Assembly (NCBI GenBank): GCA_947630575.1
Contig: CANRIB010000002.1
Location: 30,725-94,724, forward strand
Direction of reading: 5' to 3'
Length of the DNA: 64,000 nucleotides
Origin: an uncultured Bacilli bacterium
Lineage (GTDB): Bacteria; Bacillota_I; Bacilli_A; RF39; UBA660
The notes under the pieces are model-generated. The model worked only from the letters and a program-made list of their open reading frames with translations. It was not told where the DNA came from and searched no databases. The position numbers were made by a program, and so were the translations under genes. How positions within the stretch are numbered: the first letter of the stretch is position 1; every line of letters begins with the position of its first letter. Shown here piece after piece: positions 1 through 64,000 of this stretch.

Positions 1-1058
1 CTTGAATCATTCCCTCCTGAAACTAATCTTAAATATGCTCCATAGTATGTTTGTGTTGTTCCAGTTCCACCTTCATCGTCCTCACTTCCCCATGCTGTTG
101 TCTTATCAGTTGAATTTCTTCTATCATTACAAAAACCTACATTTGAATCTATTTTTCCATCTCCATTATTAAATTCATCCTTTAAATTTTTATCAAACCA
201 TTCATTTAGTACAGTCAATACATTGCTTTTAGTAGCAGTATTTCCAAATCCATGTTTTTGATCAATTTGATATTCGAAACCCACGTATTCAACTCTATCA
301 CTATTATCATTATACTTTACATTTGTAGAATTATTTATTAACGCAGATTGTCCACTTGTTGTGTATCCTCCATCACTCGTTGCAGGCTTGCCCTCACCAG
401 CGTATATCATTCTAATTGTTCCATTTCCATTTATTCTAATAATTTGCCAATATATATCCTGACCCAAACTATTTTTTCCAAATTTTACCCAATTATCTTT
501 TACTTTTCCTCTAAAATAATATGTTGTTCCTAAATCATCTGTATCTGAATATAATATGGACTTTTTATTTCCATCTATATGTTCTTCTTTATCTATATCT
601 GTAAATCCATCTTGTCCAATATTTGTAGTTCTATTAGATAAAATTACTTCAGAAGCATTAATTTTGAAATCCAAATACACATAACATTTAGTACCCTTTT
701 TAGTTATTCCTATATATACTTTATTATCTTTATATTCCATTGGTATATTTTTCAATTGGGTAGTACCACTTCCAATTGTACAATAACTTTTATTTGTATT
801 TACTTCATAACTTCCACTTGGCACTTCGTCTTTTAAAGTATAGTTTTCACTACCTTTACTATCTTGTACTTTTAATGCTATTACATTTAAATCTGCTAAA
901 CTATAATTAACATTTCCATTAACTATTTGTATACTTTTGGTTACTTGATATTTTGCTTTGCTATTTGTTATATATATTATTCCCATTATAAATAGTAATG
1001 TTATTATAGCTACTATTATTTTCTTACTTTTTCCTTTACTTAACTTCTCTATTCTCAT
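1..1058 (-). CDS. Paralogous anchored secreted protein, copy 1. This is the N-terminal ~350 aa; the C-terminus lies beyond the window start. It has an N-terminal Lys-rich signal-anchor/TM segment, an N-domain with two Cys, and the family motifs YYFRG...IYWQIIRINGNGTIRMIYAG and GFCNDR.
   Basis: Reverse-strand translation gives MRIEKLSKGKSKKIIVAIITLLFIMGIIYITNSKAKYQVTKSIQIVNGNVNYSLADLNVIALKVQDSKG...; this aligns with ORFs 54131..55582 and 28852..30699. An AGGGAAG RBS precedes the ATG at 1058; an alternative upstream ATG is at 1097. About 290 bp (845-1135) are nearly identical to 55325-55620. Confidence 0.7.
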   Translation of the reverse strand, partial: MRIEKLSKGKSKKIIVAIITLLFIMGIIYITNSKAKYQVTKSIQIVNGNVNYSLADLNVIALKVQDSKGSENYTLKDEVPSGSYEVNTNKSYCTIGSGTTQLKNIPMEYKDNKVYIGITKKGTKCYVYLDFKINASEVILSNRTTNIGQDGFTDIDKEEHIDGNKKSILYSDTDDLGTTYYFRGKVKDNWVKFGKNSLGQDIYWQIIRINGNGTIRMIYAGEGKPATSDGGYTTSGQSALINNSTNVKYNDNSDRVEYVGFEYQIDQKHGFGNTATKSNVLTVLNEWFDKNLKDEFNNGDGKIDSNVGFCNDRRNSTDKTTAWGSEDDEGGTGTTQTYYGAYLRLVSGGNDS

Positions 1059-1078
1059 TAATCTTCCCTTCTTTATAA

Positions 1079-1112
1079 TTGATTTATTATCAATCATATT
1101 AGAAATTTCTAA
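1079..1112. promoter_or_regulatory. Two perfect palindromes, TTGATttattATCAA (1079-1093) and TTAGAAATTTCTAA (1099-1112), in the divergent promoter region between paralog copy 1 and its XRE regulator. They are candidate operators.
   Basis: Palindromes read directly from the sequence. The same TTAGAAATTTCTAA recurs at 55584-55597 in the equivalent position of copy 3. Confidence 0.45.
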
Positions 1113-1234
1113 CTTATACTAAAATTATAATATTAATAATGACAAAAGTCAAGAAAAATATAGATATTCTGAACATAGAATTTTTAAATACCAAATATAA
1201 TGAGAAAATTAAATTCAGAAAAGGACGATATATC

Positions 1235-1690
1235 ATGAATTATAATATGAATTTAAAAAACATTAGAATAAACAATAACTTAAATCAATCAGAAATCGCC
1301 AAAATTTTAAAAATTGCCAGAGTTACTTATACTCATTATGAAACTCAAGAAAACATTATTCCTCTTAAACATTTAATAGTTTTGGCCAATCATTTCAAAG
1401 TTTCTTTAGATTATTTATTAGGTCTAACAGATAAACCAATTAAAACTATAGAAAATATTGACTTAAACAAATGCTCTATTAGGCTTAAAGAATTTAGAAA
1501 AGAAAATAAATTAACGCAAGTTAAATTAGCAACATTTTTAAATATTGACCAACCAACTTGGTCTATCTATGAAAAAGGTAAAAGTCTTATTGGTACCCCT
1601 TTCCTATACATGATATGTGAAAAATACAACATCTCCGCCGACTATCTCTTAGGTCGAACTGATACTCCTAAATATTTAAAAACAAAATAA
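1235..1690 (+). CDS. XRE-family transcriptional regulator with two tandem HTH_XRE (Cro/C1-type) domains, copy 1.
   Basis: Two HTH_XRE domains are recognisable. The first is N-terminal (LKNIRINNNLNQSEIAKILKIARVTYTHYETQE...LIVLANHFKVSLDYLLGLTD). The second is C-terminal (KENKLTQVKLATFLNIDQPTWSIYEKGK...ICEKYNISADYLLGRTD). The track ORF starts at 1139, but an ATG at 1235 (MNYNMNLKNIR) with an AAAGGA RBS aligns with the start of paralog copy 3 (55711). The C-terminal half is about 80% identical to ORF 55702..56166. Confidence 0.75.
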   Translation: MNYNMNLKNIRINNNLNQSEIAKILKIARVTYTHYETQENIIPLKHLIVLANHFKVSLDYLLGLTDKPIKTIENIDLNKCSIRLKEFRKENKLTQVKLATFLNIDQPTWSIYEKGKSLIGTPFLYMICEKYNISADYLLGRTDTPKYLKTK

Positions 1691-1692
1691 AA

Positions 1693-1745
1693 ATGCTGTT
1701 ACAATTATATATACAAGATATATAATATCAGCATTATTTTTTTAA
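1693..1745 (+). terminator. Intrinsic terminator-like hairpin (AATGCTG...CAGCATT) followed by a T-run, downstream of the XRE gene.
   Basis: An inverted repeat is followed by ATTTTTTT immediately after the stop at 1690. Confidence 0.4.
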
Positions 1746-1827
1746 GTCTAAACTTAGGACTAATCTTGTATCCTAATTCTACTATACTAAACCTTAATCA
1801 AGTATATGAGTTTCTTTAGGATATTGG

Positions 1828-1935
1828 GCGCACACCATTCGTGTTATCCACGCGGTTGTTGTTGAGGTAGCCACTCGAATTCACATTGAACACGACAGCA
1901 TTGCCACTGCTGTTGGTGTTATACGGAGACTATAA
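1828..1935 (-). pseudogene. Remnant of the C-terminal end of a fourth member of the anchored secreted-protein family (about 35 codons).
   Basis: A locally GC-rich patch; reverse translation gives ...NAVVFNVNSSGYLNNNRVDNTNGVRPIS*. This is comparable to the paralog 3 C-terminus AHVFGVNSDGYLGSDYVYTTRGVRPVINLKADT. The upstream frame is closed, so only a fragment remains. Confidence 0.5.
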
Positions 1936-1962
1936 AAAATCAAACGTTTCAAAGATTAGCCC

Positions 1963-3135
1963 TTAACTAGTTATTTTTGCCATTTCTTTTTTAGCTTTAA
2001 TAGTTTTATTTTCAATAGATACCCTCTCTACCATAAATAACATAATTATAACATTAACGGTAAAGGAACCTCCATAACTAAGAAGTGGTAAAGGAACACC
2101 TGTTAAAGGTATTAAAGCTAAAATACCTAACAAATTAATTAATATATGCATAAGTAAATATAAAAATACTCCATAAGCCAAAATACTTAATCGCAAATTC
2201 TCTGCTTCTCTTGCAATTTTAAGTATTCTATAAAGCATAATCATATAACCTAAAATTAATAATACCCCTGTAACATATCCTAATTCTTCTACTATAATAG
2301 GAAAAATAAAATCAGTATGACTTTCCGGCAAATACAGATATTTCTGACTGCTATTTCCTAAACCTACCCCAAATAATCCCCCATTATGAATCGCAATAAA
2401 CCCATTACAAACTTGATAACCTGTATCTTCTGTATATCTTGAACAAGGATTTCTAAATTCAAATCTTTTTAATTGCCTTGAATTAAGTAGTTCTGTTCCA
2501 CTATAAAGTAAAGCAAGAAGCCCTACTCCAATACATACAACTCCTATTTTTAACACTTTAATAATATTTCTTTTAACTAAAGGAATACTTATAAATACAA
2601 AAAAAGTAATTCCACATATAATTAAAGCTGTTCCTAAATCTGGTTGTAAAGCAATTAATATTGCAATTATTAAAGCAACAACCACCGGAAACAAAAAAAC
2701 ATAAATATTCTTTGTCTTCATTTTATCAAGCTTACTATAAGCAACAGCCATAAATATAATTATAACTGATTTGGCAAACTCGCTTGGTTGTAAAGCAAAA
2801 GGTCCTATATCATACCAACTTCTCGCATTATTAGTAATACGTCCATAAACAAATAAACCCACTAACGCGACTATTATTCCTAAAACCATAAAGGGTGTTA
2901 AATATTTATATTTTGATGTTGGCACTCTAATAACTATTAAAAATCCCACTAAAAATGCAACTACTAAAAATATTGCTTGTCTTACAAAAAAATAATATTG
3001 AGGAACATTATATCTTAAAACTGTCGAAACACTAGAAGCTGAAAAAATCATAATCAGTCCTAATATACTAAATATGAACATTAATACTAATAACCATATA
3101 TCCATTTTTGAAAACAATTTTTTCACTCTGTTCAC
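1963..3135 (-). CDS. SEDS-family peptidoglycan glycosyltransferase / lipid II flippase (FtsW/RodA/SpoVE family).
   Basis: 390 aa with about 10 TM segments; motifs GGLFGVGLGNSSQKYLYLPESHTDFIFPII and LPLLSYGGS are typical of SEDS proteins. Confidence 0.85.
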   Translation of the reverse strand: MNRVKKLFSKMDIWLLVLMFIFSILGLIMIFSASSVSTVLRYNVPQYYFFVRQAIFLVVAFLVGFLIVIRVPTSKYKYLTPFMVLGIIVALVGLFVYGRITNNARSWYDIGPFALQPSEFAKSVIIIFMAVAYSKLDKMKTKNIYVFLFPVVVALIIAILIALQPDLGTALIICGITFFVFISIPLVKRNIIKVLKIGVVCIGVGLLALLYSGTELLNSRQLKRFEFRNPCSRYTEDTGYQVCNGFIAIHNGGLFGVGLGNSSQKYLYLPESHTDFIFPIIVEELGYVTGVLLILGYMIMLYRILKIAREAENLRLSILAYGVFLYLLMHILINLLGILALIPLTGVPLPLLSYGGSFTVNVIIMLFMVERVSIENKTIKAKKEMAKITS

Positions 3136-3258
3136 CCTACTCTAATTTTAACATACTTATCTTCCAAATAAAAGAAATTTTAAAAATTAGGGTATTTTTA
3201 ATGTCAAAAAAGCGCCCAAATGAGTAAACTATAATAGATACATAAAGGAGGTATAAAT

Positions 3259-3456
3259 ATGTATTACTATGGAAACAATGGTTACTACGGTGGTGGATAC
3301 GGTGGATACCAACCTTGTTGTAATAATAATGGAGGCGGCTATGCTGGGTACACTAGTGGTTATGGCTTAGGTGCTGCTATCTGGATTGTCTTATTCATTT
3401 TACTTGTAATTATCATTGGTGCAGGTTGGAATTTTGGCAATAACAATAATAACTAG
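3259..3456 (+). CDS. YjcZ-family small sporulation protein (Gly/Tyr-rich N-terminus, single C-terminal TM).
   Basis: 65 aa, MYYYGNNGYYGGGYGGY...AAIWIVLFILLVIIIGAG; a strong RBS AAAGGAGGT lies 8 nt upstream. Confidence 0.55.
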   Translation: MYYYGNNGYYGGGYGGYQPCCNNNGGGYAGYTSGYGLGAAIWIVLFILLVIIIGAGWNFGNNNNN

Positions 3457-3532
3457 GAAGCAAAAACTTCCTTTTTAATTGAAAAAAAAGCAATTTTATG
3501 TTAAAATAATACTTGTTTTAGGGGTGAAGAAC

Positions 3533-4084
3533 ATGAAGTTACCAGATTTAGTAATCTTAGACGAAAAAGATAAAAGATTAAGAGAAACTAGTAAAGAAGT
3601 TATATTTCCACTTAGCCAAGAAGATAAAGCTCATATTCATGATATGATAGATTATCTAACTATGAGTCAAATACCCGAATATAGTGAAAAATATTCTCTT
3701 CGTCCTGGCATGGGTCTTGCTTATATTCAAACAGGTATTCCCAAAAGAATATTTGTCATTGTAGAAGAACTTGATGAAGGAGAATTTAAAAATTACATTG
3801 TTATTAATCCCAAAATAATTAGCCACAGTGAAGAAATGATTTATGTTGGCGAAGGCGAAGGTTGTCTAAGCGTCAATCGAGAGGTTGAAGGAATAGTCCC
3901 TAGATATGCTAGAATTACTGTTGAAGCTTATGATGAACTTGGAAATAAGTATCAAATAAGAGTAAGAGAAGATATAAGTGTTGCCTTCCAACATGAAATA
4001 GATCACTTAAATGGCATCTTATTCGTTGATAAAATTGACCCTAAAAATCCTTATAAAAATAGATCTAAATACCGTGAAATATAA
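3533..4084 (+). CDS. def: Peptide deformylase.
   Basis: PDF motifs GMGLAYIQ, EGCLS and QHEIDHLNG (HEXXH). The start was chosen at MKLPDL, preceded by a GGGGTGAAG RBS (the track ORF begins at 3479). Confidence 0.85.
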   Translation: MKLPDLVILDEKDKRLRETSKEVIFPLSQEDKAHIHDMIDYLTMSQIPEYSEKYSLRPGMGLAYIQTGIPKRIFVIVEELDEGEFKNYIVINPKIISHSEEMIYVGEGEGCLSVNREVEGIVPRYARITVEAYDELGNKYQIRVREDISVAFQHEIDHLNGILFVDKIDPKNPYKNRSKYREI

Positions 4085-4127
4085 GATAGTAACCCTATCT
4101 TTTTTAATTAAAAAAATCTAGACAAGT

Positions 4128-7070
4128 CTAGACATTTTCTAAATTAACACTTACTAGTTTACTAACTCCTGACTCTTGCATTGTAATACCATATAATACA
4201 TCGGCATATTCCATCGTTCTTTTTTTATGGGTAATTAAAATAAACTGACTAGCCTCTTTCTTACTTTGCAAATATTTACCAAAAGTATCTACATTAGCTT
4301 CATCTAAAGCTGCTTCTACTTCATCTAATATACAAAAAGGACTAGGTTTAACATTTAATATTGCAAACAAAACTGCAATCGCCGTCAAAGTTTTTTCTCC
4401 ACCTGAAAGTAAAACAATTGATTTTAATTTCTTTCCTGGAGGTTCTGCTTCTATTTCTATCCCAGTATTTAAAATATCATCTGGATTAGTTAATCTTAAA
4501 TTACCTTTACCCCCCTTAAATATCTTTCTAAATACTTCATTAAACTCTTTACTAATTAAATCAAAAGTAGTTTTAAATTTATCAATCATAATTTTATCCA
4601 TTTCTGAAATAATATTATTAAGTTCCAAAGATGATTCCTCTAAATCTCCACTTTGTTTAAGTAAAAAATTATATCTTTCACTAACTCTTTCATATTCCGC
4701 AATCGAACCTGTATTAACCGTTCCCAAACTAAATATTTCTTTTTTTATTGCCTCTACTTTACTTCTAGCTAAATCAATTGGTAAATCTAACTCATAATTA
4801 GTTTTAGCATATTCATAAGTTAAAGAATAATTCTCCGATAATTCTAAAAGTAAATTATCTAATTTAACATCATACTTTCCTAATTCTATTTCTTTTTCTT
4901 TTAAATTATTTTGAACATGATTATATTCTAAATTAATCTTCCGATATTTAGTTTCTACTTCATTTATTTCTTCATCTAATTCAGACTTTTGTTTCTTTAA
5001 CTTTTCTAATTCTTTTAAAGCTAATTCTTTTTCACTAGCTACTTGATTAGATTCTTCCAAAATACTTATTAACTTTTGATCTAATTTATTAGTACTTATC
5101 TCTTCGTTTCCTTTAATTTCTAATTCTTTCTTATTTAAAGCTTCTTCTATTCCTCTAATCTTATTAGTTCTTGTATTAAGTATTTCATTTAAATTAATTA
5201 ATTGTTTAGAAATCTCACTTGTTTTATCTTCTAAAACCCCATAATTATTATTAAATTCTCTTTCTTCTTTTCTTAAATTATCTAATTCTATTTTTGTAAC
5301 TTCTAATTGTTCCTGTAATTCACTCAACTTTAATTTATCATTTAAATGACTATTATTATTTTTTATTGACCCTCCTGTAACAGAACCTCCCGAATACAAT
5401 ATTTCTCCTTCTAGTGATACTACCCGATATTTATATCCAAGCACTCTTCCTATTTCATTTAAAGCATCCATATCTCTTACAACAATTACATTTCCTAATT
5501 GATTTTTAATAATATTATCATATTCTTTATCATATTTCACTAAATTAGATGCGATATTAATAAAACCATTATTGTACTTAATCTTTTCTATATCACTATC
5601 TAAAACATTTTTACCCTTAATAACATTAAGTGGAAAAAAAGTAGCTCTACCTAGATTATTTTCTTTTAAATAACTAATACACTCTTTCGTACTATTATCA
5701 TCTTCTACTACCAAGAAATTAATAGCCCCACCTAAAGCTGTTTCTATTGCTATGTTATATACTTGTTCTACTTGAATAAGATTCCCAATTGTATTATGAA
5801 CTCCTCTAAGTCGCATATTATTAAGCACACTTCTAACAGCACTCGGCATTTTTGAATTATTACTAATGTTTTCTTCTAAAATATTAATTTTATTTTCTAA
5901 AATTAAAATATTTTTCTCTTTTAAATTTATATCATTACTTAAATTATTCTTTTTAACTTTCGCCATAATAAGCTTATTATCAAGCTCATCTTTTTCAATA
6001 GACTTTTCTTTAATATCATTAATAAGATCTGTTAATTTAGACTTTTCCGTTGTCATATCTTTTTTTAAAGCTAATTCTTCTTCTTTTAATTTTATTAAAG
6101 CTTCTTCTAAATTACTTTCGTTAGTTTCATATTTTTTTCTTTCCATTGTCACTAACTTTTCCGCTTCCAAACTAGCTAAATTCTCTGTAAGTTTAATATA
6201 TTCATTATTTTTAGCTGTAATCTCTTCTCTTAGTTTTAAATCATCTAATTTTAATTTTTCCAATTTCGAATTATCTTCTGAATTATTAGAACTCATCTTC
6301 CCTAATTCTTCTTGAAGTTTTGCTACTTCTACTTTTATTTTCTTATAATCAATATTAATTTCTGAAATATCATGAGCAATTAAAGCAATTTCAATATTTT
6401 TAAGTTCTTCTGTTAAAGCTAAATATCTTTTGGCAACTACACTTTGTTTCTCTAAAGGTTTAACACTTTTTTCTAATTCTTCTATTACCAGTTTAATTCT
6501 TGCCAAATTCTCTTGCGTTTTATCAAGTTTTTTTAAACTTGCTTCTTTTCTTTTTTTATACTTTAAAACTCCCGCGGCATCCTCAAATATTACTCTTCTT
6601 GCTTCTGGCTTATTACTTATAATATCCATTACACTACCCTGAGAAATAATATTAAAAGAATCATTACCTGCTCCTGTATCTAAAAACAAATCTGTAACAT
6701 CTTTAAGTCTTACTTTACTATTATTAATATAATATTCATTTTCTCCTGTTTTATATATTACTCTTTTAACTTCTATTTCTTTAAATTCACTATTTAAATA
6801 ATGATCACTATTATCAAACAAAAGAGAAACATACGCTCTAGATAAAGGATCTCGTGTTGCCGAACCATTAAATATAATATCACTCATTGCTTCAGTTCCT
6901 CGTAAAGATTTTAATGATTGTTCCCCAAGTACCCATCTAACTGCATCAACAATATTACTTTTACCCGAACCATTAGGCCCTACAATCGCCGTAATACCTT
7001 TTTTAATTTCTAAATCTATTTTATCGGCAAATGATTTAAAACCAAATGCCCTAATATTCTTTAAATACAA
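4128..7070 (-). CDS. smc: Chromosome segregation protein SMC.
   Basis: N-terminal Walker A (GPNGSGKSN), long coiled-coil arms with a hinge, and a C-terminal signature (LSGGEKTLTAIA) with Walker B (ILDEVEAALD). Confidence 0.9.
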   Translation of the reverse strand: MYLKNIRAFGFKSFADKIDLEIKKGITAIVGPNGSGKSNIVDAVRWVLGEQSLKSLRGTEAMSDIIFNGSATRDPLSRAYVSLLFDNSDHYLNSEFKEIEVKRVIYKTGENEYYINNSKVRLKDVTDLFLDTGAGNDSFNIISQGSVMDIISNKPEARRVIFEDAAGVLKYKKRKEASLKKLDKTQENLARIKLVIEELEKSVKPLEKQSVVAKRYLALTEELKNIEIALIAHDISEINIDYKKIKVEVAKLQEELGKMSSNNSEDNSKLEKLKLDDLKLREEITAKNNEYIKLTENLASLEAEKLVTMERKKYETNESNLEEALIKLKEEELALKKDMTTEKSKLTDLINDIKEKSIEKDELDNKLIMAKVKKNNLSNDINLKEKNILILENKINILEENISNNSKMPSAVRSVLNNMRLRGVHNTIGNLIQVEQVYNIAIETALGGAINFLVVEDDNSTKECISYLKENNLGRATFFPLNVIKGKNVLDSDIEKIKYNNGFINIASNLVKYDKEYDNIIKNQLGNVIVVRDMDALNEIGRVLGYKYRVVSLEGEILYSGGSVTGGSIKNNNSHLNDKLKLSELQEQLEVTKIELDNLRKEEREFNNNYGVLEDKTSEISKQLINLNEILNTRTNKIRGIEEALNKKELEIKGNEEISTNKLDQKLISILEESNQVASEKELALKELEKLKKQKSELDEEINEVETKYRKINLEYNHVQNNLKEKEIELGKYDVKLDNLLLELSENYSLTYEYAKTNYELDLPIDLARSKVEAIKKEIFSLGTVNTGSIAEYERVSERYNFLLKQSGDLEESSLELNNIISEMDKIMIDKFKTTFDLISKEFNEVFRKIFKGGKGNLRLTNPDDILNTGIEIEAEPPGKKLKSIVLLSGGEKTLTAIAVLFAILNVKPSPFCILDEVEAALDEANVDTFGKYLQSKKEASQFILITHKKRTMEYADVLYGITMQESGVSKLVSVNLENV

Positions 7071-7088
7071 CTTTAATCATCCTTTACT

Positions 7089-7796
7089 TTAAGCTCTCTT
7101 ATTAAGTGCCGCCTTAGCTGCTTGTTGTTCAGCTTCTTTTTTACTTTTACCGACACCTCTACCATAAACTATTCCATCAATAACCACATCAAAAACAAAA
7201 GTTTTATCATGACTAGGCCCCTTCTCACTCACTAACACATATTCTAATGTTTTTCTATCCGTTTGGACTAATTCTTGTAATCTTGACTTATAATCTCCCA
7301 AAAACATATGATGTTCTTTAATATAAGGAGTTAATACTTGAAGAACATAATCTTTAGCAACCATAAAACCTTTATCTAAATATATTGCTCCTAAAACACT
7401 TTCAAAACAGTCCGCGATAATCGTATCATTAACATCTTTTAATTGCCCATTTCCTACTTTAATATATTTATCAATACCTATATCTTTCGAATATTGTGCC
7501 AAAGCTTCTTCACATACAAAACTTGCTCTAACCTTTGATAATTCTCCTTCCCCCACTTTTAAAGTATTATAAAAGTATTCACTTGTAATTAACTGTAAAA
7601 CTGCATCCCCCAAAAATTCTAGCCTCTCATAATTTTCTCCCCCATGTTCATTTGAATAACTACTATGAGTTAAAGCCATCTCTAAAAGTTCTTTATTATC
7701 TATCTTAATTTTAAATTTATCTAAAAAATTCATATCAATCAATCCTTTATAATCTAAAACCATTATATCAAAAGAAAACAAAAAAATAAACAGCAA
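7089..7796 (-). CDS. rnc: Ribonuclease III.
   Basis: RNase III signature HSSYSNEHGGENYERLEFLGDAVL plus a C-terminal dsRBD (GKSKKEAEQQAAKAAL). The likely true start is the ATG at 7733 (MNFLDKF). Confidence 0.9.
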   Translation of the reverse strand: MLFIFLFSFDIMVLDYKGLIDMNFLDKFKIKIDNKELLEMALTHSSYSNEHGGENYERLEFLGDAVLQLITSEYFYNTLKVGEGELSKVRASFVCEEALAQYSKDIGIDKYIKVGNGQLKDVNDTIIADCFESVLGAIYLDKGFMVAKDYVLQVLTPYIKEHHMFLGDYKSRLQELVQTDRKTLEYVLVSEKGPSHDKTFVFDVVIDGIVYGRGVGKSKKEAEQQAAKAALNKRA

Positions 7797-7822
7797 GCTG
7801 TCTATTTAATCCATTTTTCTCT

Positions 7823-8260
7823 TTATCTATTTAATTTTTCATTCTTTTCCATATTTACAACTCTAATCTCAGATTCTAATATCTTCCCCTCAAAAATAAT
7901 ATAACTACACCAATTAAAATTGCCATCAAAATAACTAATTAAACCACTTTCTAAATCTACTGCTCGATAAAAGTAAATTCCCTTATCAAATATCATTTCC
8001 ACCAAAAATTCTCTTTCGGGATCTTCTAAATCATAAATTTGGCCTTTATAATATTCTGTTTTTAATAAAACTAAAGCCCTTAAATCTTCTTTCATCTTTT
8101 GATATTCTTTAATTTCATTTAAAGCTAAATCTTTATAAAAATGATTAGCTAAAAACTTTTCTTTATTAAGAATCCCCAAATTTATTCTTTTTAATAAATC
8201 ACTCAAAATTAAACTTTGTTCCATAATTTTCTCCTTATATCTATTATAAGGAATAATCAT
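7823..8260 (-). CDS. Hypothetical protein (145 aa).
   Basis: Open frame with AT-rich codon usage consistent with neighbouring genes; no recognisable motif. Confidence 0.45.
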   Translation of the reverse strand: MIIPYNRYKEKIMEQSLILSDLLKRINLGILNKEKFLANHFYKDLALNEIKEYQKMKEDLRALVLLKTEYYKGQIYDLEDPEREFLVEMIFDKGIYFYRAVDLESGLISYFDGNFNWCSYIIFEGKILESEIRVVNMEKNEKLNR

Positions 8261-8274
8261 TAAAAATCAAGTAA

Positions 8275-8640
8275 TTATATCCATTTAGATATATATATCT
8301 TTCTCGTAACTTCTAGTTCATACTTTCTAAATATACTAATAATACTTTCTACAATTGCTCTAACGACATCTGTAACATTTCTTTTAATTCTAATTGAACG
8401 CATTTCTTGTTGTAATGTTTTTCTAAAACTATAATCATCCACATATTTTCCCATAATTCTATCTATTTCCATCGCATTTTGTGTATCTTCTTCATTATCT
8501 AAATCTATTCTAAAAATAAAATCATGATATATTTTAACTAATTCTAAAGAAATATTATCTCCCTCTAAAAAATCTGTATTCATAATTCTATTAAAATTTT
8601 TACAATAACTAAGTATTTTCTTATTATTTTCTACTTTCAT
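8275..8640 (-). CDS. Hypothetical protein (121 aa).
   Basis: Open frame in tandem with 7823..8260 upstream of rnc; no recognisable motif. Confidence 0.45.
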   Translation of the reverse strand: MKVENNKKILSYCKNFNRIMNTDFLEGDNISLELVKIYHDFIFRIDLDNEEDTQNAMEIDRIMGKYVDDYSFRKTLQQEMRSIRIKRNVTDVVRAIVESIISIFRKYELEVTRKIYISKWI

Positions 8641-8730
8641 ACCCTCACCTTTACTTTTTACTTTACAATATAATATTAACTCTGTTAATTTAATTTGTCA
8701 AATAAAAATTTTCTGTTATAATAATATTAG

Positions 8731-9696
8731 GTGATAATATTGAAAAAAACTAAATTAAAACTTAAAAAAAGTGTATGGGTAGGTATAATTATATTTATTT
8801 TCTTAAGTCTTGGCCTTTATGCTGGTATTAATATTTATCAAGATATCCAATATAAAAAGACTGATGAATACCAATTATTACAAATCGGTTACACTAAAGA
8901 TGAAATAAATATCTTAGAAAAAAACTTTAAAAATGGTATCAAAGAATTATTAAATAAAGAAAAAGATGAATTCTTACTATCTCTTTTTCAAGAAAAGTAT
9001 TACCTTAGTAATAATTTAAGTCGCTATCGGGCTTTTTATGAAATTCATCCCGATTATTCAGCCTCAAAAATTATAACTTATGTTAATACCAATAATGATT
9101 ATGATTATTATGAACATGACATTAATACTGATTTAACCCAAGATTATTTAATATTAGTAAATAAATATTACCATTTACCTAGCGATTATGAACCAGACGA
9201 TTTAGTAAAAGTAAACAATAAATACTACTATGGCGAAAACCACCAAATTCGTCAAGTTACCTATGATGCTTTTAAAAATATGTGGGAAGCTGCTTATAAT
9301 GAAGATATTTATTTAATTATTAATTCTAGTTACCGAACCTTTGATGAACAAAAAAGCGTTTATGATGATTATAAAGACTCCAAAGGTACTACCTATGCCG
9401 ATAGTATCGCCGCCCGTCCAGGTTACTCAGAACATCAAACTGGTTTATCTTTAGATATATTTAGTAAAACTCATACCACCACATCCAACTTTAAAGATTC
9501 TCCTGCTTATATCTGGCTCCAAAATAATGCTTATAAATATGGCTTTATTGAAAGATATACAGAAGAAGCGGAAGAAATAACTGGTTTTTCTGCTGAATCA
9601 TGGCACTGGCGCTATGTTGGAATAGAAGCCGCGACATACATCCATGAAAACAATATAACTTTTGATGAATACTATGCTTACTTTATTGCTAAGTAA
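8731..9696 (+). CDS. D-alanyl-D-alanine carboxypeptidase, peptidase M15B (VanY-like), with an N-terminal membrane anchor.
   Basis: M15 motifs GYSEHQTGLSLDI (SxHxxGxAxD) and ESWHWRYVG (ExxH); TM segment VWVGIIIFIFLSLGLYAGI. Confidence 0.8.
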   Translation: MIILKKTKLKLKKSVWVGIIIFIFLSLGLYAGINIYQDIQYKKTDEYQLLQIGYTKDEINILEKNFKNGIKELLNKEKDEFLLSLFQEKYYLSNNLSRYRAFYEIHPDYSASKIITYVNTNNDYDYYEHDINTDLTQDYLILVNKYYHLPSDYEPDDLVKVNNKYYYGENHQIRQVTYDAFKNMWEAAYNEDIYLIINSSYRTFDEQKSVYDDYKDSKGTTYADSIAARPGYSEHQTGLSLDIFSKTHTTTSNFKDSPAYIWLQNNAYKYGFIERYTEEAEEITGFSAESWHWRYVGIEAATYIHENNITFDEYYAYFIAK

Positions 9697-9754
9697 GCTT
9701 TTTTATTCCAAGAAAAAACTCAGAATCTAAAATTCCAAGTTTAATAATCAAATT

Positions 9755-9831
9755 TGGTGACCAGTACGAGATTCGAACTCGTGAATGCTGCCGTGAAAGG
9801 GCAGTGTGTTAAGCCGCTTCACCAACTGGCC
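9755..9831 (-). tRNA. tRNA-Glu (anticodon UUC).
   Basis: The reverse complement GGCCAGTTGGTGAAGCGG...CTGCC-CTTTCAC-GGCAG...GTTCGAATCTCGTACTGGTCACCA folds as a cloverleaf; CCA is encoded. Confidence 0.85.
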
Positions 9832-9838
9832 AAAAAAA

Positions 9839-9915
<77 letters not shown>

Positions 9916-9927
9916 ATAACAAATTAA

Positions 9928-10003
9928 TGGTGTCCCCTTAGGGATTCGAACCCTAGACCCACTGATTAAGAGTCAGTTGCTCTACCAGCTGAGCTAAGGA
10001 GAC
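9928..10003 (-). tRNA. tRNA-Lys (anticodon CUU).
   Basis: The reverse complement GTCTCCTTAGCTCAGCTGGTAGAGCAACTGACTCTTAATCAGTGGGTCTAGGGTTCGAATCCCTAAGGGGACACCA; the anticodon loop is CTCTTAA. Confidence 0.85.
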
Positions 10004-10073
10004 ATCTTTCAAACGCTCTTTAATTATATCATATTTTTAATAAAAGGCAATAGTAAATTATATATTTTTCCCT

Positions 10074-10091
10074 TTTTTATCAATTTTGTAG
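10074..10091. repeat. Left copy of the 18-bp direct repeat flanking the IS30-family element; putative long target-site duplication.
   Basis: TTTTTATCAATTTTGTAG matches 11703-11721 at 18 of 19 positions. Confidence 0.5.
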
Positions 10092-11702
10092 ATTATTATT
10101 GAAAGTGCACAATTGTTGTGCAATAAGTTTTGTAATGATATATAATATCTCTTAAGGCAATTTATTTGTCATATAAAGGAGGTATTATATACTATGACAA
10201 ATTATTGTCATCTATCTTATGAAGATAGAAAAAATATTGAAGATGGATTAAATGATAATAAATCTATCAATCAAATTGCTAAAGAAATTAATAGATGTCA
10301 CTCTTCTATTTTAAGAGAAATAGATAGAAACAAAAAATATTCTGAACCATCTAGTTGGAATAATTATAAAATTAATCACCCTGGTTTAGATTTATCTTGT
10401 GAAAGATTGGAACACTCTCCTTATGTTTGTAATGGCTGCAAATCTAGAAGTGGTTGTAGAAAGATTAGATGGACTTATTACGCAAGAGAAGCTCAAAAAT
10501 CATATGATGAATTAATTAAATCATCTAGACAAGGTATTAATTTAAACTACGATGAAATTTATAAAATAAATGAAATTATCTATCCACTTGTAAAAAAAGG
10601 ACAAACTATAAATCATTTATATATTAACCATCCTGATATTCTTGATTTTAGTAAAAGTTCTTTTTATAAGTATGTTAATAATGGTGTATTTGAATTTGGA
10701 CCTTTGGATTTTCCTAGAATTGTTAAATATAAAAAAAGAAAAAATAATCCTAATAGAAGAACTAGAAAAGAAAGAGAAATTTTGATTAATAGAAAATATA
10801 CTGATTTCTTAGATTATACATCTAGAAATCCTTATTTAAATATTGTTGAAATGGATACTGTTGAAGGATTACAAACTGAAGAAGATTGCTTTCTTACTCT
10901 TTTTTGGAGAAAATCTAATTTTATGCTTATATTTAAATTGGAATCTCAAACTACTGAAGAAGTAACTAGAATATTTAGCATTCTTCAAACTTTTATACCT
11001 GAAGAAGATTATAAAAAACTATTTCCAATTATTCTCACTGACAATGGTCATGAATTTTTTGATGTCAATAATATTGAGTATATTCATGAAACTGGTGAAT
11101 ATGTTACTCATCTTTTCTTTTGTGATCCTTCTGCTTCTTGGCAAAAAGGAGGCATAGAGAAAAACCATGAATTTATTCGTTATATTTTACCAAAAGGTTC
11201 TTCTTTTAAAAATATTACTCAAGAAGATTGTGATTTATTTATGAATAATATTAACAGTTTATGTCGTGATTCTTTAAATGGTAAGTCTCCTTATGAAGCA
11301 ATGTTATTTCTATGTGATGAATATATTCTTAAAAAACTTAATTGTTATTATATTAAACCTGATGACGTTATACTTAATGATTCATTATTAAAATATTAAT
11401 TTAAAAAAAGATATTTATAACTACCAATTATAAATATCAATTTTGACAAATAAATTGCCAATCTTATAAATTTTAAACTAATGTAGATATTGTGCATTTA
11501 GTTTTAAAAATTCACACATACCTGCACTTTTTTGCATGGAATAATTTCCTTTTTGCAGTAATAATATATCACTTCTTTTATTTTTTGTCTATTTATTTTT
11601 TCTATATTCTTTAAAATTCATTAAAAAAAGTGCACTTTCTTATGAAAATGTACTTTTTTAACTCAATTGCACTTATTTGTGCACTTTACTTAAAATTTAA
11701 CG
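10092..11702 (+). mobile_element. IS30-family insertion sequence (IS1630-like).
   Basis: A single IS30-type transposase ORF is present. Imperfect terminal IRs contain AAAGTGCACAA (left about 10102-10113; right about 11669-11684, reverse complement). The element is flanked by 18/19-bp direct repeats, TTTTTATCAATTTTGTAG (10074-10091) and TTTTTATCAATTTTAGTAG (11703-11721). An alternative inner boundary is a perfect 15-bp IR, GGCAATTTATTTGTC at 10156-10170 and its reverse complement at 11445-11459. The element sits immediately beside the tRNA cluster. Confidence 0.5.
10194..11399 (+). CDS. IS30-family transposase (N-terminal HTH, Cys-rich segment, C-terminal DDE/rve core).
   Basis: N-terminal NQIAKEINRCHSSILREIDRN resembles the IS30 HTH (..STISRELKRN); C-terminal ILTDNGHEF...FFCDPSASWQKGGIEKNHEFIRYILPKG matches the IS30 DDE region. 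RBS AAAGGAGG. Confidence 0.85.
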   Translation: MTNYCHLSYEDRKNIEDGLNDNKSINQIAKEINRCHSSILREIDRNKKYSEPSSWNNYKINHPGLDLSCERLEHSPYVCNGCKSRSGCRKIRWTYYAREAQKSYDELIKSSRQGINLNYDEIYKINEIIYPLVKKGQTINHLYINHPDILDFSKSSFYKYVNNGVFEFGPLDFPRIVKYKKRKNNPNRRTRKEREILINRKYTDFLDYTSRNPYLNIVEMDTVEGLQTEEDCFLTLFWRKSNFMLIFKLESQTTEEVTRIFSILQTFIPEEDYKKLFPIILTDNGHEFFDVNNIEYIHETGEYVTHLFFCDPSASWQKGGIEKNHEFIRYILPKGSSFKNITQEDCDLFMNNINSLCRDSLNGKSPYEAMLFLCDEYILKKLNCYYIKPDDVILNDSLLKY

Positions 11703-11721
11703 TTTTTATCAATTTTAGTAG
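11703..11721. repeat. Right copy of the direct repeat flanking the IS30-family element.
   Basis: TTTTTATCAATTTTAGTAG. Confidence 0.5.
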
Positions 11722-11810
11722 CATTTAAAGATTAAAACTAAATTTCCATTTATTAATCTAACCATTTTTTGTTATTTTTATATTCACAACTTTCATTTTA
11801 AATTTATTAA

Positions 11811-13604
11811 TTATCTAAATCCCCCTCCTGAAGAACCACCTGATGAACTACCACCACCGGAGTAACTACTGCCTCCTCCCCCAGTATCTCTACTAGACCC
11901 ACTGTAACTGCTAGAACTTCTCGCGGCAGCCCGAGCAACCCCTTCTTGCATCCCTTCATAGCACAATATAGCCATACTTCTAACTGCAACCGTAGTCATT
12001 TCGGTATTAAGTAAAGTTTCATGATTAAAATTAGGATATAATTTACTAAATTGTTCTTCAACTTTATCTGCAATTCCTAAAATCATGGCAAAAATTAAAT
12101 ATTCTTCCCAAATATGCACTTCAAAATATTCTCTTTCAGGCATAATACTAAAATCTAATAAAAACTTTTTTAAGCCCATCATTTGAATTGCTTCTTCTTT
12201 TAAATTTGGATTAACATCTTTAATAGTATTCTTTCTCTTAATACCAAATGCCCCTTTAGTTTCTTCTACTCTCCTTGTAATTAAACCTTCTTGTTCTAAC
12301 ATATTTTCTTCTCTACTACTTAAAGTGGCAAACCAATCTTTTATTTTAATATAATTCTTCCGACTCCATTTAGCAAATTCTTGTGCTTCCAATATTTTAT
12401 TGTATCCTGCTGCATCTTTTAACATATTAAATAAATCTCTTTCCGTATCATTTAAATCGATATTTATATCATTAAAATGAATCGCATAATTATTATCTTT
12501 TAAACTAAATAATCCTTTTTTAGTTTCTGTAACTGTTATATAACCATTTTTAATTCCTTTTAATAATATTGCTCCAATAATTCCCTGATTTAAAGTTTTT
12601 TCCGGAACTACTCTATATTGTAAACATACCCAATAAGCTCTTTCTAAATCTTTATTACAAGGTATATCTCGCCAATAATTAATCTCTGAATCTGCAGGCA
12701 ATTTTCTTCCTTGTGCCCCAAAATTAAGCGTTGAAGAAGGTTTAGTAGGAACTGTTAAAGTTATTAATACGACTATACAAATAATCCACGAAATGGGATT
12801 AACCGCCGCATATAAAATAACGATTGCTAGTCCAAAAATTATATCTTTAAACTCAATCTTTTTATTATTGGTATTATTATAATCACCATCAGGAACATCA
12901 CTAAATGCTGAATCATATACATCTTGAAAAGATTCATTAGACTTATTCGCAGTCTTAAATAAATTATCTTCAAATCTAATTAAACCTACCATATATTGAC
13001 TTACTGCTAAACTTCCATTAGAATCTAAAATAATCGAACCATCCGAAAAAGTATCACTTCCTTGATATCCAAAAGCCCAAATTCTAGTATTATCAAGTGA
13101 AAATGGTATATCTGAATGAATAGTAATTCTAGCGGCTCCCACTTCTTGATCTAAATTTAAAAAATCAAAATAAATTCCCTGTGTATCAGTATATTGCACA
13201 ACAAAATTATTAATATCATAATTTAAAGTATATGTTCTCTTTCCGTATTTAGAAATACCAAAACATAATTCCACCCCTTGAGAAATATAATGTAACCCAC
13301 TTTTATAAGCTTTATAATCAAAATTTGCCCCAGTATTCCAACTTGCTAAGGCATCATAAACTCGCCCTGAATCATCACTAACTCTAAAATTAGTAATACT
13401 AGCCCCATTTAATTTAGTATAAGGTCTATAGCCTTCTGTTCCTTGATTTAAATAAGCATCCCAAACCTCCGTAACTGAAGCATTACCATCACTATCTATA
13501 TAAATATCCATATCTATTCTATTTATAGAATTAGCTTTTACTAAAGGCAAGGAAAAAAAGAAAGCCATAACACATAATAATATTTTTTTAATTATTTTCT
13601 TCAC
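11811..13604 (-). CDS. DUF2207-like membrane protein (signal peptide, extracellular domain, TM segments, C-terminal Gly/Ser-rich tail).
   Basis: 597 aa with signal MKKIIKKILLCVMAFFFSLPLVKA and a central TM pair. The terminal tail SSSSYSGSSRDTGGGGSSYSGGGSSSGGSSGGGFR is characteristic of the DUF2207 family. Confidence 0.6.
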   Translation of the reverse strand: MKKIIKKILLCVMAFFFSLPLVKANSINRIDMDIYIDSDGNASVTEVWDAYLNQGTEGYRPYTKLNGASITNFRVSDDSGRVYDALASWNTGANFDYKAYKSGLHYISQGVELCFGISKYGKRTYTLNYDINNFVVQYTDTQGIYFDFLNLDQEVGAARITIHSDIPFSLDNTRIWAFGYQGSDTFSDGSIILDSNGSLAVSQYMVGLIRFEDNLFKTANKSNESFQDVYDSAFSDVPDGDYNNTNNKKIEFKDIIFGLAIVILYAAVNPISWIICIVVLITLTVPTKPSSTLNFGAQGRKLPADSEINYWRDIPCNKDLERAYWVCLQYRVVPEKTLNQGIIGAILLKGIKNGYITVTETKKGLFSLKDNNYAIHFNDINIDLNDTERDLFNMLKDAAGYNKILEAQEFAKWSRKNYIKIKDWFATLSSREENMLEQEGLITRRVEETKGAFGIKRKNTIKDVNPNLKEEAIQMMGLKKFLLDFSIMPEREYFEVHIWEEYLIFAMILGIADKVEEQFSKLYPNFNHETLLNTEMTTVAVRSMAILCYEGMQEGVARAAARSSSSYSGSSRDTGGGGSSYSGGGSSSGGSSGGGFR

Positions 13605-13687
13605 TCAAACCACCAATATACTCTCTATCTTATATTATAATAACAAATTAATAGAAATTTGTCATTATTATTTTTTTAATTTATAAA

Positions 13688-13716
13688 AAGATAACACCCA
13701 ATTAAAGTGTTATCCT
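13688..13716 (-). terminator. Hairpin GATAACAC-n9-GTGTTATC followed by a T-run on the minus strand, overlapping the stop of the giant ORF.
   Basis: Inverted repeat read directly; minus-strand reading gives the hairpin followed by CTTTTTAT. Confidence 0.45.
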
Positions 13717-16700
13717 TTATTAACTTTTAAATCACTGACATCTTGCTGTGGGGTATCTAAAAATATATCATCTAGAAAATCATCAGTTTCTTTTTTAAGT
13801 GCATAATATAAATCTCTTCTTACTTGATTACTTTCTGTAAGTCCAAGTAAAGGTGCTAATTCTAATCTATTACACCAATAATCACTAATACATGTCGGTT
13901 TTCTTTCTAAAAGTTTTCCTACATCTGTTCTATAATGCTCTGCATCTTTTATTAAGGCATCATAGAATCTTTGAACATAATCTTTAACATTAACTACTTT
14001 ATTAAGTTTTGCTAAATTATCTTTTGTTTCTTGAAATCTATATTTTTTATATGTATCAAAATCTTCAAACTTACCTTCTGTTATTGTTTTAAGAGCCATC
14101 GTATCCGTTTTATAATTAGCATAAGAAACTCCTTTAGATGGATCATCTATATTATTATATATTTCTTTTCTTATATAATTAATATTACTATTATATTCAA
14201 TATAACCCTTTTCATAACCTGCATAACCAAGCATTTCATATGCAATCCATTTTAAAGCATAAGAATCAGGTCTACCATCTGGATTATTTGGCTGATACCA
14301 ATGCACTGAATTAAGTCCTTCTCCTCCATAAGAGTTAGAGCCTCTACTAGCTACTTTATAAACTCCTGGATAAAGCATTAATCTATTATTAATTAAATCA
14401 TCTATCGAACTTAAATGCATATCTTGAAAAGCTTTAGTATCTAAATAAGAATATCTTGTGGTCTGTCTTGCTCTAAACTTAGAATATTCACTTCCCCCAT
14501 ATTTTTCTTCATTTGGATAAGATACTTGAACCGCCGTATTAGCCTGATCATCAGGATCAAGTTGTAAAAATGCCATTGCTTCTATATAATCCATTACATA
14601 TATTGTTTTAAATACTTTATTATAATAATCATATATTTCTGCTGGAGTATCTATTCTTTCTGGAGTATAATTTGACCCAATTTGAGTATCTTTATCAAAA
14701 TATACTGATAAATTCATAACTATATCATTAGGTCCAAAAGATTGCATTAAATTACTATCCGCGTAATCTTCTCCACCCGCATCAAATCTTCGTCCATTAT
14801 TTCGTAAGAATAATCTTGCATCAATATTATGGGCTGATTCATGTGACCAAGTATGATATGTATATTCTTGTACTTCCCCATATTCTGGAATTAAATTACC
14901 ATCCATTAAACCTTCGGCACTCCAATCAATCCTATCACCCCACGCAACCGCGGCATTACCATCACTATAAGCCCATTGACCTACAACTTCATTAAAATTC
15001 TTATGGAACGGATCACTTGTTGTATAAGGTTGCTGATAAGTTGAAGAACCATTTATATCATAAGTATATCTTTTATCTGTTTGGAAAGTATGAATATCAT
15101 TAAATACTTGAGCATCATTAAGTAATTTATAAGCTGTATCATAATAACTAGCCATTCTAGTTGTATAACTCTCCACTCTTCTTTTAAACTTAACTTGCTC
15201 ATCTGGATTTTCTGGATCAACCATATAAGTCCTCTCTGAACCTATAATAAATTGCACTGGACTTGAAATAATATAAGCCGCATTTTTAGGTAAAGTAAGA
15301 ATTGGTAAAATAAAGTTATATGGCTTATAGCTATTACCTTTATGATTTGCATCTTCATTACTAAAATGATCCCATAAAGTATATTGCACTTCAGGATGAT
15401 CTTTAATTGGTATTTCAACTAAATAACCTTTAAATTGTTCTTTAGTCCATATATCCATATCCTTATCACTAAACTCTGTTACCACATATTCCAAGAACTT
15501 AGCAATTGTCTTTAAATTAGTATATTCTCCTAAAACAGAAGCATATCTTGTATTAGTTTCATTTGTTTTAAAATTATTACTATCTTTAAAGAATAAATCT
15601 GTTATTCTTAAAGGCGTTAAACTATTATCAAACCCTTGCATATTAAATAAAACAAAATCATATAACTTCATACCATCTATATCAATATCATAAAAACGTC
15701 TTAAATAATTATACATATATAAAACTTTTTCTATTTTTTTATCTTTCTTAATTTCTCTTTCTATATAGCTATTAATACCATCATTATTCGTAGTATTTGT
15801 ATAATTACTATTTGCTAAAAATTTTAAAACAAACTCTTTTAATTCTTTACTTGTTACCTCATTATAAAAATCCCGATATATTCTACTATCATCCATAGAT
15901 GTTAAAATATCTAAATTATTCGTATAATCTAAACTACTTAAATAATTAGTTAAATTATTTACAACCTGTGAATTAGCATCTATTACATAATGATTATAAT
16001 TATAATCTATTCCTAGTTTATCAATTCTATAACTAGCTACCATATCATATGTATTATCAAATCTAACATCATATTCTATCTTTTCTTTAGTTTTAAATAC
16101 TATTTTAATCTTACTTATTTTTTTAACATTATCACTAGTTAAATAAGTAACAATACCCCCAGTTTTATCTACTGGTACTATATGACTTATTTCTTTATTA
16201 TCTAAATAATCATCATTAATATATTTCGCCGTATTTATTATTTTATCTTTATCATAAAAAGGCATTAATTTAGTTAAATTTTCATATAATATTTCTTTAT
16301 TAGAATCATATCCTTGCATATCACTATAAGGGGATTTTACTTCAAAATCTTCTCCTTTAAATATTGGTGGATTATCAAAAGATACTCCATCTAAATTCCA
16401 GATACTATCATCCCAATGAAGAGTATTTTTAAAGAAACTTGCATTAATTTCCTTTTTAGAAATAACATTAATACTACTATTTTGATTAGAAGCTAATTTT
16501 GATTCTTCCAGTTCATAAACATTATTAGCTTTAATCCCATTACCATGAACTCTATAACCACCTGTTCCATCCGCAAAACTTACACTATTATTTAAATAAG
16601 TATTATTTACATTGTTAGTCCAACCAAGGAAACCTGCTTTTGTTCCTGAACTTGTCGTTAATTCAACTTTACTATAACAATTTTCAATTGTCGCCTTATC

Positions 16701-19700
16701 TACTTCTCCAACAATTCCCCCAATCGCATCCCAACTACCGGCAATAGTACTATTATTAATATAACTATTTCGAACTATTACATTATTGTATGATCGCCCA
16801 ATAAAGCCACCAATTCTTTTACCTCCACTAGCCATACTATTAACAATTGAAGATGCCTCAATTATAATACTATTTTTAGTATCACCAAACATAATACCTG
16901 TTCCATCCGTAACTTCATTAGCTTTAATACTACTATTATAAATATGTACATTATCTATTTTTACATCTGTTGCCGTATTAGCAAGTATTCCTCGAACTGC
17001 CCCTGATATTTTGGCTTTATCAATAGTTAAATTTTTAATCTCCGCATTAGCCCCTAATTCTTTAAATAATTGTTTATCTAAATTATAAATCTTATGCCCA
17101 TTACCGTCTAAAATTCCACTATAAGATAAAACATAATATTCTGAATCAGTATTTATTAAGCTTGCATCATAATCCCTCATTAAAGTTACATTTTCATTAT
17201 TATTTAACTTCTCCAATAATTCTTTTAAAGCTTTATCAGGATGAAATTCATTTCTAACTATTCCCTCTTTAATTTCCCCAAAATCTATTCTAATAGTTCT
17301 TGTTTTATTGGTATTTTCTTTTGTCACATATTGATAATCTAAAACAATAAATAGATGCTTATTCTCTTCTACCACCATTTTAATTTTTGCTCTAACGCTT
17401 GGCATACTATCCATTACAACTTCAACAAAATAGTCATCTTTATTATTTTTAAGTTCTTGAACATTTATTTCATCTACTAATAAAACTTTTTCAAGCCCAT
17501 TTTCTTCTGTAACTTTATATAAACTAACATCTGTTATATCTTTTAATTCAATATTATTTTCATCTAAAGAAATAACCTCATCTAAAAGTATTGCGCTCTC
17601 ATAATAATTAGGACTACCCTCAATCATATCTATATCTCTATCATAATCTACATATACTTTTACATAATATCTCAAAACATTATCTAAAGAAACAAACCTA
17701 ATTTCTTTTTGATAACTACCATTATATTTTTCTTGACCTTTATCATCCACGATTAAAACTCGAGCATTACCCACAAGTGATTTATCTGTATCTGTAGCTT
17801 CTAATGTTAATTTAATTTGTTTATTATCTAATATTTCATATTTAAAATTACTAATCGTAATAACATCTTTTAATATTTCTAACTTAATTTTAGTTTCTTC
17901 TTTTAAAGTTATTTTCTTTCCATTATTTAAAATAATGTCGGTAATAACTACTTCTTTTTCTCCACAAGAACTATAACCATTAAGCATAACTTGATATTTA
18001 TCTTCTATTTTAGTTAAAAGATATTCTTTATTATCAATAATTACTTTTTGAGGCTCTACTCCTAATTCTTCTTTAATTCCAGCAATCTCAAAATTAAGCT
18101 TAACATCTTCATTTTTTAAAAAGTACTTATTATTATCTTTACTTAAAGCTACTCCCTTATTAATAGTTATATCTTCATATGTACTATCACTAAATAACCC
18201 ATATTTCGCCTTAAATATTTCTTTATTACTATATTCATTTTGATCTTTAGCTTCTTCTAAAATATCACTATCTAAATCATAACTAGCCAAAATCGAAAAA
18301 TCCATATTTTCATCTTTTTTTACATCAAGAAAAGTAATCGTGTTATGTCCTCGTTTAATTTCTTGCTCTTTATCGCCTAGTCTAATTTTTCCCTCTTTAA
18401 AGCTATCATCATTATCTTGAGCTTTCTTATCTAATAAAACATCAAAATCAAATGTAACTTCACCCTTTAAATAATCATCATTAATTATTAAATTAGCAAT
18501 TTTCGGTTCATCTTTTAAAACATCTATTGTTATTTTATTATCTAAAACGGTATAAAAATTATGTATTTTGGTGTAATAACTAGTATATTCTAATTGTACA
18601 CGATTAGCCATAATATCTAATATTCCTGCTTCATCAGGAACTGTTAAAGTAACTCTTGAACGATAGGTATTTGCTTCATCTGTTTTTTCTTGCTCTGCTA
18701 CATAATTAAGTCCATTAATTGTAATCGCCGATAATCTTGTATAATTACTTCCTATATTATAATTAGTTTTAAAATCATTTTGCACACTATCGCCAACATA
18801 AACATAAAAACTAAGCTCATATCTTTTCTGTCCTTTAGTTGGATATTTAGTATTTGGTGTTTTAATTTCTATTCTCTTAATATAAATATCATTTACTATT
18901 GTTATTTCTTCTTCACCAATACTTGTATCTGTATAAGTGTATTTATCCCCTAATTCATAGCTGCCTAAAAACTCTACTTTATAATGTCCATCTGTATTTT
19001 TATCATAAGCTAACAAAATCTCTTGCTCTTTATTATTAACTAAATCATCTATATCTTTTGATACTACTATTTTTCCTGTTGAATCAACTAAAACAGCCTT
19101 TAAACCCTTTAAAGTATTATCTCCATCTTGGATTTTAAAATTAACTTTAATACTTTTAGTATCTTTAATATCTTGTAGCTCAATATTGGTAACAACCGGT
19201 TTAGTTTTTAAAACATTATAAGTTAAAGTATTCGCATGATAATCTTTTTCATTTAAAAATGTTCTTAATGTTCTTAAAGCAACACTATCTAAAGTAACGG
19301 TATGCTTACCCGGAGTAGTTAAAGCATCAGTTAATTCTACCTCATACAAATCCCCTGTTACTTTTGTAATCATATATTCATTAGTATTATCTTTCATTGT
19401 TAAAGTTGCTCTTTCAATTGGCACATTTTTAACATTAGAGCTCTTAAAAGAAACAATCGGCTTCTCATTTTTCTGAATTGCATCTGTAATTCCTACATCA
19501 GTTAAAACAAAATCATAATTTCCACCCAAAGTAAACGTATGACTAAATATTTCTTGTTCAACATATAAATTATCTTTATTTGTTTTATCACTATCTAAAT
19601 CATAAGTAGCTAAAACTACAATATTATAAATTTTATCTTCCAAAAACTCATAATGAATAGTATTATCACTCTTTAATACTTCACTCATTAATTTATTATT

Positions 19701-21146
19701 ATTTTCATCATAAATATAAATAGTTCCTTCTATTAAAGCATCTTCTAAATCATGCAATTTAAAACTTAAAGTTTTAGCTTCATCATTTAAATTAAACATA
19801 TTAACTGCCGGTATATCCTTCAATACCTCTTTTTTAAACACTAACTTACTACTAACTTCTTTTTGATTACTTAATAAAACATCCGTAATTACAAATTCAT
19901 ATTTACCAGATTTCGTTGGACTATCAATAGTAACAGAATAAATTCCATTATTAAATTCTACCGCGTAATACTTGCCATCAACTTTAACTTTTACTATTTT
20001 AGCATCTTTAGGAGTTATTGTGGCCTCAAAACTAAGCGTAACTTCCCCTTTTTTAACATAATTATTATCTTCCTTTATCTCATTTAAAATAACTTTACTA
20101 TTCTCTGTTACTTGTTCTGTAATATGGCCTGCATCATCAACATCAACTTTCCCATCCCCATCTACATCATGAGAAAAATTATCATCTTTATTTGTTGTTG
20201 GCTTTTTATTATTTGTTGGTTTCTTAGTATTACTAGGCTTTTTAACACTTTCATTTTGATTTCCTACTTTATCATTATTTGTATCATTATCTTCATTATT
20301 ATTTAAAGTATTATCATCTTGCTCCCTACCAACATTAATTAAATATTCAATAATTTCTTTTGCATCTTGATAATCTTTAACTCCATCATCATTAACATCT
20401 TTTTTCTGATTATGTACTCCGAGTAAAATACCCACGATAACTAAAACCGCAATTTCACATATCATTAAAAGATAAAATTGTTTTTTATTATTATATTTAA
20501 ATTTAACATATAAAATAGCTAAAAGTAAAATACCCGCCACACTTAAAAGACCAGTCATAAAAGGTATCACTGTTATTGTTTTTATGATATTTTCATTATC
20601 TTCCTCAATTTTATTTTCTGAATTATTTGGTAATGCTTCATCATCTACAGCATCACGAGTTACCATTAATTTAATAGATGTCGTAGGATAATTAATCATT
20701 TTACTACCATCAGAAGAAGAAATATTTGTTAAAGCAATATTGGTATTCCCCACATTTGCTTTATCTTTAACTTTTAAATGCACAGTAAAAAGATTATTGG
20801 AAGTATCCCCAGATTTATTAATTATTCCAAACTTATTATTATATTCATTATATGTAACATCTATCGTATCATTATTAACATCAAAATTTGTATCATCTAT
20901 TTTCTCAAAAACATTTTCATCAAATTTTAAAGTAGCAATAACCGCATATAATTTTTTATCTTTTGGAAAACTTGCTTTAACTACCAGCTCATCCCCAACT
21001 TCTAAAACATCTTTGTTAGCCCTTAATGTTACCGCATCACTTGCCTTCACATTTATGGGTATTAAAACCATCATTAATATAAATATTAACAAATATTTTA
21101 CTCTATCTTTCATAATGCCAAAACCCCTCCAAATAAATATGCTCAA
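13710..21146 (-). CDS. Giant (2478 aa) cell-surface zinc metalloprotease, M26/ZmpB/IgA-protease-like. It has an N-terminal signal, a cohesin-like domain, two TM helices, dockerin-like Ca-binding loops, about 10 Ig-like repeats, a parallel beta-helix region and a C-terminal HEXXH catalytic domain.
   Basis: HEXXH plus downstream Glu: HTWSHESAHNIDARLFLRNNGRRFDAGGEDYAD. Gly/Asn-rich beta-helix repeats (NSSIKANEVTDGTGIMFGD..., NSYINNSTIAGSWDAIGGIVGE...). Dockerin-like DVNDDGVKDYQDAKEI and HDVDGDGKVDVDDAGHI. The signal plus paired TM helices near the N-terminus match streptococcal Zmp proteins. The likely start is MKDRVKYLL. Confidence 0.6.
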   Translation of the reverse strand: MSIFIWRGFGIMKDRVKYLLIFILMMVLIPINVKASDAVTLRANKDVLEVGDELVVKASFPKDKKLYAVIATLKFDENVFEKIDDTNFDVNNDTIDVTYNEYNNKFGIINKSGDTSNNLFTVHLKVKDKANVGNTNIALTNISSSDGSKMINYPTTSIKLMVTRDAVDDEALPNNSENKIEEDNENIIKTITVIPFMTGLLSVAGILLLAILYVKFKYNNKKQFYLLMICEIAVLVIVGILLGVHNQKKDVNDDGVKDYQDAKEIIEYLINVGREQDDNTLNNNEDNDTNNDKVGNQNESVKKPSNTKKPTNNKKPTTNKDDNFSHDVDGDGKVDVDDAGHITEQVTENSKVILNEIKEDNNYVKKGEVTLSFEATITPKDAKIVKVKVDGKYYAVEFNNGIYSVTIDSPTKSGKYEFVITDVLLSNQKEVSSKLVFKKEVLKDIPAVNMFNLNDEAKTLSFKLHDLEDALIEGTIYIYDENNNKLMSEVLKSDNTIHYEFLEDKIYNIVVLATYDLDSDKTNKDNLYVEQEIFSHTFTLGGNYDFVLTDVGITDAIQKNEKPIVSFKSSNVKNVPIERATLTMKDNTNEYMITKVTGDLYEVELTDALTTPGKHTVTLDSVALRTLRTFLNEKDYHANTLTYNVLKTKPVVTNIELQDIKDTKSIKVNFKIQDGDNTLKGLKAVLVDSTGKIVVSKDIDDLVNNKEQEILLAYDKNTDGHYKVEFLGSYELGDKYTYTDTSIGEEEITIVNDIYIKRIEIKTPNTKYPTKGQKRYELSFYVYVGDSVQNDFKTNYNIGSNYTRLSAITINGLNYVAEQEKTDEANTYRSRVTLTVPDEAGILDIMANRVQLEYTSYYTKIHNFYTVLDNKITIDVLKDEPKIANLIINDDYLKGEVTFDFDVLLDKKAQDNDDSFKEGKIRLGDKEQEIKRGHNTITFLDVKKDENMDFSILASYDLDSDILEEAKDQNEYSNKEIFKAKYGLFSDSTYEDITINKGVALSKDNNKYFLKNEDVKLNFEIAGIKEELGVEPQKVIIDNKEYLLTKIEDKYQVMLNGYSSCGEKEVVITDIILNNGKKITLKEETKIKLEILKDVITISNFKYEILDNKQIKLTLEATDTDKSLVGNARVLIVDDKGQEKYNGSYQKEIRFVSLDNVLRYYVKVYVDYDRDIDMIEGSPNYYESAILLDEVISLDENNIELKDITDVSLYKVTEENGLEKVLLVDEINVQELKNNKDDYFVEVVMDSMPSVRAKIKMVVEENKHLFIVLDYQYVTKENTNKTRTIRIDFGEIKEGIVRNEFHPDKALKELLEKLNNNENVTLMRDYDASLINTDSEYYVLSYSGILDGNGHKIYNLDKQLFKELGANAEIKNLTIDKAKISGAVRGILANTATDVKIDNVHIYNSSIKANEVTDGTGIMFGDTKNSIIIEASSIVNSMASGGKRIGGFIGRSYNNVIVRNSYINNSTIAGSWDAIGGIVGEVDKATIENCYSKVELTTSSGTKAGFLGWTNNVNNTYLNNSVSFADGTGGYRVHGNGIKANNVYELEESKLASNQNSSINVISKKEINASFFKNTLHWDDSIWNLDGVSFDNPPIFKGEDFEVKSPYSDMQGYDSNKEILYENLTKLMPFYDKDKIINTAKYINDDYLDNKEISHIVPVDKTGGIVTYLTSDNVKKISKIKIVFKTKEKIEYDVRFDNTYDMVASYRIDKLGIDYNYNHYVIDANSQVVNNLTNYLSSLDYTNNLDILTSMDDSRIYRDFYNEVTSKELKEFVLKFLANSNYTNTTNNDGINSYIEREIKKDKKIEKVLYMYNYLRRFYDIDIDGMKLYDFVLFNMQGFDNSLTPLRITDLFFKDSNNFKTNETNTRYASVLGEYTNLKTIAKFLEYVVTEFSDKDMDIWTKEQFKGYLVEIPIKDHPEVQYTLWDHFSNEDANHKGNSYKPYNFILPILTLPKNAAYIISSPVQFIIGSERTYMVDPENPDEQVKFKRRVESYTTRMASYYDTAYKLLNDAQVFNDIHTFQTDKRYTYDINGSSTYQQPYTTSDPFHKNFNEVVGQWAYSDGNAAVAWGDRIDWSAEGLMDGNLIPEYGEVQEYTYHTWSHESAHNIDARLFLRNNGRRFDAGGEDYADSNLMQSFGPNDIVMNLSVYFDKDTQIGSNYTPERIDTPAEIYDYYNKVFKTIYVMDYIEAMAFLQLDPDDQANTAVQVSYPNEEKYGGSEYSKFRARQTTRYSYLDTKAFQDMHLSSIDDLINNRLMLYPGVYKVASRGSNSYGGEGLNSVHWYQPNNPDGRPDSYALKWIAYEMLGYAGYEKGYIEYNSNINYIRKEIYNNIDDPSKGVSYANYKTDTMALKTITEGKFEDFDTYKKYRFQETKDNLAKLNKVVNVKDYVQRFYDALIKDAEHYRTDVGKLLERKPTCISDYWCNRLELAPLLGLTESNQVRRDLYYALKKETDDFLDDIFLDTPQQDVSDLKVNKG

Positions 21147-21183
21147 TATTATCTCACATTTTTACATATTTTTCCACTATTTT

Positions 21184-21831
21184 TTACTTTTTTTCCATAA
21201 TTTTCAGCTTAGGAAACTTTTCTCGCATATATTGATCAGTATATACTTTATCAATTAATTGAAATATTTTATTAGAATTCCCTATTTCATTTGCTCTTGC
21301 ACTATATCTAATGGTCGCAACTATAGTTAAACTTACATCAAAAATCATAAATATCATTATAAAATAAGTCCCAAAATTATATATTTTTATTGGAATCTTA
21401 TTAATAATTTTTAATAAAAAAGGATAAAAATAATCTAATACTAAAACTGCGAGTACTCCCCAAATAAGACAATATGGAAGATAAAGCCTTTTACCCAAAC
21501 TAAGTTTAAATGCTGCATAATTCCAAGTAGAAGTTTTAAAAAAGACCTCTTGAAAAAGACTTCCAAAATATTCAAAAGCACTTCCAATAATCACCCCTAA
21601 TATAAATTTTTGCCATAACTTCTTATCCTGAAATTTATTCATAGTTAAAACAATAACCATTAATCCCAATCCATATATTGGTTTAAATGGCCCATAAAGA
21701 AGTCCCTGCTTATTAATAATTACTCCATGCTTTATAAAATACCAAATAGTTTCTAATATAAAACCCCCTAAACATCCAACCAAAAATAGCCAAACTAATT
21801 CTTTAATCGTGGGCCTCTTTTTTTCCATCAA
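21184..21831 (-). CDS. Integral membrane protein, possibly of the CmpB-like 'putative ABC-transporter type IV' family.
   Basis: 215 aa with 5-6 TM segments; motif GGFILETIWYF...GLLYGPFKPIYG. Confidence 0.4.
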   Translation of the reverse strand: MMEKKRPTIKELVWLFLVGCLGGFILETIWYFIKHGVIINKQGLLYGPFKPIYGLGLMVIVLTMNKFQDKKLWQKFILGVIIGSAFEYFGSLFQEVFFKTSTWNYAAFKLSLGKRLYLPYCLIWGVLAVLVLDYFYPFLLKIINKIPIKIYNFGTYFIMIFMIFDVSLTIVATIRYSARANEIGNSNKIFQLIDKVYTDQYMREKFPKLKIMEKK

Positions 21832-21908
21832 ATCACCTATTTATATATTAAAAATTATATCATGCAAAATAACTAATGTAAATTCTTTTTATTTATGATA
21901 CAATATGG

Positions 21909-22223
21909 ATGAGGTGTCTTATGAAAAAATATTATCAAACTTTATCTAAAGAAAAAAAGCAAGAAATAAAAAAGTTATATCAAAAAGAATATGCTAAAAC
22001 TGATTTAAATGCGCGCTTATCTAGACTATTAGTCTTTTCTATCTTAGGTATAATTAGTGCTATTATTATTTTAGTAATATCATTTAAATATGAAAAAGAA
22101 CATCTAACAAGTATTTTCTTAGCCATCATTTTAATTATTTCTGCCCTATTTTTTGCTTTAGGAAGAAATTATGTTAAAACCAATTTATTAAATAAAATAG
22201 CTTTAAAAAATAAAGAAAAATAA
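21909..22223 (+). CDS. Small hypothetical membrane protein (104 aa, two TM).
   Basis: Open frame with two hydrophobic helices; no recognisable motif. Confidence 0.4.
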   Translation: MRCLMKKYYQTLSKEKKQEIKKLYQKEYAKTDLNARLSRLLVFSILGIISAIIILVISFKYEKEHLTSIFLAIILIISALFFALGRNYVKTNLLNKIALKNKEK

Positions 22224-22257
22224 AAAAGCTATTTTATTTTTATAGCTTCTAATATTT

Positions 22258-22554
22258 TTATTTAATTTTTTCAATTAGTTCTAATATTTCACTTTTACTT
22301 CTAAAACCAATTATTTTATTTTTTTCTTCTCCATTTTTAAAGAAAACAACTGTTGGAATACTCATAACTCCAAATTTTTGAGCTAAATCTTCATGTTCAT
22401 CAACATTAATTTTTAAAACATTTTCTGGAATTTCTTCTAATATTGGTGCAAGCATCTTACATGGCCCACACCAATCAGCATAAAAATCTACTATCCAAAG
22501 CCCTTCTTTAATAACCTCTTGCATATTTTCATCTTTTAAATGTTTAACCATCAT
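22258..22554 (-). CDS. trxA: Thioredoxin.
   Basis: WCGPCK active site; 98 aa. Confidence 0.9.
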   Translation of the reverse strand: MMVKHLKDENMQEVIKEGLWIVDFYADWCGPCKMLAPILEEIPENVLKINVDEHEDLAQKFGVMSIPTVVFFKNGEEKNKIIGFRSKSEILELIEKIK

Positions 22555-23270
22555 TATCCCTCCTTAAATGAATCTAATATACTTTGTGCTCCTGTAAAAC
22601 TTAATCTATGACTATCAATTAATTTTTGTGTAACCTCCGGTGTTACCACTTCATAATCTAACATTATAGCTAAAATTTCACAATTATAAGCATCTTTATT
22701 AGTATTATCTTTATATTTATCTCTTAAACTATTAATATCTTGTATAGCCTTATAAGTATCATTTACCATTGTTCCAATTATTGGTGTTTTATCAATAATA
22801 CTGGTTGCTATTGTACTACTTGTAATATATTCACTAGTAACATTAAATTGCAACAATACAAACAAAACAATAAAACTAAAAACTAAAGATTCCACAAATC
22901 CCAAAACTGCCCCAATAATCTTTGATGGAATTCCTAAAATAATCGTGGCATTTAATATTTTTTCTACTATCCCTGATAACTTAATTACTAATGATAAAAT
23001 ACTATATAAAACCACAAAAGCTAAAACATACGCAACTGCCTCATATAATAAAATATTTAATGTTATAAGACCATTCCAACTACCACTAAAATTTAAAAAT
23101 GGCACATACTGAAACATTATCTCGGCAACTGGATTCTTTAAATAATAAGCCGCGACCACCACTATTAAAGTTCCAAGCAATGCCACTAAACTTCTAATTG
23201 CTCCTTTTTTAAAACCTAAAACTGCCCCCAATAACAAAAACAATATTACTATCGCATCTACTATTGTCAA
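22554..23270 (-). CDS. CvpA-family membrane protein (colicin V production protein-like).
   Basis: The N-terminal pattern MTIVDAIVILFLLLGAVLGFKKGAIRSLVALLGTLIVV is typical of CvpA; multiple TM segments. Confidence 0.7.
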   Translation of the reverse strand: MTIVDAIVILFLLLGAVLGFKKGAIRSLVALLGTLIVVVAAYYLKNPVAEIMFQYVPFLNFSGSWNGLITLNILLYEAVAYVLAFVVLYSILSLVIKLSGIVEKILNATIILGIPSKIIGAVLGFVESLVFSFIVLFVLLQFNVTSEYITSSTIATSIIDKTPIIGTMVNDTYKAIQDINSLRDKYKDNTNKDAYNCEILAIMLDYEVVTPEVTQKLIDSHRLSFTGAQSILDSFKEG

Positions 23271-23357
23271 TTAAATCACACTCCTACTATAATTATATAC
23301 TAAAGTTTTTGAAAAATAAAGTAATATATGTTATTATATTTATAAAGAGGTGTCAAA

Positions 23358-24290
23358 ATGACTATAGTATTTAAAATAAGTGAAAACATAAAACCATTAA
23401 TGATGGAATTCTATAAAGGACGCATGGAAGAAAAAACTCCCCCATATTCCATATTCCAAGTAAAAGACTTTGACTGTGTAATTACCCTTTATGAATCTGG
23501 CAAAGTCATGTTTCAAGGAATTGGAGCCGACATAGAAGCTAGTTACTGGATTGAAGAAGAACGCATCAAAAATGGTCGAATTATTGATATAAGTGGTAAA
23601 GAAAAAGAAAAGAAAGAAGAAAAAAAATTCTTTCTAAATATGAGTACTATTGGCTCAGACGAAGTAGGAACTGGTGATTTCTTTGGCCCTATTGTTGTTA
23701 CTGCAACTTATGTATCTAAAGAAAATATTCCCTTTTTAACTAAACTTGGCGTAAGAGATTCCAAAAAAATAACTGATGCTAAAATAATAAAAATAGCTCC
23801 GGAAATAATCAAAAATATTCCTTATACTACCTATATATTAACTAATGAATCTTACAATAAAAATTGGAGCGAAGATATTAATATGAATAAAATTAAAGCT
23901 ATCCTTCACAACAAAGTATTATTTTCTCTTAAAAATAAAAACTTTGCCTATGATAAAATTGTTGTCGACCAATTTGTTTATCCTCAAAAATATTATGAAC
24001 ATATTGCTAGTGCCAAAGACAAAGTTACCGACATCACCTTTATGACTAAAGCCGAAGACAAATGTTTAAGTGTTGCTGCTGCCTCTATTATTTCTCGCTA
24101 TATATTTTTAAAAGAAATGAAAAAACTAAGCACCACTTACAACATCAATATTCCCAAAGGTGCCGGCCCTTTAGTTGATGAAGTAGGTATTAAAATTGCT
24201 AAAGAATATGGCTTTGATAAATTAAAAGAAATAGCTAAACTTAATTTCAAAAATAAAGACAAAATAAAAAGTGGTTTAAAAAATAATTAA
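23358..24290 (+). CDS. rnhC: Ribonuclease HIII.
   Basis: RNase HII/HIII catalytic motif DEVGTGDFFGP preceded by an N-terminal domain of about 90 aa (HIII type); 310 aa. Confidence 0.8.
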   Translation: MTIVFKISENIKPLMMEFYKGRMEEKTPPYSIFQVKDFDCVITLYESGKVMFQGIGADIEASYWIEEERIKNGRIIDISGKEKEKKEEKKFFLNMSTIGSDEVGTGDFFGPIVVTATYVSKENIPFLTKLGVRDSKKITDAKIIKIAPEIIKNIPYTTYILTNESYNKNWSEDINMNKIKAILHNKVLFSLKNKNFAYDKIVVDQFVYPQKYYEHIASAKDKVTDITFMTKAEDKCLSVAAASIISRYIFLKEMKKLSTTYNINIPKGAGPLVDEVGIKIAKEYGFDKLKEIAKLNFKNKDKIKSGLKNN

Positions 24291-24299
24291 CCACTTTTT

Positions 24300-25250
24300 T
24301 CATGCACAAATATCCATAATAAAGAGCTCTAAACCTATAAATTTATCCACTTTACCACTTTTAATATCTAAATCCAACTGTGCTAGCTTAATTATAATAC
24401 TTTCCAATTCTTTTATTTTATAAGGAAATACTTTATTAAGATATTTATTAAACTGCCAATCAGCTAAACCTAAATTATTCATCATTTCATATTCTCGCAT
24501 ACCCTTTTTTTGCATATCTTTAATATTAAACATAATTCTAAAATCTCTTGCTAAAAGAGCTAATAATACTGTTGGTTCAACTTTCATAATCTTTAAATCA
24601 TTTAATAAACTTAAACTTTTTTCTAAATTATTATCTACCACAGCATCTACAAACAAAAAATTATTTGTATTTATTGATTTAGATACAATATTAATTATAT
24701 CATTATAATTAATTATCGTCGGTTCATTATAATATAATATTATTTTTTCTGCTTCTTGCATAATCATATCATAATTATTTAAACAATTATTAATAATATA
24801 CTTTAATATTTCCGAAGATACTTGAAATTTTTTCTTTTCAAAAAATTCCCTTAATCTATTTTCAATTTCATATGGTTTTAAACTAGGAATAACTATCAAA
24901 GAATACTTATCTTTAACTACTTTAGTTATTTTTTTACGCATATCTATTTTATCATAGGAAATAAAAATTATTACAGAATTATTATTAGGCTTCTCTAAAT
25001 AATTAAATAGCATTTCACTTTCTTTATCCTTAATTTTTCCCTGCCCAAAAAAATCTGCATTTTTAACAATAATATATTTAACTTCATCAAACATTGAAAA
25101 ATAGCCAGCTTCCAAAATAACTTCTTCCATTGTATTCTCATTTAAATCAAATGTTGTTACATTCTGACTATTTTTAACTATTTCATTTACTTTTTCATTT
25201 ATTAATAAAAAACTATCACTACTAATTACATATACTTTCATAAATACCAC
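24300..25250 (-). CDS. holA: DNA polymerase III subunit delta.
   Basis: 316 aa; positioned immediately downstream of comEC as in the Firmicute comEA-comEC-holA arrangement; N-terminus YVISSDSFLLINEKVNEI. Confidence 0.65.
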   Translation of the reverse strand: MVFMKVYVISSDSFLLINEKVNEIVKNSQNVTTFDLNENTMEEVILEAGYFSMFDEVKYIIVKNADFFGQGKIKDKESEMLFNYLEKPNNNSVIIFISYDKIDMRKKITKVVKDKYSLIVIPSLKPYEIENRLREFFEKKKFQVSSEILKYIINNCLNNYDMIMQEAEKIILYYNEPTIINYNDIINIVSKSINTNNFLFVDAVVDNNLEKSLSLLNDLKIMKVEPTVLLALLARDFRIMFNIKDMQKKGMREYEMMNNLGLADWQFNKYLNKVFPYKIKELESIIIKLAQLDLDIKSGKVDKFIGLELFIMDICA

Positions 25251-25332
25251 AATCCCATTATAACATTAAAACACTAAAAGATATAGCTAAGACTTTCATT
25301 TTCTCATTTATCTTCACTATTTTTATAAATAC

Positions 25333-27420
25333 TTAAGGCTCATAAGTTTTAATTTTTAATTTATCACTTATTTCAATTTCAATCGTCCCATTTATATCTG
25401 TCCGATATATTTTACTATTCCTAAAATTATCCAACACTTCAGCATTAGGATGTCCATATCTATTATTTCTTCCTACTGATATTATCGCATATTTAGGTTC
25501 AATTGTATTAATAAAATCTTTCCCTGAAGAAGTATTAGACCCATGATGTCCAACTTTCAAAAAATCAATATTTGAAATCTTATATTTAGCCATAATATCT
25601 TGCTCTCGCTTAACTCCAGCATCTCCCATAAATAAAAAACTAAAATTATTACATTTAAAATACAAAACATTAGAACTATCATTTTCATTATCATATTTCC
25701 CTGTATTTAAAAATAATATTTTATTTTTATCTATATCTAATTGTTCTATATTTTTAAAACATTTAATTTTCTTTTTCTTTAAAACTTCTATTAAACTAGA
25801 CTCTAAATCATTATAGCTATCATTATTTAAAATAACTTGCTCTACTCTAAAATGTTTAACCAAATTATTTGCTTCTCCCATATGATCCATATCCCCATGC
25901 GACATGATTAAATAATCTATCTTTGATATTCCTAAACTTTTCATAAAAGTAATTGTATTATCACTTAATTGATAATTACTATTTCTTAATTGCCAATCTT
26001 CTTTATTATAAGTAACTTTACCTCCTGTATCAATCATTATAACTTTTTTCTTATCAGTAACATATAAAGCTGAATCACCCTGTCCTACATCTAAATAATA
26101 TATATAAGCATTATTATTCATATAAGGTAATAATTTATAAAAAACTATTAATATAACTAACAATAGACTATATTTAAAGCCCTTTTTATACATTAACCAA
26201 ATAATTAAATAATAAATAATTATAAATATAATATTAATTTTAGGAACAACAATATTAATACTTAATTTACTAACAAATATACTTATAATTTCTAATACTT
26301 TAAATCCCCAACTTAATAATATTTCTAAAAAAGGAAAAACAAAAGTAAAAAGAGTTAAAGGAAACAAAATTAAACTAACTAAAGGAACAATTAAAATATT
26401 ATTAAATATCGTTAACAAATTAAATTCATAAAAATTATAAAGTGTCACTGGTAAACTAAAAAGAAACGCAATAAAACTTACTTTTAAAAGTGTAACAACA
26501 TAATTACCCTTAATTTTTTTACTAAACAAAATAAGTCCAAAAGATGTCAAAAAAGAATAAATAAAACCTAAATCATAAACATAAAAAGGATTAATTATAA
26601 CTAATAATAAAAATAGTAAATATAAAACATTTAAAGTAGGTAATTTTAAATTAACTTTCTTATTTAACATTAAAAATAAATATAACAAACTAGCTCTAAC
26701 CACTGAAGCTGTAAAGCCAATCAAAAACATATAAAAAGCCAAAAATAAACCAACTATTATATTAATTTTATTTTCTTTCAATTTTAATTTTTTAAGTAAA
26801 CTATTTATTGCCAAAACCAAAAAACTAATATGCATCCCTGATACTGCAAATAAATGTGTTACTCCATTAGTCTGAAAAGATTTATAAACATCTCCATCAA
26901 TATTACTTTTATTTCCCAAAATAAATGCTTCCATATAAGAAGAAATTAAATTATAACTCTTAACTCTCTTAAAAAAAGCATTTTTAATTTCATATAAAAA
27001 AGAAACTTCATTATTCTTAATTCTTAATGATTTAGCATTAAAAATATAAAATATTTTCTTATTATATAAATATTTCTTATAATTAAAAGTATTAGGAATA
27101 GTATTATTAGTCGGTAAAGAAAAAACTCCCTCCAAAACTAAAGTACTACCAAGCTTCAAATTATTTTTAACTTCTTTTAATTCTTCTTCAGTCTTAAAAT
27201 AATAATTAACTTGCACTTTTTCTTTTGCATCTAATTCTAAACTTAACTTATCACCATCAATTTTAAAATTAATTAGCTTTCCCTCAATTATTGTTTCTTC
27301 ACCTGTATATTTTGAGTAATATTTAATCACATTAGTAAATAAAAACACATATAAAACTAAAAAAATTAAACTTATTATGAAAAATGTCTTAGACTGTAAT
27401 AAATTCTTTAATCTTAGCAA
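25333..27420 (-). CDS. comEC: DNA internalization-related competence protein ComEC/Rec2.
   Basis: Polytopic competence membrane domain plus a C-terminal metallo-beta-lactamase motif (SHGDMDHMG). Confidence 0.9.
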   Translation of the reverse strand: MLRLKNLLQSKTFFIISLIFLVLYVFLFTNVIKYYSKYTGEETIIEGKLINFKIDGDKLSLELDAKEKVQVNYYFKTEEELKEVKNNLKLGSTLVLEGVFSLPTNNTIPNTFNYKKYLYNKKIFYIFNAKSLRIKNNEVSFLYEIKNAFFKRVKSYNLISSYMEAFILGNKSNIDGDVYKSFQTNGVTHLFAVSGMHISFLVLAINSLLKKLKLKENKINIIVGLFLAFYMFLIGFTASVVRASLLYLFLMLNKKVNLKLPTLNVLYLLFLLLVIINPFYVYDLGFIYSFLTSFGLILFSKKIKGNYVVTLLKVSFIAFLFSLPVTLYNFYEFNLLTIFNNILIVPLVSLILFPLTLFTFVFPFLEILLSWGFKVLEIISIFVSKLSINIVVPKINIIFIIIYYLIIWLMYKKGFKYSLLLVILIVFYKLLPYMNNNAYIYYLDVGQGDSALYVTDKKKVIMIDTGGKVTYNKEDWQLRNSNYQLSDNTITFMKSLGISKIDYLIMSHGDMDHMGEANNLVKHFRVEQVILNNDSYNDLESSLIEVLKKKKIKCFKNIEQLDIDKNKILFLNTGKYDNENDSSNVLYFKCNNFSFLFMGDAGVKREQDIMAKYKISNIDFLKVGHHGSNTSSGKDFINTIEPKYAIISVGRNNRYGHPNAEVLDNFRNSKIYRTDINGTIEIEISDKLKIKTYEP

Positions 27421-28156
27421 GTAATGCTTCTCCTATTCCATTAACATTTAAAAGATCAGTAACACTTTTAAAAGGTCCAGATTTAGCTCGATAATCTATT
27501 ATAGCATCAGCTTTAGATTCCCCTATACCCTTAATACTTGTAAGTTCTGCTTTGGTTGCCGTATTAATATTTATAGGAGAATTACTATCTGAACTATCAG
27601 TCTTATCTTCTTCTTTTGTAGTCGAATTATCTTCTGTGACATTATTGTTATTATTTGGTTTAGTTTCAATTACACTTTCTTTATCCGAAACACAATCACA
27701 TATATCATAAGTTGGAGCTTCACAAGAACTTAAAGCCGCATCTTTAGCATCTTCCTTTTCTTCTTTATCTTTTATTTCAGTCTTAGTATATACATAAATA
27801 ACCATTTCATCAGTTACTTTTTTACTAAGATTAATCCCATTTTTATAGGCATTAGAATTAAAACCACCCGCAAGCTTTATAACATCATTTATAATTGCAC
27901 CATTATCTACCACATAAACACCAGGAGTCTTAACAGCCCCTTTAATATCTACATTTAATTTGGCTTCTATTTTCTCTTCTTGTTCTTCTTTTTCTTCATC
28001 ATTATTAATAGCTACCATAGAAACATCATCTCTATCTTTATCTTCTTCCCCATCATGATAAAAATTATAGCCAATTAATCCTAGACAAATCATTATTAAA
28101 AGAAACAATCCCAAATCTTTAACATGGCTTTTAACCCAAAATAAAATATTTTGCAT
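27389..28156 (-). CDS. comEA: Competence protein ComEA (DNA receptor, helix-hairpin-helix).
   Basis: N-terminal TM and C-terminal tandem HhH (NINTATKAELTSIKGIGESKADAIIDYR...LLNVNGIGEALLAKI). Confidence 0.85.
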   Translation of the reverse strand: MQNILFWVKSHVKDLGLFLLIMICLGLIGYNFYHDGEEDKDRDDVSMVAINNDEEKEEQEEKIEAKLNVDIKGAVKTPGVYVVDNGAIINDVIKLAGGFNSNAYKNGINLSKKVTDEMVIYVYTKTEIKDKEEKEDAKDAALSSCEAPTYDICDCVSDKESVIETKPNNNNNVTEDNSTTKEEDKTDSSDSNSPININTATKAELTSIKGIGESKADAIIDYRAKSGPFKSVTDLLNVNGIGEALLAKIKEFITV

Positions 28157-28213
28157 GAATATACCTCCTTTCCAAGCATATCATAACAAAATATCTTAAT
28201 ATGTGCAAAATAC

Positions 28214-28260
28214 AGATTTTACAAAATTATCTAAGCAGATTTTATAAAATTGTCTAGCAG
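28214..28260. repeat. Imperfect tandem direct repeat, AGCAGATTTTAYAAAATTRTCTA x2, in the comEA upstream region.
   Basis: cagattttacaaaattatctaagcagattttataaaattgtctagcag, about 60-100 nt upstream of the comEA start. Confidence 0.45.
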
Positions 28261-28293
28261 AAACTATAAATTCTACTTACTAAAACTATAATT

Positions 28294-28692
28294 TTAATAT
28301 TTTTTATTTTTTTTAAATAAAAGTGTAAAAAAAAGTAAAATAAAAAGAAAACAAACCACCCCAATACTAGGAGCAACATATAAAGCAGGCTTATCTGCAC
28401 TAACATTTAAAGTTGTTTGATTATTATCAATCATACTTATATTAGTAGTTTTTTCTTTATACACTTTAAAATAATAACTCATTTGCTCTTTATCATTATA
28501 AACCGTAAAAATAACCTCATTTAACCCCTCTTCTAAATTATTACCATAAACACTAAGACTATAACCATCATCTATCTTATATTCATACTTCAATTCCTTA
28601 TCGTCATTAACAACATTAACTGTATAATTCGTATTTAAAGAATCAAAATCTAAAGCCATCTCGCCATTTAATATCTTCAAATCTTTAAGCAT
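28294..28692 (-). CDS. Small extracytoplasmic protein with a cadherin-like beta-sandwich-type motif and a C-terminal TM anchor.
   Basis: LNGEMALDFDSLNTNYTVNV resembles the cadherin-like beta-sandwich domain signature; C-terminal hydrophobic segment IGVVCFLFILLFFTLLF. The ATG at 28692 (MLKDLK) is chosen because the track start at 28743 is a TTG. Confidence 0.45.
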   Translation of the reverse strand: MLKDLKILNGEMALDFDSLNTNYTVNVVNDDKELKYEYKIDDGYSLSVYGNNLEEGLNEVIFTVYNDKEQMSYYFKVYKEKTTNISMIDNNQTTLNVSADKPALYVAPSIGVVCFLFILLFFTLLFKKNKKY

Positions 28693-28734
28693 AATACCAC
28701 CATTAAATAGTATAAATAAAAACCACCACTTTAT

Positions 28735-28838
28735 ACAAAACAAAAAGAACAGAGATAAACTCTATTCCCGTATTATGTTTGGGTAAAGGTAACCCTATTC
28801 TTGTCTATTAATAAAAAGGATAAGCATAATAGACAAGT
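28735..28838 (-). ncRNA. Conserved ~90-nt leader element, copy A. It has a conserved 5' core, a covarying hairpin and a GUUCUUUUUGUUUU tract, located upstream of 28294..28692. Candidate cis-regulatory RNA / attenuator.
   Basis: About 85% identical to 41714-41805. On the minus strand it ends in GAAUAGAG-UUUAU-CUCUGUUC plus a U-tract. A 11-bp perfect hairpin, CTTGTCTATTA-n17-TAATAGACAAG, lies at 28797-28834. Confidence 0.4.
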
Positions 28839-28851
28839 TTTTTATTTTAAG

Positions 28852-30699
28852 TTATTGGACTATGTAAGGGTTAGAACTTGTTCCTATATCTTCTCCATCA
28901 GTGAAGGTAAATGTTGTATCTGCCTTCAGATTTATTACTGGGCGCACACCAAAACTGTATGTTATTCCAGCAGCCCAAAGAGCTCCATTTTCTGAAACGG
29001 TTATCATATTAGCACCATAATGAGATGGAGACATGGTCCAATAAGTTTGATTTGTATATAACCAATAGCCATCATTATTAGCACCAAATCCTCCTGCATA
29101 CATTACTTCATCGGCGGATATTAGCCCTACTGGATATATCAAAGATTTATTTCCTGTAATTGCCTCTTTATTTGTGTAAAGATCATTTTTTTGTAAGCAA
29201 CTAAACATAGGCTGATGTTTTTGAAATACTCTTATATATCCTCCATAGTATGTTGTTGTTTTTTCTACTCCATAATTATTTTTATCAATTATAGAATTAG
29301 AAGTATATCCATCATATGGAGTTCTATCACCACAAAATCCTGCATTTATATCTAATTTAGATGTTAATTTTTTATCATCTATTGCTGTTTTATACCACAA
29401 ATCAATAATCTTTTTTATTTCACTATCATTAATATTGCTATGAGTATTATTATATCCTAATTCACTTTTAGGTTGATTTACATTTCCATACATATATCCT
29501 AAATAAGCATTATCTTCATATTTTGAATTAAATTCATAGGTTTCATTATTTAATTGTGTATTTACTCCCGAAAGTTTAGTTGTTGCTCCATTATAAATTA
29601 ATCTAATTGAACCATTACTATTGATTCGTATAATTCTCCAATATAAATCTGCAAATTTTATCCAATTATTCGTTACATTACCACGAAAATAATAGGTATC
29701 CCCTTCATTATCTTTTCCTTTACAAAGTAAGCCTTCTCCTTCATATTTTAAATTAATTGTTGGTTCTACTTCACTAGGACACCCTTCATCGATAGAATTG
29801 GATTTCAAATTTAGAGTTAATAATGTTTTATCTGCTGTTGGTTTAGAAAAATATAAATAACAAGCTGTTCCACTTTTACTCACATTTGATAATATTATCT
29901 CATTATTTTCTATTCTTACTTTTACTTCTTCATTATTACATTTTGTTTCTTCTTGATTTAATATATAATTATTATCAGGGATTTCTTCTACTTCTTCATA
30001 TTTGCCTTCTTCTGTTTCTTTGTAAAACGCTACTAAGTTTATATCGGCTTTAGTATTACTTATCTCTCCATATACTTTCCCTTCAAATTTATTTCCTATA
30101 TCTATACTTTGATTTCCATTATCTGGATATTCTACTATTATATAATAATATTTCTTTGCTCCTTCTTCTTTTGATGTTATAAATTCTGTATCAGTTATCT
30201 TTATTGTTTGTTCTTCTGTTAGTTTTGGTATCTCTCCTTCATTTATTGGTTCTCCTAATTCTTCTATGTTACTTGTACATACTTCATTTAATTGTTGGGC
30301 TCCATTTACTACTTTCTTTTTCTTTTCACAAGTTAATTCTATTTCTTTTTCTATATCTGATACATATACTTTATATTTTAAATTAGTATTTAAATTATTT
30401 GTTCCTACCCATGTTAAGTTATAGGCTATGAGTTCATTATTACCTGTTGCAGTTGCTGTTACTTTAGATAATGTTTGATGTCCTGGATATATATCTATAT
30501 CACCAAAATTTATATTACCACTTATATCTAATGTTGAACCATTTACAGTCGCGGTTCTTCCTTCCGTGGTTGCACCTGTTCCTTTAAAAATAGTTTTACC
30601 TACAAAGTATGCTAAAGATACTCCTATTCCTAATATTAATACACTTAACAATAATATTACTCTTTTATTCTTTTTCATATATCCATTTCCTTTACCCAT
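28852..30699 (-). CDS. Paralogous anchored secreted protein, copy 2 (615 aa).
   Basis: N-terminal signal-anchor (MKKNKRVILLLSVLILGIGVSLAYFVG) and an N-domain with Cys pair (KCNNEE...GTACYLYF). C-terminal family motifs: TYYFRGNVTNNWIKFADLYWRIIRINSNGSIRLIYNG, AGFCGDRTPYDGY, YYGGYIRV, YPVGLISADEVMYAGG, YWTMSPS and GVRPVINLKADT. The likely start is the ATG at 30678 (AAAGGAAA RBS). Confidence 0.75.
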   Translation of the reverse strand: MGKGNGYMKKNKRVILLLSVLILGIGVSLAYFVGKTIFKGTGATTEGRTATVNGSTLDISGNINFGDIDIYPGHQTLSKVTATATGNNELIAYNLTWVGTNNLNTNLKYKVYVSDIEKEIELTCEKKKKVVNGAQQLNEVCTSNIEELGEPINEGEIPKLTEEQTIKITDTEFITSKEEGAKKYYYIIVEYPDNGNQSIDIGNKFEGKVYGEISNTKADINLVAFYKETEEGKYEEVEEIPDNNYILNQEETKCNNEEVKVRIENNEIILSNVSKSGTACYLYFSKPTADKTLLTLNLKSNSIDEGCPSEVEPTINLKYEGEGLLCKGKDNEGDTYYFRGNVTNNWIKFADLYWRIIRINSNGSIRLIYNGATTKLSGVNTQLNNETYEFNSKYEDNAYLGYMYGNVNQPKSELGYNNTHSNINDSEIKKIIDLWYKTAIDDKKLTSKLDINAGFCGDRTPYDGYTSNSIIDKNNYGVEKTTTYYGGYIRVFQKHQPMFSCLQKNDLYTNKEAITGNKSLIYPVGLISADEVMYAGGFGANNDGYWLYTNQTYWTMSPSHYGANMITVSENGALWAAGITYSFGVRPVINLKADTTFTFTDGEDIGTSSNPYIVQ

Positions 30700-30704
30700 A
30701 TCAT

Positions 30705-30751
30705 TATAACATATTGTTATATCAATATTATTTTATAACAAACTGTTATAA
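30705..30751. promoter_or_regulatory. Two perfect palindromes, TATAACAtatTGTTATA (30705-30721) and TTATAACAaacTGTTATAA (30733-30751), in the divergent promoter region of cassette copy 2. They are candidate operators, distinct from those of copies 1 and 3.
   Basis: Read directly from the sequence; they lie between the paralog start (30678) and the XRE start (30805). Confidence 0.45.
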
Positions 30752-30804
30752 TTGTCAATGTGTAATTTTAATTTGTTTTAAAATATATAAAGAGGTAATT
30801 ACTT

Positions 30805-31056
30805 ATGTATGAAGATTTGAAGTTAGAAAGATTAAAAGGTTTAAGAGAAAATAAAGATTTAAAACAAGAAGAAATAGCTAGACTATTAAATATAACTCAA
30901 AGTGCTTATAGTTATTATGAAATGGGAAAAAGACAAATCCCCAGTGATGCTCTAATTAAACTAGCATTATTTTATAATACTTCTGTTGATTATCTTTTAG
31001 GTTTAACTGACGAAAGAAAACCTTACCCAAAAAGCTTTTTAACCAAAAATAAATAG
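30805..31056 (+). CDS. XRE-family HTH transcriptional regulator (single HTH), cassette copy 2.
   Basis: LKGLRENKDLKQEEIARLLNITQSAYSYYEMGKRQIP...LALFYNTSVDYLLGLTDE; RBS AAAGAGG. Confidence 0.75.
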   Translation: MYEDLKLERLKGLRENKDLKQEEIARLLNITQSAYSYYEMGKRQIPSDALIKLALFYNTSVDYLLGLTDERKPYPKSFLTKNK

Positions 31057-31077
31057 TGGTCATTATCACTATTTATT

Positions 31078-32169
31078 TTAAATTAATTTAATTAATATTT
31101 CGTTCATTACATAAAGCTTTTTAGGATTAATATATATTCTATTATCTTTATATATTAATTCTCCACTTTTAATTAAAGGTTTTAAAGGAAAAATATTTTG
31201 CATATTCTCTTCATATTTATCAAAAAATTCTGTTAAGCTTACGCCCTCCAACTTTCTTAATCCTAATATAAGCTCATTTTCCATATTATCAACTTTACTC
31301 ATTAAAGCTTTAGAACTAATAAAATTACCCTTTAAATATTCTGTCAAACTTTTAGTATTTTCATATCTAACCGCGGCCACATAACCACTAGCTCCACAAC
31401 CAAACCCATAATATTCTAAATTATTCCAATAAGTTAAATTATGTTTAGATTCTTTCCCTTTTTTCGCAAAATTAGATAATTCATAATGAATATATCCCGC
31501 TTTTTTTAAAGTCTTACAAATAGTTTCATACATTTTAGCATCTCTATCTTCTTCTATTGGTTTTATTTTATTTAATCCCACTAAAGTATTTTTTTCTATC
31601 ATTAAACTATAAGTACTAATATGTTCTGGTTTTAACTTTAAAATCAATTGCAAATCTTTTTGTAATACTTTATTATTTTCTCCTGGAATTGCATACATTA
31701 AATCAACATTAATATTTTTAAATCCTATTTTTCTAGCCAAATCTATTCTTCTTTTAGCATCTTTAAAATCTGCAGTTCTGTTCATAAACTTTAACTTATC
31801 ACTATTAAAAGATTCTATTCCCACACTAAGTCTATTAACTCCATTTTCATATAATAATTGCAGTTTTTCTTCTTCTAAATCATTAATATTTGCTTCCATA
31901 GTAAATTCTATATCTTTACTTTTTTTAAACTTCTGAATTATTTTAAAGAATTCTTCCAATTCATTAATATTTAAACAAGTAGGAGTTCCTCCCCCAACAT
32001 ATAAAGTTTTTAATTCTTCTCCCATATAAGCATTATCTATTTCTTCTTCTAATCTTTTAAAATATGGTTTAATCCAATCATCATTATAAACCACTTTACA
32101 AAAATCACAATAAGAACAAATACTATTACAAAAAGGAATATGAATATAAACCGCTCTTATCTTGTCCAT
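31078..32169 (-). CDS. hemW: Radical SAM heme chaperone HemW (coproporphyrinogen III oxidase-like).
   Basis: CNSICSYCDFC (CxxxCxxC) near the N-terminus; 363 aa; downstream of lepA as is typical in Firmicutes. Confidence 0.85.
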   Translation of the reverse strand: MDKIRAVYIHIPFCNSICSYCDFCKVVYNDDWIKPYFKRLEEEIDNAYMGEELKTLYVGGGTPTCLNINELEEFFKIIQKFKKSKDIEFTMEANINDLEEEKLQLLYENGVNRLSVGIESFNSDKLKFMNRTADFKDAKRRIDLARKIGFKNINVDLMYAIPGENNKVLQKDLQLILKLKPEHISTYSLMIEKNTLVGLNKIKPIEEDRDAKMYETICKTLKKAGYIHYELSNFAKKGKESKHNLTYWNNLEYYGFGCGASGYVAAVRYENTKSLTEYLKGNFISSKALMSKVDNMENELILGLRKLEGVSLTEFFDKYEENMQNIFPLKPLIKSGELIYKDNRIYINPKKLYVMNEILIKLI

Positions 32170-32597
32170 GGTTTATCCTCAACTTCAGGATGATCATATA
32201 TTATTTTTATTTCTTTCAATGTTTCTTCATCCGCTACTCTCTTTATTGCTTTAGCAACTGTTGTATGACTACAATTATATTGTTTTGCAATAGTTCTTAA
32301 AGGCATCCTATTAGTTAAAATTTGATTAATAATTTGATAAACATCTGCATCACTTAAAACTTGTCTTCGCTTACTTTTAGCTCCCGCACTTTTTCTAGCC
32401 TCTAACTTTAACTTTTCTAATGTCAAAGTAATTTTTTCTGCTAAACTTTTATTATAAAAATTACTATCCTGATTCATAATAACATCTAAATAATTATATA
32501 TAGCTTTCCTAGATTTATTAAAATATAAAGCTGTTTCAGTTATATTATGTCCACTTAATATATAACTTGCAATCGTCATTACATAAGTTATATCCAT
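32157..32597 (-). CDS. Small HTH-containing protein of unknown function, wedged between lepA and hemW.
   Basis: 146 aa; C-terminal HTH-like segment MPLRTIAKQYNCSHTTVAKAIKRV; the start overlaps the lepA stop and the stop overlaps the hemW start. Confidence 0.5.
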   Translation of the reverse strand: MDITYVMTIASYILSGHNITETALYFNKSRKAIYNYLDVIMNQDSNFYNKSLAEKITLTLEKLKLEARKSAGAKSKRRQVLSDADVYQIINQILTNRMPLRTIAKQYNCSHTTVAKAIKRVADEETLKEIKIIYDHPEVEDKPWTR

Positions 32598-34408
32598 TAC
32601 TCTTCCTCCCCACTTAATATTGCTAAAAAAACATCACTTGGAACTTCTACAGAACCAATAGTTTTCATTTTTTTCTTTCCTTCTTTTTGTTTTTCTAATA
32701 ACTTTCTTTTACGAGAAACATCTCCCCCATAACATTTAGCTAAAACGTTTTTACGCATCGCACTAATATTCTCTCGCGCAATTACTTTTGAGCCTATACT
32801 TGCCTGAATTGGAAGTTCAAACATCTGCCTTGGAATTAATTCTTTTAATTTTTTAACAATTGCTCGACCTCTAACATACGCAAAATCTTTATGTACCACC
32901 ACTGATAAAGCATCAACTGGTTTTCCATTTAATAAAATATCCATCTTTACTAAATTAGATTCATTATACCCACAAACTTCATAATCAAATGAAGCATAAC
33001 CTTTAGTATAACTTTTAAGCTTATCAAAAAAATCATAAACAATTTCTGACAAAGGTATTTCATAATGAATATTAACTCTTGTTGCATCTATATATTCCAT
33101 CGATTTATATATTCCTCTTTTATCTTGACATAACTCCATAATCGGACCAATATATTCACTAGGAACAATTATATTCGTATATATAAACGGTTCTTTAATT
33201 ACCTTTATTATTGAACGTTCTGGCATTTTATTAGGACTATCTATTTTTAATACTTCCCCATTAGTTAATGTTACTTCATAAATTACAGAAGGAGAAGTAG
33301 CAATAATATCAATATTAAATTCTCTTTCTATTCTAGTCATTATAACATCCATATGAAGTAATCCCAAAAATCCTGTTCGAAATCCAAAACCTAATGCATC
33401 TGATGTTTCAGCTTCAAAACTTAAAGCCGCATCATTAAGTTTAAGTTTATTAAGAGCTTCTTTTAAATCTTCAAATTTATTTGGTTCCACTGGAAATAAC
33501 CCTGAATAGACCATTGGCTTCATTGGTTGATAGCCTTTTATTGGTTCATCTGCAGGATTATTACTTAAAGTTATGGTATCCCCCACTTGCACTTTTTCAA
33601 TATCTTTAATACTTGCACAAACCCAACCAACTTCACCTGCTTTTAATTCTTCTTTTTTTAACTCTTTAGGGGTATTAACTCCTAATTCGACAATTTCAAA
33701 ATCAGCCCCTGATGCCATCATCTTAATTTTATCTTTAACTTTTAATGTTCCACTTTCAATCTTAACTAAAGCAATTACTCCGCGATAAGCATCATATCTA
33801 CTATCAAATATTAAAGCTCTAGTTTTATCAGTTTGAGGAATAATGGGTGCTGGTACTCTTTTAATAATTTCTTCTATTAACTCTGGTACTCCTTCTCCCG
33901 TTTTACCACTGCAAAGAATTACTTCTTCCTCTTTAAAACCAAACACATTTTTAAGTTCTTCTAAAACTCTTGGAATATCAGCATTAGGTAAATCTATTTT
34001 ATTAATAACCGGTATAATTTTTAAATCATTATTTAAAGCCAAATATAAATTAGCAATAGTTTGAGCTTCTATTCCCTGAGCAGCATCTACAACTAATATT
34101 GCACCTTCACACGCCGCCAAACTTCTCGATACTTCATAAGAAAAATCAACATGACCAGGAGTATCTATTAAATTTAAAACAAATTCTTCTCCTTTATAAG
34201 TTGTATGTAATTCAACTGCATTAAGTTTAATTGTAATACCCCGTTCTCTTTCCAAGTCCATGCTATCTAAAATTTGTTCTTTCATCTCTCTTTTATCAAT
34301 CGCATGAGTATATTCTAAAATTCTATCAGCAAGTGTACTCTTACCATGATCTATATGAGCTATAATTGAAAAATTTCGTATATTTTCTGCCTTCATAATA
34401 AACACCAA
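32597..34408 (-). CDS. lepA: Translation elongation factor 4 (LepA).
   Basis: [21 protein letters not shown]1 motif, [12 protein letters not shown] and the LepA C-terminal domain. The likely start is the ATG at 34396. Confidence 0.95.
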
Positions 34409-34472
34409 TAATATTATACCTTAAAAAAACAAAAGATTAAAGTAAAACTTCAAGCAAATAAAAAGAAAATCA

Positions 34473-34925
34473 TTACAAAGAATCTTTTAAATCATATCCT
34501 AATTTTTCTAACTCCATAATCGCTATCATAGATAAATTATCTTTTGTTAATTTTTCTATTTCAAAAAATTCAGCCCCCAAAGAATCATCATTTATTTCAT
34601 TAATTTCCATTTCTCTTTTTATTTCATTATTAAAATCTATTACTTTATAAAATACTCCTGTATGATGTACTTTTATCATTTCTTCTTTCCAAAACCACTC
34701 AAAAAGAACCGAATCAACATCAAATAATTCTGCATTAATAACCTCAATTCCAACTTCTTCTTGCATTTCTCTTTTTAGTGCCTCTATCGGTCTTTCACCA
34801 AATTCAATTGTTCCGCCTGGTAAATCTAATTTTCCATCATAAGGTCCACCATTTTTATGAATCAACAAAATTTTATTATCTTTTAGTACTAAACCATAAG
34901 CACCTAATTGTTCAAATCTTTTCAT
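34473..34925 (-). CDS. NUDIX hydrolase.
   Basis: Nudix box GGTIEFGERPIEALKREMQEEVGI. Confidence 0.8.
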   Translation of the reverse strand: MKRFEQLGAYGLVLKDNKILLIHKNGGPYDGKLDLPGGTIEFGERPIEALKREMQEEVGIEVINAELFDVDSVLFEWFWKEEMIKVHHTGVFYKVIDFNNEIKREMEINEINDDSLGAEFFEIEKLTKDNLSMIAIMELEKLGYDLKDSL

Positions 34926-35037
34926 AATTATATACTAACAAATTTATTATATTTTGTCATTACTAATTTTTTAATTTTTATTTAATAAAAAAATAAAGAC
35001 CATTAACAAAAATTTTTGTTAAAAGTCTAAATTGAAA

Positions 35038-35895
35038 TTAATTATTTTGGATTTCTTTTAATTCTTCTATAGATAAGCCTGTTATTTCTTGAATATCTTT
35101 AATATCCATATTATGTTTAAACATATTTTTGGCTATATCAATAGCTTTCTCTTGAGCACCTTGTTCTATACCTTTTCTGATTCCTTTTTTCTCAGCAATA
35201 TAATTAGCCCACTCTCCAAATATCTTCTTTGTCTGTTCATCATTTACATAATCTTGGCACCAAGTATCTAGTTCCATTAATAACTCATCTCCTTTGGCTA
35301 TTTCTCTTCTCTCTTCTAAACTTCTAGCCCCTATAAATCTTAACCATCTTTGTTGTATGTTATTTTTATCATATACCATCTCTCTTGCTCTGTCAAGTCT
35401 TAAACATTTTATCTCAAACATATTTGATAGTATTTCTTGTTTATTATTCCTACTTGTCAAAACAATTTCATTTTCCATTATGTTCTCTATTAAATCTTTT
35501 GGTGTTACATCATCTACTATATTTATTTGGATAACACTTTCTAAGGTATTATAATCTTTCCCTCTATCTAATTGAGTTGAAAATATCCTCATGATATAAC
35601 TTATTGATTTATTTAATGAATCTTTATCAAATGTTGAATATGCTTCTAAATTTATTATATATTTATCAAACTTTATTATTACATCTCCTCTTAAGTTTTT
35701 ATCATTTCTTTTACTTTTGGTTAATATACTTTCATATTCTACTTTTATATTTGTTCTTTCTAAATACTCTTTATTAAATTCTGTAAAACATGATAAGAAA
35801 TATATTAATTTATCTCTATTATCGGGATGGGCAAATGTTTCTTTAAACATTAAATCATCACTTAAACTTAAGAATTCTTGTTCTTTTGTTATCAT
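35038..35895 (-). CDS. Rpn-family recombination-promoting nuclease / putative transposase (YhgA-like, PD-(D/E)XK).
   Basis: The N-terminal pattern SDDLMFKETFAHPDNRDKLIYFL is typical of Rpn/YhgA-like (Transposase_31) proteins. Confidence 0.6.
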   Translation of the reverse strand: MITKEQEFLSLSDDLMFKETFAHPDNRDKLIYFLSCFTEFNKEYLERTNIKVEYESILTKSKRNDKNLRGDVIIKFDKYIINLEAYSTFDKDSLNKSISYIMRIFSTQLDRGKDYNTLESVIQINIVDDVTPKDLIENIMENEIVLTSRNNKQEILSNMFEIKCLRLDRAREMVYDKNNIQQRWLRFIGARSLEERREIAKGDELLMELDTWCQDYVNDEQTKKIFGEWANYIAEKKGIRKGIEQGAQEKAIDIAKNMFKHNMDIKDIQEITGLSIEELKEIQNN

Positions 35896-35987
35896 AATTT
35901 ATTTCACCTCCTTTTGGTTACAACTAGCATCATAACATAAAGAAAGTGAAATATTTGTCGTTCTATGTCTTAAATATTTGTTTTTGG

Positions 35988-36048
35988 TCCTAAATTTAAA
36001 AAAAAGTAGACTAATTCTTTTTAAATCTGTCTACTTTTTTATATAACT
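35988..36048. terminator. Bidirectional terminator-like hairpin AGTAGAC-n17-GTCTACT flanked by A- and T-runs.
   Basis: aaaaaaaagtagactaattctttttaaatctgtctactttttt, immediately 3' of the minus-strand ABC transporter gene. Confidence 0.45.
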
Positions 36049-36074
36049 TCAAAAATAATACTTTTTTAATAATT

Positions 36075-37880
36075 CTATTTTTCAAACTGTGAATTATATA
36101 TTTGTGCATAAAAGCCATTTTTATCTAATAATTCTTCATGCTTACCAACTTCCACAATATCTCCTTCATTCATAACTAATATCAAATCAGCATTTTTAAT
36201 TGTTGAAAGTCTATGAGCAATAATAAATGATGTTCTGCCTTCCATAACTTTATCCATAGCTTTCTGGATTAATTCTTCTGTTCTCGTATCTACATTACTT
36301 GTTGCCTCATCAAGTATTAAAACTTTTGGATTAGCAAGAATTGCTCTAGCAATTGTAAGTAATTGCTTTTGTCCTCCACTTATATTACTAGTTTCTTCAT
36401 TTAACATCATATTATAACCATCCGGTAATGTTCTAATAAAATAATCTGCACTAGCAAGTTTAGCCGCTTTAACCACTTCTTCATCAGTTGCCTCTAAATT
36501 TCCATAACGAAGATTTTCCATAATCGTTCCATTAAAGAGCCAAGTATCCTGTAAAACCATCGCAAACACACTTTCAAGTTCACTTCTCTTATAATCTTTT
36601 ATATTCTTACCATCAAGTAATATTTCTCCTGAATTAAGCTCATAAAAACGCATTAATAATTTAACTATTGTAGTTTTACCAGCACCAGTTGGTCCCACTA
36701 TAGCTATTTTTTCTCCTTTATTTACTTTGGCATTAAAGTTTTTAATAATAATTTTATCTTTATCATATCCAAATTTAACATTTTTAAATTCTACATTTCC
36801 TTCTACATTTTTACTTAATAAAACTCCATCATCAATAAAATTATCATTATCTAAGAAATTAAATACTCTTTCACTCGCCGCAATCATTGATTGAATTTGA
36901 TTAGATATTTGAGCTAGCTGAGATATAGGATTCGTAAATTGTTTTGAATACTGAATAAAACTTTGAATATTACCAACTGTTATCTTCCCTTTAATCGCAT
37001 AAATAGAACCAATAATTGCAATAACTGCATAATTCAAATTACCCACAAAATTCATAATTGGTGGCATTAATCCTGACAAAAAACCTGCTTTAAATCCTGC
37101 TTCATATAACTTACCATTATCTTCATTAAATTTATCTAACACTTTATCTTCTGCATTAAAAGCTTTAATAACTGTATAGCCACCAATCATTTCTTCAACT
37201 TCTGCATCTACCTCAGCTAAATACTTCTGTTGATTAGAGAAATATTTCTGACTCTTTTTTACTATAAATAACACAAAAAATGAAGCAACAGGAAGTACTA
37301 AAGCCGTAATAATAGCTAATGTCACATTAATAGTACACATCATTATAAATATTCCAATAACTGTTACTATTGAAGTAACAAACTGAGTTAATGAATTATT
37401 TAAACTTAATTGTAAAGTATCTATATCATTTGTAATAATTGATAAAGTATCTCCTACACTTTCTTTATCAAAATATTCCATTGGTAATTTATTTAACTTT
37501 TGGGATACTTCTTTTCTTAATTTATAACTAGTTCTTTGTGATACCCCTGTCATAATTAAACTTTGTATATAACTAAATAAAGCACTTACACCATATAACA
37601 CAACTAAACATAATAATATTTTTTTAATATTCTGAAAATTAATACCCCCAGTCCCATTTAATTTAGCAATAACTCCAGAATATATCTCTGTTGTAGCATT
37701 ACCTAAAATCTTTGGTGATACAATTGCAAAAACAGTACTTCCAATTGCAAACATAAAAGATAAAATAATTAAACCTTTATAAGCTGAAATTCTTTTAAAT
37801 AATTTTTTTAAATTACCTTTAAAATCTTTAGGTTTATCTACTGCTCCCGGTCCTCTTCGAGGCATATTTCTTCTTGCCAT
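36075..37880 (-). CDS. ABC transporter permease/ATP-binding protein, heterodimeric exporter subunit.
   Basis: Six-TM domain plus NBD: Walker A GPTGAGKTT, signature ISGGQKQ, Walker B LILDEATS. Confidence 0.9.
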   Translation of the reverse strand: MARRNMPRRGPGAVDKPKDFKGNLKKLFKRISAYKGLIILSFMFAIGSTVFAIVSPKILGNATTEIYSGVIAKLNGTGGINFQNIKKILLCLVVLYGVSALFSYIQSLIMTGVSQRTSYKLRKEVSQKLNKLPMEYFDKESVGDTLSIITNDIDTLQLSLNNSLTQFVTSIVTVIGIFIMMCTINVTLAIITALVLPVASFFVLFIVKKSQKYFSNQQKYLAEVDAEVEEMIGGYTVIKAFNAEDKVLDKFNEDNGKLYEAGFKAGFLSGLMPPIMNFVGNLNYAVIAIIGSIYAIKGKITVGNIQSFIQYSKQFTNPISQLAQISNQIQSMIAASERVFNFLDNDNFIDDGVLLSKNVEGNVEFKNVKFGYDKDKIIIKNFNAKVNKGEKIAIVGPTGAGKTTIVKLLMRFYELNSGEILLDGKNIKDYKRSELESVFAMVLQDTWLFNGTIMENLRYGNLEATDEEVVKAAKLASADYFIRTLPDGYNMMLNEETSNISGGQKQLLTIARAILANPKVLILDEATSNVDTRTEELIQKAMDKVMEGRTSFIIAHRLSTIKNADLILVMNEGDIVEVGKHEELLDKNGFYAQIYNSQFEK

Positions 37881-40081
37881 TATAATTCCTCCTCCTTTAA
37901 TTGAGAAAGAGCTATTTCTTTATAGATTGGACAACTATCTAATAATTCCTTATGGGTACCTTCTCCCACAATTTCTCCTTCATTTAAAACAATAATATTA
38001 TCAGCATTCATAATTGTACTTATTCTCTGCGCTACAATCAAAATTGTCGCATCTTTTGCATATTTATCTAAAGATTTCCGCAGTTTAGCATCAGTCTTAA
38101 AATCTAATGCTGAAAAGCTATCATCAAATATATATATTTCAGGTTTTTTAGCAATTGCTCTCGCTATCGAAAGTCTTTGTTTTTGACCTCCACTAACATT
38201 AGCTCCCCCTTGAGATATTTCACTATTAAAAGTATCTTCTTTTTCCTTTATAAATTCTAATGCCTGACTTACTTCAGCAACCTTTTCCATTTCTTCTTCA
38301 CTTATATCATCATTTCCAAACTTAATATTTGAAGCAATTGTCCCAGAAAACAAAGTACCTTTTTGAGGAACATATCCTATTTTTTCTCTTAATTCTTTAA
38401 TAGAAGCCTTTTTAATATCTATTCCATCAACTAATATAGTTCCATCAGTAACATCAAAAAACCTTGGAATCAAATTAATTAATGTCGACTTTCCAGAACC
38501 AGTCGAACCAATAAAGGCTGTAGTTGTTCCTGGTGTTGCTTTAAAACTAATATTTTTAAGCATTGCTTCACTAGCATCAGGATACTTAAATGTTACATTT
38601 TTAAACTCTACCATACCTTTTTTCTTATCATCAAATTCTATAGTTTCTTCTGCTTCTTTAACTGTAATTTCTGTCTTTAATATTTCTTTAATTCTCTTAA
38701 TAGAAACAAGTGCTCTAGGAAGCATAACAGATACTAACGAAATCATTAAGAAAGCCATAATTATTTGCATTGTATAAGTAATAAACGCTAGTAAAGTTCC
38801 AATCTCAAGCGTTCCAACATCAATAGCTTTTGCTCCATACCAAACTATTAAAATACTAACTATATTCATTACTAACATCATACTTGGCATCATAATACCC
38901 ATTAAACGATTAACAAATAAATTAGTTTTAGTTAAATCAGTATTAGCTTTATCAAATCTTTTTTCTTCATATCTTTCTGTATGAAAAGTTCTAATAACCG
39001 GCATACCTGTAATAATTTCTCTTGAAACTAAATTTAATCTATCAATTAATTTTTGCATTTTCTTAAACTTAGGCATTGCTAAACCAAATAATATACTAAT
39101 TAATACTAATATTGCTATAACGGCTACCGCAATTAACCAATTAAGAGGATTATTATAAACTTTAATAAAAGCTCCTATTCCTAGAATTGGGGCAAATACC
39201 ACAATTCTAAGTAACATAATCACAAACATTTTAATTTGTTCAATATCATTTGTTGCTCTTGTAATCAAACTAGATGCTCCAAATTCTTTAAATTCTGCTG
39301 TACTAAATGCTAAAACTTTCTTTACCACATCCGACCTTAAAACATAACTAATTCTTGCCGATATTTTACCCACTAAATAACTAGCCATAATCGCCACAAT
39401 CATTCCAATCGCAGCCACTAAAAGCATTTCTATTCCTTTATTAATAATAAAACTAATTTGGTAATTATCCATATCTATACCAATATCTTTATACATTTCA
39501 CTAATACATACAGCCCCAAATTCATTTAAAACTGTTTCATCAAAATTATCTATAGTTTTAAGAAAATTATCTACTGTAATCTTAAAAGTTTGATCATCCA
39601 AACTCATTAACCAATCTAATGCTGTTTCTCCATCTTTTAAATTAGTTAATCCCAAACTTTTAACAATACTCTCATTATTAGATTTAAACATATAAGCAAG
39701 TATTAAAGGTTTTTCTACAATTCCTTCAATTGTTTTTCTTTCATCTTTATCTAAGTCATTTAAAACATAAATATTTTCTTTTTCTAAAATTGGATACTCC
39801 CTCTTATAATTTTCATAATCTACTTTACTTAAATTATCTCTAATAATATAAGAATAACCCGTAAGCATACCCACATTTTCATCTGTAATTTTAAGTACTG
39901 CATTATAAATATCTTCTGTCATTACTTCTGGTAAATTAGAATCTATTCCTTTAGATGCTATTCCATCATTAATTATACTAGAGGTATAACTAGGTAACTC
40001 TAAATCACAAAAAGCTTGAACAACAAGTAATAACACAACTAAAAAGATAGGTATAATAAACATTAAACTTTTCTTTTTCAA
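37880..40081 (-). CDS. ABC transporter permease/ATP-binding protein, heterodimeric exporter subunit with an extended N-terminal extracellular region.
   Basis: Walker A GSTGSGKST, signature VSGGQKQRLSIARA, Walker B IYIFDDSFSALD; 1-nt overlap with the partner gene. Confidence 0.9.
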   Translation of the reverse strand: MKKKSLMFIIPIFLVVLLLVVQAFCDLELPSYTSSIINDGIASKGIDSNLPEVMTEDIYNAVLKITDENVGMLTGYSYIIRDNLSKVDYENYKREYPILEKENIYVLNDLDKDERKTIEGIVEKPLILAYMFKSNNESIVKSLGLTNLKDGETALDWLMSLDDQTFKITVDNFLKTIDNFDETVLNEFGAVCISEMYKDIGIDMDNYQISFIINKGIEMLLVAAIGMIVAIMASYLVGKISARISYVLRSDVVKKVLAFSTAEFKEFGASSLITRATNDIEQIKMFVIMLLRIVVFAPILGIGAFIKVYNNPLNWLIAVAVIAILVLISILFGLAMPKFKKMQKLIDRLNLVSREIITGMPVIRTFHTERYEEKRFDKANTDLTKTNLFVNRLMGIMMPSMMLVMNIVSILIVWYGAKAIDVGTLEIGTLLAFITYTMQIIMAFLMISLVSVMLPRALVSIKRIKEILKTEITVKEAEETIEFDDKKKGMVEFKNVTFKYPDASEAMLKNISFKATPGTTTAFIGSTGSGKSTLINLIPRFFDVTDGTILVDGIDIKKASIKELREKIGYVPQKGTLFSGTIASNIKFGNDDISEEEMEKVAEVSQALEFIKEKEDTFNSEISQGGANVSGGQKQRLSIARAIAKKPEIYIFDDSFSALDFKTDAKLRKSLDKYAKDATILIVAQRISTIMNADNIIVLNEGEIVGEGTHKELLDSCPIYKEIALSQLKEEEL

Positions 40082-40167
40082 AATTAATCCCTCCTCTAAA
40101 TCTTATTAGTACAAAAGTAATTATAACACAATTAGATATTTATGTCTAACAATATTTAACCAAAGAA

Positions 40168-40195
40168 AAAAGTAGACACTAACATCTACTTTTAA
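40168..40195 (-). terminator. Intrinsic terminator after hup (GTAGA-n8-TCTAC plus T-run on the minus strand).
   Basis: Minus-strand reading gives AAAGTAGATGTTAGTGTCTACTTTTTTC. Confidence 0.5.
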
Positions 40196-40207
40196 GAGCT
40201 ATTTAAA

Positions 40208-40480
40208 TTAGTTTAAAGCATCTTTTAATTTGCTTCCTGCTTTAAATGAAGCAACAGTCTTAGCAGGAATTTTAATAGCTTCTTTAGTTAAAGGATTTAT
40301 ACCTTCACGAGCAGCTCTTTTCTTTGCACTAAAAGTACCAAAACCAACTAAAGCAACTTTACCTTCTTTTTTAAGACCAGTTTGGATTCCTTCTAAAAGA
40401 GCATCTAATACACGTCCTACTTCAGCTTTTGATACTTCAGTTTTAGCTGCAGCAAATTCTACTAATTCAGTTCTTGTCAT
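40208..40480 (-). CDS. hup: DNA-binding protein HU.
   Basis: MTRTELVEFAAAKTEVSKAEVGRVLDAL...VALVGFGTFSAKKRAAREGINPLTKEAIKIPAKTVASFKAGSKLKDAL is a clear HU/IHF fold. The start is at 40480 with a GGGAGG RBS; the track ORF is extended upstream. Confidence 0.9.
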   Translation of the reverse strand: MTRTELVEFAAAKTEVSKAEVGRVLDALLEGIQTGLKKEGKVALVGFGTFSAKKRAAREGINPLTKEAIKIPAKTVASFKAGSKLKDALN

Positions 40481-40657
40481 TATAAATTTACCTCCCTTAC
40501 AAAAACTAATCTTTATAAGGCCATTTACCTTACATATTAACATTATCAGAAACTTCCCATAAAATCAAGGTATTTTCCTATATTTTTAAAATTTTTTACT
40601 ACTTTTTATAAAAATCAAAAAATATTTAACCCATATAAAAAAGCTATATTCCTATAG

Positions 40658-41611
40658 CTAATCTTTTTTCGTTGGTAAATCTATTTTCTTAGGTAAATCA
40701 ACACTTACATTTGAAGTTCTATTAACTGCATTATTAACATAAACGGAACTAAATTGATTTCCCCCATTATTATTAGTAATATCACTTATTGGTGTTACTT
40801 TAGCACTATTACTTTTTTCTAACTCATCTAACTCTGCCGAAATTGTCTTCGCAAGTGCATCAAAATCAATATTTGGCATCTTTACTTCTTCTGCTGACAC
40901 ATTATTAACTGGTTTATAATATGAGCCTCCTATAACAGGTTCCTCAATAATTGTTGGTTCTTCAACCTTTGGTAATACAGGTTTAACTTCTTCATTTATT
41001 ATTGGTGTAACTACAGTAGGTTCTGTCGGAATATCTATTTTAACTGGTTCTATAACTGTTGGTTCGACATTTTGAACCGGCACCTCAAACTTCACAGGTT
41101 CTATTGGAGTATTTACAACTGGAGTTACTGGAACTGTAAAATTATTTACATCTTGTGGAATTACTGGAGCTACAGGCTCTACATTTGAAACAATTTCTTT
41201 ATTAACAACCGGTTCCACAACATTATTTACTGGTGTAACAGGTTCTTCATATTGAATTGGTTGTACTGGAGCAATAGGTGTATTAACAGGAACCTCAAAA
41301 TTAGGCATTGGTACAACAGATGGAACATCTTGTTCTAAACTAACTGGTGCAACAGTCTGAACTGGTTCTACAGGTTGTACTGAAGGCGCTGGAACTTCAA
41401 CTGGAGTTGGCACACTAGTTTCCCTAAACGCTGGTTCATCATTAATACCAGGCACTGCATAGCTATTAGTATTATCATCTAATTTTCTTTTTTGCTCGTC
41501 TTTTTTCCCAAAAAATAAAACAACCAAAAATGTAACAACTAAAAATGATATAACTGCAAATAAACCTATGCCAAAATAATTACTTTCATATAATCTATTA
41601 AGGAAATCCAT
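40658..41611 (-). CDS. N-terminally anchored proline/valine-rich repeat protein (low complexity, PVEPV / PVxPV repeats).
   Basis: TM GIGLFAVISFLVVTFLVVLFFG followed by about 200 aa of P/V/E-rich repeats. The start is chosen at MDFLNRL with a GGTGGTG RBS. Confidence 0.45.
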   Translation of the reverse strand: MDFLNRLYESNYFGIGLFAVISFLVVTFLVVLFFGKKDEQKRKLDDNTNSYAVPGINDEPAFRETSVPTPVEVPAPSVQPVEPVQTVAPVSLEQDVPSVVPMPNFEVPVNTPIAPVQPIQYEEPVTPVNNVVEPVVNKEIVSNVEPVAPVIPQDVNNFTVPVTPVVNTPIEPVKFEVPVQNVEPTVIEPVKIDIPTEPTVVTPIINEEVKPVLPKVEEPTIIEEPVIGGSYYKPVNNVSAEEVKMPNIDFDALAKTISAELDELEKSNSAKVTPISDITNNNGGNQFSSVYVNNAVNRTSNVSVDLPKKIDLPTKKD

Positions 41612-41713
41612 CCTTACACCACCTTTTATTCTATTAATAAGTCTACCATATATATATTCCAAAATCAAGAAAAAAATGTAAATTTATTGTTTGATATTTT
41701 AAATTTAAATTCT

Positions 41714-41805
41714 AAAACAAAAAGAACAGAAAGCAAAAACTTTCCATTTTGTATTATGTTAGGGCAAAGGAATACCCATAATCTTGTCTATTAATAATAG
41801 GATAA
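41714..41805 (-). ncRNA. Conserved ~90-nt leader element, copy B, located between the UPF0154 (YneF-like) gene and the Pro-rich protein gene. Candidate cis-regulatory RNA / attenuator.
   Basis: About 85% identical to 28735-28823. On the minus strand it ends in GGAAAG-UUUUUG-CUUUCU plus GUUCUUUUUGUUUU. The stem differs from copy A but pairing is preserved. Confidence 0.4.
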
Positions 41806-41854
41806 ATTATAATTTGAAACTAATACTCCCATTATCTCTAACCTGTATTTTTTA

Positions 41855-42064
41855 TTACATATATCTATTCATTTGTTGCATTACTTGATTAACTTGTTTT
41901 TTACTTGGTTTCCTTCCCATACTACTCATCATTACTTCAATCATCTTTTCATTTATAGGTGGATTCTTCTTTAAATATTTCTGCATAAAATGTCTAGCCA
42001 AGAAAAATCCTAGTGCAAATCCTATTACAAGCCCAATAATAAACCACAATATTTCTCCCCACAT
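41855..42064 (-). CDS. UPF0154 family small membrane protein (YneF-like).
   Basis: MWGEILWFIIGLVIGFALGFFLARHFMQKYLKKNPPINEKMIEVMMSSMGRKPSKKQVNQVMQQM closely follows the YneF/UPF0154 pattern. Confidence 0.75.
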   Translation of the reverse strand: MWGEILWFIIGLVIGFALGFFLARHFMQKYLKKNPPINEKMIEVMMSSMGRKPSKKQVNQVMQQMNRYM

Positions 42065-42111
42065 GAGGCACCATTCCTTTCACTCAATATATTACTATAA
42101 CTTTGCTTTTT

Positions 42112-42531
42112 TTACAAGCACACAAGTTCATTTAACCAGAAATAATCTTTATTTTTAAAATCACACACAAATAAATTCTTATATTCTTTTAAATCTGTTA
42201 AAAAACTTGGTTTCAAAACATTACTTTCAAGTAACAAAAAAGCTTTATTAACCACCAACATTGAATCTTCTGGAATATACTTATTCTGTATTCTATGTAC
42301 ATTATGAAACTTTGAATAAAAATCATTATCTTTAGATTCTCTAAAAATCTTATTATTAATTTTACTTTTATCAAAAGGACTAACAATCTGCAAAAATAAA
42401 TCATAAGCTAAATTAACATCTTTTTGATCAAAATTATGAATATCCTCCATTGCTTTAAATAAATGATAAGGATTATTCTTCATCAAATTATAAAAACTTC
42501 TATTAATATTAAAAATATAAAATGTCCGCAT
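42112..42531 (-). CDS. SirA-like protein (sporulation inhibitor of replication, DUF2522-like); tentative.
   Basis: Adjacent to the yneF homologue as in Bacillus (yneE/sirA-yneF). The C-terminal LFVCDFKNKDYFWLNE resembles the SirA FLAMDFNSKRYGWLNP region. Confidence 0.4.
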   Translation of the reverse strand: MRTFYIFNINRSFYNLMKNNPYHLFKAMEDIHNFDQKDVNLAYDLFLQIVSPFDKSKINNKIFRESKDNDFYSKFHNVHRIQNKYIPEDSMLVVNKAFLLLESNVLKPSFLTDLKEYKNLFVCDFKNKDYFWLNELVCL

Positions 42532-42606
42532 AATTAATCACCTATTAGCATATTACCACACCAAAAGCGCAAAATTTGTCGAACCATGTAATTTTTCTCA
42601 TTTTTT

Positions 42607-45228
42607 TTAAACTCCTGTTTTTAAATGATGTCGTCTTAAATAAATTTTTCTCATAAAATCTACCGGAAAAACACTCATTGAAAGCAATAACACTATAAAA
42701 AATTCTTGCGCTTTAAGACCATATGTCCGAAATAAATCTCCCCCATTATATATTAAATAAACTTGAACTATTAAAATAAAAGCAATAATAAATATAAATA
42801 CTTTATTTTTACTTAAATTAGCAAATATATTAAGTCTTTCACTTCTAGCATTAAAAGAATTAAATACCCCAATAAAGATAAATAAAGCAAAATAAGCTGT
42901 CATTAAATATTTATAATTTTCTCCTATTCTAATATAATCTCTAACAATTGGCAATTTCAAAAATAATATACATAATATTGCCGAATATAACCCTGTCCAT
43001 AAAACTTCCCCAATCATATAGGAATTAACAATGGCTTCATCTTTCTTTTTAGGTGGTTCATGCATATAACTCGCAATCGCTGGCTCAAAAGAAAAAGCAA
43101 GTCCAGCAAATGTATCCATAATCATATTAAGCCATAACATCTGAATAATGGTAATTGGGGTATTAATACCTATAAAAGGTCCAATAATTGAAAGAATAAG
43201 TGCACACATATTAACAGTTAATTGATATATTATAAACTTTCTAATACTTTTAAATATAGTTCTTCCATATAATATAGCTTTACTAATTGATAAAATATTA
43301 TTATCTAATATTACAATATCACTAGCTTCTTTAGCCACTTCTGTTCCACTGCCCATCGCAAAGCCTACATCAGCTTTTTTTAATGCTGGTGCATCATTTA
43401 CTCCATCTCCTGTCATCCCCACTACTAAATCCATTTCTTCTAAAATTCGCACCAACCGTGATTTATCTTGAGGAAGCGCCCGAGCAACAATACATAATTT
43501 TCCCACTTTTCTTTTTAATTCTTCATCTGATAATTTTTCCATTTCTTCATGAGTAAGCACTATATCATCTTTATTATATATACCCGCTTCACTAGCAATG
43601 GCAATCGCTGTTTCTTTAGCATCTCCAGTAATCATAATAATATTTATCCCGGCACTATGAATTAAATCTACTCCCTCACGTGCTTCACTTCTAAGCTCAT
43701 CTTTAATCGCAACCATTCCCACCAAAACTAAATTATCTAAACTACTATTATATTTGTTATAACACAAAACCAAAACTCTAATTCCTTTATGAGTTAAAGC
43801 ATCAATAGTATTATTAATAATTTTTTTATTAACTAAAACTTTCTCTTCCCCCATTTTATTAACATAAAAATTAACATTCGGAAGTAATATTTCTGCTGCT
43901 CCCTTAATATAAGTAACATTATTATTTAAAGTTACACTGCTATATTTATTTTCACTATTAAAAGGTTTTCTAGCAATTACTTTTTCTTTTTTTAAACTAT
44001 CAAAATTTAAAAATCTCAAACAAGCTTTATCTGTTGAATTACCCCCAATAACTTTCCCTTTATCATCTATAGTACTTTCATTATTATAATAAAGACTATT
44101 ATATAATATATCATAATATTTACTATATAATTTAATATCTTTTAAAGACTTAAATCTCGTATTATCTCCCAAAACTATTTCATTTACTTCCAACTTTCCT
44201 TTAGTAAGCGTCCCCGTTTTATCTGTCAAAACCACATTTAAACTCCCCGCAGTTTCAATACCTACTAGTTTTCGTACTAACACATTTTCTTTAAGCATCC
44301 GCTTCATATTACTAGATAACACTAAAGTAATCATCATTGGTAACCCTTCTGGCACTGCAACAACAATTATAGTTACACTTAAAGTAAGCGCATATATTAA
44401 ATGATCTGCCATCAATCTAAAATTAGTTAATGTTTCCATAATGAGTTTCCCATCAAAATGATTTTCTAACAAAATAACCGAAAACAAATAAGAAATAGTA
44501 ACTAAAACTGCTCCCAAATAACCAAGTTTACTAATAAATTTAGCAAGCCCCTGAAGTCTTAATTTTAATGGTGATGTAGGTGATGCTTCTGCAACTTCCC
44601 TTGCAAGTGAACCATAAACAGTTTTATCTCCCACACTTACAACTTTCATATAAGCATTACCATTATATATGACTGAACCACGATATAACTTATTATTTTC
44701 TAAAATATTATCATTTCTAATTGGAGGATATTTCTTTGCCTCTTTAGTTTCGCCATTTAAACTTGATTCATCAACACTCAAATTACCTTTAATTATATAA
44801 CCATCTGCCGGCACTTTATCTCCACTATTAAGAATAACTATATCATCTACAACTACCTCTTCTATTGGTATTTCCTGAATAACATTATTTCTTAACACTT
44901 TAACTAATATTTTCGATGACTCTTCCTGTAATCTTCTAAATGCCGCTTCACTTCCATATTCCGATATTGTCGAAATAAAAGAAGCCAAAAAAATAGCAAT
45001 CAGTATCCCTAAAGTTTCAAAATAATCAAAATCTCGAAACAAAAAAACTACTTTAACTGCTAATGCTACTAATAAAATCTTAATAATTGGATCTCCCAAA
45101 GATTCTAATAAAAGTTTTAAAAAACTATTTTGTTTTACATTACTAATATTATTAGTCCCATACTTTTTACGATTTCTTTCTACTTCTTCTGCTTTTAACC
45201 CTTGATACATATTGTCCCTCCAAAACAA
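42607..45228 (-). CDS. P-type Ca2+-transporting ATPase (type IIA).
   Basis: DKTGTLT phosphorylation motif, MITGDAKETA, hinge VGMTGDGVNDAPALKKADVGFAMG, 10 TM segments. Confidence 0.9.
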   Translation of the reverse strand: MFWRDNMYQGLKAEEVERNRKKYGTNNISNVKQNSFLKLLLESLGDPIIKILLVALAVKVVFLFRDFDYFETLGILIAIFLASFISTISEYGSEAAFRRLQEESSKILVKVLRNNVIQEIPIEEVVVDDIVILNSGDKVPADGYIIKGNLSVDESSLNGETKEAKKYPPIRNDNILENNKLYRGSVIYNGNAYMKVVSVGDKTVYGSLAREVAEASPTSPLKLRLQGLAKFISKLGYLGAVLVTISYLFSVILLENHFDGKLIMETLTNFRLMADHLIYALTLSVTIIVVAVPEGLPMMITLVLSSNMKRMLKENVLVRKLVGIETAGSLNVVLTDKTGTLTKGKLEVNEIVLGDNTRFKSLKDIKLYSKYYDILYNSLYYNNESTIDDKGKVIGGNSTDKACLRFLNFDSLKKEKVIARKPFNSENKYSSVTLNNNVTYIKGAAEILLPNVNFYVNKMGEEKVLVNKKIINNTIDALTHKGIRVLVLCYNKYNSSLDNLVLVGMVAIKDELRSEAREGVDLIHSAGINIIMITGDAKETAIAIASEAGIYNKDDIVLTHEEMEKLSDEELKRKVGKLCIVARALPQDKSRLVRILEEMDLVVGMTGDGVNDAPALKKADVGFAMGSGTEVAKEASDIVILDNNILSISKAILYGRTIFKSIRKFIIYQLTVNMCALILSIIGPFIGINTPITIIQMLWLNMIMDTFAGLAFSFEPAIASYMHEPPKKKDEAIVNSYMIGEVLWTGLYSAILCILFLKLPIVRDYIRIGENYKYLMTAYFALFIFIGVFNSFNARSERLNIFANLSKNKVFIFIIAFILIVQVYLIYNGGDLFRTYGLKAQEFFIVLLLSMSVFPVDFMRKIYLRRHHLKTGV

Positions 45229-45321
45229 TTATATGTCTTAAAATTATAATTAATTCTTATATATTTTTGACTTTTTAACTTCTCTATGTTAAAATAACTT
45301 CTAAATTTTGGAGGTATTTAA

Positions 45322-46488
45322 ATGAACGAATTAGCTTTAAATATATTTAATGATTGTAAAAAAATTTCATTTAATAAAAATGAATATTCTAAAATTACTC
45401 AAAAATATAAAATAAGTCTTAAAAAATTAAACCAAATTATTACTAATTACATTATAAATAATTATCCTGATTTAAATCTTATGAGTTTCAAAAACTATTA
45501 CTTTTCTTTTCAAAAATTTGCTACCGGTCTAAATTCTTCTAAAGATAACAAAAGAGCTTTATATTATTTTAATAATTTAGCAACCCCTAAAGAAAAACAA
45601 GAATTTAAATCTAAAGTTAATTCTATTTTACACCAAATAAATACCATCAACAATTTAAAAGATTTAATAAACTATTTAAATAGTATTTCTTTATCTCTTA
45701 CGGAAATTATTAATTATATTAAAAATAGTTCTTTAAATACTCCTAAATTTTATAAAACTTTTTATACTTTATTTGAGCCTTGGTTTTTCTTTGCTAAAGA
45801 AAATAACTGGGATAGTAAAGCCATCAAAAAAGAAGCTGAAAAATGGCATGTATTACCCAAAGATTATCGTGCATCTGCCCTAAATTATGGCAAATATATC
45901 TTAAATTTAGATTTTAATGTTAATCAAATAATTTTTAAAAATAGATATACCCCTATAATTGATGCTTTAATAAAAACTTCTAATGAAAAAGAAATAATTA
46001 CTTTAATTAAAGAAAACAATCTTAAATGGTGCACGATAAAAGACTATCTTCACTCTAAAATGTGTTATTTAACTAAAAATGAAAAAATAAAACTTGAACA
46101 AGATTTACTCATAAAATATAAACTATACTTAGCAAGTAACAAACAAATTCCCCAAGAAAAAAACATCGATCACATTTTTAAAGACTTTCTAGCAAGTGGC
46201 CTAACTCTTGAAGAATATGCCAAACAAAAACAAATGAAACGCAGTTATTTAAGTAGCCTAATAAAAAATATTAAAGATAAAGATTTACAAACTAAAGTTA
46301 AAGAAACCATTAAAACTCAAAACTTAAATAAATGTCATTTAAAAAATACTACTTTTAACAACCAAAAAACATTATTATTATCTTATCTTAAAAATGGTAT
46401 AATTGAAAATGGTAAATTAAGAAAATTTGACATAATTTGGATTTATGTCAAGTTTTTAGACACATTTTTTTGGACAATCTTTAATTAA
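45322..46488 (+). CDS. Hypothetical Lys/Asn-rich protein. The 3' end (last ~10 codons) runs into the left inverted repeat of the IS3-family element, so it is probably an IS-disrupted gene.
   Basis: 388-aa ORF; the C-terminal residues FLDTFFWTIFN are encoded by the IS terminal repeat. Confidence 0.45.
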   Translation: MNELALNIFNDCKKISFNKNEYSKITQKYKISLKKLNQIITNYIINNYPDLNLMSFKNYYFSFQKFATGLNSSKDNKRALYYFNNLATPKEKQEFKSKVNSILHQINTINNLKDLINYLNSISLSLTEIINYIKNSSLNTPKFYKTFYTLFEPWFFFAKENNWDSKAIKKEAEKWHVLPKDYRASALNYGKYILNLDFNVNQIIFKNRYTPIIDALIKTSNEKEIITLIKENNLKWCTIKDYLHSKMCYLTKNEKIKLEQDLLIKYKLYLASNKQIPQEKNIDHIFKDFLASGLTLEEYAKQKQMKRSYLSSLIKNIKDKDLQTKVKETIKTQNLNKCHLKNTTFNNQKTLLLSYLKNGIIENGKLRKFDIIWIYVKFLDTFFWTIFN

Positions 46489-47400
46489 GCAATTGCTAAA
46501 TTTGCAATATAATTATTATATTTTTCATTTGGAGTTATATATCCAAGTGTACTATGTATTCTTTGGTTATTATACCAGCCTTCTATAAATTCAAATATTG
46601 CTAATCTAGCTTCTTCAAATGTTTCATACGTATTTACATTTACTTCTTCTTTTTTTAATATGGCATTGAAGCTTTCCATACTTGCATTATCATAAGGATA
46701 ACCTTTTTTACTATATGAATGTTTGATTTTTAATTCGTTTAAAAGTTTCTCATAATCATTAGATGTATACTGACTACCTCGATCAGAATGAAATATTCCC
46801 TCTTGCTTTAAACCTCGATTGACTAATGCTTTTTTTAATGCATCTATTACTAGATTATTTGTCATATTTAATCCATATGACCATCCTACAACTTTTAAAT
46901 CAAATAAATCCATAACTATTGCTAAATATGTCCATCCCGTTTCTTTAGTGTAAATATATGTTATATCTCCAACCCATTTTTCACTTGGTTTTTCAGCAAA
47001 GAAGTTTTGCTCTAAAAGATTTAAATATTCTTTTTTATCATCTTGTTTTGAACTTCCTGAATGATTAAATTTCTTAATTGTTATACTTCTTAAACCTAAA
47101 AATTTCATTCTTCTTGCAACTCTTTTTTGACTTACTTTAAATCCTTCTTTATTAAGTATTTTGGTTATTTTAGGAGAACCATATCTTCCTTTTGATTTAT
47201 TATATATTTGTTTTATTTTAATATCTAATTCATTATTAGCTTGCTTATAACTATTAATTGGATTTTTAATTTGATAATAATAATCTGATTTAGTAATATT
47301 TAAAGCTTTGCATAATAATGTTATAGAATGTTCTTTTTCATGTTCTTTTATAAATTTAACCTTTTCTTTTATCGTTTTGTGAATATGGCCATGGCTTTTT
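46485..47400 (-). CDS. IS3-family transposase OrfB (integrase/rve DDE core), expressed as an OrfAB fusion by programmed -1 frameshift.
   Basis: KWVGDITYI...HSDRGSQYTS...YPYDNASMESFN DDE core. The frame stays open upstream of the first Met (track ORF 46485..47108), up to a TGA just upstream of the A7G slippery site. Confidence 0.7.
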
Positions 47401-47641
47401 TTAATATTTCATTTTCTTCTTTCAATAATCTGTTTTCTTTTTGAAGTTTTATTATGTCATTATTACAAGTAATAGTTCCTTCCGATGTAGTTATAGTTCC
47501 AAATTTTTCTTTCCAAGCATATACTAAACTTCTGCTTATGCCATATTCACATACTATTTCTGATATTGCTTTACCATTTTCTATAAGTTTTACAATATTT
47601 TTTTTGAAATCTTCATCATATTTTTTATTCGTCCTTCCCAT
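47369..47641 (-). CDS. IS3-family transposase OrfA (HTH).
   Basis: MGRTNKKYDEDFKKNIVKLIENGKAISEIVCEYGISRSLVYAWKEKF... with a C-terminal leucine-zipper-like LQKENRLLKEENEILKKA. Confidence 0.8.
   Translation of the reverse strand: MGRTNKKYDEDFKKNIVKLIENGKAISEIVCEYGISRSLVYAWKEKFGTITTSEGTITCNNDIIKLQKENRLLKEENEILKKAMAIFTKR
47395..47402 (-). promoter_or_regulatory. Programmed -1 ribosomal frameshift slippery site A AAA AAA G in the orfA/orfB overlap of the IS3 element.
   Basis: The minus-strand sequence TTAAAAAAAGCC is seen directly; orfB is in the -1 frame relative to orfA downstream of it. Confidence 0.6.
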
Positions 47642-47783
47642 AGAACATCTATTCCTTTCATTTAATTTCTATTTTACAATATTTTTTATTAAACGTCCAA
47701 AATTTTGTGTCCTAATATCTATTCTAGCACCAATTGACTTTTATACTTTATTTTATGATGAACACTTTTTAAATCGAATTATA

Positions 47784-48068
47784 ATGGATTGGGAAAAAAA
47801 CTATCTTTATTTCTATATTATGGAAATTATAAAAGATCAAAAAATTACTCCAGAAAGTTTACTTACTTTACATATTGAAACTGATTGTCAAAAAGATAAA
47901 GATGGTAAAAGTATCTATGGTACTGGTAAAATATTAACTAATGACGAAATTTTATTAATTGTAGATTATCTAAATCATTTAAATATTCCTCTAACTACTT
48001 TAACTTTCTCTGCTGGTGTAAATAGATATTTAAATGGCAAAATAATCAAAGATTCTTTACAATTATAA
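47784..48068 (+). CDS. Hypothetical protein (95 aa); possibly the distal part of the IS-interrupted upstream gene.
   Basis: The track ORF 47454..48068 overlaps the IS antisense strand; the first ATG outside the IS is at 47784 (MDWEKNYLYF...). Confidence 0.35.
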   Translation: MDWEKNYLYFYIMEIIKDQKITPESLLTLHIETDCQKDKDGKSIYGTGKILTNDEILLIVDYLNHLNIPLTTLTFSAGVNRYLNGKIIKDSLQL

Positions 48069-48099
48069 AAACATTTTTTAAAATATAAACGGTGATAAT

Positions 48100-49017
48100 A
48101 TGTTTCCCTATACTTTAGATAATAAAAGATATCATACCTTAAATTATTTTTTTAAAACTAAATTTGGTTGTAAAGTTTTCAAAGTTAGTTTAAATGCTAA
48201 TTTTTCTTGTCCTAATTTCCAAAATGGTCATGGCTGTATTTTTTGCAAACATGGAAGTGGAAATAAACTAGAACATCTAAGTTTAAAAGACCAATTTAAT
48301 CTTGTTAAAATACCTTTAGATAAAAAATGGCCCCATGCCAAATATATTGCCTACTTTCAAGCAAACACCAACACTTATGCTCCTTTAGATATTTTAAAAG
48401 AGAAATATGAAGAAGTTTTAACTTACCCCAATGTTATAGGCTTAGATATTGCTACAAGAAGTGACTGCCTCTCTAATGAAATATTAGATTATTTAGAAGA
48501 ACTTAATCAAAAAACTTTTTTAATGGTTGAATTAGGTTTAGAATCAGGCCATGATAAAACCCTGAAATTAATTAATCGTGGTCATGATGTTAACAATTTT
48601 ATTGAAGCTGTAAAAAAACTAAAAAAGAGAAATATCTTTACTGTTGTTCATATTATTAATGGTCTTCCCGGTGAAACCAAAGAAATGATGCTAGACACAG
48701 TTAAATTATTAAATGAACTTCCTATTGATGGCATAAAAATTCATATGTTATACATCTCTAAAGATACCCCTCTTGCTTTAATGTATCAAAAAAAGCCTTT
48801 TAAATTATTAACTAAAGAAGAATATATAGATATAGTTTGTGAAGAATTAGAATATTTAAATGATAATATAGTTATAATGCGTATCACCGGTGATCCTGAA
48901 AAAGAAGATTTAATCGCCCCTAATTGGTTATTAAAAAAATTTTGTGTTTTAAATGATATCGATAAAGAAATGAAAAAAAGAAATATTTACCAAGGAGATA
49001 AAACTACTCCAAAGTAA
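48100..49017 (+). CDS. Radical SAM protein, TIGR01212 family (YhcC-like).
   Basis: CPNFQNGHGCIFC cysteine cluster near the N-terminus and family-typical downstream regions; 305 aa. Confidence 0.7.
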   Translation: MFPYTLDNKRYHTLNYFFKTKFGCKVFKVSLNANFSCPNFQNGHGCIFCKHGSGNKLEHLSLKDQFNLVKIPLDKKWPHAKYIAYFQANTNTYAPLDILKEKYEEVLTYPNVIGLDIATRSDCLSNEILDYLEELNQKTFLMVELGLESGHDKTLKLINRGHDVNNFIEAVKKLKKRNIFTVVHIINGLPGETKEMMLDTVKLLNELPIDGIKIHMLYISKDTPLALMYQKKPFKLLTKEEYIDIVCEELEYLNDNIVIMRITGDPEKEDLIAPNWLLKKFCVLNDIDKEMKKRNIYQGDKTTPK

Positions 49018-49606
49018 TATTTCTTATTTTTTGTTTAATTCTTTGCACTGTATTATCTACTTGCTTTAAAGTTTTATTAGTTAAACTAGCAATTTTTTTA
49101 CTATCATAACCATTTTTTAAATAATTAAATATTTCATATTCATTACAAGACAAAGACTCTTTTATTTTTTCTAATAATTCTTCATAACTTTCTTTATTAG
49201 TCAATTTATTTAATGGTTCCAAATCATCAACATCTTGAATCAAATCTCTCAAAGTTGTTCCTTCTTCATCATAATCATAATCTAAAGAATATGAACTATT
49301 TAAAAATTTAGCTTTTTCTCCCCCATAACTTTTAATTATTTTTTGTAATCTTCTTCTAATACAAAGACTAATAAAAGTTTCTAACTTAACATTTTTATCA
49401 TCTCTAAAATTTATTAAAGCATCACTAAAAGCATAATAAGCTTCTTGTTCAAATTCTTTTAAATCTATTCCTAACTTAAAAGCCACATTATGATACTCAT
49501 GAAGTAAAACATCAACTATATATTTATATTTATTATAAATAATATCTTTTGCATCTTCATTATGTTCTAAAAACAAAGAATAAACTTCTTCATCTGAATA
49601 ATCCAT
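49004..49606 (-). CDS. sigH: Sigma-70 family RNA polymerase sigma factor, SigH-like.
   Basis: Region 2 (YIVDVLLHEY...EAYYAFSDALINF) and region 4 HTH (KKIASLTNKTLKQVDNTVQRIKQKI). It lies immediately downstream of a TrmH-family methyltransferase, as in the Bacillus yacO-yacP-sigH arrangement. Confidence 0.65.
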   Translation of the reverse strand: MDYSDEEVYSLFLEHNEDAKDIIYNKYKYIVDVLLHEYHNVAFKLGIDLKEFEQEAYYAFSDALINFRDDKNVKLETFISLCIRRRLQKIIKSYGGEKAKFLNSSYSLDYDYDEEGTTLRDLIQDVDDLEPLNKLTNKESYEELLEKIKESLSCNEYEIFNYLKNGYDSKKIASLTNKTLKQVDNTVQRIKQKIRNITLE

Positions 49607-49608
49607 AG

Positions 49609-50295
49609 TTACCTCTTTAACATCCCATAAATAAGTATTGCAGCAGATACACTAGCATTTAAACTATTTATTTTCCCATACATTGGAATACTTATAATTA
49701 CATCACTTTTCTCTCGCACCAGTTTACTCACTCCAGCTCCCTCGGCTCCAATAACTAATACTCTTTTTTGAGCATAATCAACACTTTGATAATTAACTCC
49801 ATCCATATCCGCCGTATAAACAAAAAAATTATTATCCTGTAATGTTTTTAAAGCATTATTTATATTACTAACCATTATTATTTTAACATTATTTATAGCC
49901 CCCACACTAATTTTCATCACTGTTTCATTAACTCTTATACTTCTATCCTTAGGAATAATAATAGATTTAATTCCCGCACACTCACACGTTCTAATAATTG
50001 CCCCCAAATTATGCGGATCTTCCAAATGATCTAAACAAACCACAAAATCTTCTTCTAAACAACTATCCAACTTAAAGTATTCATAATCATTGACATCAAT
50101 AACTATCCCTTGATGATTAGCCTTAACCATCTTATTTAATCTAACATCCGGCACTAACTCATATTTTATCCTATTATCTCTTAAATAATTTAAAATATTA
50201 TTATCTTTAAAATTTTCTCTTAAATAAACTTTATGAATATCCTTAATTGGTGTTTCTTTTAAAACATTTTTACCACATACTAACACGTTTATCAC
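49609..50295 (-). CDS. TrmH/SpoU-family RNA 2'-O-methyltransferase (RlmB/YacO-like).
   Basis: SpoU methylase motifs (LDHLEDPHNLGAIIRTCECAG; IPMYGKINSLNASVSAAILIY); 228 aa. Confidence 0.8.
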   Translation of the reverse strand: MINVLVCGKNVLKETPIKDIHKVYLRENFKDNNILNYLRDNRIKYELVPDVRLNKMVKANHQGIVIDVNDYEYFKLDSCLEEDFVVCLDHLEDPHNLGAIIRTCECAGIKSIIIPKDRSIRVNETVMKISVGAINNVKIIMVSNINNALKTLQDNNFFVYTADMDGVNYQSVDYAQKRVLVIGAEGAGVSKLVREKSDVIISIPMYGKINSLNASVSAAILIYGMLKR

Positions 50296-50362
50296 CTAAA
50301 AAAAGTATAACAAAAAAAGAAAGGTTTGTAAAGCAAGGATTAACCTAAGCCCCATCCCTTTC

Positions 50363-51688
50363 TTATAACTTATTTACTAAAGCTTTAAATTCGTCCCCTC
50401 TATCTTCAAATCTTGCATATTGATCCCAAGAAGCTGCCCCCGGACTTAAAAGAACAATATCTCCTGCTTTAACATTTTTAGTTACTTTATCTATTACTTC
50501 TTTTAAATATTCTTCAGCCTCACATAAAATATTATTTGCATCACAAAAGTCTTTAATTTTATTTCTAACTTCCCCAATCGCATATATTTTTACTATTTTA
50601 TCTTTATAAGGAATTAAATCATCAAACTCTTGATTTCTATCCATCCCCCCAAATATTAAATGAATATTTCCCTTAAAACTTTTTAAAGCTGTAACCGTCG
50701 CCGTTGGATTAGTAGATTTAGAATCATTATAATATTCCACTCCATTAATATTTCTCACAAACTCAATTCGATGCTCTACCCCTTTAAATTTCTTTAATAC
50801 TTCTAAAGCATACTTAAAATCAACTTTAAGAACTTTCATAACTAACAACATAGCTAAAATATTCTCATAATTATGCGTTCCCTTTAAAAGGATATCCTCT
50901 AATTCTACAACTTTCTTTTTATCTATATATATAGCTTCATCTGTATAATAATTATCTTCATTATTAAAATAATATTTTGTATCTTTAATATCTTTTATTA
51001 ATTCTATACTATCTAAATTCTTATTATTTAATATTGCTATATTATCTTTTGTATGACCATTAAATATTTTATGTTTAACATTTTTATAAGCTTCATAAGA
51101 ACCATGATAATCTAAATGGGTAGGACATAAATTAGTTAAAACACTTATATTTGTTCTAAAATCATCCATATCAATTAATTGATGATCAGAAACTTCCAAA
51201 AGCAAAATATCCCCACTTTTAATTTTATTTTCATTTATAATCTCTGATAAAGGTATTCCTATATTTCCCCCCAAAACAACATCAATCTTTGCCTCTTTTA
51301 ATACTTCATTTATCAAAGTTGTTGTCGTCGTCTTACCATTTGACCCTGTAACTCCAATAATATTAATGTTTTTAGGTAAAAAATGATACGCGACTTCCAT
51401 TTCATTTACTACCTTTATCTTAAGTTCATGCGCTTTGACAATACAAGGATGGGATGGAAATACTGCTGGATTTTTAATTACTAAATCATAACTTTTATCT
51501 AACAAATCTTCTGGTTTATCTGTTAAATAAAATTTTATTCCCAAACCATCTAACTCTTTTAATTTATCATTATCTTGACTTTTACTATCTGTAACAATTA
51601 TTTGATTATTTCTCTTACCCAACAATTTAGCTACTTGATAACCACTTCTAGCCATCCCCAATATTAATATTTTCATATTTTCATACAT
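50363..51688 (-). CDS. murD: UDP-N-acetylmuramoyl-L-alanine--D-glutamate ligase.
   Basis: GVTGSNGKTTTTTLI P-loop and Mur ligase middle and C-terminal domains; 441 aa. Confidence 0.9.
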   Translation of the reverse strand: MYENMKILILGMARSGYQVAKLLGKRNNQIIVTDSKSQDNDKLKELDGLGIKFYLTDKPEDLLDKSYDLVIKNPAVFPSHPCIVKAHELKIKVVNEMEVAYHFLPKNINIIGVTGSNGKTTTTTLINEVLKEAKIDVVLGGNIGIPLSEIINENKIKSGDILLLEVSDHQLIDMDDFRTNISVLTNLCPTHLDYHGSYEAYKNVKHKIFNGHTKDNIAILNNKNLDSIELIKDIKDTKYYFNNEDNYYTDEAIYIDKKKVVELEDILLKGTHNYENILAMLLVMKVLKVDFKYALEVLKKFKGVEHRIEFVRNINGVEYYNDSKSTNPTATVTALKSFKGNIHLIFGGMDRNQEFDDLIPYKDKIVKIYAIGEVRNKIKDFCDANNILCEAEEYLKEVIDKVTKNVKAGDIVLLSPGAASWDQYARFEDRGDEFKALVNKL

Positions 51689-51734
51689 CTAAATCACCTA
51701 ACTAAATTATATGTCAAATAAAAAAAAAAAGCAA

Positions 51735-52355
51735 TTAACTTGCTTTAATTAAATTAACGTAGTAGTTGACATCTTTATGCCAATTTGGATTTTCAGCATA
51801 TTTTCTATTCATTAACTCTGGAGTTGTAAGTCCATAAGCATAATAATTTTTGGCTAAATTTCGAATAAAAGAATTTATTCCTGTGTCTAAATCGCTAAAT
51901 GAAGCATAAGAACCACATCCTGAACCCTTCATTCCTCCAATATTATTACAATGTTTAGTTAAATAACTACAATTCCATTTACATCCAGTTTCCACTAAAA
52001 TAATACCTGTTGCCACAAATGGGTCAACTTCATATTCTAAAGCTATTTTTGCAATATTTTCCCCATAACCACTCAATGTTGAATTAAGAACATTATTAAG
52101 TTTCCCACTTAACTCTGTCATAGTATAACCATCATAAACAATTGGTTCTTCATATCTACTTTTAGGTATATTGCTTTCATATATATTATTTTTTATATAA
52201 TTTTGATATAAAATTCTTTCTTGATTATTTTCTTTATAAATTATGATACTACTACTTAATATAAAAATGATTACCATCATTTTATATAAATAACTTTTCA
52301 TATATCCCCCTGCTTCTTTAAAAGAAGTAATATAATTGTACCATAAATTATTCAT
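51735..52355 (-). CDS. Glucosaminidase-domain protein (GH73-like peptidoglycan hydrolase), secreted.
   Basis: Signal/TM MMVIIFILSSSIIIY; the domain region IALEYEVDPFVATGIILVETG...YASFSDLDTGINSFIRNLAKNYY resembles mannosyl-glycoprotein endo-beta-N-acetylglucosaminidase. Confidence 0.55.
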   Translation of the reverse strand: MNNLWYNYITSFKEAGGYMKSYLYKMMVIIFILSSSIIIYKENNQERILYQNYIKNNIYESNIPKSRYEEPIVYDGYTMTELSGKLNNVLNSTLSGYGENIAKIALEYEVDPFVATGIILVETGCKWNCSYLTKHCNNIGGMKGSGCGSYASFSDLDTGINSFIRNLAKNYYAYGLTTPELMNRKYAENPNWHKDVNYYVNLIKAS

Positions 52356-52393
52356 TTTGTCAAATTATCTCCTACTTTTTAGCATACATTAGT

Positions 52394-52687
52394 TTATATT
52401 CTTTCAATATAATCTATATCTTTAATCTTAATTTTCTCCCCATTTAAAGTAAGTAATTCATTATTAGTTTTCCCCACAATTACCGTATTAATAACATCAT
52501 TTCCCATCCTAATTTCCACTTTACTCTTATAAACATGATGGGGACTAGCAAATATTTCATTAATTTTTCCTGGAATATTATCCATTTTAACATTTCTAAC
52601 TTCTGTTGTACTCAAAAAAACCTCTTTATTATTACTAAAAGTTTTATTAATTGGATTAGCATACACTTTAGGTAAATTCTTATTCAT
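52394..52687 (-). CDS. Hypothetical protein (97 aa).
   Basis: Open frame; no confident motif. Confidence 0.4.
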   Translation of the reverse strand: MNKNLPKVYANPINKTFSNNKEVFLSTTEVRNVKMDNIPGKINEIFASPHHVYKSKVEIRMGNDVINTVIVGKTNNELLTLNGEKIKIKDIDYIERI

Positions 52688-52727
52688 AAGTTACACCTCT
52701 ATAACATTTTATGATAAAAAAACTAAT

Positions 52728-53831
52728 TTGAGACATAATAGTAATATGAAAAAGAAAAAAATAATTAACAAATTACCTCTCATAATTCCTTTATTAATAC
52801 TAATTATTATTTCTTTAATTAACATGAAAATAATCGGTATTAATAATGAAATATATAGCAATTATTTTCTAAAACAAGTATTATGGTTTATACTTGGATT
52901 TATTTCTATGCTCATAATTATTATCTTTAAACCCAAAATACTATTTAAATATAGCAAATATTTATATTTATTAAATGTTTTACTTTTAATATTAGTTTTA
53001 TTTTTTGGCGAAACCATCAATGGTTCTACTGCTTGGTTTAACCTCTATTTCTTTTCTTTTCAACCCAGTGAACTCATGAAACTAACATTAACTCTTTATC
53101 TATCTGAAACATTATCCCATTATAAAGAACATAGCTTCAAACAAGAATTTAAACTTATCTTAAAAGCTTTCTTCATAACTTTAATCCCTTCTTTATTTGT
53201 ATTTTTAGAACCTGACACTGGAGCAATCATAATTTATTTCTTAATCATGTTAGGAATAATTATTGTATATAAACTAAACTATAAATGGTATTTAATTATA
53301 GGTATTATTATCACCATTATTATATTAACTTTTAGTTATTTATATCTCTATCAAAAAGACTTATTAATTAATCTTATTGGCACATCTTTCTTTTATCGCA
53401 TAGACCGCATTTTAACATTTGTAAAAAATGATTCTTTTCAATTAGATAGAGCCTTAATTGCCATAGGAACTTCAAGTATTTTAAAAGGTAGTAATTATAT
53501 TTATATTCCTGAAGCCCCAACTGATTTTATTATTGCTCTTTCTATAAATAATTTAGGTATTATAAGTTTCATATTAATTTTAATTTGTTTTATAATTCTA
53601 GATTTCTATTTTCTTTTAAAACTTTTCAAAGCCCAAAATTTAAAATTTAAAATGTTCTTTTCTGGTTTTCTCTTCATGTTTATTTTTGCTCAAATCCAAA
53701 ACATTGGCATGAATCTCGGACTATTTCCCATCATTGGTCTTCCTTTACCATTTTTAAGTTATGGGGGCACAAACATAATAGTTTACTTCATGTTTTTAGG
53801 CATTTTAGCTAGTAAAAGCAAAAATTTTTAA
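52728..53831 (+). CDS. SEDS-family protein (RodA/FtsW).
   Basis: Ten TM segments; motifs FQPSELMKLTLTLYLSE, IPEAPTDFIIALSINNLG and GLPLPFLSYGGTNIIV. Confidence 0.85.
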   Translation: MRHNSNMKKKKIINKLPLIIPLLILIIISLINMKIIGINNEIYSNYFLKQVLWFILGFISMLIIIIFKPKILFKYSKYLYLLNVLLLILVLFFGETINGSTAWFNLYFFSFQPSELMKLTLTLYLSETLSHYKEHSFKQEFKLILKAFFITLIPSLFVFLEPDTGAIIIYFLIMLGIIIVYKLNYKWYLIIGIIITIIILTFSYLYLYQKDLLINLIGTSFFYRIDRILTFVKNDSFQLDRALIAIGTSSILKGSNYIYIPEAPTDFIIALSINNLGIISFILILICFIILDFYFLLKLFKAQNLKFKMFFSGFLFMFIFAQIQNIGMNLGLFPIIGLPLPFLSYGGTNIIVYFMFLGILASKSKNF

Positions 53832-53849
53832 TTTTTTTAAAATTAATAC

Positions 53850-54021
53850 TTGACAAAAAACTCTTTTTGTATTAGTATACAAACTCGAACATTTAATTTG
53901 TTTGAATATTCTTTTCCATTCTTTGATATACTTCCTTTACTTAACTAATATCAAATTCTACTAATTCAAGCAATATTTAAATGTTTTTCTGACGAAAAGA
54001 GAGCCCTTTGTGGCTTTTTTT
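53850..54021 (+). ncRNA. Candidate small transcript: sigma-A-like promoter (TTGACA-17 nt-TAGTAT, 53850-53878), about 135 nt without an ORF, then a terminator hairpin AGCC-n6-GGCT plus T7 (54002-54021).
   Basis: Promoter and terminator elements read directly; the only ATG-initiated frame is 3 codons long. Confidence 0.3.
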
Positions 54022-54083
54022 ATTGCCAAAATTTAACATTTAAAACAAAAAAGTGAGGAGAAATCCCCACATGGAATTTAATC

Positions 54084-54119
54084 TTGCCTAAGAATAAGTT
54101 TAGAGCGACTTAGGCAAGA
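54084..54119. terminator. 10-bp stem hairpin CTTGCCTAAG-n16-CTTAGGCAAG directly downstream of paralog copy 3.
   Basis: Perfect inverted repeat. The analogous hairpin CTTGTCTATTA-n17-TAATAGACAAG lies downstream of copy 2 (28797-28834); stem sequences differ but pairing is retained. Confidence 0.45.
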
Positions 54120-54130
54120 AATAGACTAAA

Positions 54131-55582
54131 TTATTGTACTACAAATGGACTATTTGTTGTTCCTTGACCTGTAAATTGGGTATCAGCCTTCAGGTTTATT
54201 ACTGGACGTACACCTCTTGTAGTGTACACGTAGTCGCTCCCAAGGTAGCCATCAGAATTCACACCAAACACGTGAGCCTCGCTAACGGCAAAGCGAAACG
54301 GAGACATTGCCCAATAATTTTGTTCACCTGTATACAACCAATAACTTGTATTACTTGAATCTCTTCCTCCTGCAAAATTTACCTCGTCTGCCGTTATTAA
54401 GCCTATTGGATTGGTTAATTTTCTATTTCCAGTTTTAGCTCCACTTACTGTATATAAATCATTACTTGCATTTGGACAATCAAATGTGGGTTTTCTTGGT
54501 GATTTATATGTCCTTACATATGCTCCATACCGAGTTGATGTTGTTCCAGCTCCATATTTAGTTTTATCTGGTTGGGATGTTGCACTTGTTCCATTCCATT
54601 CATATGGTGTTCTATCTCCACAAAATCCCGATTCTGTATCTATATATTCAGTTGCATTTTTTTCATTATTTTTTGCTTTTGATAATACAGTTTCATACCA
54701 ATTATCTATATATTCTTTTATTCCACTATCATGGGTGTTTGCATGAGTTGCATTGTAGCCATCTAAAGTTTGTGTTTGACTAGTTTCTCCATACATATAT
54801 CCTACATATGCATTATCCCCATCTTTTGCATCTTTACTGAATACGTGACCATTTCCATTATCAAGCATTGTCGCTTTTCCTGTTGCATTAGACGTTGTTC
54901 CACTATAAATTATTTTGATTGAACCATTACTATTTATTCGGATGATTCGCCAATACATATTTGCAAATAATACATAATTGTTGTTTATCGTTCCTCTATA
55001 GTAATATGTTGGTAATCCATTTTCTTCTCCTTCATATATCCCATTAGTTGCTTCTTCACATCCATCTTCACATGATGTTTTATTAAAATCTGGTACATAT
55101 AAATTAACATCTATAGTTCCTATTGCTGTTTCTACTTTCTTAGTTGTTGTTACATCTAAATATACATAACATTTTGTTCCCTTTTTGTTTATACTTATAC
55201 TAACTCTATTATTTTTATATTCCATTGGTATATCTTTATGCTCTAGATTATCTCCTGGATATTTGCAATAACTTTTATCTTTGTTTACTTCATAATTACC
55301 AATTGGCACAGTTTCTGCTTGATTATATGTTCCACCACCTTTACTATCTTGTACTTTTAATGCTATTACATTTAAATCTGCTAAACTATAATTAACATTG
55401 CCATTAACTATTTGTACACTTTTAGTTATCTGATATTTTGCTTTGCTATTTGTTATATATATTATTCCTACTAGCAATACTAATATTGTTATAGTTAATA
55501 TTATTTTTTTATTTTTTCCTTTACTTAACTTCTCTACTTTCATTAATCTTCCCTTCTTTATAATTGACTTATTATCAATCAT
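54131..55582 (-). CDS. Paralogous anchored secreted protein, copy 3 (483 aa in the track; likely 470 aa from the ATG at 55543).
   Basis: N-terminus MKVEKLSKGKNKKIILTITILVLLVGIIYITNSKAKYQ... is nearly identical to copy 1 at both nucleotide and protein level. C-terminal motifs: TYYYRGTINNNYVLFANMYWRIIRINSNGSIKIIYSG, SGFCGDRTPYEW, RYGAYVRT, NPIGLITADEVNFAGG, YWAMSP and GVRPVINLKADT. Confidence 0.8.
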   Translation of the reverse strand: MIDNKSIIKKGRLMKVEKLSKGKNKKIILTITILVLLVGIIYITNSKAKYQITKSVQIVNGNVNYSLADLNVIALKVQDSKGGGTYNQAETVPIGNYEVNKDKSYCKYPGDNLEHKDIPMEYKNNRVSISINKKGTKCYVYLDVTTTKKVETAIGTIDVNLYVPDFNKTSCEDGCEEATNGIYEGEENGLPTYYYRGTINNNYVLFANMYWRIIRINSNGSIKIIYSGTTSNATGKATMLDNGNGHVFSKDAKDGDNAYVGYMYGETSQTQTLDGYNATHANTHDSGIKEYIDNWYETVLSKAKNNEKNATEYIDTESGFCGDRTPYEWNGTSATSQPDKTKYGAGTTSTRYGAYVRTYKSPRKPTFDCPNASNDLYTVSGAKTGNRKLTNPIGLITADEVNFAGGRDSSNTSYWLYTGEQNYWAMSPFRFAVSEAHVFGVNSDGYLGSDYVYTTRGVRPVINLKADTQFTGQGTTNSPFVVQ

Positions 55583-55597
55583 ATTAGAAATTTCTAA
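55564..55597. promoter_or_regulatory. Operator-like palindromes TTGACttattATCAA and TTAGAAATTTCTAA in the divergent promoter of cassette copy 3.
   Basis: Same sequences as in copy 1 (1079-1112), with one mismatch in the first palindrome. Confidence 0.45.
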
Positions 55598-55710
55598 CTT
55601 ATACTAAAATTATAAACTCTTATATACTAAAAGCCAAGAAAAATATAGATATTTATTCGGTTTTATAAGTTACATCTTAGAAGTATGAGAAAATTAAACT
55701 GGTGATACAT

Positions 55711-56166
55711 ATGAATTATGGAATTAATCTAAAAACTTTAAGAGAAAGAAATGGTAAAACAGCAGTATCAATGGCTAAATTAATTAATGTCAGTGATAGT
55801 CTTTACAGCCGATACGAAAAAGAAAAACAAAGCATGCCCCTAAAACATCTAATAACTATATGTGATTACTTTAATGTTTCATTAGATTATATTTTTAATT
55901 TTACAAATACTAGACAATATCCCAATAATAACAAAACATATAACATAGAACTAATAAAAATAAGATTAAAAGAATTAAGAAAAGAAAATAATATTACGCA
56001 AGCAAAAATATCCGAATATCTTAACATCGACCAACCCACTTGGTCCATTTATGAAAAAGGAAAAAGCCTAATAGGCCTTCCCTTTTTACATATGTTATGT
56101 ACTAAATATCATATCTCTGCCGATTATCTTTTAGGTAGAATAAATAATCCTAAATATCTTAAATAA
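55711..56166 (+). CDS. XRE-family regulator with two tandem HTH_XRE domains, cassette copy 3.
   Basis: INLKTLRERNGKTAVSMAKLINVSDSLYSRYEKEKQ...LDYIFNFTN and KENNITQAKISEYLNIDQPTWSIYEKGKSLIGLPFLHMLCTKYHISADYLLGRIN. The track start at 55702 is a GTG; an ATG at 55711 is preferred. Confidence 0.75.
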   Translation: MNYGINLKTLRERNGKTAVSMAKLINVSDSLYSRYEKEKQSMPLKHLITICDYFNVSLDYIFNFTNTRQYPNNNKTYNIELIKIRLKELRKENNITQAKISEYLNIDQPTWSIYEKGKSLIGLPFLHMLCTKYHISADYLLGRINNPKYLK

Positions 56167-56324
56167 GCTCATGTCGAATTATGTCGAACTCTTTTTCTAG
56201 ACATATTCTTTTTTTATGTTTATAATATTAACTTGAACATTTAAGGCGAAGTGCCTACTTTATATTTCCTTTCCATTTCCTTTACTGAAACATCAGGGGG
56301 TTATGATAAAGGAGGTACTAAGTT

Positions 56325-56429
56325 ATGATAAAAGTAATTTTACCATTAAATTTGTTTTTAAAAACAAAAAAGGCACTTCTCTCCATCAAGTTTAAACTTA
56401 ATGTTGAGATAAGTGTCAACAAAAACTAA
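56325..56429 (+). CDS. Small ORF of 34 aa (MIKVILPLNLFLKTKKALLSIKFKLNVEISVNKN) with a near-consensus SD; candidate small protein or leader peptide.
   Basis: AAAGGAGGT at 56308-56316, 8 nt from the ATG. Upstream promoter-like TAGACA-17-TATAAT (about 56193-56227); downstream perfect palindromic terminator at 56501-56517. Not in the supplied track because it is under 60 aa. Confidence 0.35.
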   Translation: MIKVILPLNLFLKTKKALLSIKFKLNVEISVNKN

Positions 56430-56500
56430 AAATTTGTAGGCATTTAGTCCTTAAATGTTCTACATCTCAATTGTACCATTAAATAATTCTTTTGTAAACT

Positions 56501-56517
56501 AAAAAAGACGTCTTTTT
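56501..56517. terminator. Perfect palindrome AAAAAAGACGTCTTTTT, a bidirectional terminator-like element between the small ORF unit and cdaR.
   Basis: Read directly; a T-run follows on both strands. Confidence 0.45.
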
Positions 56518-56534
56518 AAAACGCCTTTTAAATT

Positions 56535-57905
56535 TTAATTATTAGATATTCTAACTTTAACTGTAGATTGAACAACATAATTTAATTTAGGGTCATTATT
56601 ATCAATCTTAACATCTACATCATATTCCCCAGCACTATATCCTTCTAGATCAATATAAGCATTAATATTACTATCAGATACATTATCAATTACAGATTGA
56701 ACACCTTTTACAATAACATTAATATTATTAGTTCCGACAATATTCGCGGTAAGTCCACTAGCTAAATTCTTACTTGCAATCGTTGAAACATTAACTTCTT
56801 TTTGTTTTTCATCCCCAAATGTTACTGTAATATTTGCTTTAGTTTCACTAAGTGATCTAACTCCTGTCGGTCTATTTATCGTAACATTATAAGATTTTGT
56901 ACCACTTGCCCCTTGTCCATCAACATTAACTGTTACTGGTACACTAGAAATACCACTTATTGTTTCTTGCTCTCCATATACTGTTACAGAATGACTATTA
57001 CTATTATTTATTAAGATTGACGCGATAGCTTTACCGGTAACTAATTTACCTGTTGTTAGTACTTCAATTGGCACATTTTTAGAATAAGTATCTAAAGTTA
57101 CACTTGCCGTTAAAGTAACAGGTACTATTTCTACATCTTCTATTATTTTACCCTTACTATCATAAGCTAAAAGTGGAATATTATCTATATCATAAGTTCC
57201 AGCATCATTTAAACTATTATCTTTTAAATCAATTAAAGCTTTAACTGTTGCAATCTTATCAATCGCATCTTTACTACCTTTAACTACCACTTCACTCTTT
57301 GATAATTCAACATTTTCTACACTTAGTCTTTCATTTAATGAATCAACATTAACTAAATCATAATCAATAGTTCTTGTAACACTTATTTTATCTTTAATTG
57401 TAACCGAAACATAAGAAGGATCTAACTTATAATTAATGCTATCTATTGATTTAGTATAAGTTAAATAAACTTTATAAGCTGAATCTCTTGCTTCATAATC
57501 TGAAAGATCAAGAATTACTGTATTTGTTCCTAATTGTTTAGCTAAAGATATATCCCCTTTTCTTCCAATTAAAACTATATCTACTGTTTCAGGAATTCCT
57601 TCAACTACATAAGCTTCTTCATTATAATTAGCTTTTACTGGTACATTAGTAATTACCTCTGCTTCTGATTCTACTAAAGTAATAACTCTTGAATCAATTA
57701 ATAAAAACATTATTACGGCCAGTATCAAAGAAACATATATAATAAAATTGGGTCTACTAATTATATAATCAATTTTTAAATTATGAACTCTTAAATATTC
57801 TCCAATATTAAATATTAATCTACTAATAGGTGTAACTATTATTTTATCTATTACTCGGTATATTGCCATAAATATACCTTTAATTGCTTTAAATAAACCC
57901 TTCAT
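56535..57905 (-). CDS. cdaR: CdaA regulatory protein CdaR (YbbR-like domain protein).
   Basis: N-terminal TM followed by repeated YbbR-like beta-rich domains; 1-nt overlap with the upstream cdaA (ATGA). Confidence 0.75.
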   Translation of the reverse strand: MKGLFKAIKGIFMAIYRVIDKIIVTPISRLIFNIGEYLRVHNLKIDYIISRPNFIIYVSLILAVIMFLLIDSRVITLVESEAEVITNVPVKANYNEEAYVVEGIPETVDIVLIGRKGDISLAKQLGTNTVILDLSDYEARDSAYKVYLTYTKSIDSINYKLDPSYVSVTIKDKISVTRTIDYDLVNVDSLNERLSVENVELSKSEVVVKGSKDAIDKIATVKALIDLKDNSLNDAGTYDIDNIPLLAYDSKGKIIEDVEIVPVTLTASVTLDTYSKNVPIEVLTTGKLVTGKAIASILINNSNSHSVTVYGEQETISGISSVPVTVNVDGQGASGTKSYNVTINRPTGVRSLSETKANITVTFGDEKQKEVNVSTIASKNLASGLTANIVGTNNINVIVKGVQSVIDNVSDSNINAYIDLEGYSAGEYDVDVKIDNNDPKLNYVVQSTVKVRISNN

Positions 57906-58720
57906 TATTCTTCACCTGCACTATCTTTATTCTCTGCTTCATAGAATACTTCTGGTCTTGGATTTAAAGCATCTATTAATAACATCCTAAATTCATCTAA
58001 AGTTAAATTATAATTAAGTTCCCCATCGCATGCAATACTTAAACGTCCATTTTCTTCTGAAACAACAAGGGCAATTGCATCACTTTCCTCTGCAATACCT
58101 AATGCTGCTCTATGTCTTGTTCCAAGTCTTTTAGAAATATTAGGATTCATACTTGTCTTAAATACTGCTCCCGCAACTGTTATTCTATCTCCTTGAAGAA
58201 TTACTCCTCCATCATGAAGTGGTCCATTAGGGAAAAATATTGTTTCTAATAAATCACTAGTTAAATCTGCATAAATCTTTGATGCTGGTTCAATATATTC
58301 TTGCAAAGATATTTCTCTTTCAATAACAATTAAAGCCCCAATTCTATTTCTTTTGAAATATTCTATGGCTTTCATTATCTCATAAACAACTTTTTCTCTC
58401 TCATCAATTGTTAATACTTTGTGTCTTCCGAGTAACTGTGTTCTACCAATAGACTCTAAAACACTTCTAATCTCTGGTTGAAATATTACAATTATCGCGA
58501 GTGGTCCCCATTCTAAACAATATTGTAATATAATACCCACTGTATATAAATTTAATAAATCACTTAATAATTTAATTAAAAGTACTAAAATAACACCCTT
58601 AAATATTAATACCATTTTTATATTATTTCTAATATTTTTTAAAATAAAATAGAATACGAGCCAAACAACACCAATATCAATAATTTTAGTGACGATTTCC
58701 CATACCATACTTAACGTCAT
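57905..58720 (-). CDS. cdaA: Diadenylate cyclase CdaA (c-di-AMP synthase).
   Basis: Three N-terminal TM segments plus a DAC domain (ALIVIEREISLQEY...DGGVILQGD...GTRHRAALGIAEESDAIALVVSEENGRLSIA). Confidence 0.9.
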   Translation of the reverse strand: MTLSMVWEIVTKIIDIGVVWLVFYFILKNIRNNIKMVLIFKGVILVLLIKLLSDLLNLYTVGIILQYCLEWGPLAIIVIFQPEIRSVLESIGRTQLLGRHKVLTIDEREKVVYEIMKAIEYFKRNRIGALIVIEREISLQEYIEPASKIYADLTSDLLETIFFPNGPLHDGGVILQGDRITVAGAVFKTSMNPNISKRLGTRHRAALGIAEESDAIALVVSEENGRLSIACDGELNYNLTLDEFRMLLIDALNPRPEVFYEAENKDSAGEE

Positions 58721-58781
58721 ATTTTCACTCTTCCTTTTGTCCTTTAATTATATCAAAAAAAAGGATGTAAATCTATAGTTT

Positions 58782-59039
58782 TTAAAGAATTTCAACTTGC
58801 GCTTTAAACATCCTTGTTAAAACTGCAATTAGATTACTATCCTGAACTTTTGACACATAAGTGTCAACCCCACTTACATGTTCTTCTAAAATTATGACAC
58901 TTCCCGTATCTACTTCTCTATTCTCATTTAACCCCATACCCAAGAAATATTTTTTGCCATAATACATCGCTTCTTTAAGGATTAAAAATTGTTCTTTATC
59001 CTCAAGTACAATAATTGTATTTAATTTAAGCCCCATCAT
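58782..59039 (-). CDS. Hypothetical small protein (85 aa).
   Basis: Open frame overlapping the stop of the upstream coiled-coil gene by 4 nt. Confidence 0.4.
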   Translation of the reverse strand: MMGLKLNTIIVLEDKEQFLILKEAMYYGKKYFLGMGLNENREVDTGSVIILEEHVSGVDTYVSKVQDSNLIAVLTRMFKAQVEIL

Positions 59040-60778
59040 TTACCTCCTCGAGTACTATTAACTGGAATTACTTGCACTACTTTAAGTTTTGGCACTTCAT
59101 CTTGAAATAATACTTCTTCTGGAACTTCTGTTTCTTTTATTAAATCTTCTTTAATATTATTTAATTCTTTATCTTGTTTTTCATTATTTTCTATAACTTT
59201 ATTATTTTCATTTAATAAATCATCAATATTTAAACTTTTATTTTTTTCTTCTCTAGAAATATTTGGTGCTTTCACATTTTCTATTTCTGGGCTAATAGAA
59301 GCTAAATACATATCTATCTCATCATATATTTCATCTGGTGTTTTATCAAATTTTTGTCTATTCTTAATTGCTTTTATATCATCATTAATTTGTTTTAATT
59401 TTTCTTTATCTTCCTCTTCTTCAATTAAATCTTTTGTCTTTAAATCATATAATGATACTCTACTTAAATTCATTGCTTCTTTATTAAACTTATTATTTTC
59501 ATCTTGTAAACTATTAATTAACTCATTTATTTTATTAGTATCATCTATTTTTAAAACTAAGTTATTCTTATAAGCATTTAAAATCTCATTTAAAACATTT
59601 TTTTCTTTATCTTTTTTAGTTATGGCACTCTCTAATGCTGTTCTTTGTTTTTGGGGTTTACTTTTATCTTCTAGCATACTTCGATATGAATGAATAGTCT
59701 TTTCTAATTTTAAAATATTCCCCTCAAGTTCATCTATCGTTGGTCCCAAAGTAGAACTTACAAATTCATCTATATTCTTAATTTCATTTTGATAATTACT
59801 TATAGTCTTATTATTATTTTCTATTGCTAATTTTATATAATCTAATCTCTTATTAACTGTATCATTATCTACATCTTGATAAGTTTTATTATCAATTAAT
59901 GTCGATAATTCCATTCTTAAATTCTCTTTTTTATCAAGTTCTTCATCAAGCACACTCGGTGTATTAATATCCATATAAGGCTTAGACTTAACAATTGTTA
60001 CTAATTCTCTAATCTTACTTAAAGCATCAATAATATTATTATTTAAAATAAATTCTTTCGCATCTGTCCCAATCATATTAGCATCTGTAAGTAATTCTAT
60101 TTTTCTTTTCTCTAAGTTTTCTAACTCTTGATTTAAAGTTTTTAATTTTTCATCATCTTGTTGTTTTAAATCATCATCTATATAAGCATTAGGATTCTTT
60201 AAATTATCTTCTATATCATTAAGTCTATTCTTCTCTGTATTTAATTTCTCATTTAATTCATTATAAGCTTGATTATTAAGTTCTAACTCTTTTAAAACAT
60301 TATTATATTGCTTATTCTTATTTTCTAATTCTTCTTTTAATTCTTTAACACTATTTTGTTCTTTATTTAAAAGTTCTACATAATAAGTATTATTACTACT
60401 TTGTTTAGCTTTCTCTTCTAAGGTAACTACATAACTTTCATTTTTCTTTAATCTTCCCTTTAAAGCTTCAATATCATCATATATACTTTTCTCTGTATTT
60501 TTAACTTCATCTATTTCCTTTTTTATATCTTTAATTTTTCTATTTAATCTATTAATCTTATTCTTTAAACTAATCTCAATATTTTTATCTACTAACTCAT
60601 TAGACGCATTAAAATACCGTGATTCTGTAATTAAACTTTTAAAATCTTCAATCTCATTTTGTTTATTCTTAATATTTCTATTTAATGTTATTAATTCTGT
60701 ATTTATCTCATCTATATTTAAAGGAGAATCTGCCATTTTTATAAGGGTGTCAATATTATCGAAAACTTCTGTATGCAT
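59036..60778 (-). CDS. Long coiled-coil protein (580 aa, K/E/N-rich heptad repeats), function unknown.
   Basis: Predicted coiled coil almost throughout (e.g. LEEKAKQSSNNTYYVELLNKEQNSVKELKEELENKNKQYNNVLKELELNNQAYNELNEKL). Confidence 0.5.
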   Translation of the reverse strand: MHTEVFDNIDTLIKMADSPLNIDEINTELITLNRNIKNKQNEIEDFKSLITESRYFNASNELVDKNIEISLKNKINRLNRKIKDIKKEIDEVKNTEKSIYDDIEALKGRLKKNESYVVTLEEKAKQSSNNTYYVELLNKEQNSVKELKEELENKNKQYNNVLKELELNNQAYNELNEKLNTEKNRLNDIEDNLKNPNAYIDDDLKQQDDEKLKTLNQELENLEKRKIELLTDANMIGTDAKEFILNNNIIDALSKIRELVTIVKSKPYMDINTPSVLDEELDKKENLRMELSTLIDNKTYQDVDNDTVNKRLDYIKLAIENNNKTISNYQNEIKNIDEFVSSTLGPTIDELEGNILKLEKTIHSYRSMLEDKSKPQKQRTALESAITKKDKEKNVLNEILNAYKNNLVLKIDDTNKINELINSLQDENNKFNKEAMNLSRVSLYDLKTKDLIEEEEDKEKLKQINDDIKAIKNRQKFDKTPDEIYDEIDMYLASISPEIENVKAPNISREEKNKSLNIDDLLNENNKVIENNEKQDKELNNIKEDLIKETEVPEEVLFQDEVPKLKVVQVIPVNSTRGGK

Positions 60779-60881
60779 AACTAGCCACCTAACCTTTTCT
60801 ATTCTAATATAATACTATCACATCTAAAACTTTTTTGCAACTTTAAAAACATGAAAAAAGTAGTATTTCTACTACTAAATT

Positions 60882-61442
60882 TTATTCATAACCTTTTTTC
60901 TTATAATATTCATATAATTCCTGAAAACGATTAAAATGTACAACTTCTCTTTGTCTTAAAAATAATAATACTCTTATTACATCTTCATCATCTGTTAAAT
61001 TTATTAAATTTTCATAAACTGCTCTCGCCTTTTGTTCTGCTGCCATATCTTCCATAATATCCGCGATAGGATCTCCCGTCACCGCAAAATAAGTAACTGT
61101 AAATGGTACTCCATTCGCATCTGTTGGATAAGTTCCCTTACCATGTTCGGTATAATATCCTCCAAGTCCCGCTTCTTCTAGTTCTCTTACTGTCGCATCT
61201 TTAGTTAATTGATGTACCATTGTTGCAATCATCTCACAATGTCCTAATTCTTCTGTTGCTATATCATTAAGTAATGCTTTTCCATAATCATCTGGCATAT
61301 TAAACTTTTGGGAAAAATAACGCAATGCAGCCGCCAGTTCTCCATTAGCCCCTCCAAATTGAGAAAATAAATATTTCGCCATTTTTAAATCTTTTTTTCT
61401 AATATCTATTGGAAAGTTCGTGTGTTTTACATACTTAAACAT
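60882..61442 (-). CDS. cotJC: Spore coat protein CotJC (manganese catalase family).
   Basis: YLFSQFGGANGELAAALRYFSQ...EELGHCEMIATMVHQLTKDAT...GVPFTVTYFAVTGDPIADIMEDMAAEQKARAVYENLINLTDDEDV is highly similar to B. subtilis CotJC. The start is at 61442 (MFKYVKH) with a GGGAGG RBS. Confidence 0.85.
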   Translation of the reverse strand: MFKYVKHTNFPIDIRKKDLKMAKYLFSQFGGANGELAAALRYFSQKFNMPDDYGKALLNDIATEELGHCEMIATMVHQLTKDATVRELEEAGLGGYYTEHGKGTYPTDANGVPFTVTYFAVTGDPIADIMEDMAAEQKARAVYENLINLTDDEDVIRVLLFLRQREVVHFNRFQELYEYYKKKGYE

Positions 61443-61869
61443 ACATACTACCTCCCATTCCATCCCAAGGCCATGGTGAATCTATCCAATTATATTTTGA
61501 ACCAGTAGTTTTATCTAATGTAAGAGGACCATAATTTTTAGCATATTCTTTTACTAATACTTTTTTATCTTGAATATATTTTTTAAATAAATCAAAAGTT
61601 TCTTTATTATCTGGATGTAAATCTAAATATAAATTTAAATCATTAATTGCAAAACTAAGAGCCATTATTTTATATAACATCTTTTCTTTTTCATTTTTAG
61701 GATTTAATTTATAATAAGTTAAATTCTTATATGGCTTATATTCATTTCGAAACATATTACCTCTTAAAAATCCTTCCATTGGTTCTAATATATTGCTATC
61801 GCGACTAAACTTTAAATCTGGTATAAATAAGGACATATTAACATCAAAATTATTATCTTCAAATAACAC
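61435..61869 (-). CDS. cotJB: Fused CotJA-CotJB spore coat protein.
   Basis: The N-terminal part (EPMEGFLRGNMFRNEYKPYKN) resembles CotJA; the C-terminal part (ALSFAINDLNLYLDLHPDNKETFDLFKKY...YGPL...SPWPWDG) resembles CotJB. The 8-nt overlap with cotJC is operon-like. Confidence 0.65.
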   Translation of the reverse strand: MLFEDNNFDVNMSLFIPDLKFSRDSNILEPMEGFLRGNMFRNEYKPYKNLTYYKLNPKNEKEKMLYKIMALSFAINDLNLYLDLHPDNKETFDLFKKYIQDKKVLVKEYAKNYGPLTLDKTTGSKYNWIDSPWPWDGMGGSMYV

Positions 61870-61942
61870 TTCTAATTACCTCCTGATTTATAATATGTCG
61901 TCATTAAATATTGGTATAGACAATTACCCAAAAAAAGAAAGA

Positions 61943-62503
61943 CTATCTTTTTTTATTAGTCTTTCCTTTACTTTTACTCTTTTTTCTATTTTTATTAACA
62001 GTATTATTATTCTTATTAGTTTTCTTTTTATTTCCCTTATTTTTATTGTTACTTTTCTTATTATTTGGCTTACTTGTTTTATTAGTATTATTCTTTTTTG
62101 TATTCTTAATTTGTTTATTACTTATATTCTCTTTAACTCCATCTGTTTTCTTAGCTACTTTTTTATTATTATTTATCTCATTATTTATATTTTCTTTTTT
62201 ATCTTCCTTCTTAACTTCTTCCATAAATAATTTTTGAATCACTGGATTATCTTTTAACTTTATCTTCTTTTTATCTTTATCTTTCTTTCCTATCTTTTCC
62301 TTTTCTTCTTGAACTTTCTCCATTTCTTTTTCTTTAGTTACCGAAGAGCTAACTATATCTTCTTCCTTAATTTTATTTTTATTATTTAAAAGTATTTTAT
62401 GGATTTTTAAAATAACTAAAGTTAATATTAAACATCCTAAAGTTATAAAATAAGTACTAATTAAAGCGATAAAAAATATATCAATAGTATCAAATTTACC
62501 CAT
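61943..62503 (-). CDS. N-terminally anchored, extremely Lys/Asn-rich basic protein (186 aa).
   Basis: TM IFFIALISTYFITLGCLILTLVIL followed by a low-complexity K/N/E region. Confidence 0.4.
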   Translation of the reverse strand: MGKFDTIDIFFIALISTYFITLGCLILTLVILKIHKILLNNKNKIKEEDIVSSSVTKEKEMEKVQEEKEKIGKKDKDKKKIKLKDNPVIQKLFMEEVKKEDKKENINNEINNNKKVAKKTDGVKENISNKQIKNTKKNNTNKTSKPNNKKSNNKNKGNKKKTNKNNNTVNKNRKKSKSKGKTNKKR

Positions 62504-62519
62504 AAAATCACTTCCTTTT

Positions 62520-63164
62520 TTAATTATTTTCTATAGTACTAGGATTATATGAAACAACTTCTAATTTATTATTATTTTTAATAAAATACAAAGTTCCTTC
62601 AGTATCATAACCTAAATTTTTATCATAAGTATAACTCATCGTTACTTTATATGCTTCTTCTTGTTTTTCATTTAAATCAAATGTTGTTTCTTCCACATCT
62701 AATATATCGACGCCTGTTATTTCTGGCAAATCTTGTTTTCGATCATTATATGTATTATCAATAATATCATTATATATTGTATCCATTGCTTTCTGTTGAA
62801 ATTCTTCTTTTTTATCTTCTAATACATATTCTAAACTACCCACATCATACTTATTAATTTTATTATTTAATGTATAAAAATCAATAACAAACAATTTAGC
62901 TAAAGTACTAGCATATTCTTTATAATCTATTTCTTCTTTCTCCAATATTTCTTTCAAATTCTGAAATTCATCTCGCATATATCTTGAATCTCGATTATCT
63001 AAAGTATATCCATACTCTTTAATATCCATCTCTACACTCGTAACATTTTTAATTCTATTATCTTCATTATTATTATTTCTAAATAATTTAGACAATCCTA
63101 ACAATATTAATAATAATATTAGTATCACAATAATAACAAGCCATATTTTATATCTTTTTCTCAT
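62520..63164 (-). CDS. Hypothetical membrane-anchored protein (214 aa).
   Basis: N-terminal TM IWLVIIVILILLLILLGLS; no recognisable domain; 4-nt overlap with the upstream gene. Confidence 0.4.
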   Translation of the reverse strand: MRKRYKIWLVIIVILILLLILLGLSKLFRNNNNEDNRIKNVTSVEMDIKEYGYTLDNRDSRYMRDEFQNLKEILEKEEIDYKEYASTLAKLFVIDFYTLNNKINKYDVGSLEYVLEDKKEEFQQKAMDTIYNDIIDNTYNDRKQDLPEITGVDILDVEETTFDLNEKQEEAYKVTMSYTYDKNLGYDTEGTLYFIKNNNKLEVVSYNPSTIENN

Positions 63165-64000
63165 TCGCTAGCCCCATTTTCTTTTATATTTCTTACTTTA
63201 TCTCCCTCTAATTTAATCAAATCATGAACAATCATTGCATTAGATGTATCCAAAATATCTTCTGACTTTTTAATTAAATTAGTAATATAATCACTTGTAA
63301 GTTCTGCTCCCTCTTTAATAATTTTAGACTGTCCTTTAGAACTATTATAATAAATTAAATTAGTTACAAAATTCCCATTAGGAAATACTACAAAATTATC
63401 ATTTTTAATATTAAATATATCATGTCCAAAAGCAAAGTCATTATGTACACCCAGCATATTACCTAAAGTTGGCATTACATCATACATCCCCATTACATAA
63501 TTAACTTCACCATTTAATTTATTTCTTAATTTTGAATTTTTAGTCCATATAATTAATGGTGTTTTCTTATTAAGTTCATGATCATAATAATCATAATCTA
63601 CATATGTTGGATCATCTTCACTCTTTAACTCTCCTGTTTTATAATCATAATTATATAAATAATTTTTTTCTTTTCTAGACAATTTTGCATCATGATCTCC
63701 ATATAACACAAATACTGTATTATTAAAATAATCAGAATCATTTACATATTGAAAGAACTCCCCTAACGCAGCATCTGCATAATGAGCACTTGTAATATAA
63801 TTACCTGCTGCTCTCTTATATGCTTCCTTACTAGTTCTTAAATAATCCGTGGTAACTTCTGTACAAACATTATCTTCATCACAATCTTGATAAGTAGTCG
63901 ATAAATCATATTCTCCATATTTATTAAGTGCCGTAAATGGTGAATGATTCGATAAAGTTATAATTGTTCCCATATAATTTTTATGTTCCTTTTCTATTCC
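63161..64000 (-). CDS. LTA synthase / sulfatase-family protein, C-terminal part (the N-terminus lies beyond the window end).
   Basis: Sulfatase-domain motifs (TLSNHSPF..., VLYGDHDAKL). The frame is presumed to continue upstream past 63973 to the window edge; this was not verified. LtaS-type proteins carry five N-terminal TM segments upstream. Confidence 0.55.
   Translation of the reverse strand, partial: GIEKEHKNYMGTIITLSNHSPFTALNKYGEYDLSTTYQDCDEDNVCTEVTTDYLRTSKEAYKRAAGNYITSAHYADAALGEFFQYVNDSDYFNNTVFVLYGDHDAKLSRKEKNYLYNYDYKTGELKSEDDPTYVDYDYYDHELNKKTPLIIWTKNSKLRNKLNGEVNYVMGMYDVMPTLGNMLGVHNDFAFGHDIFNIKNDNFVVFPNGNFVTNLIYYNSSKGQSKIIKEGAELTSDYITNLIKKSEDILDTSNAMIVHDLIKLEGDKVRNIKENGASE

Follow-up and report, generated by a model that had tools for sequence, protein, structure and literature searches.

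A shared 5′ module in dispersed lectin-like surface-protein cassettes of an uncultured rabbit-gut Bacilli bacterium, probably kept alike by gene conversion between paralogs

Dispersed adhesin paralogs with conserved 5′ regions that exchange sequence by gene conversion are known from the babA/babB genes of Helicobacter pylori and the opa genes of Neisseria, which encode Gram-negative outer-membrane proteins of other folds than those described here and which are not known to be paired with an XRE regulator. A second group of systems is found in Mycoplasma, where the vsp genes of M. bovis, the vpma genes of M. agalactiae and the vsa genes of M. pulmonis have a conserved 5′ UTR and signal-peptide region and differ in the rest of the gene (PMC2268961). 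These encode lipoproteins with an AAKC lipobox, lie in one clustered locus with a single promoter, and are rearranged through inversions by a site-specific recombinase. In the lpl genes of Staphylococcus aureus, a highly conserved block in each paralog serves as a site of homologous recombination and shuffles the variable regions flanking it, with incongruent phylogenies on its two sides (PMC2568036); there the block is central and the genes, compared among strains, form a tandem array within a single genomic island. In Anaplasma msp2/p44 and Borrelia vlsE, conserved 5′ (and 3′) ends surround a body that is replaced by recombination (PMC4534519); expression is from a single site, and the donors are numerous silent pseudogenes.

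Here we describe a related arrangement in an uncultured Bacilli bacterium (RF39; UBA660) from rabbit gut (GCA_947630575.1, contig CANRIB010000002.1). The window, by which we mean the whole stretch of DNA analysed, comprises 64,000 nt (contig positions 30,725 to 94,724, forward strand) and contains two cassettes that share a 5′ module, copy 1 and copy 3. At least six dispersed cassettes with the module occur in the source organism, the remaining four (L001, L003, L040 and L042) coming from assemblies of other samples and being assigned to the organism only via identical neighbouring proteins and similar coverage. Related rabbit-gut Bacilli MAGs have 5-7 module cassettes each, and homologs in the wider surface-protein family number over 4,000. 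As in the Mycoplasma systems, the paralogs share their 5′ UTR and signal-peptide region, and the bacteria are likewise small-genome, host-associated Bacillota relatives; unlike them, the proteins lack a lipobox, the copies are scattered and each comes with its own near-consensus promoter and XRE gene, and breakpoints vary. A conserved nucleotide block acting as a recombination site in paralogs recalls the lpl genes, although here the block lies at the 5′ end, takes in promoter and leader, and recurs at dispersed loci. Unlike msp2/p44 and vlsE, every copy looks expressible, judging from its own promoter, RBS and regulator.

In copy 1 the module extends on the minus strand from the −35 box to codon 69 (852..1168), and it aligns without gaps to 55337..55653 of copy 3, also on the minus strand. 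Between 852-1130 and 55337-55615 (offset +54485) the two are 93.2% identical (260/279), and over 845-1135 at the same offset the figure is 91.4%. The first-pass annotation had described 845-1135 and 55325-55620 as essentially identical; the step in identity is real and lies where it was placed, but with 19 mismatches the wording was too strong. Perfect runs occupy 852-914 (63 nt, the longest), 946-983, 1028-1051, 1055-1082 and 1084-1130. There are two variable patches, at 985-1028 and 1131-1143. The first (44 nt) encodes the hydrophobic core of the signal anchor and is 77% identical between the copies, the differences being mostly first- and second-position changes, while the second is a 13-nt patch in the promoter spacer, past which the tract continues beyond 1135 into the −35 box region, with 24/25 positions matched between 1144-1168 and 55629-55653. 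A permutation test on polymorphic sites returned −108..+210 from the ATG (window 849-1166) as the best fragment for this pair (p≤0.0005). Outside the tract identity drops to 72% over 669-844 and 66% over 760-844, so that divergence is not uniform when the cassettes are properly aligned, and downstream of this flank the two genes are scarcely alignable, with protein bodies only 39% identical. Amino-acid identity between the XRE genes is about 35% across their first HTH, rising to about 75% across the second. The initial estimate for the downstream coding sequence and the XRE genes was ~75-80%; a single BLAST HSP spanning 669-1680 averages 74.5% identity.

We consider, with a probability of roughly 80%, that this tract, shared as 5′ module by the copies of a multicopy cassette, evolves in concert through interlocus gene conversion between paralogs. 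The cassette, which occurs in a clade of uncultured rabbit-gut Bacilli, consists of a double-HTH XRE gene divergent from a promoter, palindromic leader, RBS, signal anchor and N-terminal segment that lead into a variable lectin-like surface protein. All evidence for conversion is comparative, that is, known here from sequence comparison and not from observed events. At that level it demonstrates that the module is homogenised within the genome at the nucleotide level, including synonymous sites, that the gene bodies are old, divergent and shuffled at variable breakpoints, and that in the module same-species paralogs are more alike than the syntenic orthologs of a sister species. Repeated non-reciprocal recombination between paralogs would keep the module homogenised, its coding part probably supplying the export or anchoring function and the N-terminal segment needed by every paralog. 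The conserved block may then act as a homology anchor by which variable bodies are exchanged between loci, diversifying the surface repertoire.

The content of the tract was read correctly at the outset, and comprises promoter, palindromes, RBS, signal anchor and the first 69 codons. The copy-1 promoter is of sigma-70 type (1124..1152, minus strand; −35 TTGACT at 1147-1152, 17-nt spacer, −10 TATAAT at 1124-1129) and matches 11/12 consensus positions, the best in the region, an architecture that is also present in related genomes; that of copy 3 is TTGGCT-17-TATAAT (55609..55637, minus strand). Between the −10 box and the RBS of copy 1 lies a perfect 14-bp palindrome, TTAGAAATTTCTAA (1099..1112), a candidate operator, which an exact-site search found at two places in the window, one per cassette, the other being at 55584..55597 in copy 3. 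The palindrome is identical in seven genomes, and in 201 kb of related loci all 25 of its 25 sites lie 36-54 nt upstream of the ATG of a family gene, placing it in the start region of the promoter and making it specific to these genes. A second inverted repeat, ATTGAT-aataa-ATCAAT (1078..1094), stands just upstream of the RBS GAAGGGAAG (1063..1071, minus strand), which is 5 nt before the ATG at 1056-1058. This repeat forms the main hairpin in the leader RNA fold (z=−2.3), and in other copies it is swapped for different, still palindromic sequences such as TATGATTgatAATCATA. The tract as a whole is not unusually structured as RNA (z=−0.53), and with only the small leader hairpin to set against this an RNA-level constraint on the tract was rejected. 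Rfam families in the window are limited to three tRNAs, and the JGI metagenomes scanned held no exact match to the 22-nt leader. A structured element at 56230-56465 is found only at the copy-3 locus and its ortholog in the sister species, and was on that ground rejected as part of the cassette.

The regulators are encoded divergently on the plus strand, at 1235..1690 (cassette 1, 151 aa) and 55711..56166 (cassette 3, 151 aa; Pfam and NCBIfam annotation). Each has two HTH_3/HTH_19 stretches (Pfam, E about 1e-19 to 1e-20), and the cassette-1 protein, for which database gene callers give a 183-aa form from an upstream ATG, is assigned by NCBIfam to the RstR-family repressors (83.9 bits against a cut-off of 80). 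PHROGs and PADLOC return generic HTH matches only for the XRE genes. We infer that TTAGAAATTTCTAA serves as operator for a repressor with an HTH domain, the simplest candidate being the XRE protein encoded next to it. The palindrome would span the region where transcription starts from a near-consensus promoter. However, the XRE paralogs differ in both recognition-helix regions although the palindrome beside them is invariant, and L004, the ortholog of cassette 3 in the sister-species MAG (bin40), has no XRE gene, so the factor that binds the palindrome may be something else.

A more ambitious interpretation, which we hold to be improbable, is that the cassettes make up a transcriptional antigenic-variation network, in which a single invariant operator and leader is common to at least six variable lectin-like genes that each have their own fast-evolving double-HTH regulator. 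Any regulator could then control all copies in trans, so that one or a few paralogs were expressed at once, and gene conversion would keep the control-and-export module interchangeable, allowing new bodies to be plugged in. If true, this would be antigenic variation by regulator cross-talk rather than by DNA inversion or a single expression site, and it would be set in an uncultured, reduced-genome lineage of gut Bacilli.

One line of evidence for concerted evolution by gene conversion comes from synonymous sites. Where copies 1 and 3 have the same amino acid they use the same codon at 51/55 positions in the tract, a fraction of 0.93, against 68/96 elsewhere, or 0.71 (Fisher p=0.0016), and pooled over six cassettes the fractions are 0.87 in the tract and 0.72 elsewhere, codon usage predicting 0.58-0.60. 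The module is also present in L001, L003, L040 and L042, with a mean pairwise identity of 94-99% at +82..+200 and 94% at −68..−38. In an 87-nt coding core compared across 40 genes from 15 genome groups, identity is 0.87 within genomes (0.97 in this organism) and 0.64 between genomes. It is quite unlikely that purifying selection alone, acting most strongly on promoter, operator, signal peptide and N-terminal segment and without any exchange between copies, accounts for these values. The N-terminal motif is indeed nearly invariant in 71 diverse homologs (A35, K36, Y37, T40, G48, Y52, D56 and L57), and the innermost non-coding part of the leader (the −10 box and GTATAAGTTAGAAATTTCTAATAT) is 0.85 identical between species against 0.87 within genomes; because these two figures are so close, the identity of this palindromic core is to be ascribed mostly to purifying selection, and its conservation across species points to selection on a regulatory site. 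Selection on the protein, however, leaves synonymous sites free, yet the codons agree as above, and third positions of the coding core are 0.93 identical within this organism against 0.53 between genomes, near the expectation from codon bias. The unremarkable fold of the tract RNA does not indicate a nucleotide-level constraint either, and for the coding part this explanation is already largely refuted.

The sister-species MAG allows the same question to be asked with orthology fixed by synteny. Its locus L009 is the syntenic ortholog of cassette 1, the neighbouring genes for FtsW, a small GY protein and def being 87-93% identical in nucleotides, and L004 stands in the same relation to cassette 3. 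Tract identity is 91.7% between copies 1 and 3 and 94.0% between L009 and L004, while all cross-species pairs are at 84-85%. Informative sites in the tract group by species in 22 of 22 cases and by orthology in none (22:0:0), pairing paralogs by species contrary to the synteny-defined orthology and so arguing further against selection without exchange. The orthology of copy 1 and L009 ends near window 902, inside the tract, and over 852-901 the two are only 48% identical. Recombination or gene conversion between the copies, as first proposed from the mosaic pattern, thus passed the synonymous, synteny and breakpoint tests; the epithet "recent" holds in that conversion postdates the split from the sister species, with its 87-93% identity in the flanking housekeeping genes, but it was not an event that has just happened, because there are 19 differences that either arose since or escaped conversion.

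The bodies of the genes have a different history. Within genomes they are only 50-55% identical in amino acids, and in 174 triples of genes the body is nearer to a gene of another genome and the core nearer to a paralog in its own genome, the reverse being seen in 8. The body of copy 3, for instance, is 51% identical to that of L016, a locus of another genome, and 39% to that of copy 1, whereas its core is 56% identical to L016 and 94% to copy 1. These relationships bear on the view that whole cassettes were duplicated recently and then diverged under very fast diversifying selection outside the 5′ module, which we regard as very improbable. In its favour, the bodies of copy 3 and L001 share 79% amino-acid identity, and for 21/29 genes the closest body comes from their own genome, so that part of the within-genome similarity is owed to recent duplication. 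Synonymous codon identity in the bodies, however, is 0.71, near the saturation set by codon usage (~0.6), which makes the bodies old and not fast-evolving; cassettes 1 and 3 are both syntenic in the sister species and are therefore older than the split; and neither the copy-1 nor the copy-3 body has the other as its closer relative, both being nearer to genes of other genomes.

Gene conversion with shuffling of old bodies accommodates this, and the search for breakpoints found them at places that differ between pairs, so that the genes are mosaics. In a nearest-neighbour scan L003 resembles copy 1 to about +250 and copy 3 beyond, and copy 1 at +252..+350 resembles L042 and L040; clustering of matches is significant (p≤0.0005) in 10/15 cassette pairs. 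It is highly improbable that crossover in the tract is instead the work of a dedicated site-specific system, of the kind known from Mycoplasma vsa/vsp/vpma and from shufflons, rather than of general homologous recombination. The layout is similar, with a conserved 5′ UTR and signal-peptide region and a variable remainder (PMC2268961), but breakpoints are scattered over hundreds of bases instead of being fixed, and the two cassettes in the window lie 54 kb apart among housekeeping genes, both on the minus strand, and every cassette has its own promoter and its own regulator. Neighbour genes called in the fetched cassette loci contain no recombinase or integrase Pfam domain, the window ORFs beside cassettes 1 and 3 being annotated in part, and in the fetched loci the cassettes lack the clustering, single promoter and adjacent recombinase of a phase-variable locus.

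It is scarcely credible that the mosaic is only apparent and arose in assembly, through the collapse or wrong joining of paralogs at the repeat from short metagenomic reads, for although two independent assemblies of the copy-1 locus stop within the tract (at window 877 and 958), copy 1 runs past the window edge with no identical full-length protein in the database (best match ≤57% identity), and family genes of related MAGs are often at contig ends, the 19 differing positions speak against collapse, window 877-7690 and 958-1833 reappear at 100% in independent assemblies from other samples, as does the entire copy-3 locus at 99.9% (L039), a module followed by a divergent body is contiguous in L001, L003, L040, L042, L043 and many loci of other MAGs, and +172..+250, across the copy-1 boundary, is 90-97% identical to the independently assembled L003. 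The join of tract to body in copy 1 is given solely by the present assembly, the junction lying at the 63-nt perfect repeat at which the other assemblies stop. Assembly breaks in these genomes are explained by the module repeat.

Concerted evolution of the module by gene conversion is a familiar kind of evolution, seen here in a surface-protein family that was itself previously uncharacterised; it is a clean yet conventional case of a concerted 5′ module beside old, shuffled bodies. This uncultured clade of rabbit-gut Bacilli keeps a sizeable, actively recombining lectin-like surface repertoire of 5-7 or more copies per genome, all built on one exchangeable control-and-export module. The 14-bp operator candidate, the defined promoter and the defined regulator family offer a concrete way to study how these organisms, so far seen only as MAGs, interact with host or phage.

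The copy-1 surface-protein gene (1..1058, minus strand) extends past the start of the window, leaving 352 codons visible, of which the first 69 (852..1058, minus strand) encode a K-rich N-terminus, a transmembrane signal anchor, an SKA|KY motif and a conserved segment with the sequence QVTKSIQIVNGNVNYSLADLNVIALKVQDSKG. The copy-3 gene (54131..55543, minus strand) encodes 470 aa and is identical to a database protein (P0001); its AF2 model has a pLDDT of 88.4, with a TM helix at residues 11-33 and low pLDDT at residues 34-55. N-termini of the form MK(V/I)EKLSKGK..GIIYITNSKAKYQ have no lipobox, the first cysteine appearing not before residue 93. A further family member, copy 2 (28852..30699, minus strand), has a related C-terminal body and a different N-terminal module, the tract being absent from it, and is paired with a single-HTH XRE regulator (30805..31056, plus strand). 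PHROGs and PADLOC gave no matches for the surface genes, and a phage or defence origin was rejected for them.

By fold, the copy-3 body matches phage DUF6273 proteins (E=6e-6, prob 1.0), a likeness that is weak by sequence, Pfam DUF6273 scoring 18.5 and 20.2 bits on the surface proteins, below the cut-off of 23.5; the best match among solved structures is the Lcl C-terminal domain, and is weak (E=0.4). DUF6273, a C-type-lectin-like ligand-binding domain of phage receptor-binding proteins, is listed in the literature among the targets of DGRs. A motif scan of the window found no YxDD ORF of reverse-transcriptase size, and the sole TR-like fragment, an N-codon-rich, non-coding 3′ fragment at 1800-1935, differs from the available gene 3′ ends by mismatches over all four bases that are not adenine-specific, so DGR diversification was rejected on present data, and on this evidence the genes diversify through recombination, not mutagenic retrohoming. 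Genes of the family have GC-rich 3′ ends. The fragment at 1800-1935 is 88% identical in L009; since the flanking genes reach 87-93%, it is conserved no more than they are and is an inherited gene relic.

The two cassettes that share a 5' module (the tract, window 852-1168 and 55337-55653) are built alike, each pairing a surface-protein gene with a divergent XRE regulator, in a window that is AT-rich (26.5% GC). In cassette 1 the surface gene starts at ATG 1056-1058 on the minus strand and runs off the window start with 352 codons visible, while XRE-1 (1235-1690, 151 aa) carries two HTH_3/HTH_19 domains. Cassette 3 has the same layout, with a 470-aa surface protein (55543-54131, minus strand) and XRE-3 at 55711-56166. 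Gene calls in public assemblies begin XRE-1 at an upstream ATG at 1139 (183 aa, adding window 1139-1234); such an ORF would cross the -35 box of the surface gene. The XRE-3 alignment and the position of the HTH favour ATG 1235. Copy 2 (615 aa, 30699-28852, minus strand) has a different N-terminal module followed by a related C-terminal body, as we term the variable remainder of the gene, and adjoins a single-HTH regulator (30805-31056); comparison with copies 1 and 3 in the window found the tract absent from it.

Copies 1 and 3 were compared by global alignment and by ungapped counts at an offset of +54485. The identity step reported in the first-pass annotation lies where it had been placed, with 93.2% identity (260/279) over window 852-1130 against 72% in the flank at 669-844 and 66% at 760-844, although the description of the tract as essentially identical was too strong. 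The tract is itself a small mosaic, with 95.5% identity at 852-984, just 77% in an internal patch at 985-1028 and 97% at 1029-1130 (98.6% across the leader and promoter, 1059-1130). The longest perfect run is 63 nt (852-914) and, beyond a variable 13-nt patch in the promoter spacer, the match restarts at 1144-1168 (24/25). A Sawyer-type permutation test on polymorphic sites returned window 849-1166 as the top fragment (p<=0.0005). Other assemblies, made independently, match window 877-7690 and 958-1833 at 100% and the copy-3 locus at 99.9%, and two of their contigs stop inside the tract, as a multicopy repeat predicts. A full-length copy-1 protein against which to check the tract-body junction was not found in the database; the conclusion is independent of this junction. 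Many loci from independent assemblies have this layout without a break.

Exchange between copies, as first proposed from the mosaic pattern, is supported by synonymous sites, cross-genome comparison, synteny and breakpoints. Where copies 1 and 3 encode the same amino acid they share the codon at 51/55 positions in the tract and 68/96 elsewhere (Fisher p=0.0016). When six cassettes are pooled, same-codon use is 0.87 in the tract and 0.72 elsewhere, against roughly 0.58-0.60 expected from codon usage alone; this makes the tract young and the bodies old, with the latter close to saturation. A comparison of 40 genes, drawn from 15 genome groups, gives an 87-nt coding core a within-genome identity of 0.87 (0.97 in the window's organism, with third positions at 0.93) and a between-genome identity of 0.64 (third positions 0.53), while bodies within genomes share just 50-55% amino-acid identity. 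Triples in which the body is nearer to another genome's gene but the core nearer to the same-genome paralog number 174, against 8 of the opposite kind. The low third-position identity between genomes further counts against a nucleotide-level function of the coding part, as does the RNA folding of the tract, which is ordinary (z=-0.53).

Gene conversion is also indicated by synteny with the sister-species MAG Lapin-028 bin40, whose loci L009 and L004 are the positional orthologs of cassettes 1 and 3, respectively; around cassette 1, FtsW, def and a small Gly/Tyr-rich protein show 87-93% nucleotide identity between the two genomes. Where all four sequences have the tract, copy 1 and copy 3 are 91.7% identical, L009 and L004 94.0%, and every cross-species pair 84-85%. 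After three edge-artefact columns were dropped, 22 informative sites unite the paralogs by species and 0 by orthology, the textbook mark of concerted evolution following a species split. The orthology of copy 1 and L009 stops at about window 902, within the tract, and the two species therefore have different bodies behind the same syntenic regulator. Pairwise alignment bears out the mosaic, with identity steps at the tract edges and breakpoints that vary: L003, another cassette of the same population, is 90-97% copy-1-like to about +250 (counted from the surface-gene ATG) and thereafter resembles copy 3 and L001 at 85-92%. Over +252..+350, copy 1 resembles L042 and L040 at 88-95%.

At least four more cassettes with the same module exist in the window's own population, in different housekeeping contexts but with shared samples and similar coverage: L001 (P0002), L003 (P0003), L040 (P0045, truncated) and L042 (P0008). 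Mean pairwise identity among the same-population cassettes is 94-99% at +82..+200, 94% at -68..-38 and 35-60% in the bodies. The surface-protein family is large (>4,358 matches). Its tract-type N-terminus occurs in uncultured Bacilli MAGs of rabbit-gut metagenomes, each with 5-7 copies, of which many sit at contig ends. In other MAGs (L032, L024) a copy-2-type single-HTH regulator lies beside genes with the tract-type N-terminus, and N- and C-terminal halves are swapped in P0005 and P0006; together with the combination in copy 2, this suggests that shuffling acts on regulator, 5' module and body separately. Truncated copies, likely pseudogenes or frame-shifted members of the repertoire, occur at L040/L041 (P0045; 375 aa, then a 47-aa ORF), L018, L032, L014 and L031 (157, 116, 295 and 223 aa).

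The palindromes, RBS, signal anchor and gene start earlier ascribed to the tract are all present, its coding part amounting to 69 codons. The copy-1 promoter (TTGACT 1147-1152, 17-nt spacer, TATAAT 1124-1129, minus strand) is the best match of the region at 11/12, and copy 3 has TTGGCT-17-TATAAT. A perfect 14-bp palindrome, TTAGAAATTTCTAA (1099-1112), is followed by a second inverted repeat, ATTGAT-aataa-ATCAAT (1078-1094), and the RBS GAAGGGAAG (1063-1071). The 14-bp palindrome has two exact sites in the window, one in each of cassettes 1 and 3, and in 201 kb of fetched loci all exact copies (25/25) sit 36-54 nt 5' of a family-gene ATG. In seven genomes, the coding cores of which diverge by 10-40%, the -10 box and GTATAAGTTAGAAATTTCTAATAT stay the same or almost the same. 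Identity over a 40-nt non-coding core is 0.87 for within-genome and 0.85 for between-genome pairs; the coding core of these pairs gives 0.91 and 0.69. This conservation points to purifying selection on a family-specific regulatory site; just downstream of the palindrome, the second inverted repeat and RBS region show species-specific changes that keep the concerted pattern.

The palindrome may be an operator spanning the start region of a strong promoter, for which the adjoining XRE is the natural candidate binding protein. Caution is urged because both XRE recognition regions vary, because the XREs outpace neighbouring genes in evolution and because the XRE is missing at L004 (2582-3000, compared with window 55711-56166), where an unrelated 65-aa ORF replaces it and the promoter and palindrome are retained. 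XRE-1 and its L009 counterpart are 69-71% identical at the nucleotide level between species, against 87-93% for adjacent housekeeping genes; evolution of these regulators is unusually fast.

In an AlphaFold2 model of the copy-3 protein (pLDDT 88.4, pTM 0.81), residues 11-33 form a transmembrane helix, residues 34-55 have low confidence, and the remainder is a confident fold of beta-rich and alpha/beta domains. The low-confidence segment is the best-conserved part of the family, with A35, K36, Y37, T40, G48, Y52, D56 and L57 near-invariant in 71 homologs. In fold, the body resembles DUF6273 proteins of phages (E=6e-6); in sequence, the DUF6273 match is weak, under Pfam's cut-off. The body's top match among solved structures, a weak one, is the C-type-lectin-like C-terminal domain of Lcl; from these matches, the family proteins are most likely exported or anchored ligand-binding proteins.

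Several known systems behave similarly. The vsp, vpma and vsa families of Mycoplasma conserve the 5' UTR and signal-peptide region and vary in the rest (PMC2268961), as do the cassettes here; the system is not of the mycoplasma type, however, for it lacks a lipobox, a clustered locus and a single promoter, and the genes called around the cassettes in the fetched loci include no recombinase. Nor does the evidence identify it as a DGR target. Another parallel is the lpl genes of S. aureus, in which a conserved block is the homologous-recombination site that shuffles variable regions (PMC2568036), and gene conversion likewise renews cassettes with conserved ends in Anaplasma and Borrelia (PMC4534519). 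The evolutionary behaviour is of a known kind; the uncharacterised part is the regulatory layout, a private double-HTH regulator for each paralog and one invariant palindrome common to all.

Other elements lie near the cassettes. Downstream of XRE-1, window 1800-1935 (minus strand) holds a GC-rich (47-48%) 3'-end remnant of a family gene (SPYNTNSSGNAVVFNVNSSGYLNNNRVDNTNGVRPIS, then stop) with no ORF upstream of it; it occupies the same place in bin40 (L009) at 88%, close to the flanking genes, and an independent contig stops within it at 1833. It resembles a DGR template repeat but does not pass the adenine-mismatch test. The 3' parts of family genes are also locally GC-rich (40-52% against 26.5% for the genome, at 54161-54340, 28901-29140 and 61-120), possibly through the codon requirement of the conserved GVRPVINL/YW..SP region or GC-biased conversion. 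A 236-nt intergenic element (56230-56465) between XRE-3 and a YbbR-like gene, without a match in Rfam, takes on a long, closed fold with multiple branches (-70 kcal/mol; z=-7.6 on the plus and -7.5 on the minus strand). Conservation at the syntenic bin40 locus (L004 2288-2524) is 88.7%, with a partial second copy across that cassette (L004 4699-4786), and the consensus fold of three sequences has 75 pairs, 2 of them compensatory. Compared over 5,413 nt, the window and the corresponding locus of another sample show only 5 differences, each of them within a single hairpin of this element (56287-56299), which is a candidate ncRNA or MITE-like element. Elsewhere, a small Gly/Tyr/Asn-rich membrane protein (MYYYGNNGYYGGGYGGYQPCC..., 3259-3456) shows 93% nucleotide conservation in bin40, three tandem tRNA genes (9758-10003, minus strand) are the window's sole Rfam matches at the gathering threshold, and a giant ORF of 2,478 aa occupies 13710-21146 on the minus strand.

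Follow-up and report, generated by a model that had tools for sequence, protein, structure and literature searches.

The vsp, vsa and vlp genes of Mycoplasma represent the variable surface multigene families of Mollicutes. The modules described here share with these families a large number of surface paralogues, a small and AT-rich genome of a host-associated organism from the Bacilli/Mollicutes lineage, and a conserved 5' end followed by a variable remainder. Unlike them, however, our modules carry no lipoprotein signal, have no single expression site and no visible invertase or repeat-tract switch, and every copy possesses its own promoter, terminator and XRE regulator.

The large proteins of the modules end in a domain of the C-type-lectin-like fold, for which the closest solved structure is the DUF6273 domain at the N-terminus of the IgA peptidase from Thomasclavelia ramosa (IgAse/ThomasA, PDB 9qa6). 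That domain is dispensable for the enzyme, has no assigned function and lacks the long loop of C-type lectins (PDB 9qa6). Proteins matching Pfam PF19789, among them phage tentaclins targeted by DGRs and receptor-binding proteins resembling Mtd, share the C-terminal signature YWxxSP...GVRPxxxL and the C-type-lectin-like fold with the heads of our proteins, and likewise have their most variable segment just before GVRP (PMC10743442). However, only the last ~50 of the 172 profile positions match our heads, and whereas the phage proteins diversify by adenine-directed mutagenesis, the heads diversify by whole-segment mosaicism, with no DGR found nearby. The C-terminal domain of Lcl (PDB 8q4e) and TvpA (2y3c) are also bacterial surface C-type-lectin-like domains, but they are much smaller, show low similarity, and come from single genes instead of a regulator-paired multigene family.

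As for the regulators, Cro/C1-type repressors have the same HTH_3 domain and divergent genes, and their two palindromic sites likewise lie within the promoter and immediately behind it. Most of the regulators presented here are, in contrast, two HTH domains fused in a 150-aa chain without a sensor or oligomerisation domain, and they adjoin chromosomal surface-protein genes, whereas Cro/C1-type repressors adjoin prophage or toxin-antitoxin genes. Neither the fold nor the regulator type is new, nor is the concept of variable surface families, and the modules constitute no new category.

The modules come from a clade of uncultured, small-genome, AT-rich Bacilli that are common in animal and human guts and have been labelled “Mycoplasma sp. 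CAG:776”, “uncultured Tenericutes” or Candidatus Caccenecus. To our knowledge, almost nothing is known about how members of this clade make contact with their surroundings. The regulator-paired, lectin-like family fills a visible share of the genome and is a candidate route of attachment and of escape from antibodies or phages. We favor, with a probability of roughly 55%, the reading that the modules encode a family of surface binding proteins that is diversified by recombination and locally repressed.

Three copies of a two-gene module

Within the window, i.e., the whole 64-kb stretch of DNA analysed here, an XRE gene is paired with a gene for a large protein at 1-1690 (module C, cut by the window edge), 28852-31056 (module B), and 54131-56166 (module A). 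The sequence-only reading had described the same two-gene module as occurring three times, which was borne out by tblastn matches within the window: A (54131-55582, minus strand) and B (28852-30699, minus strand) share 40% identity over 442 aa (E = 3e-85), A and C (1-1097, minus strand) 46% over 370 aa (E = 1e-81), and B and C 29% over 313 aa (E = 2e-29). The start of A is likely internal, at M14 (coordinate 55543), which is preceded by the ribosome-binding site AAGGGAAG; that of B is probably M8 (30678), as taken from the P0006 locus. Because gene C runs off the start of the window, only its first ~352 codons are visible. The large-protein genes, from the list of open reading frames and translations, are as follows.

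54131..55543, minus strand: predicted surface protein A, 470 aa when read from M14 and then equal to called protein P0001; the open reading frame extends to 55582
28852..30678, minus strand: predicted surface protein B, 608 aa from the probable start M8; the open reading frame extends to 30699
1..1058, minus strand: predicted surface protein C, first ~352 codons, identified by its tblastn match to A
1819..1929, minus strand: possible remnant SPYNTNSSGNAVVFNVNSSGYLNNNRVDNTNGVRPIS*, 37 codons, whose translation has the motif VF.VNS.GYL....GVRP

The shared motifs proposed for the three proteins are present in the alignment, except that A reads RYGAYVR instead of YYG and B reads YPVGLISADEV instead of NP; for C, the comparison covers the first ~352 codons, with NPxGLI, YWxMSP and GVRPV lying beyond the visible part. 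The additional remnant counted in the sequence-only reading, the 37-codon fragment, resembles the C-terminal end of the head domain over 26 aligned residues (tblastn, E = 0.003), a plausible but weak match.

Anchor, stalk, and head of the large proteins

In the plan common to the modules, a membrane anchor is followed by an Ig-like stalk and then by a lectin-like head. The AlphaFold2 model of A (pLDDT 89.2, pTM 0.81) delineates the following regions.

55442..55513, minus strand: N-terminal hydrophobic helix (residues 11-34, KKIILTITILVLLVGIIYI), modelled as a single helix after the Lys-rich start
55103..55372, minus strand: β-sandwich (Ig-like) stalk (residues 58-147), strands in the model, with the conserved Cys pair
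54134..55051, minus strand: enlarged C-type-lectin-like (DUF6273-type) head (residues ~165-470)

The Lys-rich hydrophobic N-terminus and the roughly 100-aa N-domain with a Cys pair, both recognised from the sequence, thus correspond to one helix and to a β-sandwich of ~90 aa following it, in which the Cys pair (C247/C273 in B) is invariant in alignment A5. Judging from the model, the hydrophobic helix is probably a signal-anchor, though it may be cleaved; a Cys lipobox after the helix is found in neither of the large proteins A and B. Protein B is organised like A with an extra segment of ~180 aa after the anchor, and its model comprises a helix (5-30), a β-sandwich (215-278), and a head (~310-608) with pLDDT above 90, residues 28-212 being without a model. 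The SLAYF and TLDISGN motifs of B had pointed to a SipW/TasA-type signal followed by a camelysin-like N-domain, an idea that we dropped because no Pfam or NCBIfam model supports it and modelling failed for the 180 additional residues. Pfam Wzz matches of 18-22 bits cover the transmembrane helix only and are regarded as spurious.

Fold and family of the head

Although the C-terminal domain had appeared unassignable to any family, Pfam, fold comparison and Foldseek place it in the DUF6273/C-type-lectin-like fold group. In the structure comparison of the A model, the N-terminal domain of IgAse scored far above the matches to formylglycine-generating-enzyme (FGE)-like structures, and lectin-type matches were also above the latter. 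The IgAse domain was followed by the Legionella Lcl C-terminal domain, T. denticola TvpA, many C-type lectins, and Mtd, and the nearest viral structures in Foldseek are DUF6273 proteins. The head has both the core fold of C-type-lectin-like domains (CTLD) and likeness to known DUF6273 structures. Searching the solved structures by sequence gave no match to the large protein, whether the query was that protein by itself or a profile of 66 members; only the comparison of folds did.

The group of DUF6273-like domains comprises 5,815 clusters at 50% identity. Among the 66 family members, 35 match Pfam PF19789 at E<0.01, and homologues such as P0015 (37.3 bits), P0007 (32.4), P0020 (29.0), P0050 (28.6) and P0008 (24.9) exceed the threshold. 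Proteins A (18.5 bits) and B (20.2 bits) fall below the gathering score of 23.5 and match profile positions ~123-171 only; they are therefore outliers of the family or superfamily and not clean members. NCBIfam returned nothing but noise. The sequence-only reading had set its proposal against a match to a known lectin or pilin family, and the result goes halfway: the domain is of the lectin type, but DUF6273 itself is functionally uncharacterised. We know of no ligand for any DUF6273 domain, and we infer possible sugar binding by the head from its fold class alone. The heads are short and single, making them a tractable representative of the DUF6273-like group for binding and structural work.

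Divergent XRE regulators

The divergently transcribed XRE genes reported earlier are real, with Pfam HTH_3 matches at E values from 1e-14 to 1e-19.

55711..56166, plus strand: XRE-A, tandem-HTH, 151 aa from a likely internal start (Pfam HTH_3/HTH_19 in two stretches, E = 1e-18); the open reading frame starts at GTG 55702
30805..31056, plus strand: XRE-B, single-HTH, 83 aa (Pfam HTH_3, E = 3e-14), 95% identical in the syntenic locus L022
1235..1690, plus strand: XRE-C, tandem-HTH, 151 aa from a likely internal start (Pfam); the open reading frame starts at 1139

HTH_3 (PF01381) is above threshold in all three, with 67.5 bits in two stretches for XRE-A, 70 bits in two for XRE-C, and 53 bits in one for XRE-B. 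The earlier description of the regulators as tandem-HTH proteins holds for 55702-56166 and 1139-1690 but not for 30805-31056, which has one HTH domain. From residue 4 onwards, XRE-C is 54% identical to XRE-A, which can be aligned with the tandem XREs of 27 related loci; in these tandem proteins the C-terminal HTH is highly conserved and the N-terminal HTH variable.

The suggested co-occurrence of the XRE gene with the head domain in related genomes was confirmed, as 45 of 67 related loci have a divergent XRE immediately upstream (tandem-HTH in 37 of the 45), and at least six further loci have more divergent HTH genes upstream. These counts, together with the same chromosomal sites across species, argue that the regulators are dedicated neighbours and not stray prophage repressors. 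CAG:776 and Lapin-004 retain position A, and Lapin-028 retains position B. The distant two-domain relatives are without an XRE.

Promoters, leaders, and palindromes

Scans of the module flanks and intergenic regions revealed the following elements.

55609..55637, minus strand: promoter-like site of gene A, TTGGCT-17-TATAAT (consensus scan, 10/12 matches)
55544..55608, minus strand: constant leader (5'UTR) of gene A, with the palindrome TTAGAAATTTCTAA at 55584-55597; nearly identical in A, C, L083 and L002
1059..1234, no strand assigned: intergenic region of module C, which shares the constant leader and has the palindrome at 1099-1112
30730..30758, minus strand: promoter-like site of gene B, TTGACA-17-TAAAAT (consensus scan, 11/12 matches)
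30733..30751, no strand assigned: candidate operator 1 of module B, TTATAACA-N3-TGTTATAA, in the promoter spacer and -10 (repeat search)
30704..30721, no strand assigned: candidate operator 2 of module B, second palindrome copy just downstream of the -10
54053..54070, minus strand: intrinsic-terminator-like hairpin and T-run after gene A (scan)
28745..28769, minus strand: intrinsic-terminator-like hairpin and T-run after gene B (scan)

Every gene is equipped with a separate promoter and terminator, indicating monocistronic transcription, and 14 related loci preserve the TTGACw-17-TATAAT architecture. Exact copies of the leader 14-mer in 850 kb of loci all sit 35-55 nt before a family gene (11/11). 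The leader of gene A has an RNA fold z of -2.5; Rfam found no RNA family in the leaders and three tRNAs only elsewhere, and the leader 23-mer has no exact match in JGI metagenome contigs.

The palindromes noted earlier beside the XRE genes coincide in part with the promoters, and their arms are preserved from one species to another, which makes them candidate operators. In module B, the arms are conserved in L022 with a varying centre; L085 has the same operator layout with a different palindrome, and the P0006 locus has this layout with CGTAAyATATTACG. The mean best palindrome arm in 56 intergenic regions was 7.6 nt against 7.0 nt in shuffled AT-rich sequence, including an artefact from an N-run in L068, and about 6.8 against 6.2 nt without it by a rough estimate; overall, these AT-rich regions show no longer-than-chance palindromes. 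As this general length test was negative, the weight lies on the specific recurrent or conserved palindromes alone. Since the leader palindrome is common to modules whose XREs are ~40-54% identical, it may not be their specific operator, and it showed no clean correlation with XRE subtype as defined by recognition-helix residues.

Fixed sites and mosaic divergence

The multi-copy nature of the family extends beyond the window, with at least 11 genes in one MAG. The neighbours of the modules are housekeeping genes (SMC, ComEC, LepA, HemW, CdaA/CdaR, FtsW, and MurD), and the sites are conserved across species. The arrangement had been called diversifying, and two comparisons demonstrate that the surface genes change faster than their surroundings by mosaic exchange. 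Between the B locus and L022, LepA is 95%, HemW 92%, and the XRE 95% identical, versus 48% for the surface protein, with DNA identity dropping from ~90% to ~50% inside the surface gene. The L022 head is 74% identical to that of P0027, not to B, indicating that the head came from another lineage. Between A and its paralogue P0002, identity breaks sharply at the -10 box, and dS rises from 0.05-0.18 in codons 1-160 to 0.35-0.94 beyond; the overall dN/dS is 0.36, with only small windows near 1. The 3' flank of A is 89% identical to that of P0002. The presumed placement of P0002 and P0006 in one genome rests on their common sample and ~5x coverage. An informal look beside the modules did not bring a recombinase gene to notice.

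Proposed function and alternative readings

The favored reading starts from the architecture, fold class, regulator pairing, synteny, conserved palindromes and mosaic divergence established above. The N-terminal helix would hold the protein in the membrane with its Lys-rich end inside, and the Ig-like stalk would carry at its tip the ~300-aa enlarged C-type-lectin-like head of the DUF6273 kind. Exposed at the surface, the head would bind an extracellular ligand, for instance a glycan or a different surface molecule belonging to the host, to food or to neighbouring microbes, so that the proteins would act as adhesins or receptors. Each gene would be transcribed alone from a strong sigma-A-type promoter to its own terminator, and the divergent XRE would most likely bind the palindromes over the promoter or early transcript and repress the surface gene, probably also itself. 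With several modules at fixed chromosomal sites of the genome, recombination or gene conversion among paralogues would swap heads and homogenise the leader. The repertoire of heads would then change quickly, presumably with an adaptive value, while regulators and neighbours stay in place.

The head could instead be an enzyme of the C-type-lectin fold, resembling the FGE/EgtB branch and acting on the cell envelope or on glycans of the host, with paralogues differing in substrate. The polar residues D310, R311, R344, D386, E387 and R446, plus C308 and C356, are invariant across the family, a pattern that fits a fixed site of function or catalysis no less well than it fits a variable surface for binding. 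We nevertheless consider an enzyme unlikely: FGE-like structures scored below lectin-type ones and far below the IgAse domain, no enzyme family was found in Pfam or NCBIfam, giant proteins carry as many as 22 head-type domains in tandem, as is typical of binding modules, and the adjacency to cell-wall genes may be chance in a small genome. Equally doubtful is strict antigenic or phase variation, in which one or a few paralogues would be on per cell, XRE repressors would cross-regulate through the shared leader palindrome, and leader recombination would place new heads under active promoters. In 14 loci from several MAGs, the promoter and leader are constant and the TTAGAAATTTCTAA within them is invariant, every tandem XRE has a highly conserved C-terminal HTH next to a variable N-terminal one, gene-conversion tracts begin precisely at the -10 box, and each genome has many paralogues. 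However, a complete promoter is present at every copy, there was no sign of an invertase, an inverted-repeat switch or a hypermutable tract, B-type modules have different, module-specific palindromes, and the leader could be an RNA element instead. Similarly improbable in our view is a previously undescribed antigenic-variation-like system of uncultured gut Bacilli, in which a tandem-HTH repressor network would pick through the leader palindrome which of a dozen lectin-like receptors is shown, and gene conversion started at the leader would make new heads.

A phage origin or target of the modules, as prophage receptor-binding remnants with their repressors, DGR targets, or defence or superinfection-exclusion genes, appears very improbable. 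Even though DUF6273 domains are typical DGR targets and occur in receptor-binding proteins of gut phages (PMC10743442; bioRxiv 10.1101/2024.10.15.618418), the viral proteins nearest in structure are of this kind, and the XREs resemble phage repressors in PHROGs, the modules lie among housekeeping genes at species-conserved sites and their large proteins have a membrane anchor instead of a tail-fibre N-terminus. The large proteins have no PHROG match, A has no PADLOC match and B a single marginal one (PDC-S57, E = 0.0022), and in both collections matches to generic HTH models are confined to the XREs. Self-comparison of the window revealed no duplicate resembling a DGR template repeat, and a reverse-transcriptase motif of the GN[LY]TSQ type was absent from the window and 89 loci (955 kb). 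Toxin delivery, which the sequence-only reading had entertained, or a polymorphic toxin system whose C-terminal toxin domains vary would account for a conserved N-terminal part and leader with a variable C-terminal part swapped between copies, but is hardly credible here: all C-terminal parts share the lectin-like fold and core motifs, no toxin family was matched in Pfam or NCBIfam, and the monocistronic genes are followed by their own terminators and then by FtsW or unrelated genes, with no downstream immunity gene. We rejected the prophage, defence, DGR and polymorphic-toxin readings on the housekeeping context, the terminators, and the lack, in the window and loci covered, of matching profiles, motifs or a template repeat. 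For the reading as locally repressed surface binding proteins, the modules offer simple candidate promoter-operator-repressor pairs suited to in vitro study.

Three large genes, each facing an XRE gene

Three related large genes (A, B and C) lie among the housekeeping genes of a low-GC spore-forming Firmicute (SMC, ComEC, ComEA, LepA, HemW, CdaA/CdaR, FtsW/RodA, MurD, CotJ; window G+C 26.5%). Identity between A and B is 40% across 442 aa (E 3e-85), and between A and C 46% across 370 aa (E 1e-81). A divergent XRE gene stands opposite every one of the three, and the motifs listed in the sequence-only reading recur in the aligned proteins with minor deviations.

Large genes, XRE genes and their signals
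54131-55582, minus: large gene A
55637-55609, minus: sigma-A-type promoter of A, TTGGCT-17-TATAAT
54053-54070, minus: terminator-like hairpin of A (intrinsic-terminator scan)
55702-56166: XRE-A, two HTH_3 domains (Pfam)
28852-30699, minus: large gene B
30758-30730, minus: sigma-A-type promoter of B, TTGACA-17-TAAAAT
28745-28769, minus: terminator-like hairpin of B (intrinsic-terminator scan)
30733-30751: B palindrome copy 1, within the promoter spacer and -10
30704-30721: B palindrome copy 2, shortly downstream of -10
30805-31056: XRE-B, one HTH_3 domain (Pfam)
1-1097, minus: large gene C, ORF truncated at the window start
1139-1690: XRE-C, two HTH_3 domains (Pfam)
55584-55597 and 1099-1112: perfect leader palindrome TTAGAAATTTCTAA
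1819-1929, minus: putative remnant of 37 codons, reading ...AVVFNVNSSGYLNNNRVDNTNGVRPIS and stop

With their own promoters and terminator-like hairpins, the large genes appear monocistronic. The true start codon of A is likely the internal M14 (55543), which yields a 470-aa protein matching the called P0001 exactly, and that of B the internal M8 (30678); the tandem XREs likely start at ATG 55711 (XRE-A) and ATG 1235 (XRE-C). The 37-codon fragment is plausibly a remnant of the end of the C-terminal domain, the match being weak. Its G+C, judged by eye, seems above that of the AT-rich surroundings, a possible sign of foreign or older ancestry.

An enlarged lectin-like head on a probably membrane-anchored stalk

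Pfam matches only the last ~50 residues of the large protein, to DUF6273 (PF19789), with scores under the 23.5-bit cutoff for both A (18.5 bits) and B (20.2 bits); PF19789 was matched by 35 of 66 homologues, some above threshold. The AlphaFold2 model of A, built on an alignment of 66 sequences, is confident (pLDDT 89.2, pTM 0.81) and divides the protein into four parts.

Parts of protein A (AlphaFold2)
Residues 11-34: single long hydrophobic helix
Between helix and beta-sandwich: short linker, outside the model
Residues 58-147: beta-sandwich
Residues ~165-470: ~300-residue alpha/beta domain (head)

B follows the same plan, with ~180 extra residues behind the anchor that lie outside the model. 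The domain that the head resembles best, at the N-terminus of the Thomasclavelia ramosa IgA peptidase, is described as a DUF6273/C-type-lectin-like domain of double the usual size, dispensable for IgA cleavage and without known function (PMC12402451, PMC12237041; both 2025). In gut phages, C-type-lectin-like DUF6273 domains are targeted by DGRs and presumed to act as receptor-binding proteins (PMC10743442; bioRxiv 10.1101/2024.10.15.618418). The head, initially left unassigned, is therefore a divergent, enlarged member of the DUF6273/C-type-lectin-like fold group. Sequence likeness to that group is limited to the YWxMSP...GVRPVINL end, and PDB sequence searches with a single large protein and with the family profile gave zero matches.

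The 300-aa domain is very widespread, with 5,815 clusters at 50% identity (E<=1e-3; 752 at E<=1e-30) and up to 22 tandem copies in giant proteins; P0121 (4905 aa), P0122, P0123 and loci L087/L088 have 7-22 copies in a row. Its core motifs are strongly conserved, including invariant C308, D310, R311, R344, C356, D386, E387 and R446, and its variable loops comprise residues 221-240, 251-270, 286-330 and 416-442. In two related loci, a separate ~200-aa ORF precedes the family gene immediately on the same strand (L054 3390-3971, L075 5383-6012). The signal-anchor and N-domain that these ORFs encode (GFAAFSTTLNINGTS...) are of another kind, and the family match there covers the head only, suggesting another N-terminal architecture or a frameshifted gene.

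Conserved pairing and synteny

Scanning one genome per species, we found at least 573 relatives and kept 80 loci, nearly all from uncultured gut Bacilli such as "Mycoplasma sp. CAG:776", "uncultured Tenericutes UMGS1172", Candidatus Caccenecus and many rabbit-gut MAGs; two are titled "Ruminococcus sp.", and a single MAG, Lapin-028 bin40, contributes nine loci with 11 genes. Upstream sequence sufficed for 67 genes: 45 of them are immediately preceded by a divergent XRE gene, tandem-HTH in 37 cases, and at six or more of the other loci a more divergent HTH gene occupies the same place. The module is real and old. While the head did turn out to belong to a known fold group, the XRE genes are conserved neighbours at syntenic sites, rather than the unrelated prophage repressors that had been considered. 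The gene order at position A (CdaR, XRE, large gene, FtsW-MurD) is found again in L071 and in CAG:776 (L076), and that at position B (LepA-HemW, XRE, large gene) in the Lapin-028 locus L022; in other species a module copy lies upstream of LepA instead.

Two more paralogues, P0002 (adjoining RNase J) and P0006 (adjoining SpoIIP-MurG-MurB), each with a divergent HTH gene beside it, reside on contigs of the same sample with the same ~5x coverage, so that the organism probably has at least five module copies. Distant two-domain relatives of 730-805 aa are without XRE; the two-domain relative P0056, found on at least 119 contigs, is near an ADP-ribosylating exotoxin-family gene (PF03496).

Modules tend to adjoin cell-wall/division genes, which could be chance in a small genome: modules C and A are flanked by two different FtsW/RodA-family genes (1963-3135 and 52728-53831, respectively), with MurD and a glucosaminidase close by, and the P0006 module (L085) lies beside SpoIIP-MurG-MurB-FtsQ.

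Candidate operators and a constant leader

Module B contains two copies of the palindrome TTATAACA-N3-TGTTATAA, 29 bp apart. In the sister species that carries L022, whose XRE is 95% identical, the arms of both are kept and the central bases changed, as expected of operators, making them candidate operators. The P0006 module has a layout like that of B with another palindrome, CGTAAyATATTACG, which suggests matched regulator-operator pairs. Palindromes overall are not longer than chance in the AT-rich intergenic spacers of family loci, and we found no XRE residue pattern tracking the palindrome. In the tandem XREs, the N-terminal HTH varies and the C-terminal one is strongly conserved throughout.

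A near-invariant stretch is common to A, C, P0002 and the family member P0008; it starts at the -10 box, spans a leader of ~65 nt with the palindrome and extends ~25 codons into the gene. In total, 14 loci from several MAGs have this arrangement of promoter and leader, of which the more distant ones conserve just the promoter boxes and the region around the palindrome. The exact 14-mer leader palindrome occurs 11 times in 850 kb of fetched loci, every time 35-55 nt ahead of a family gene, and the leader RNA folds with a z of -2.5. The leader could be a common operator, another regulator's site, an RNA hairpin or merely a gene-conversion tract. A block ATGAGAAAATTAAA, which four modules (1139-1234, 55662-55710, L083, L002) conserve directly ahead of the start codon of their tandem XRE, may be part of an XRE promoter/operator or a tiny leader ORF (MRKLN...).

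Reshuffling of heads

At position B, LepA, HemW and XRE of L022 are 95%, 92% and 95% identical to those of the window, whereas the surface protein reaches only 48%, with DNA identity declining from ~90% to ~50% inside the gene. The L022 protein is like B and P0006 over its first 300 residues (62-63%), and its last 374 are 74% identical to P0027, of the shorter A-type architecture, a clear head swap. At the positions shared with CAG:776 and L071, identity is 54-80% for the flanking genes and only 36-37% for the surface protein.

When A is compared with P0002, the XRE side is 45-63% identical; precisely at the -10 box the value rises to 89-99%, and it remains high over ~540 nt before becoming patchy. 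Synonymous divergence is low in codons 1-160 (0.05-0.18) and higher in the later ones (0.35-0.94). This pattern demonstrates a mosaic ancestry produced by gene conversion. Recombination is evident from the sequence comparison; positive selection is not demonstrated by this pair, with an overall dN/dS of 0.36 that approaches 1 in short windows only.

Possible functions

In the most economical reading, to which we assign a probability of about 0.55, the large genes encode a family of surface proteins anchored in the membrane; their Ig-like stalks would carry lectin-like heads for binding, the neighbouring XRE would repress each gene locally, and the heads are reshuffled among paralogues. The analysis establishes the architecture, fold class, regulator pairing, synteny and mosaicism; surface exposure, ligand binding and repression are inferred. 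The main rival reading makes the head an enzyme from the FGE-like branch of the lectin fold; the invariant polar residues are compatible with it, and we consider it rather improbable. Strict antigenic variation, in which XRE repressors would cross-talk via the shared leader, has a similarly low probability.

A phage, DGR or defence role is unlikely in the housekeeping, syntenic context: the large proteins have no PHROG match, the sole PADLOC match is marginal (B, E 0.002), and neither a template repeat (window self-comparison) nor a DGR reverse-transcriptase motif (window and fetched loci) was found. Nothing speaks for the earlier idea of toxin delivery; a polymorphic toxin is unlikely with a single fold common to all heads and no immunity gene downstream of the large genes.

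The fold, the regulator class and the notion of variable surface families are already known, and the head lies inside or beside an existing Pfam DUF. In the literature searched, we found no description of the domain's conserved pairing with single- or tandem-HTH XRE genes, of the constant leader, or of head swapping at fixed chromosomal sites in this uncultured gut Bacilli clade.

Other features of the window

13710-21146, minus: 2478-aa protein with an M26 IgA1-specific metalloendopeptidase C-terminal region (PF07580, E 7e-30) and a GLUG motif
28737-28823 and 41714-41805: conserved intergenic element of ~60 nt, ~80% identical copies
28294-28743, minus: 149-aa ORF 3' of B, with a hydrophobic C-terminal tail

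The first of these is a giant ZmpA/IgA-protease-like surface protease, encoded in the same organism as lectin-like heads that best resemble a domain of another IgA peptidase. The ~60-nt element (core GTATTATGTTwGGGyAAAGG..TAmCCmTAwTCTTGTCTATTAATAA), one copy of which is immediately 3' of gene B, has zero Rfam matches. The 149-aa ORF as called overlaps the B terminator and therefore probably starts at M18 (MLKDL...). An orthologue with 45% identity lies beside HemW in L028, a related locus where the module is absent, which places this ORF outside the module.
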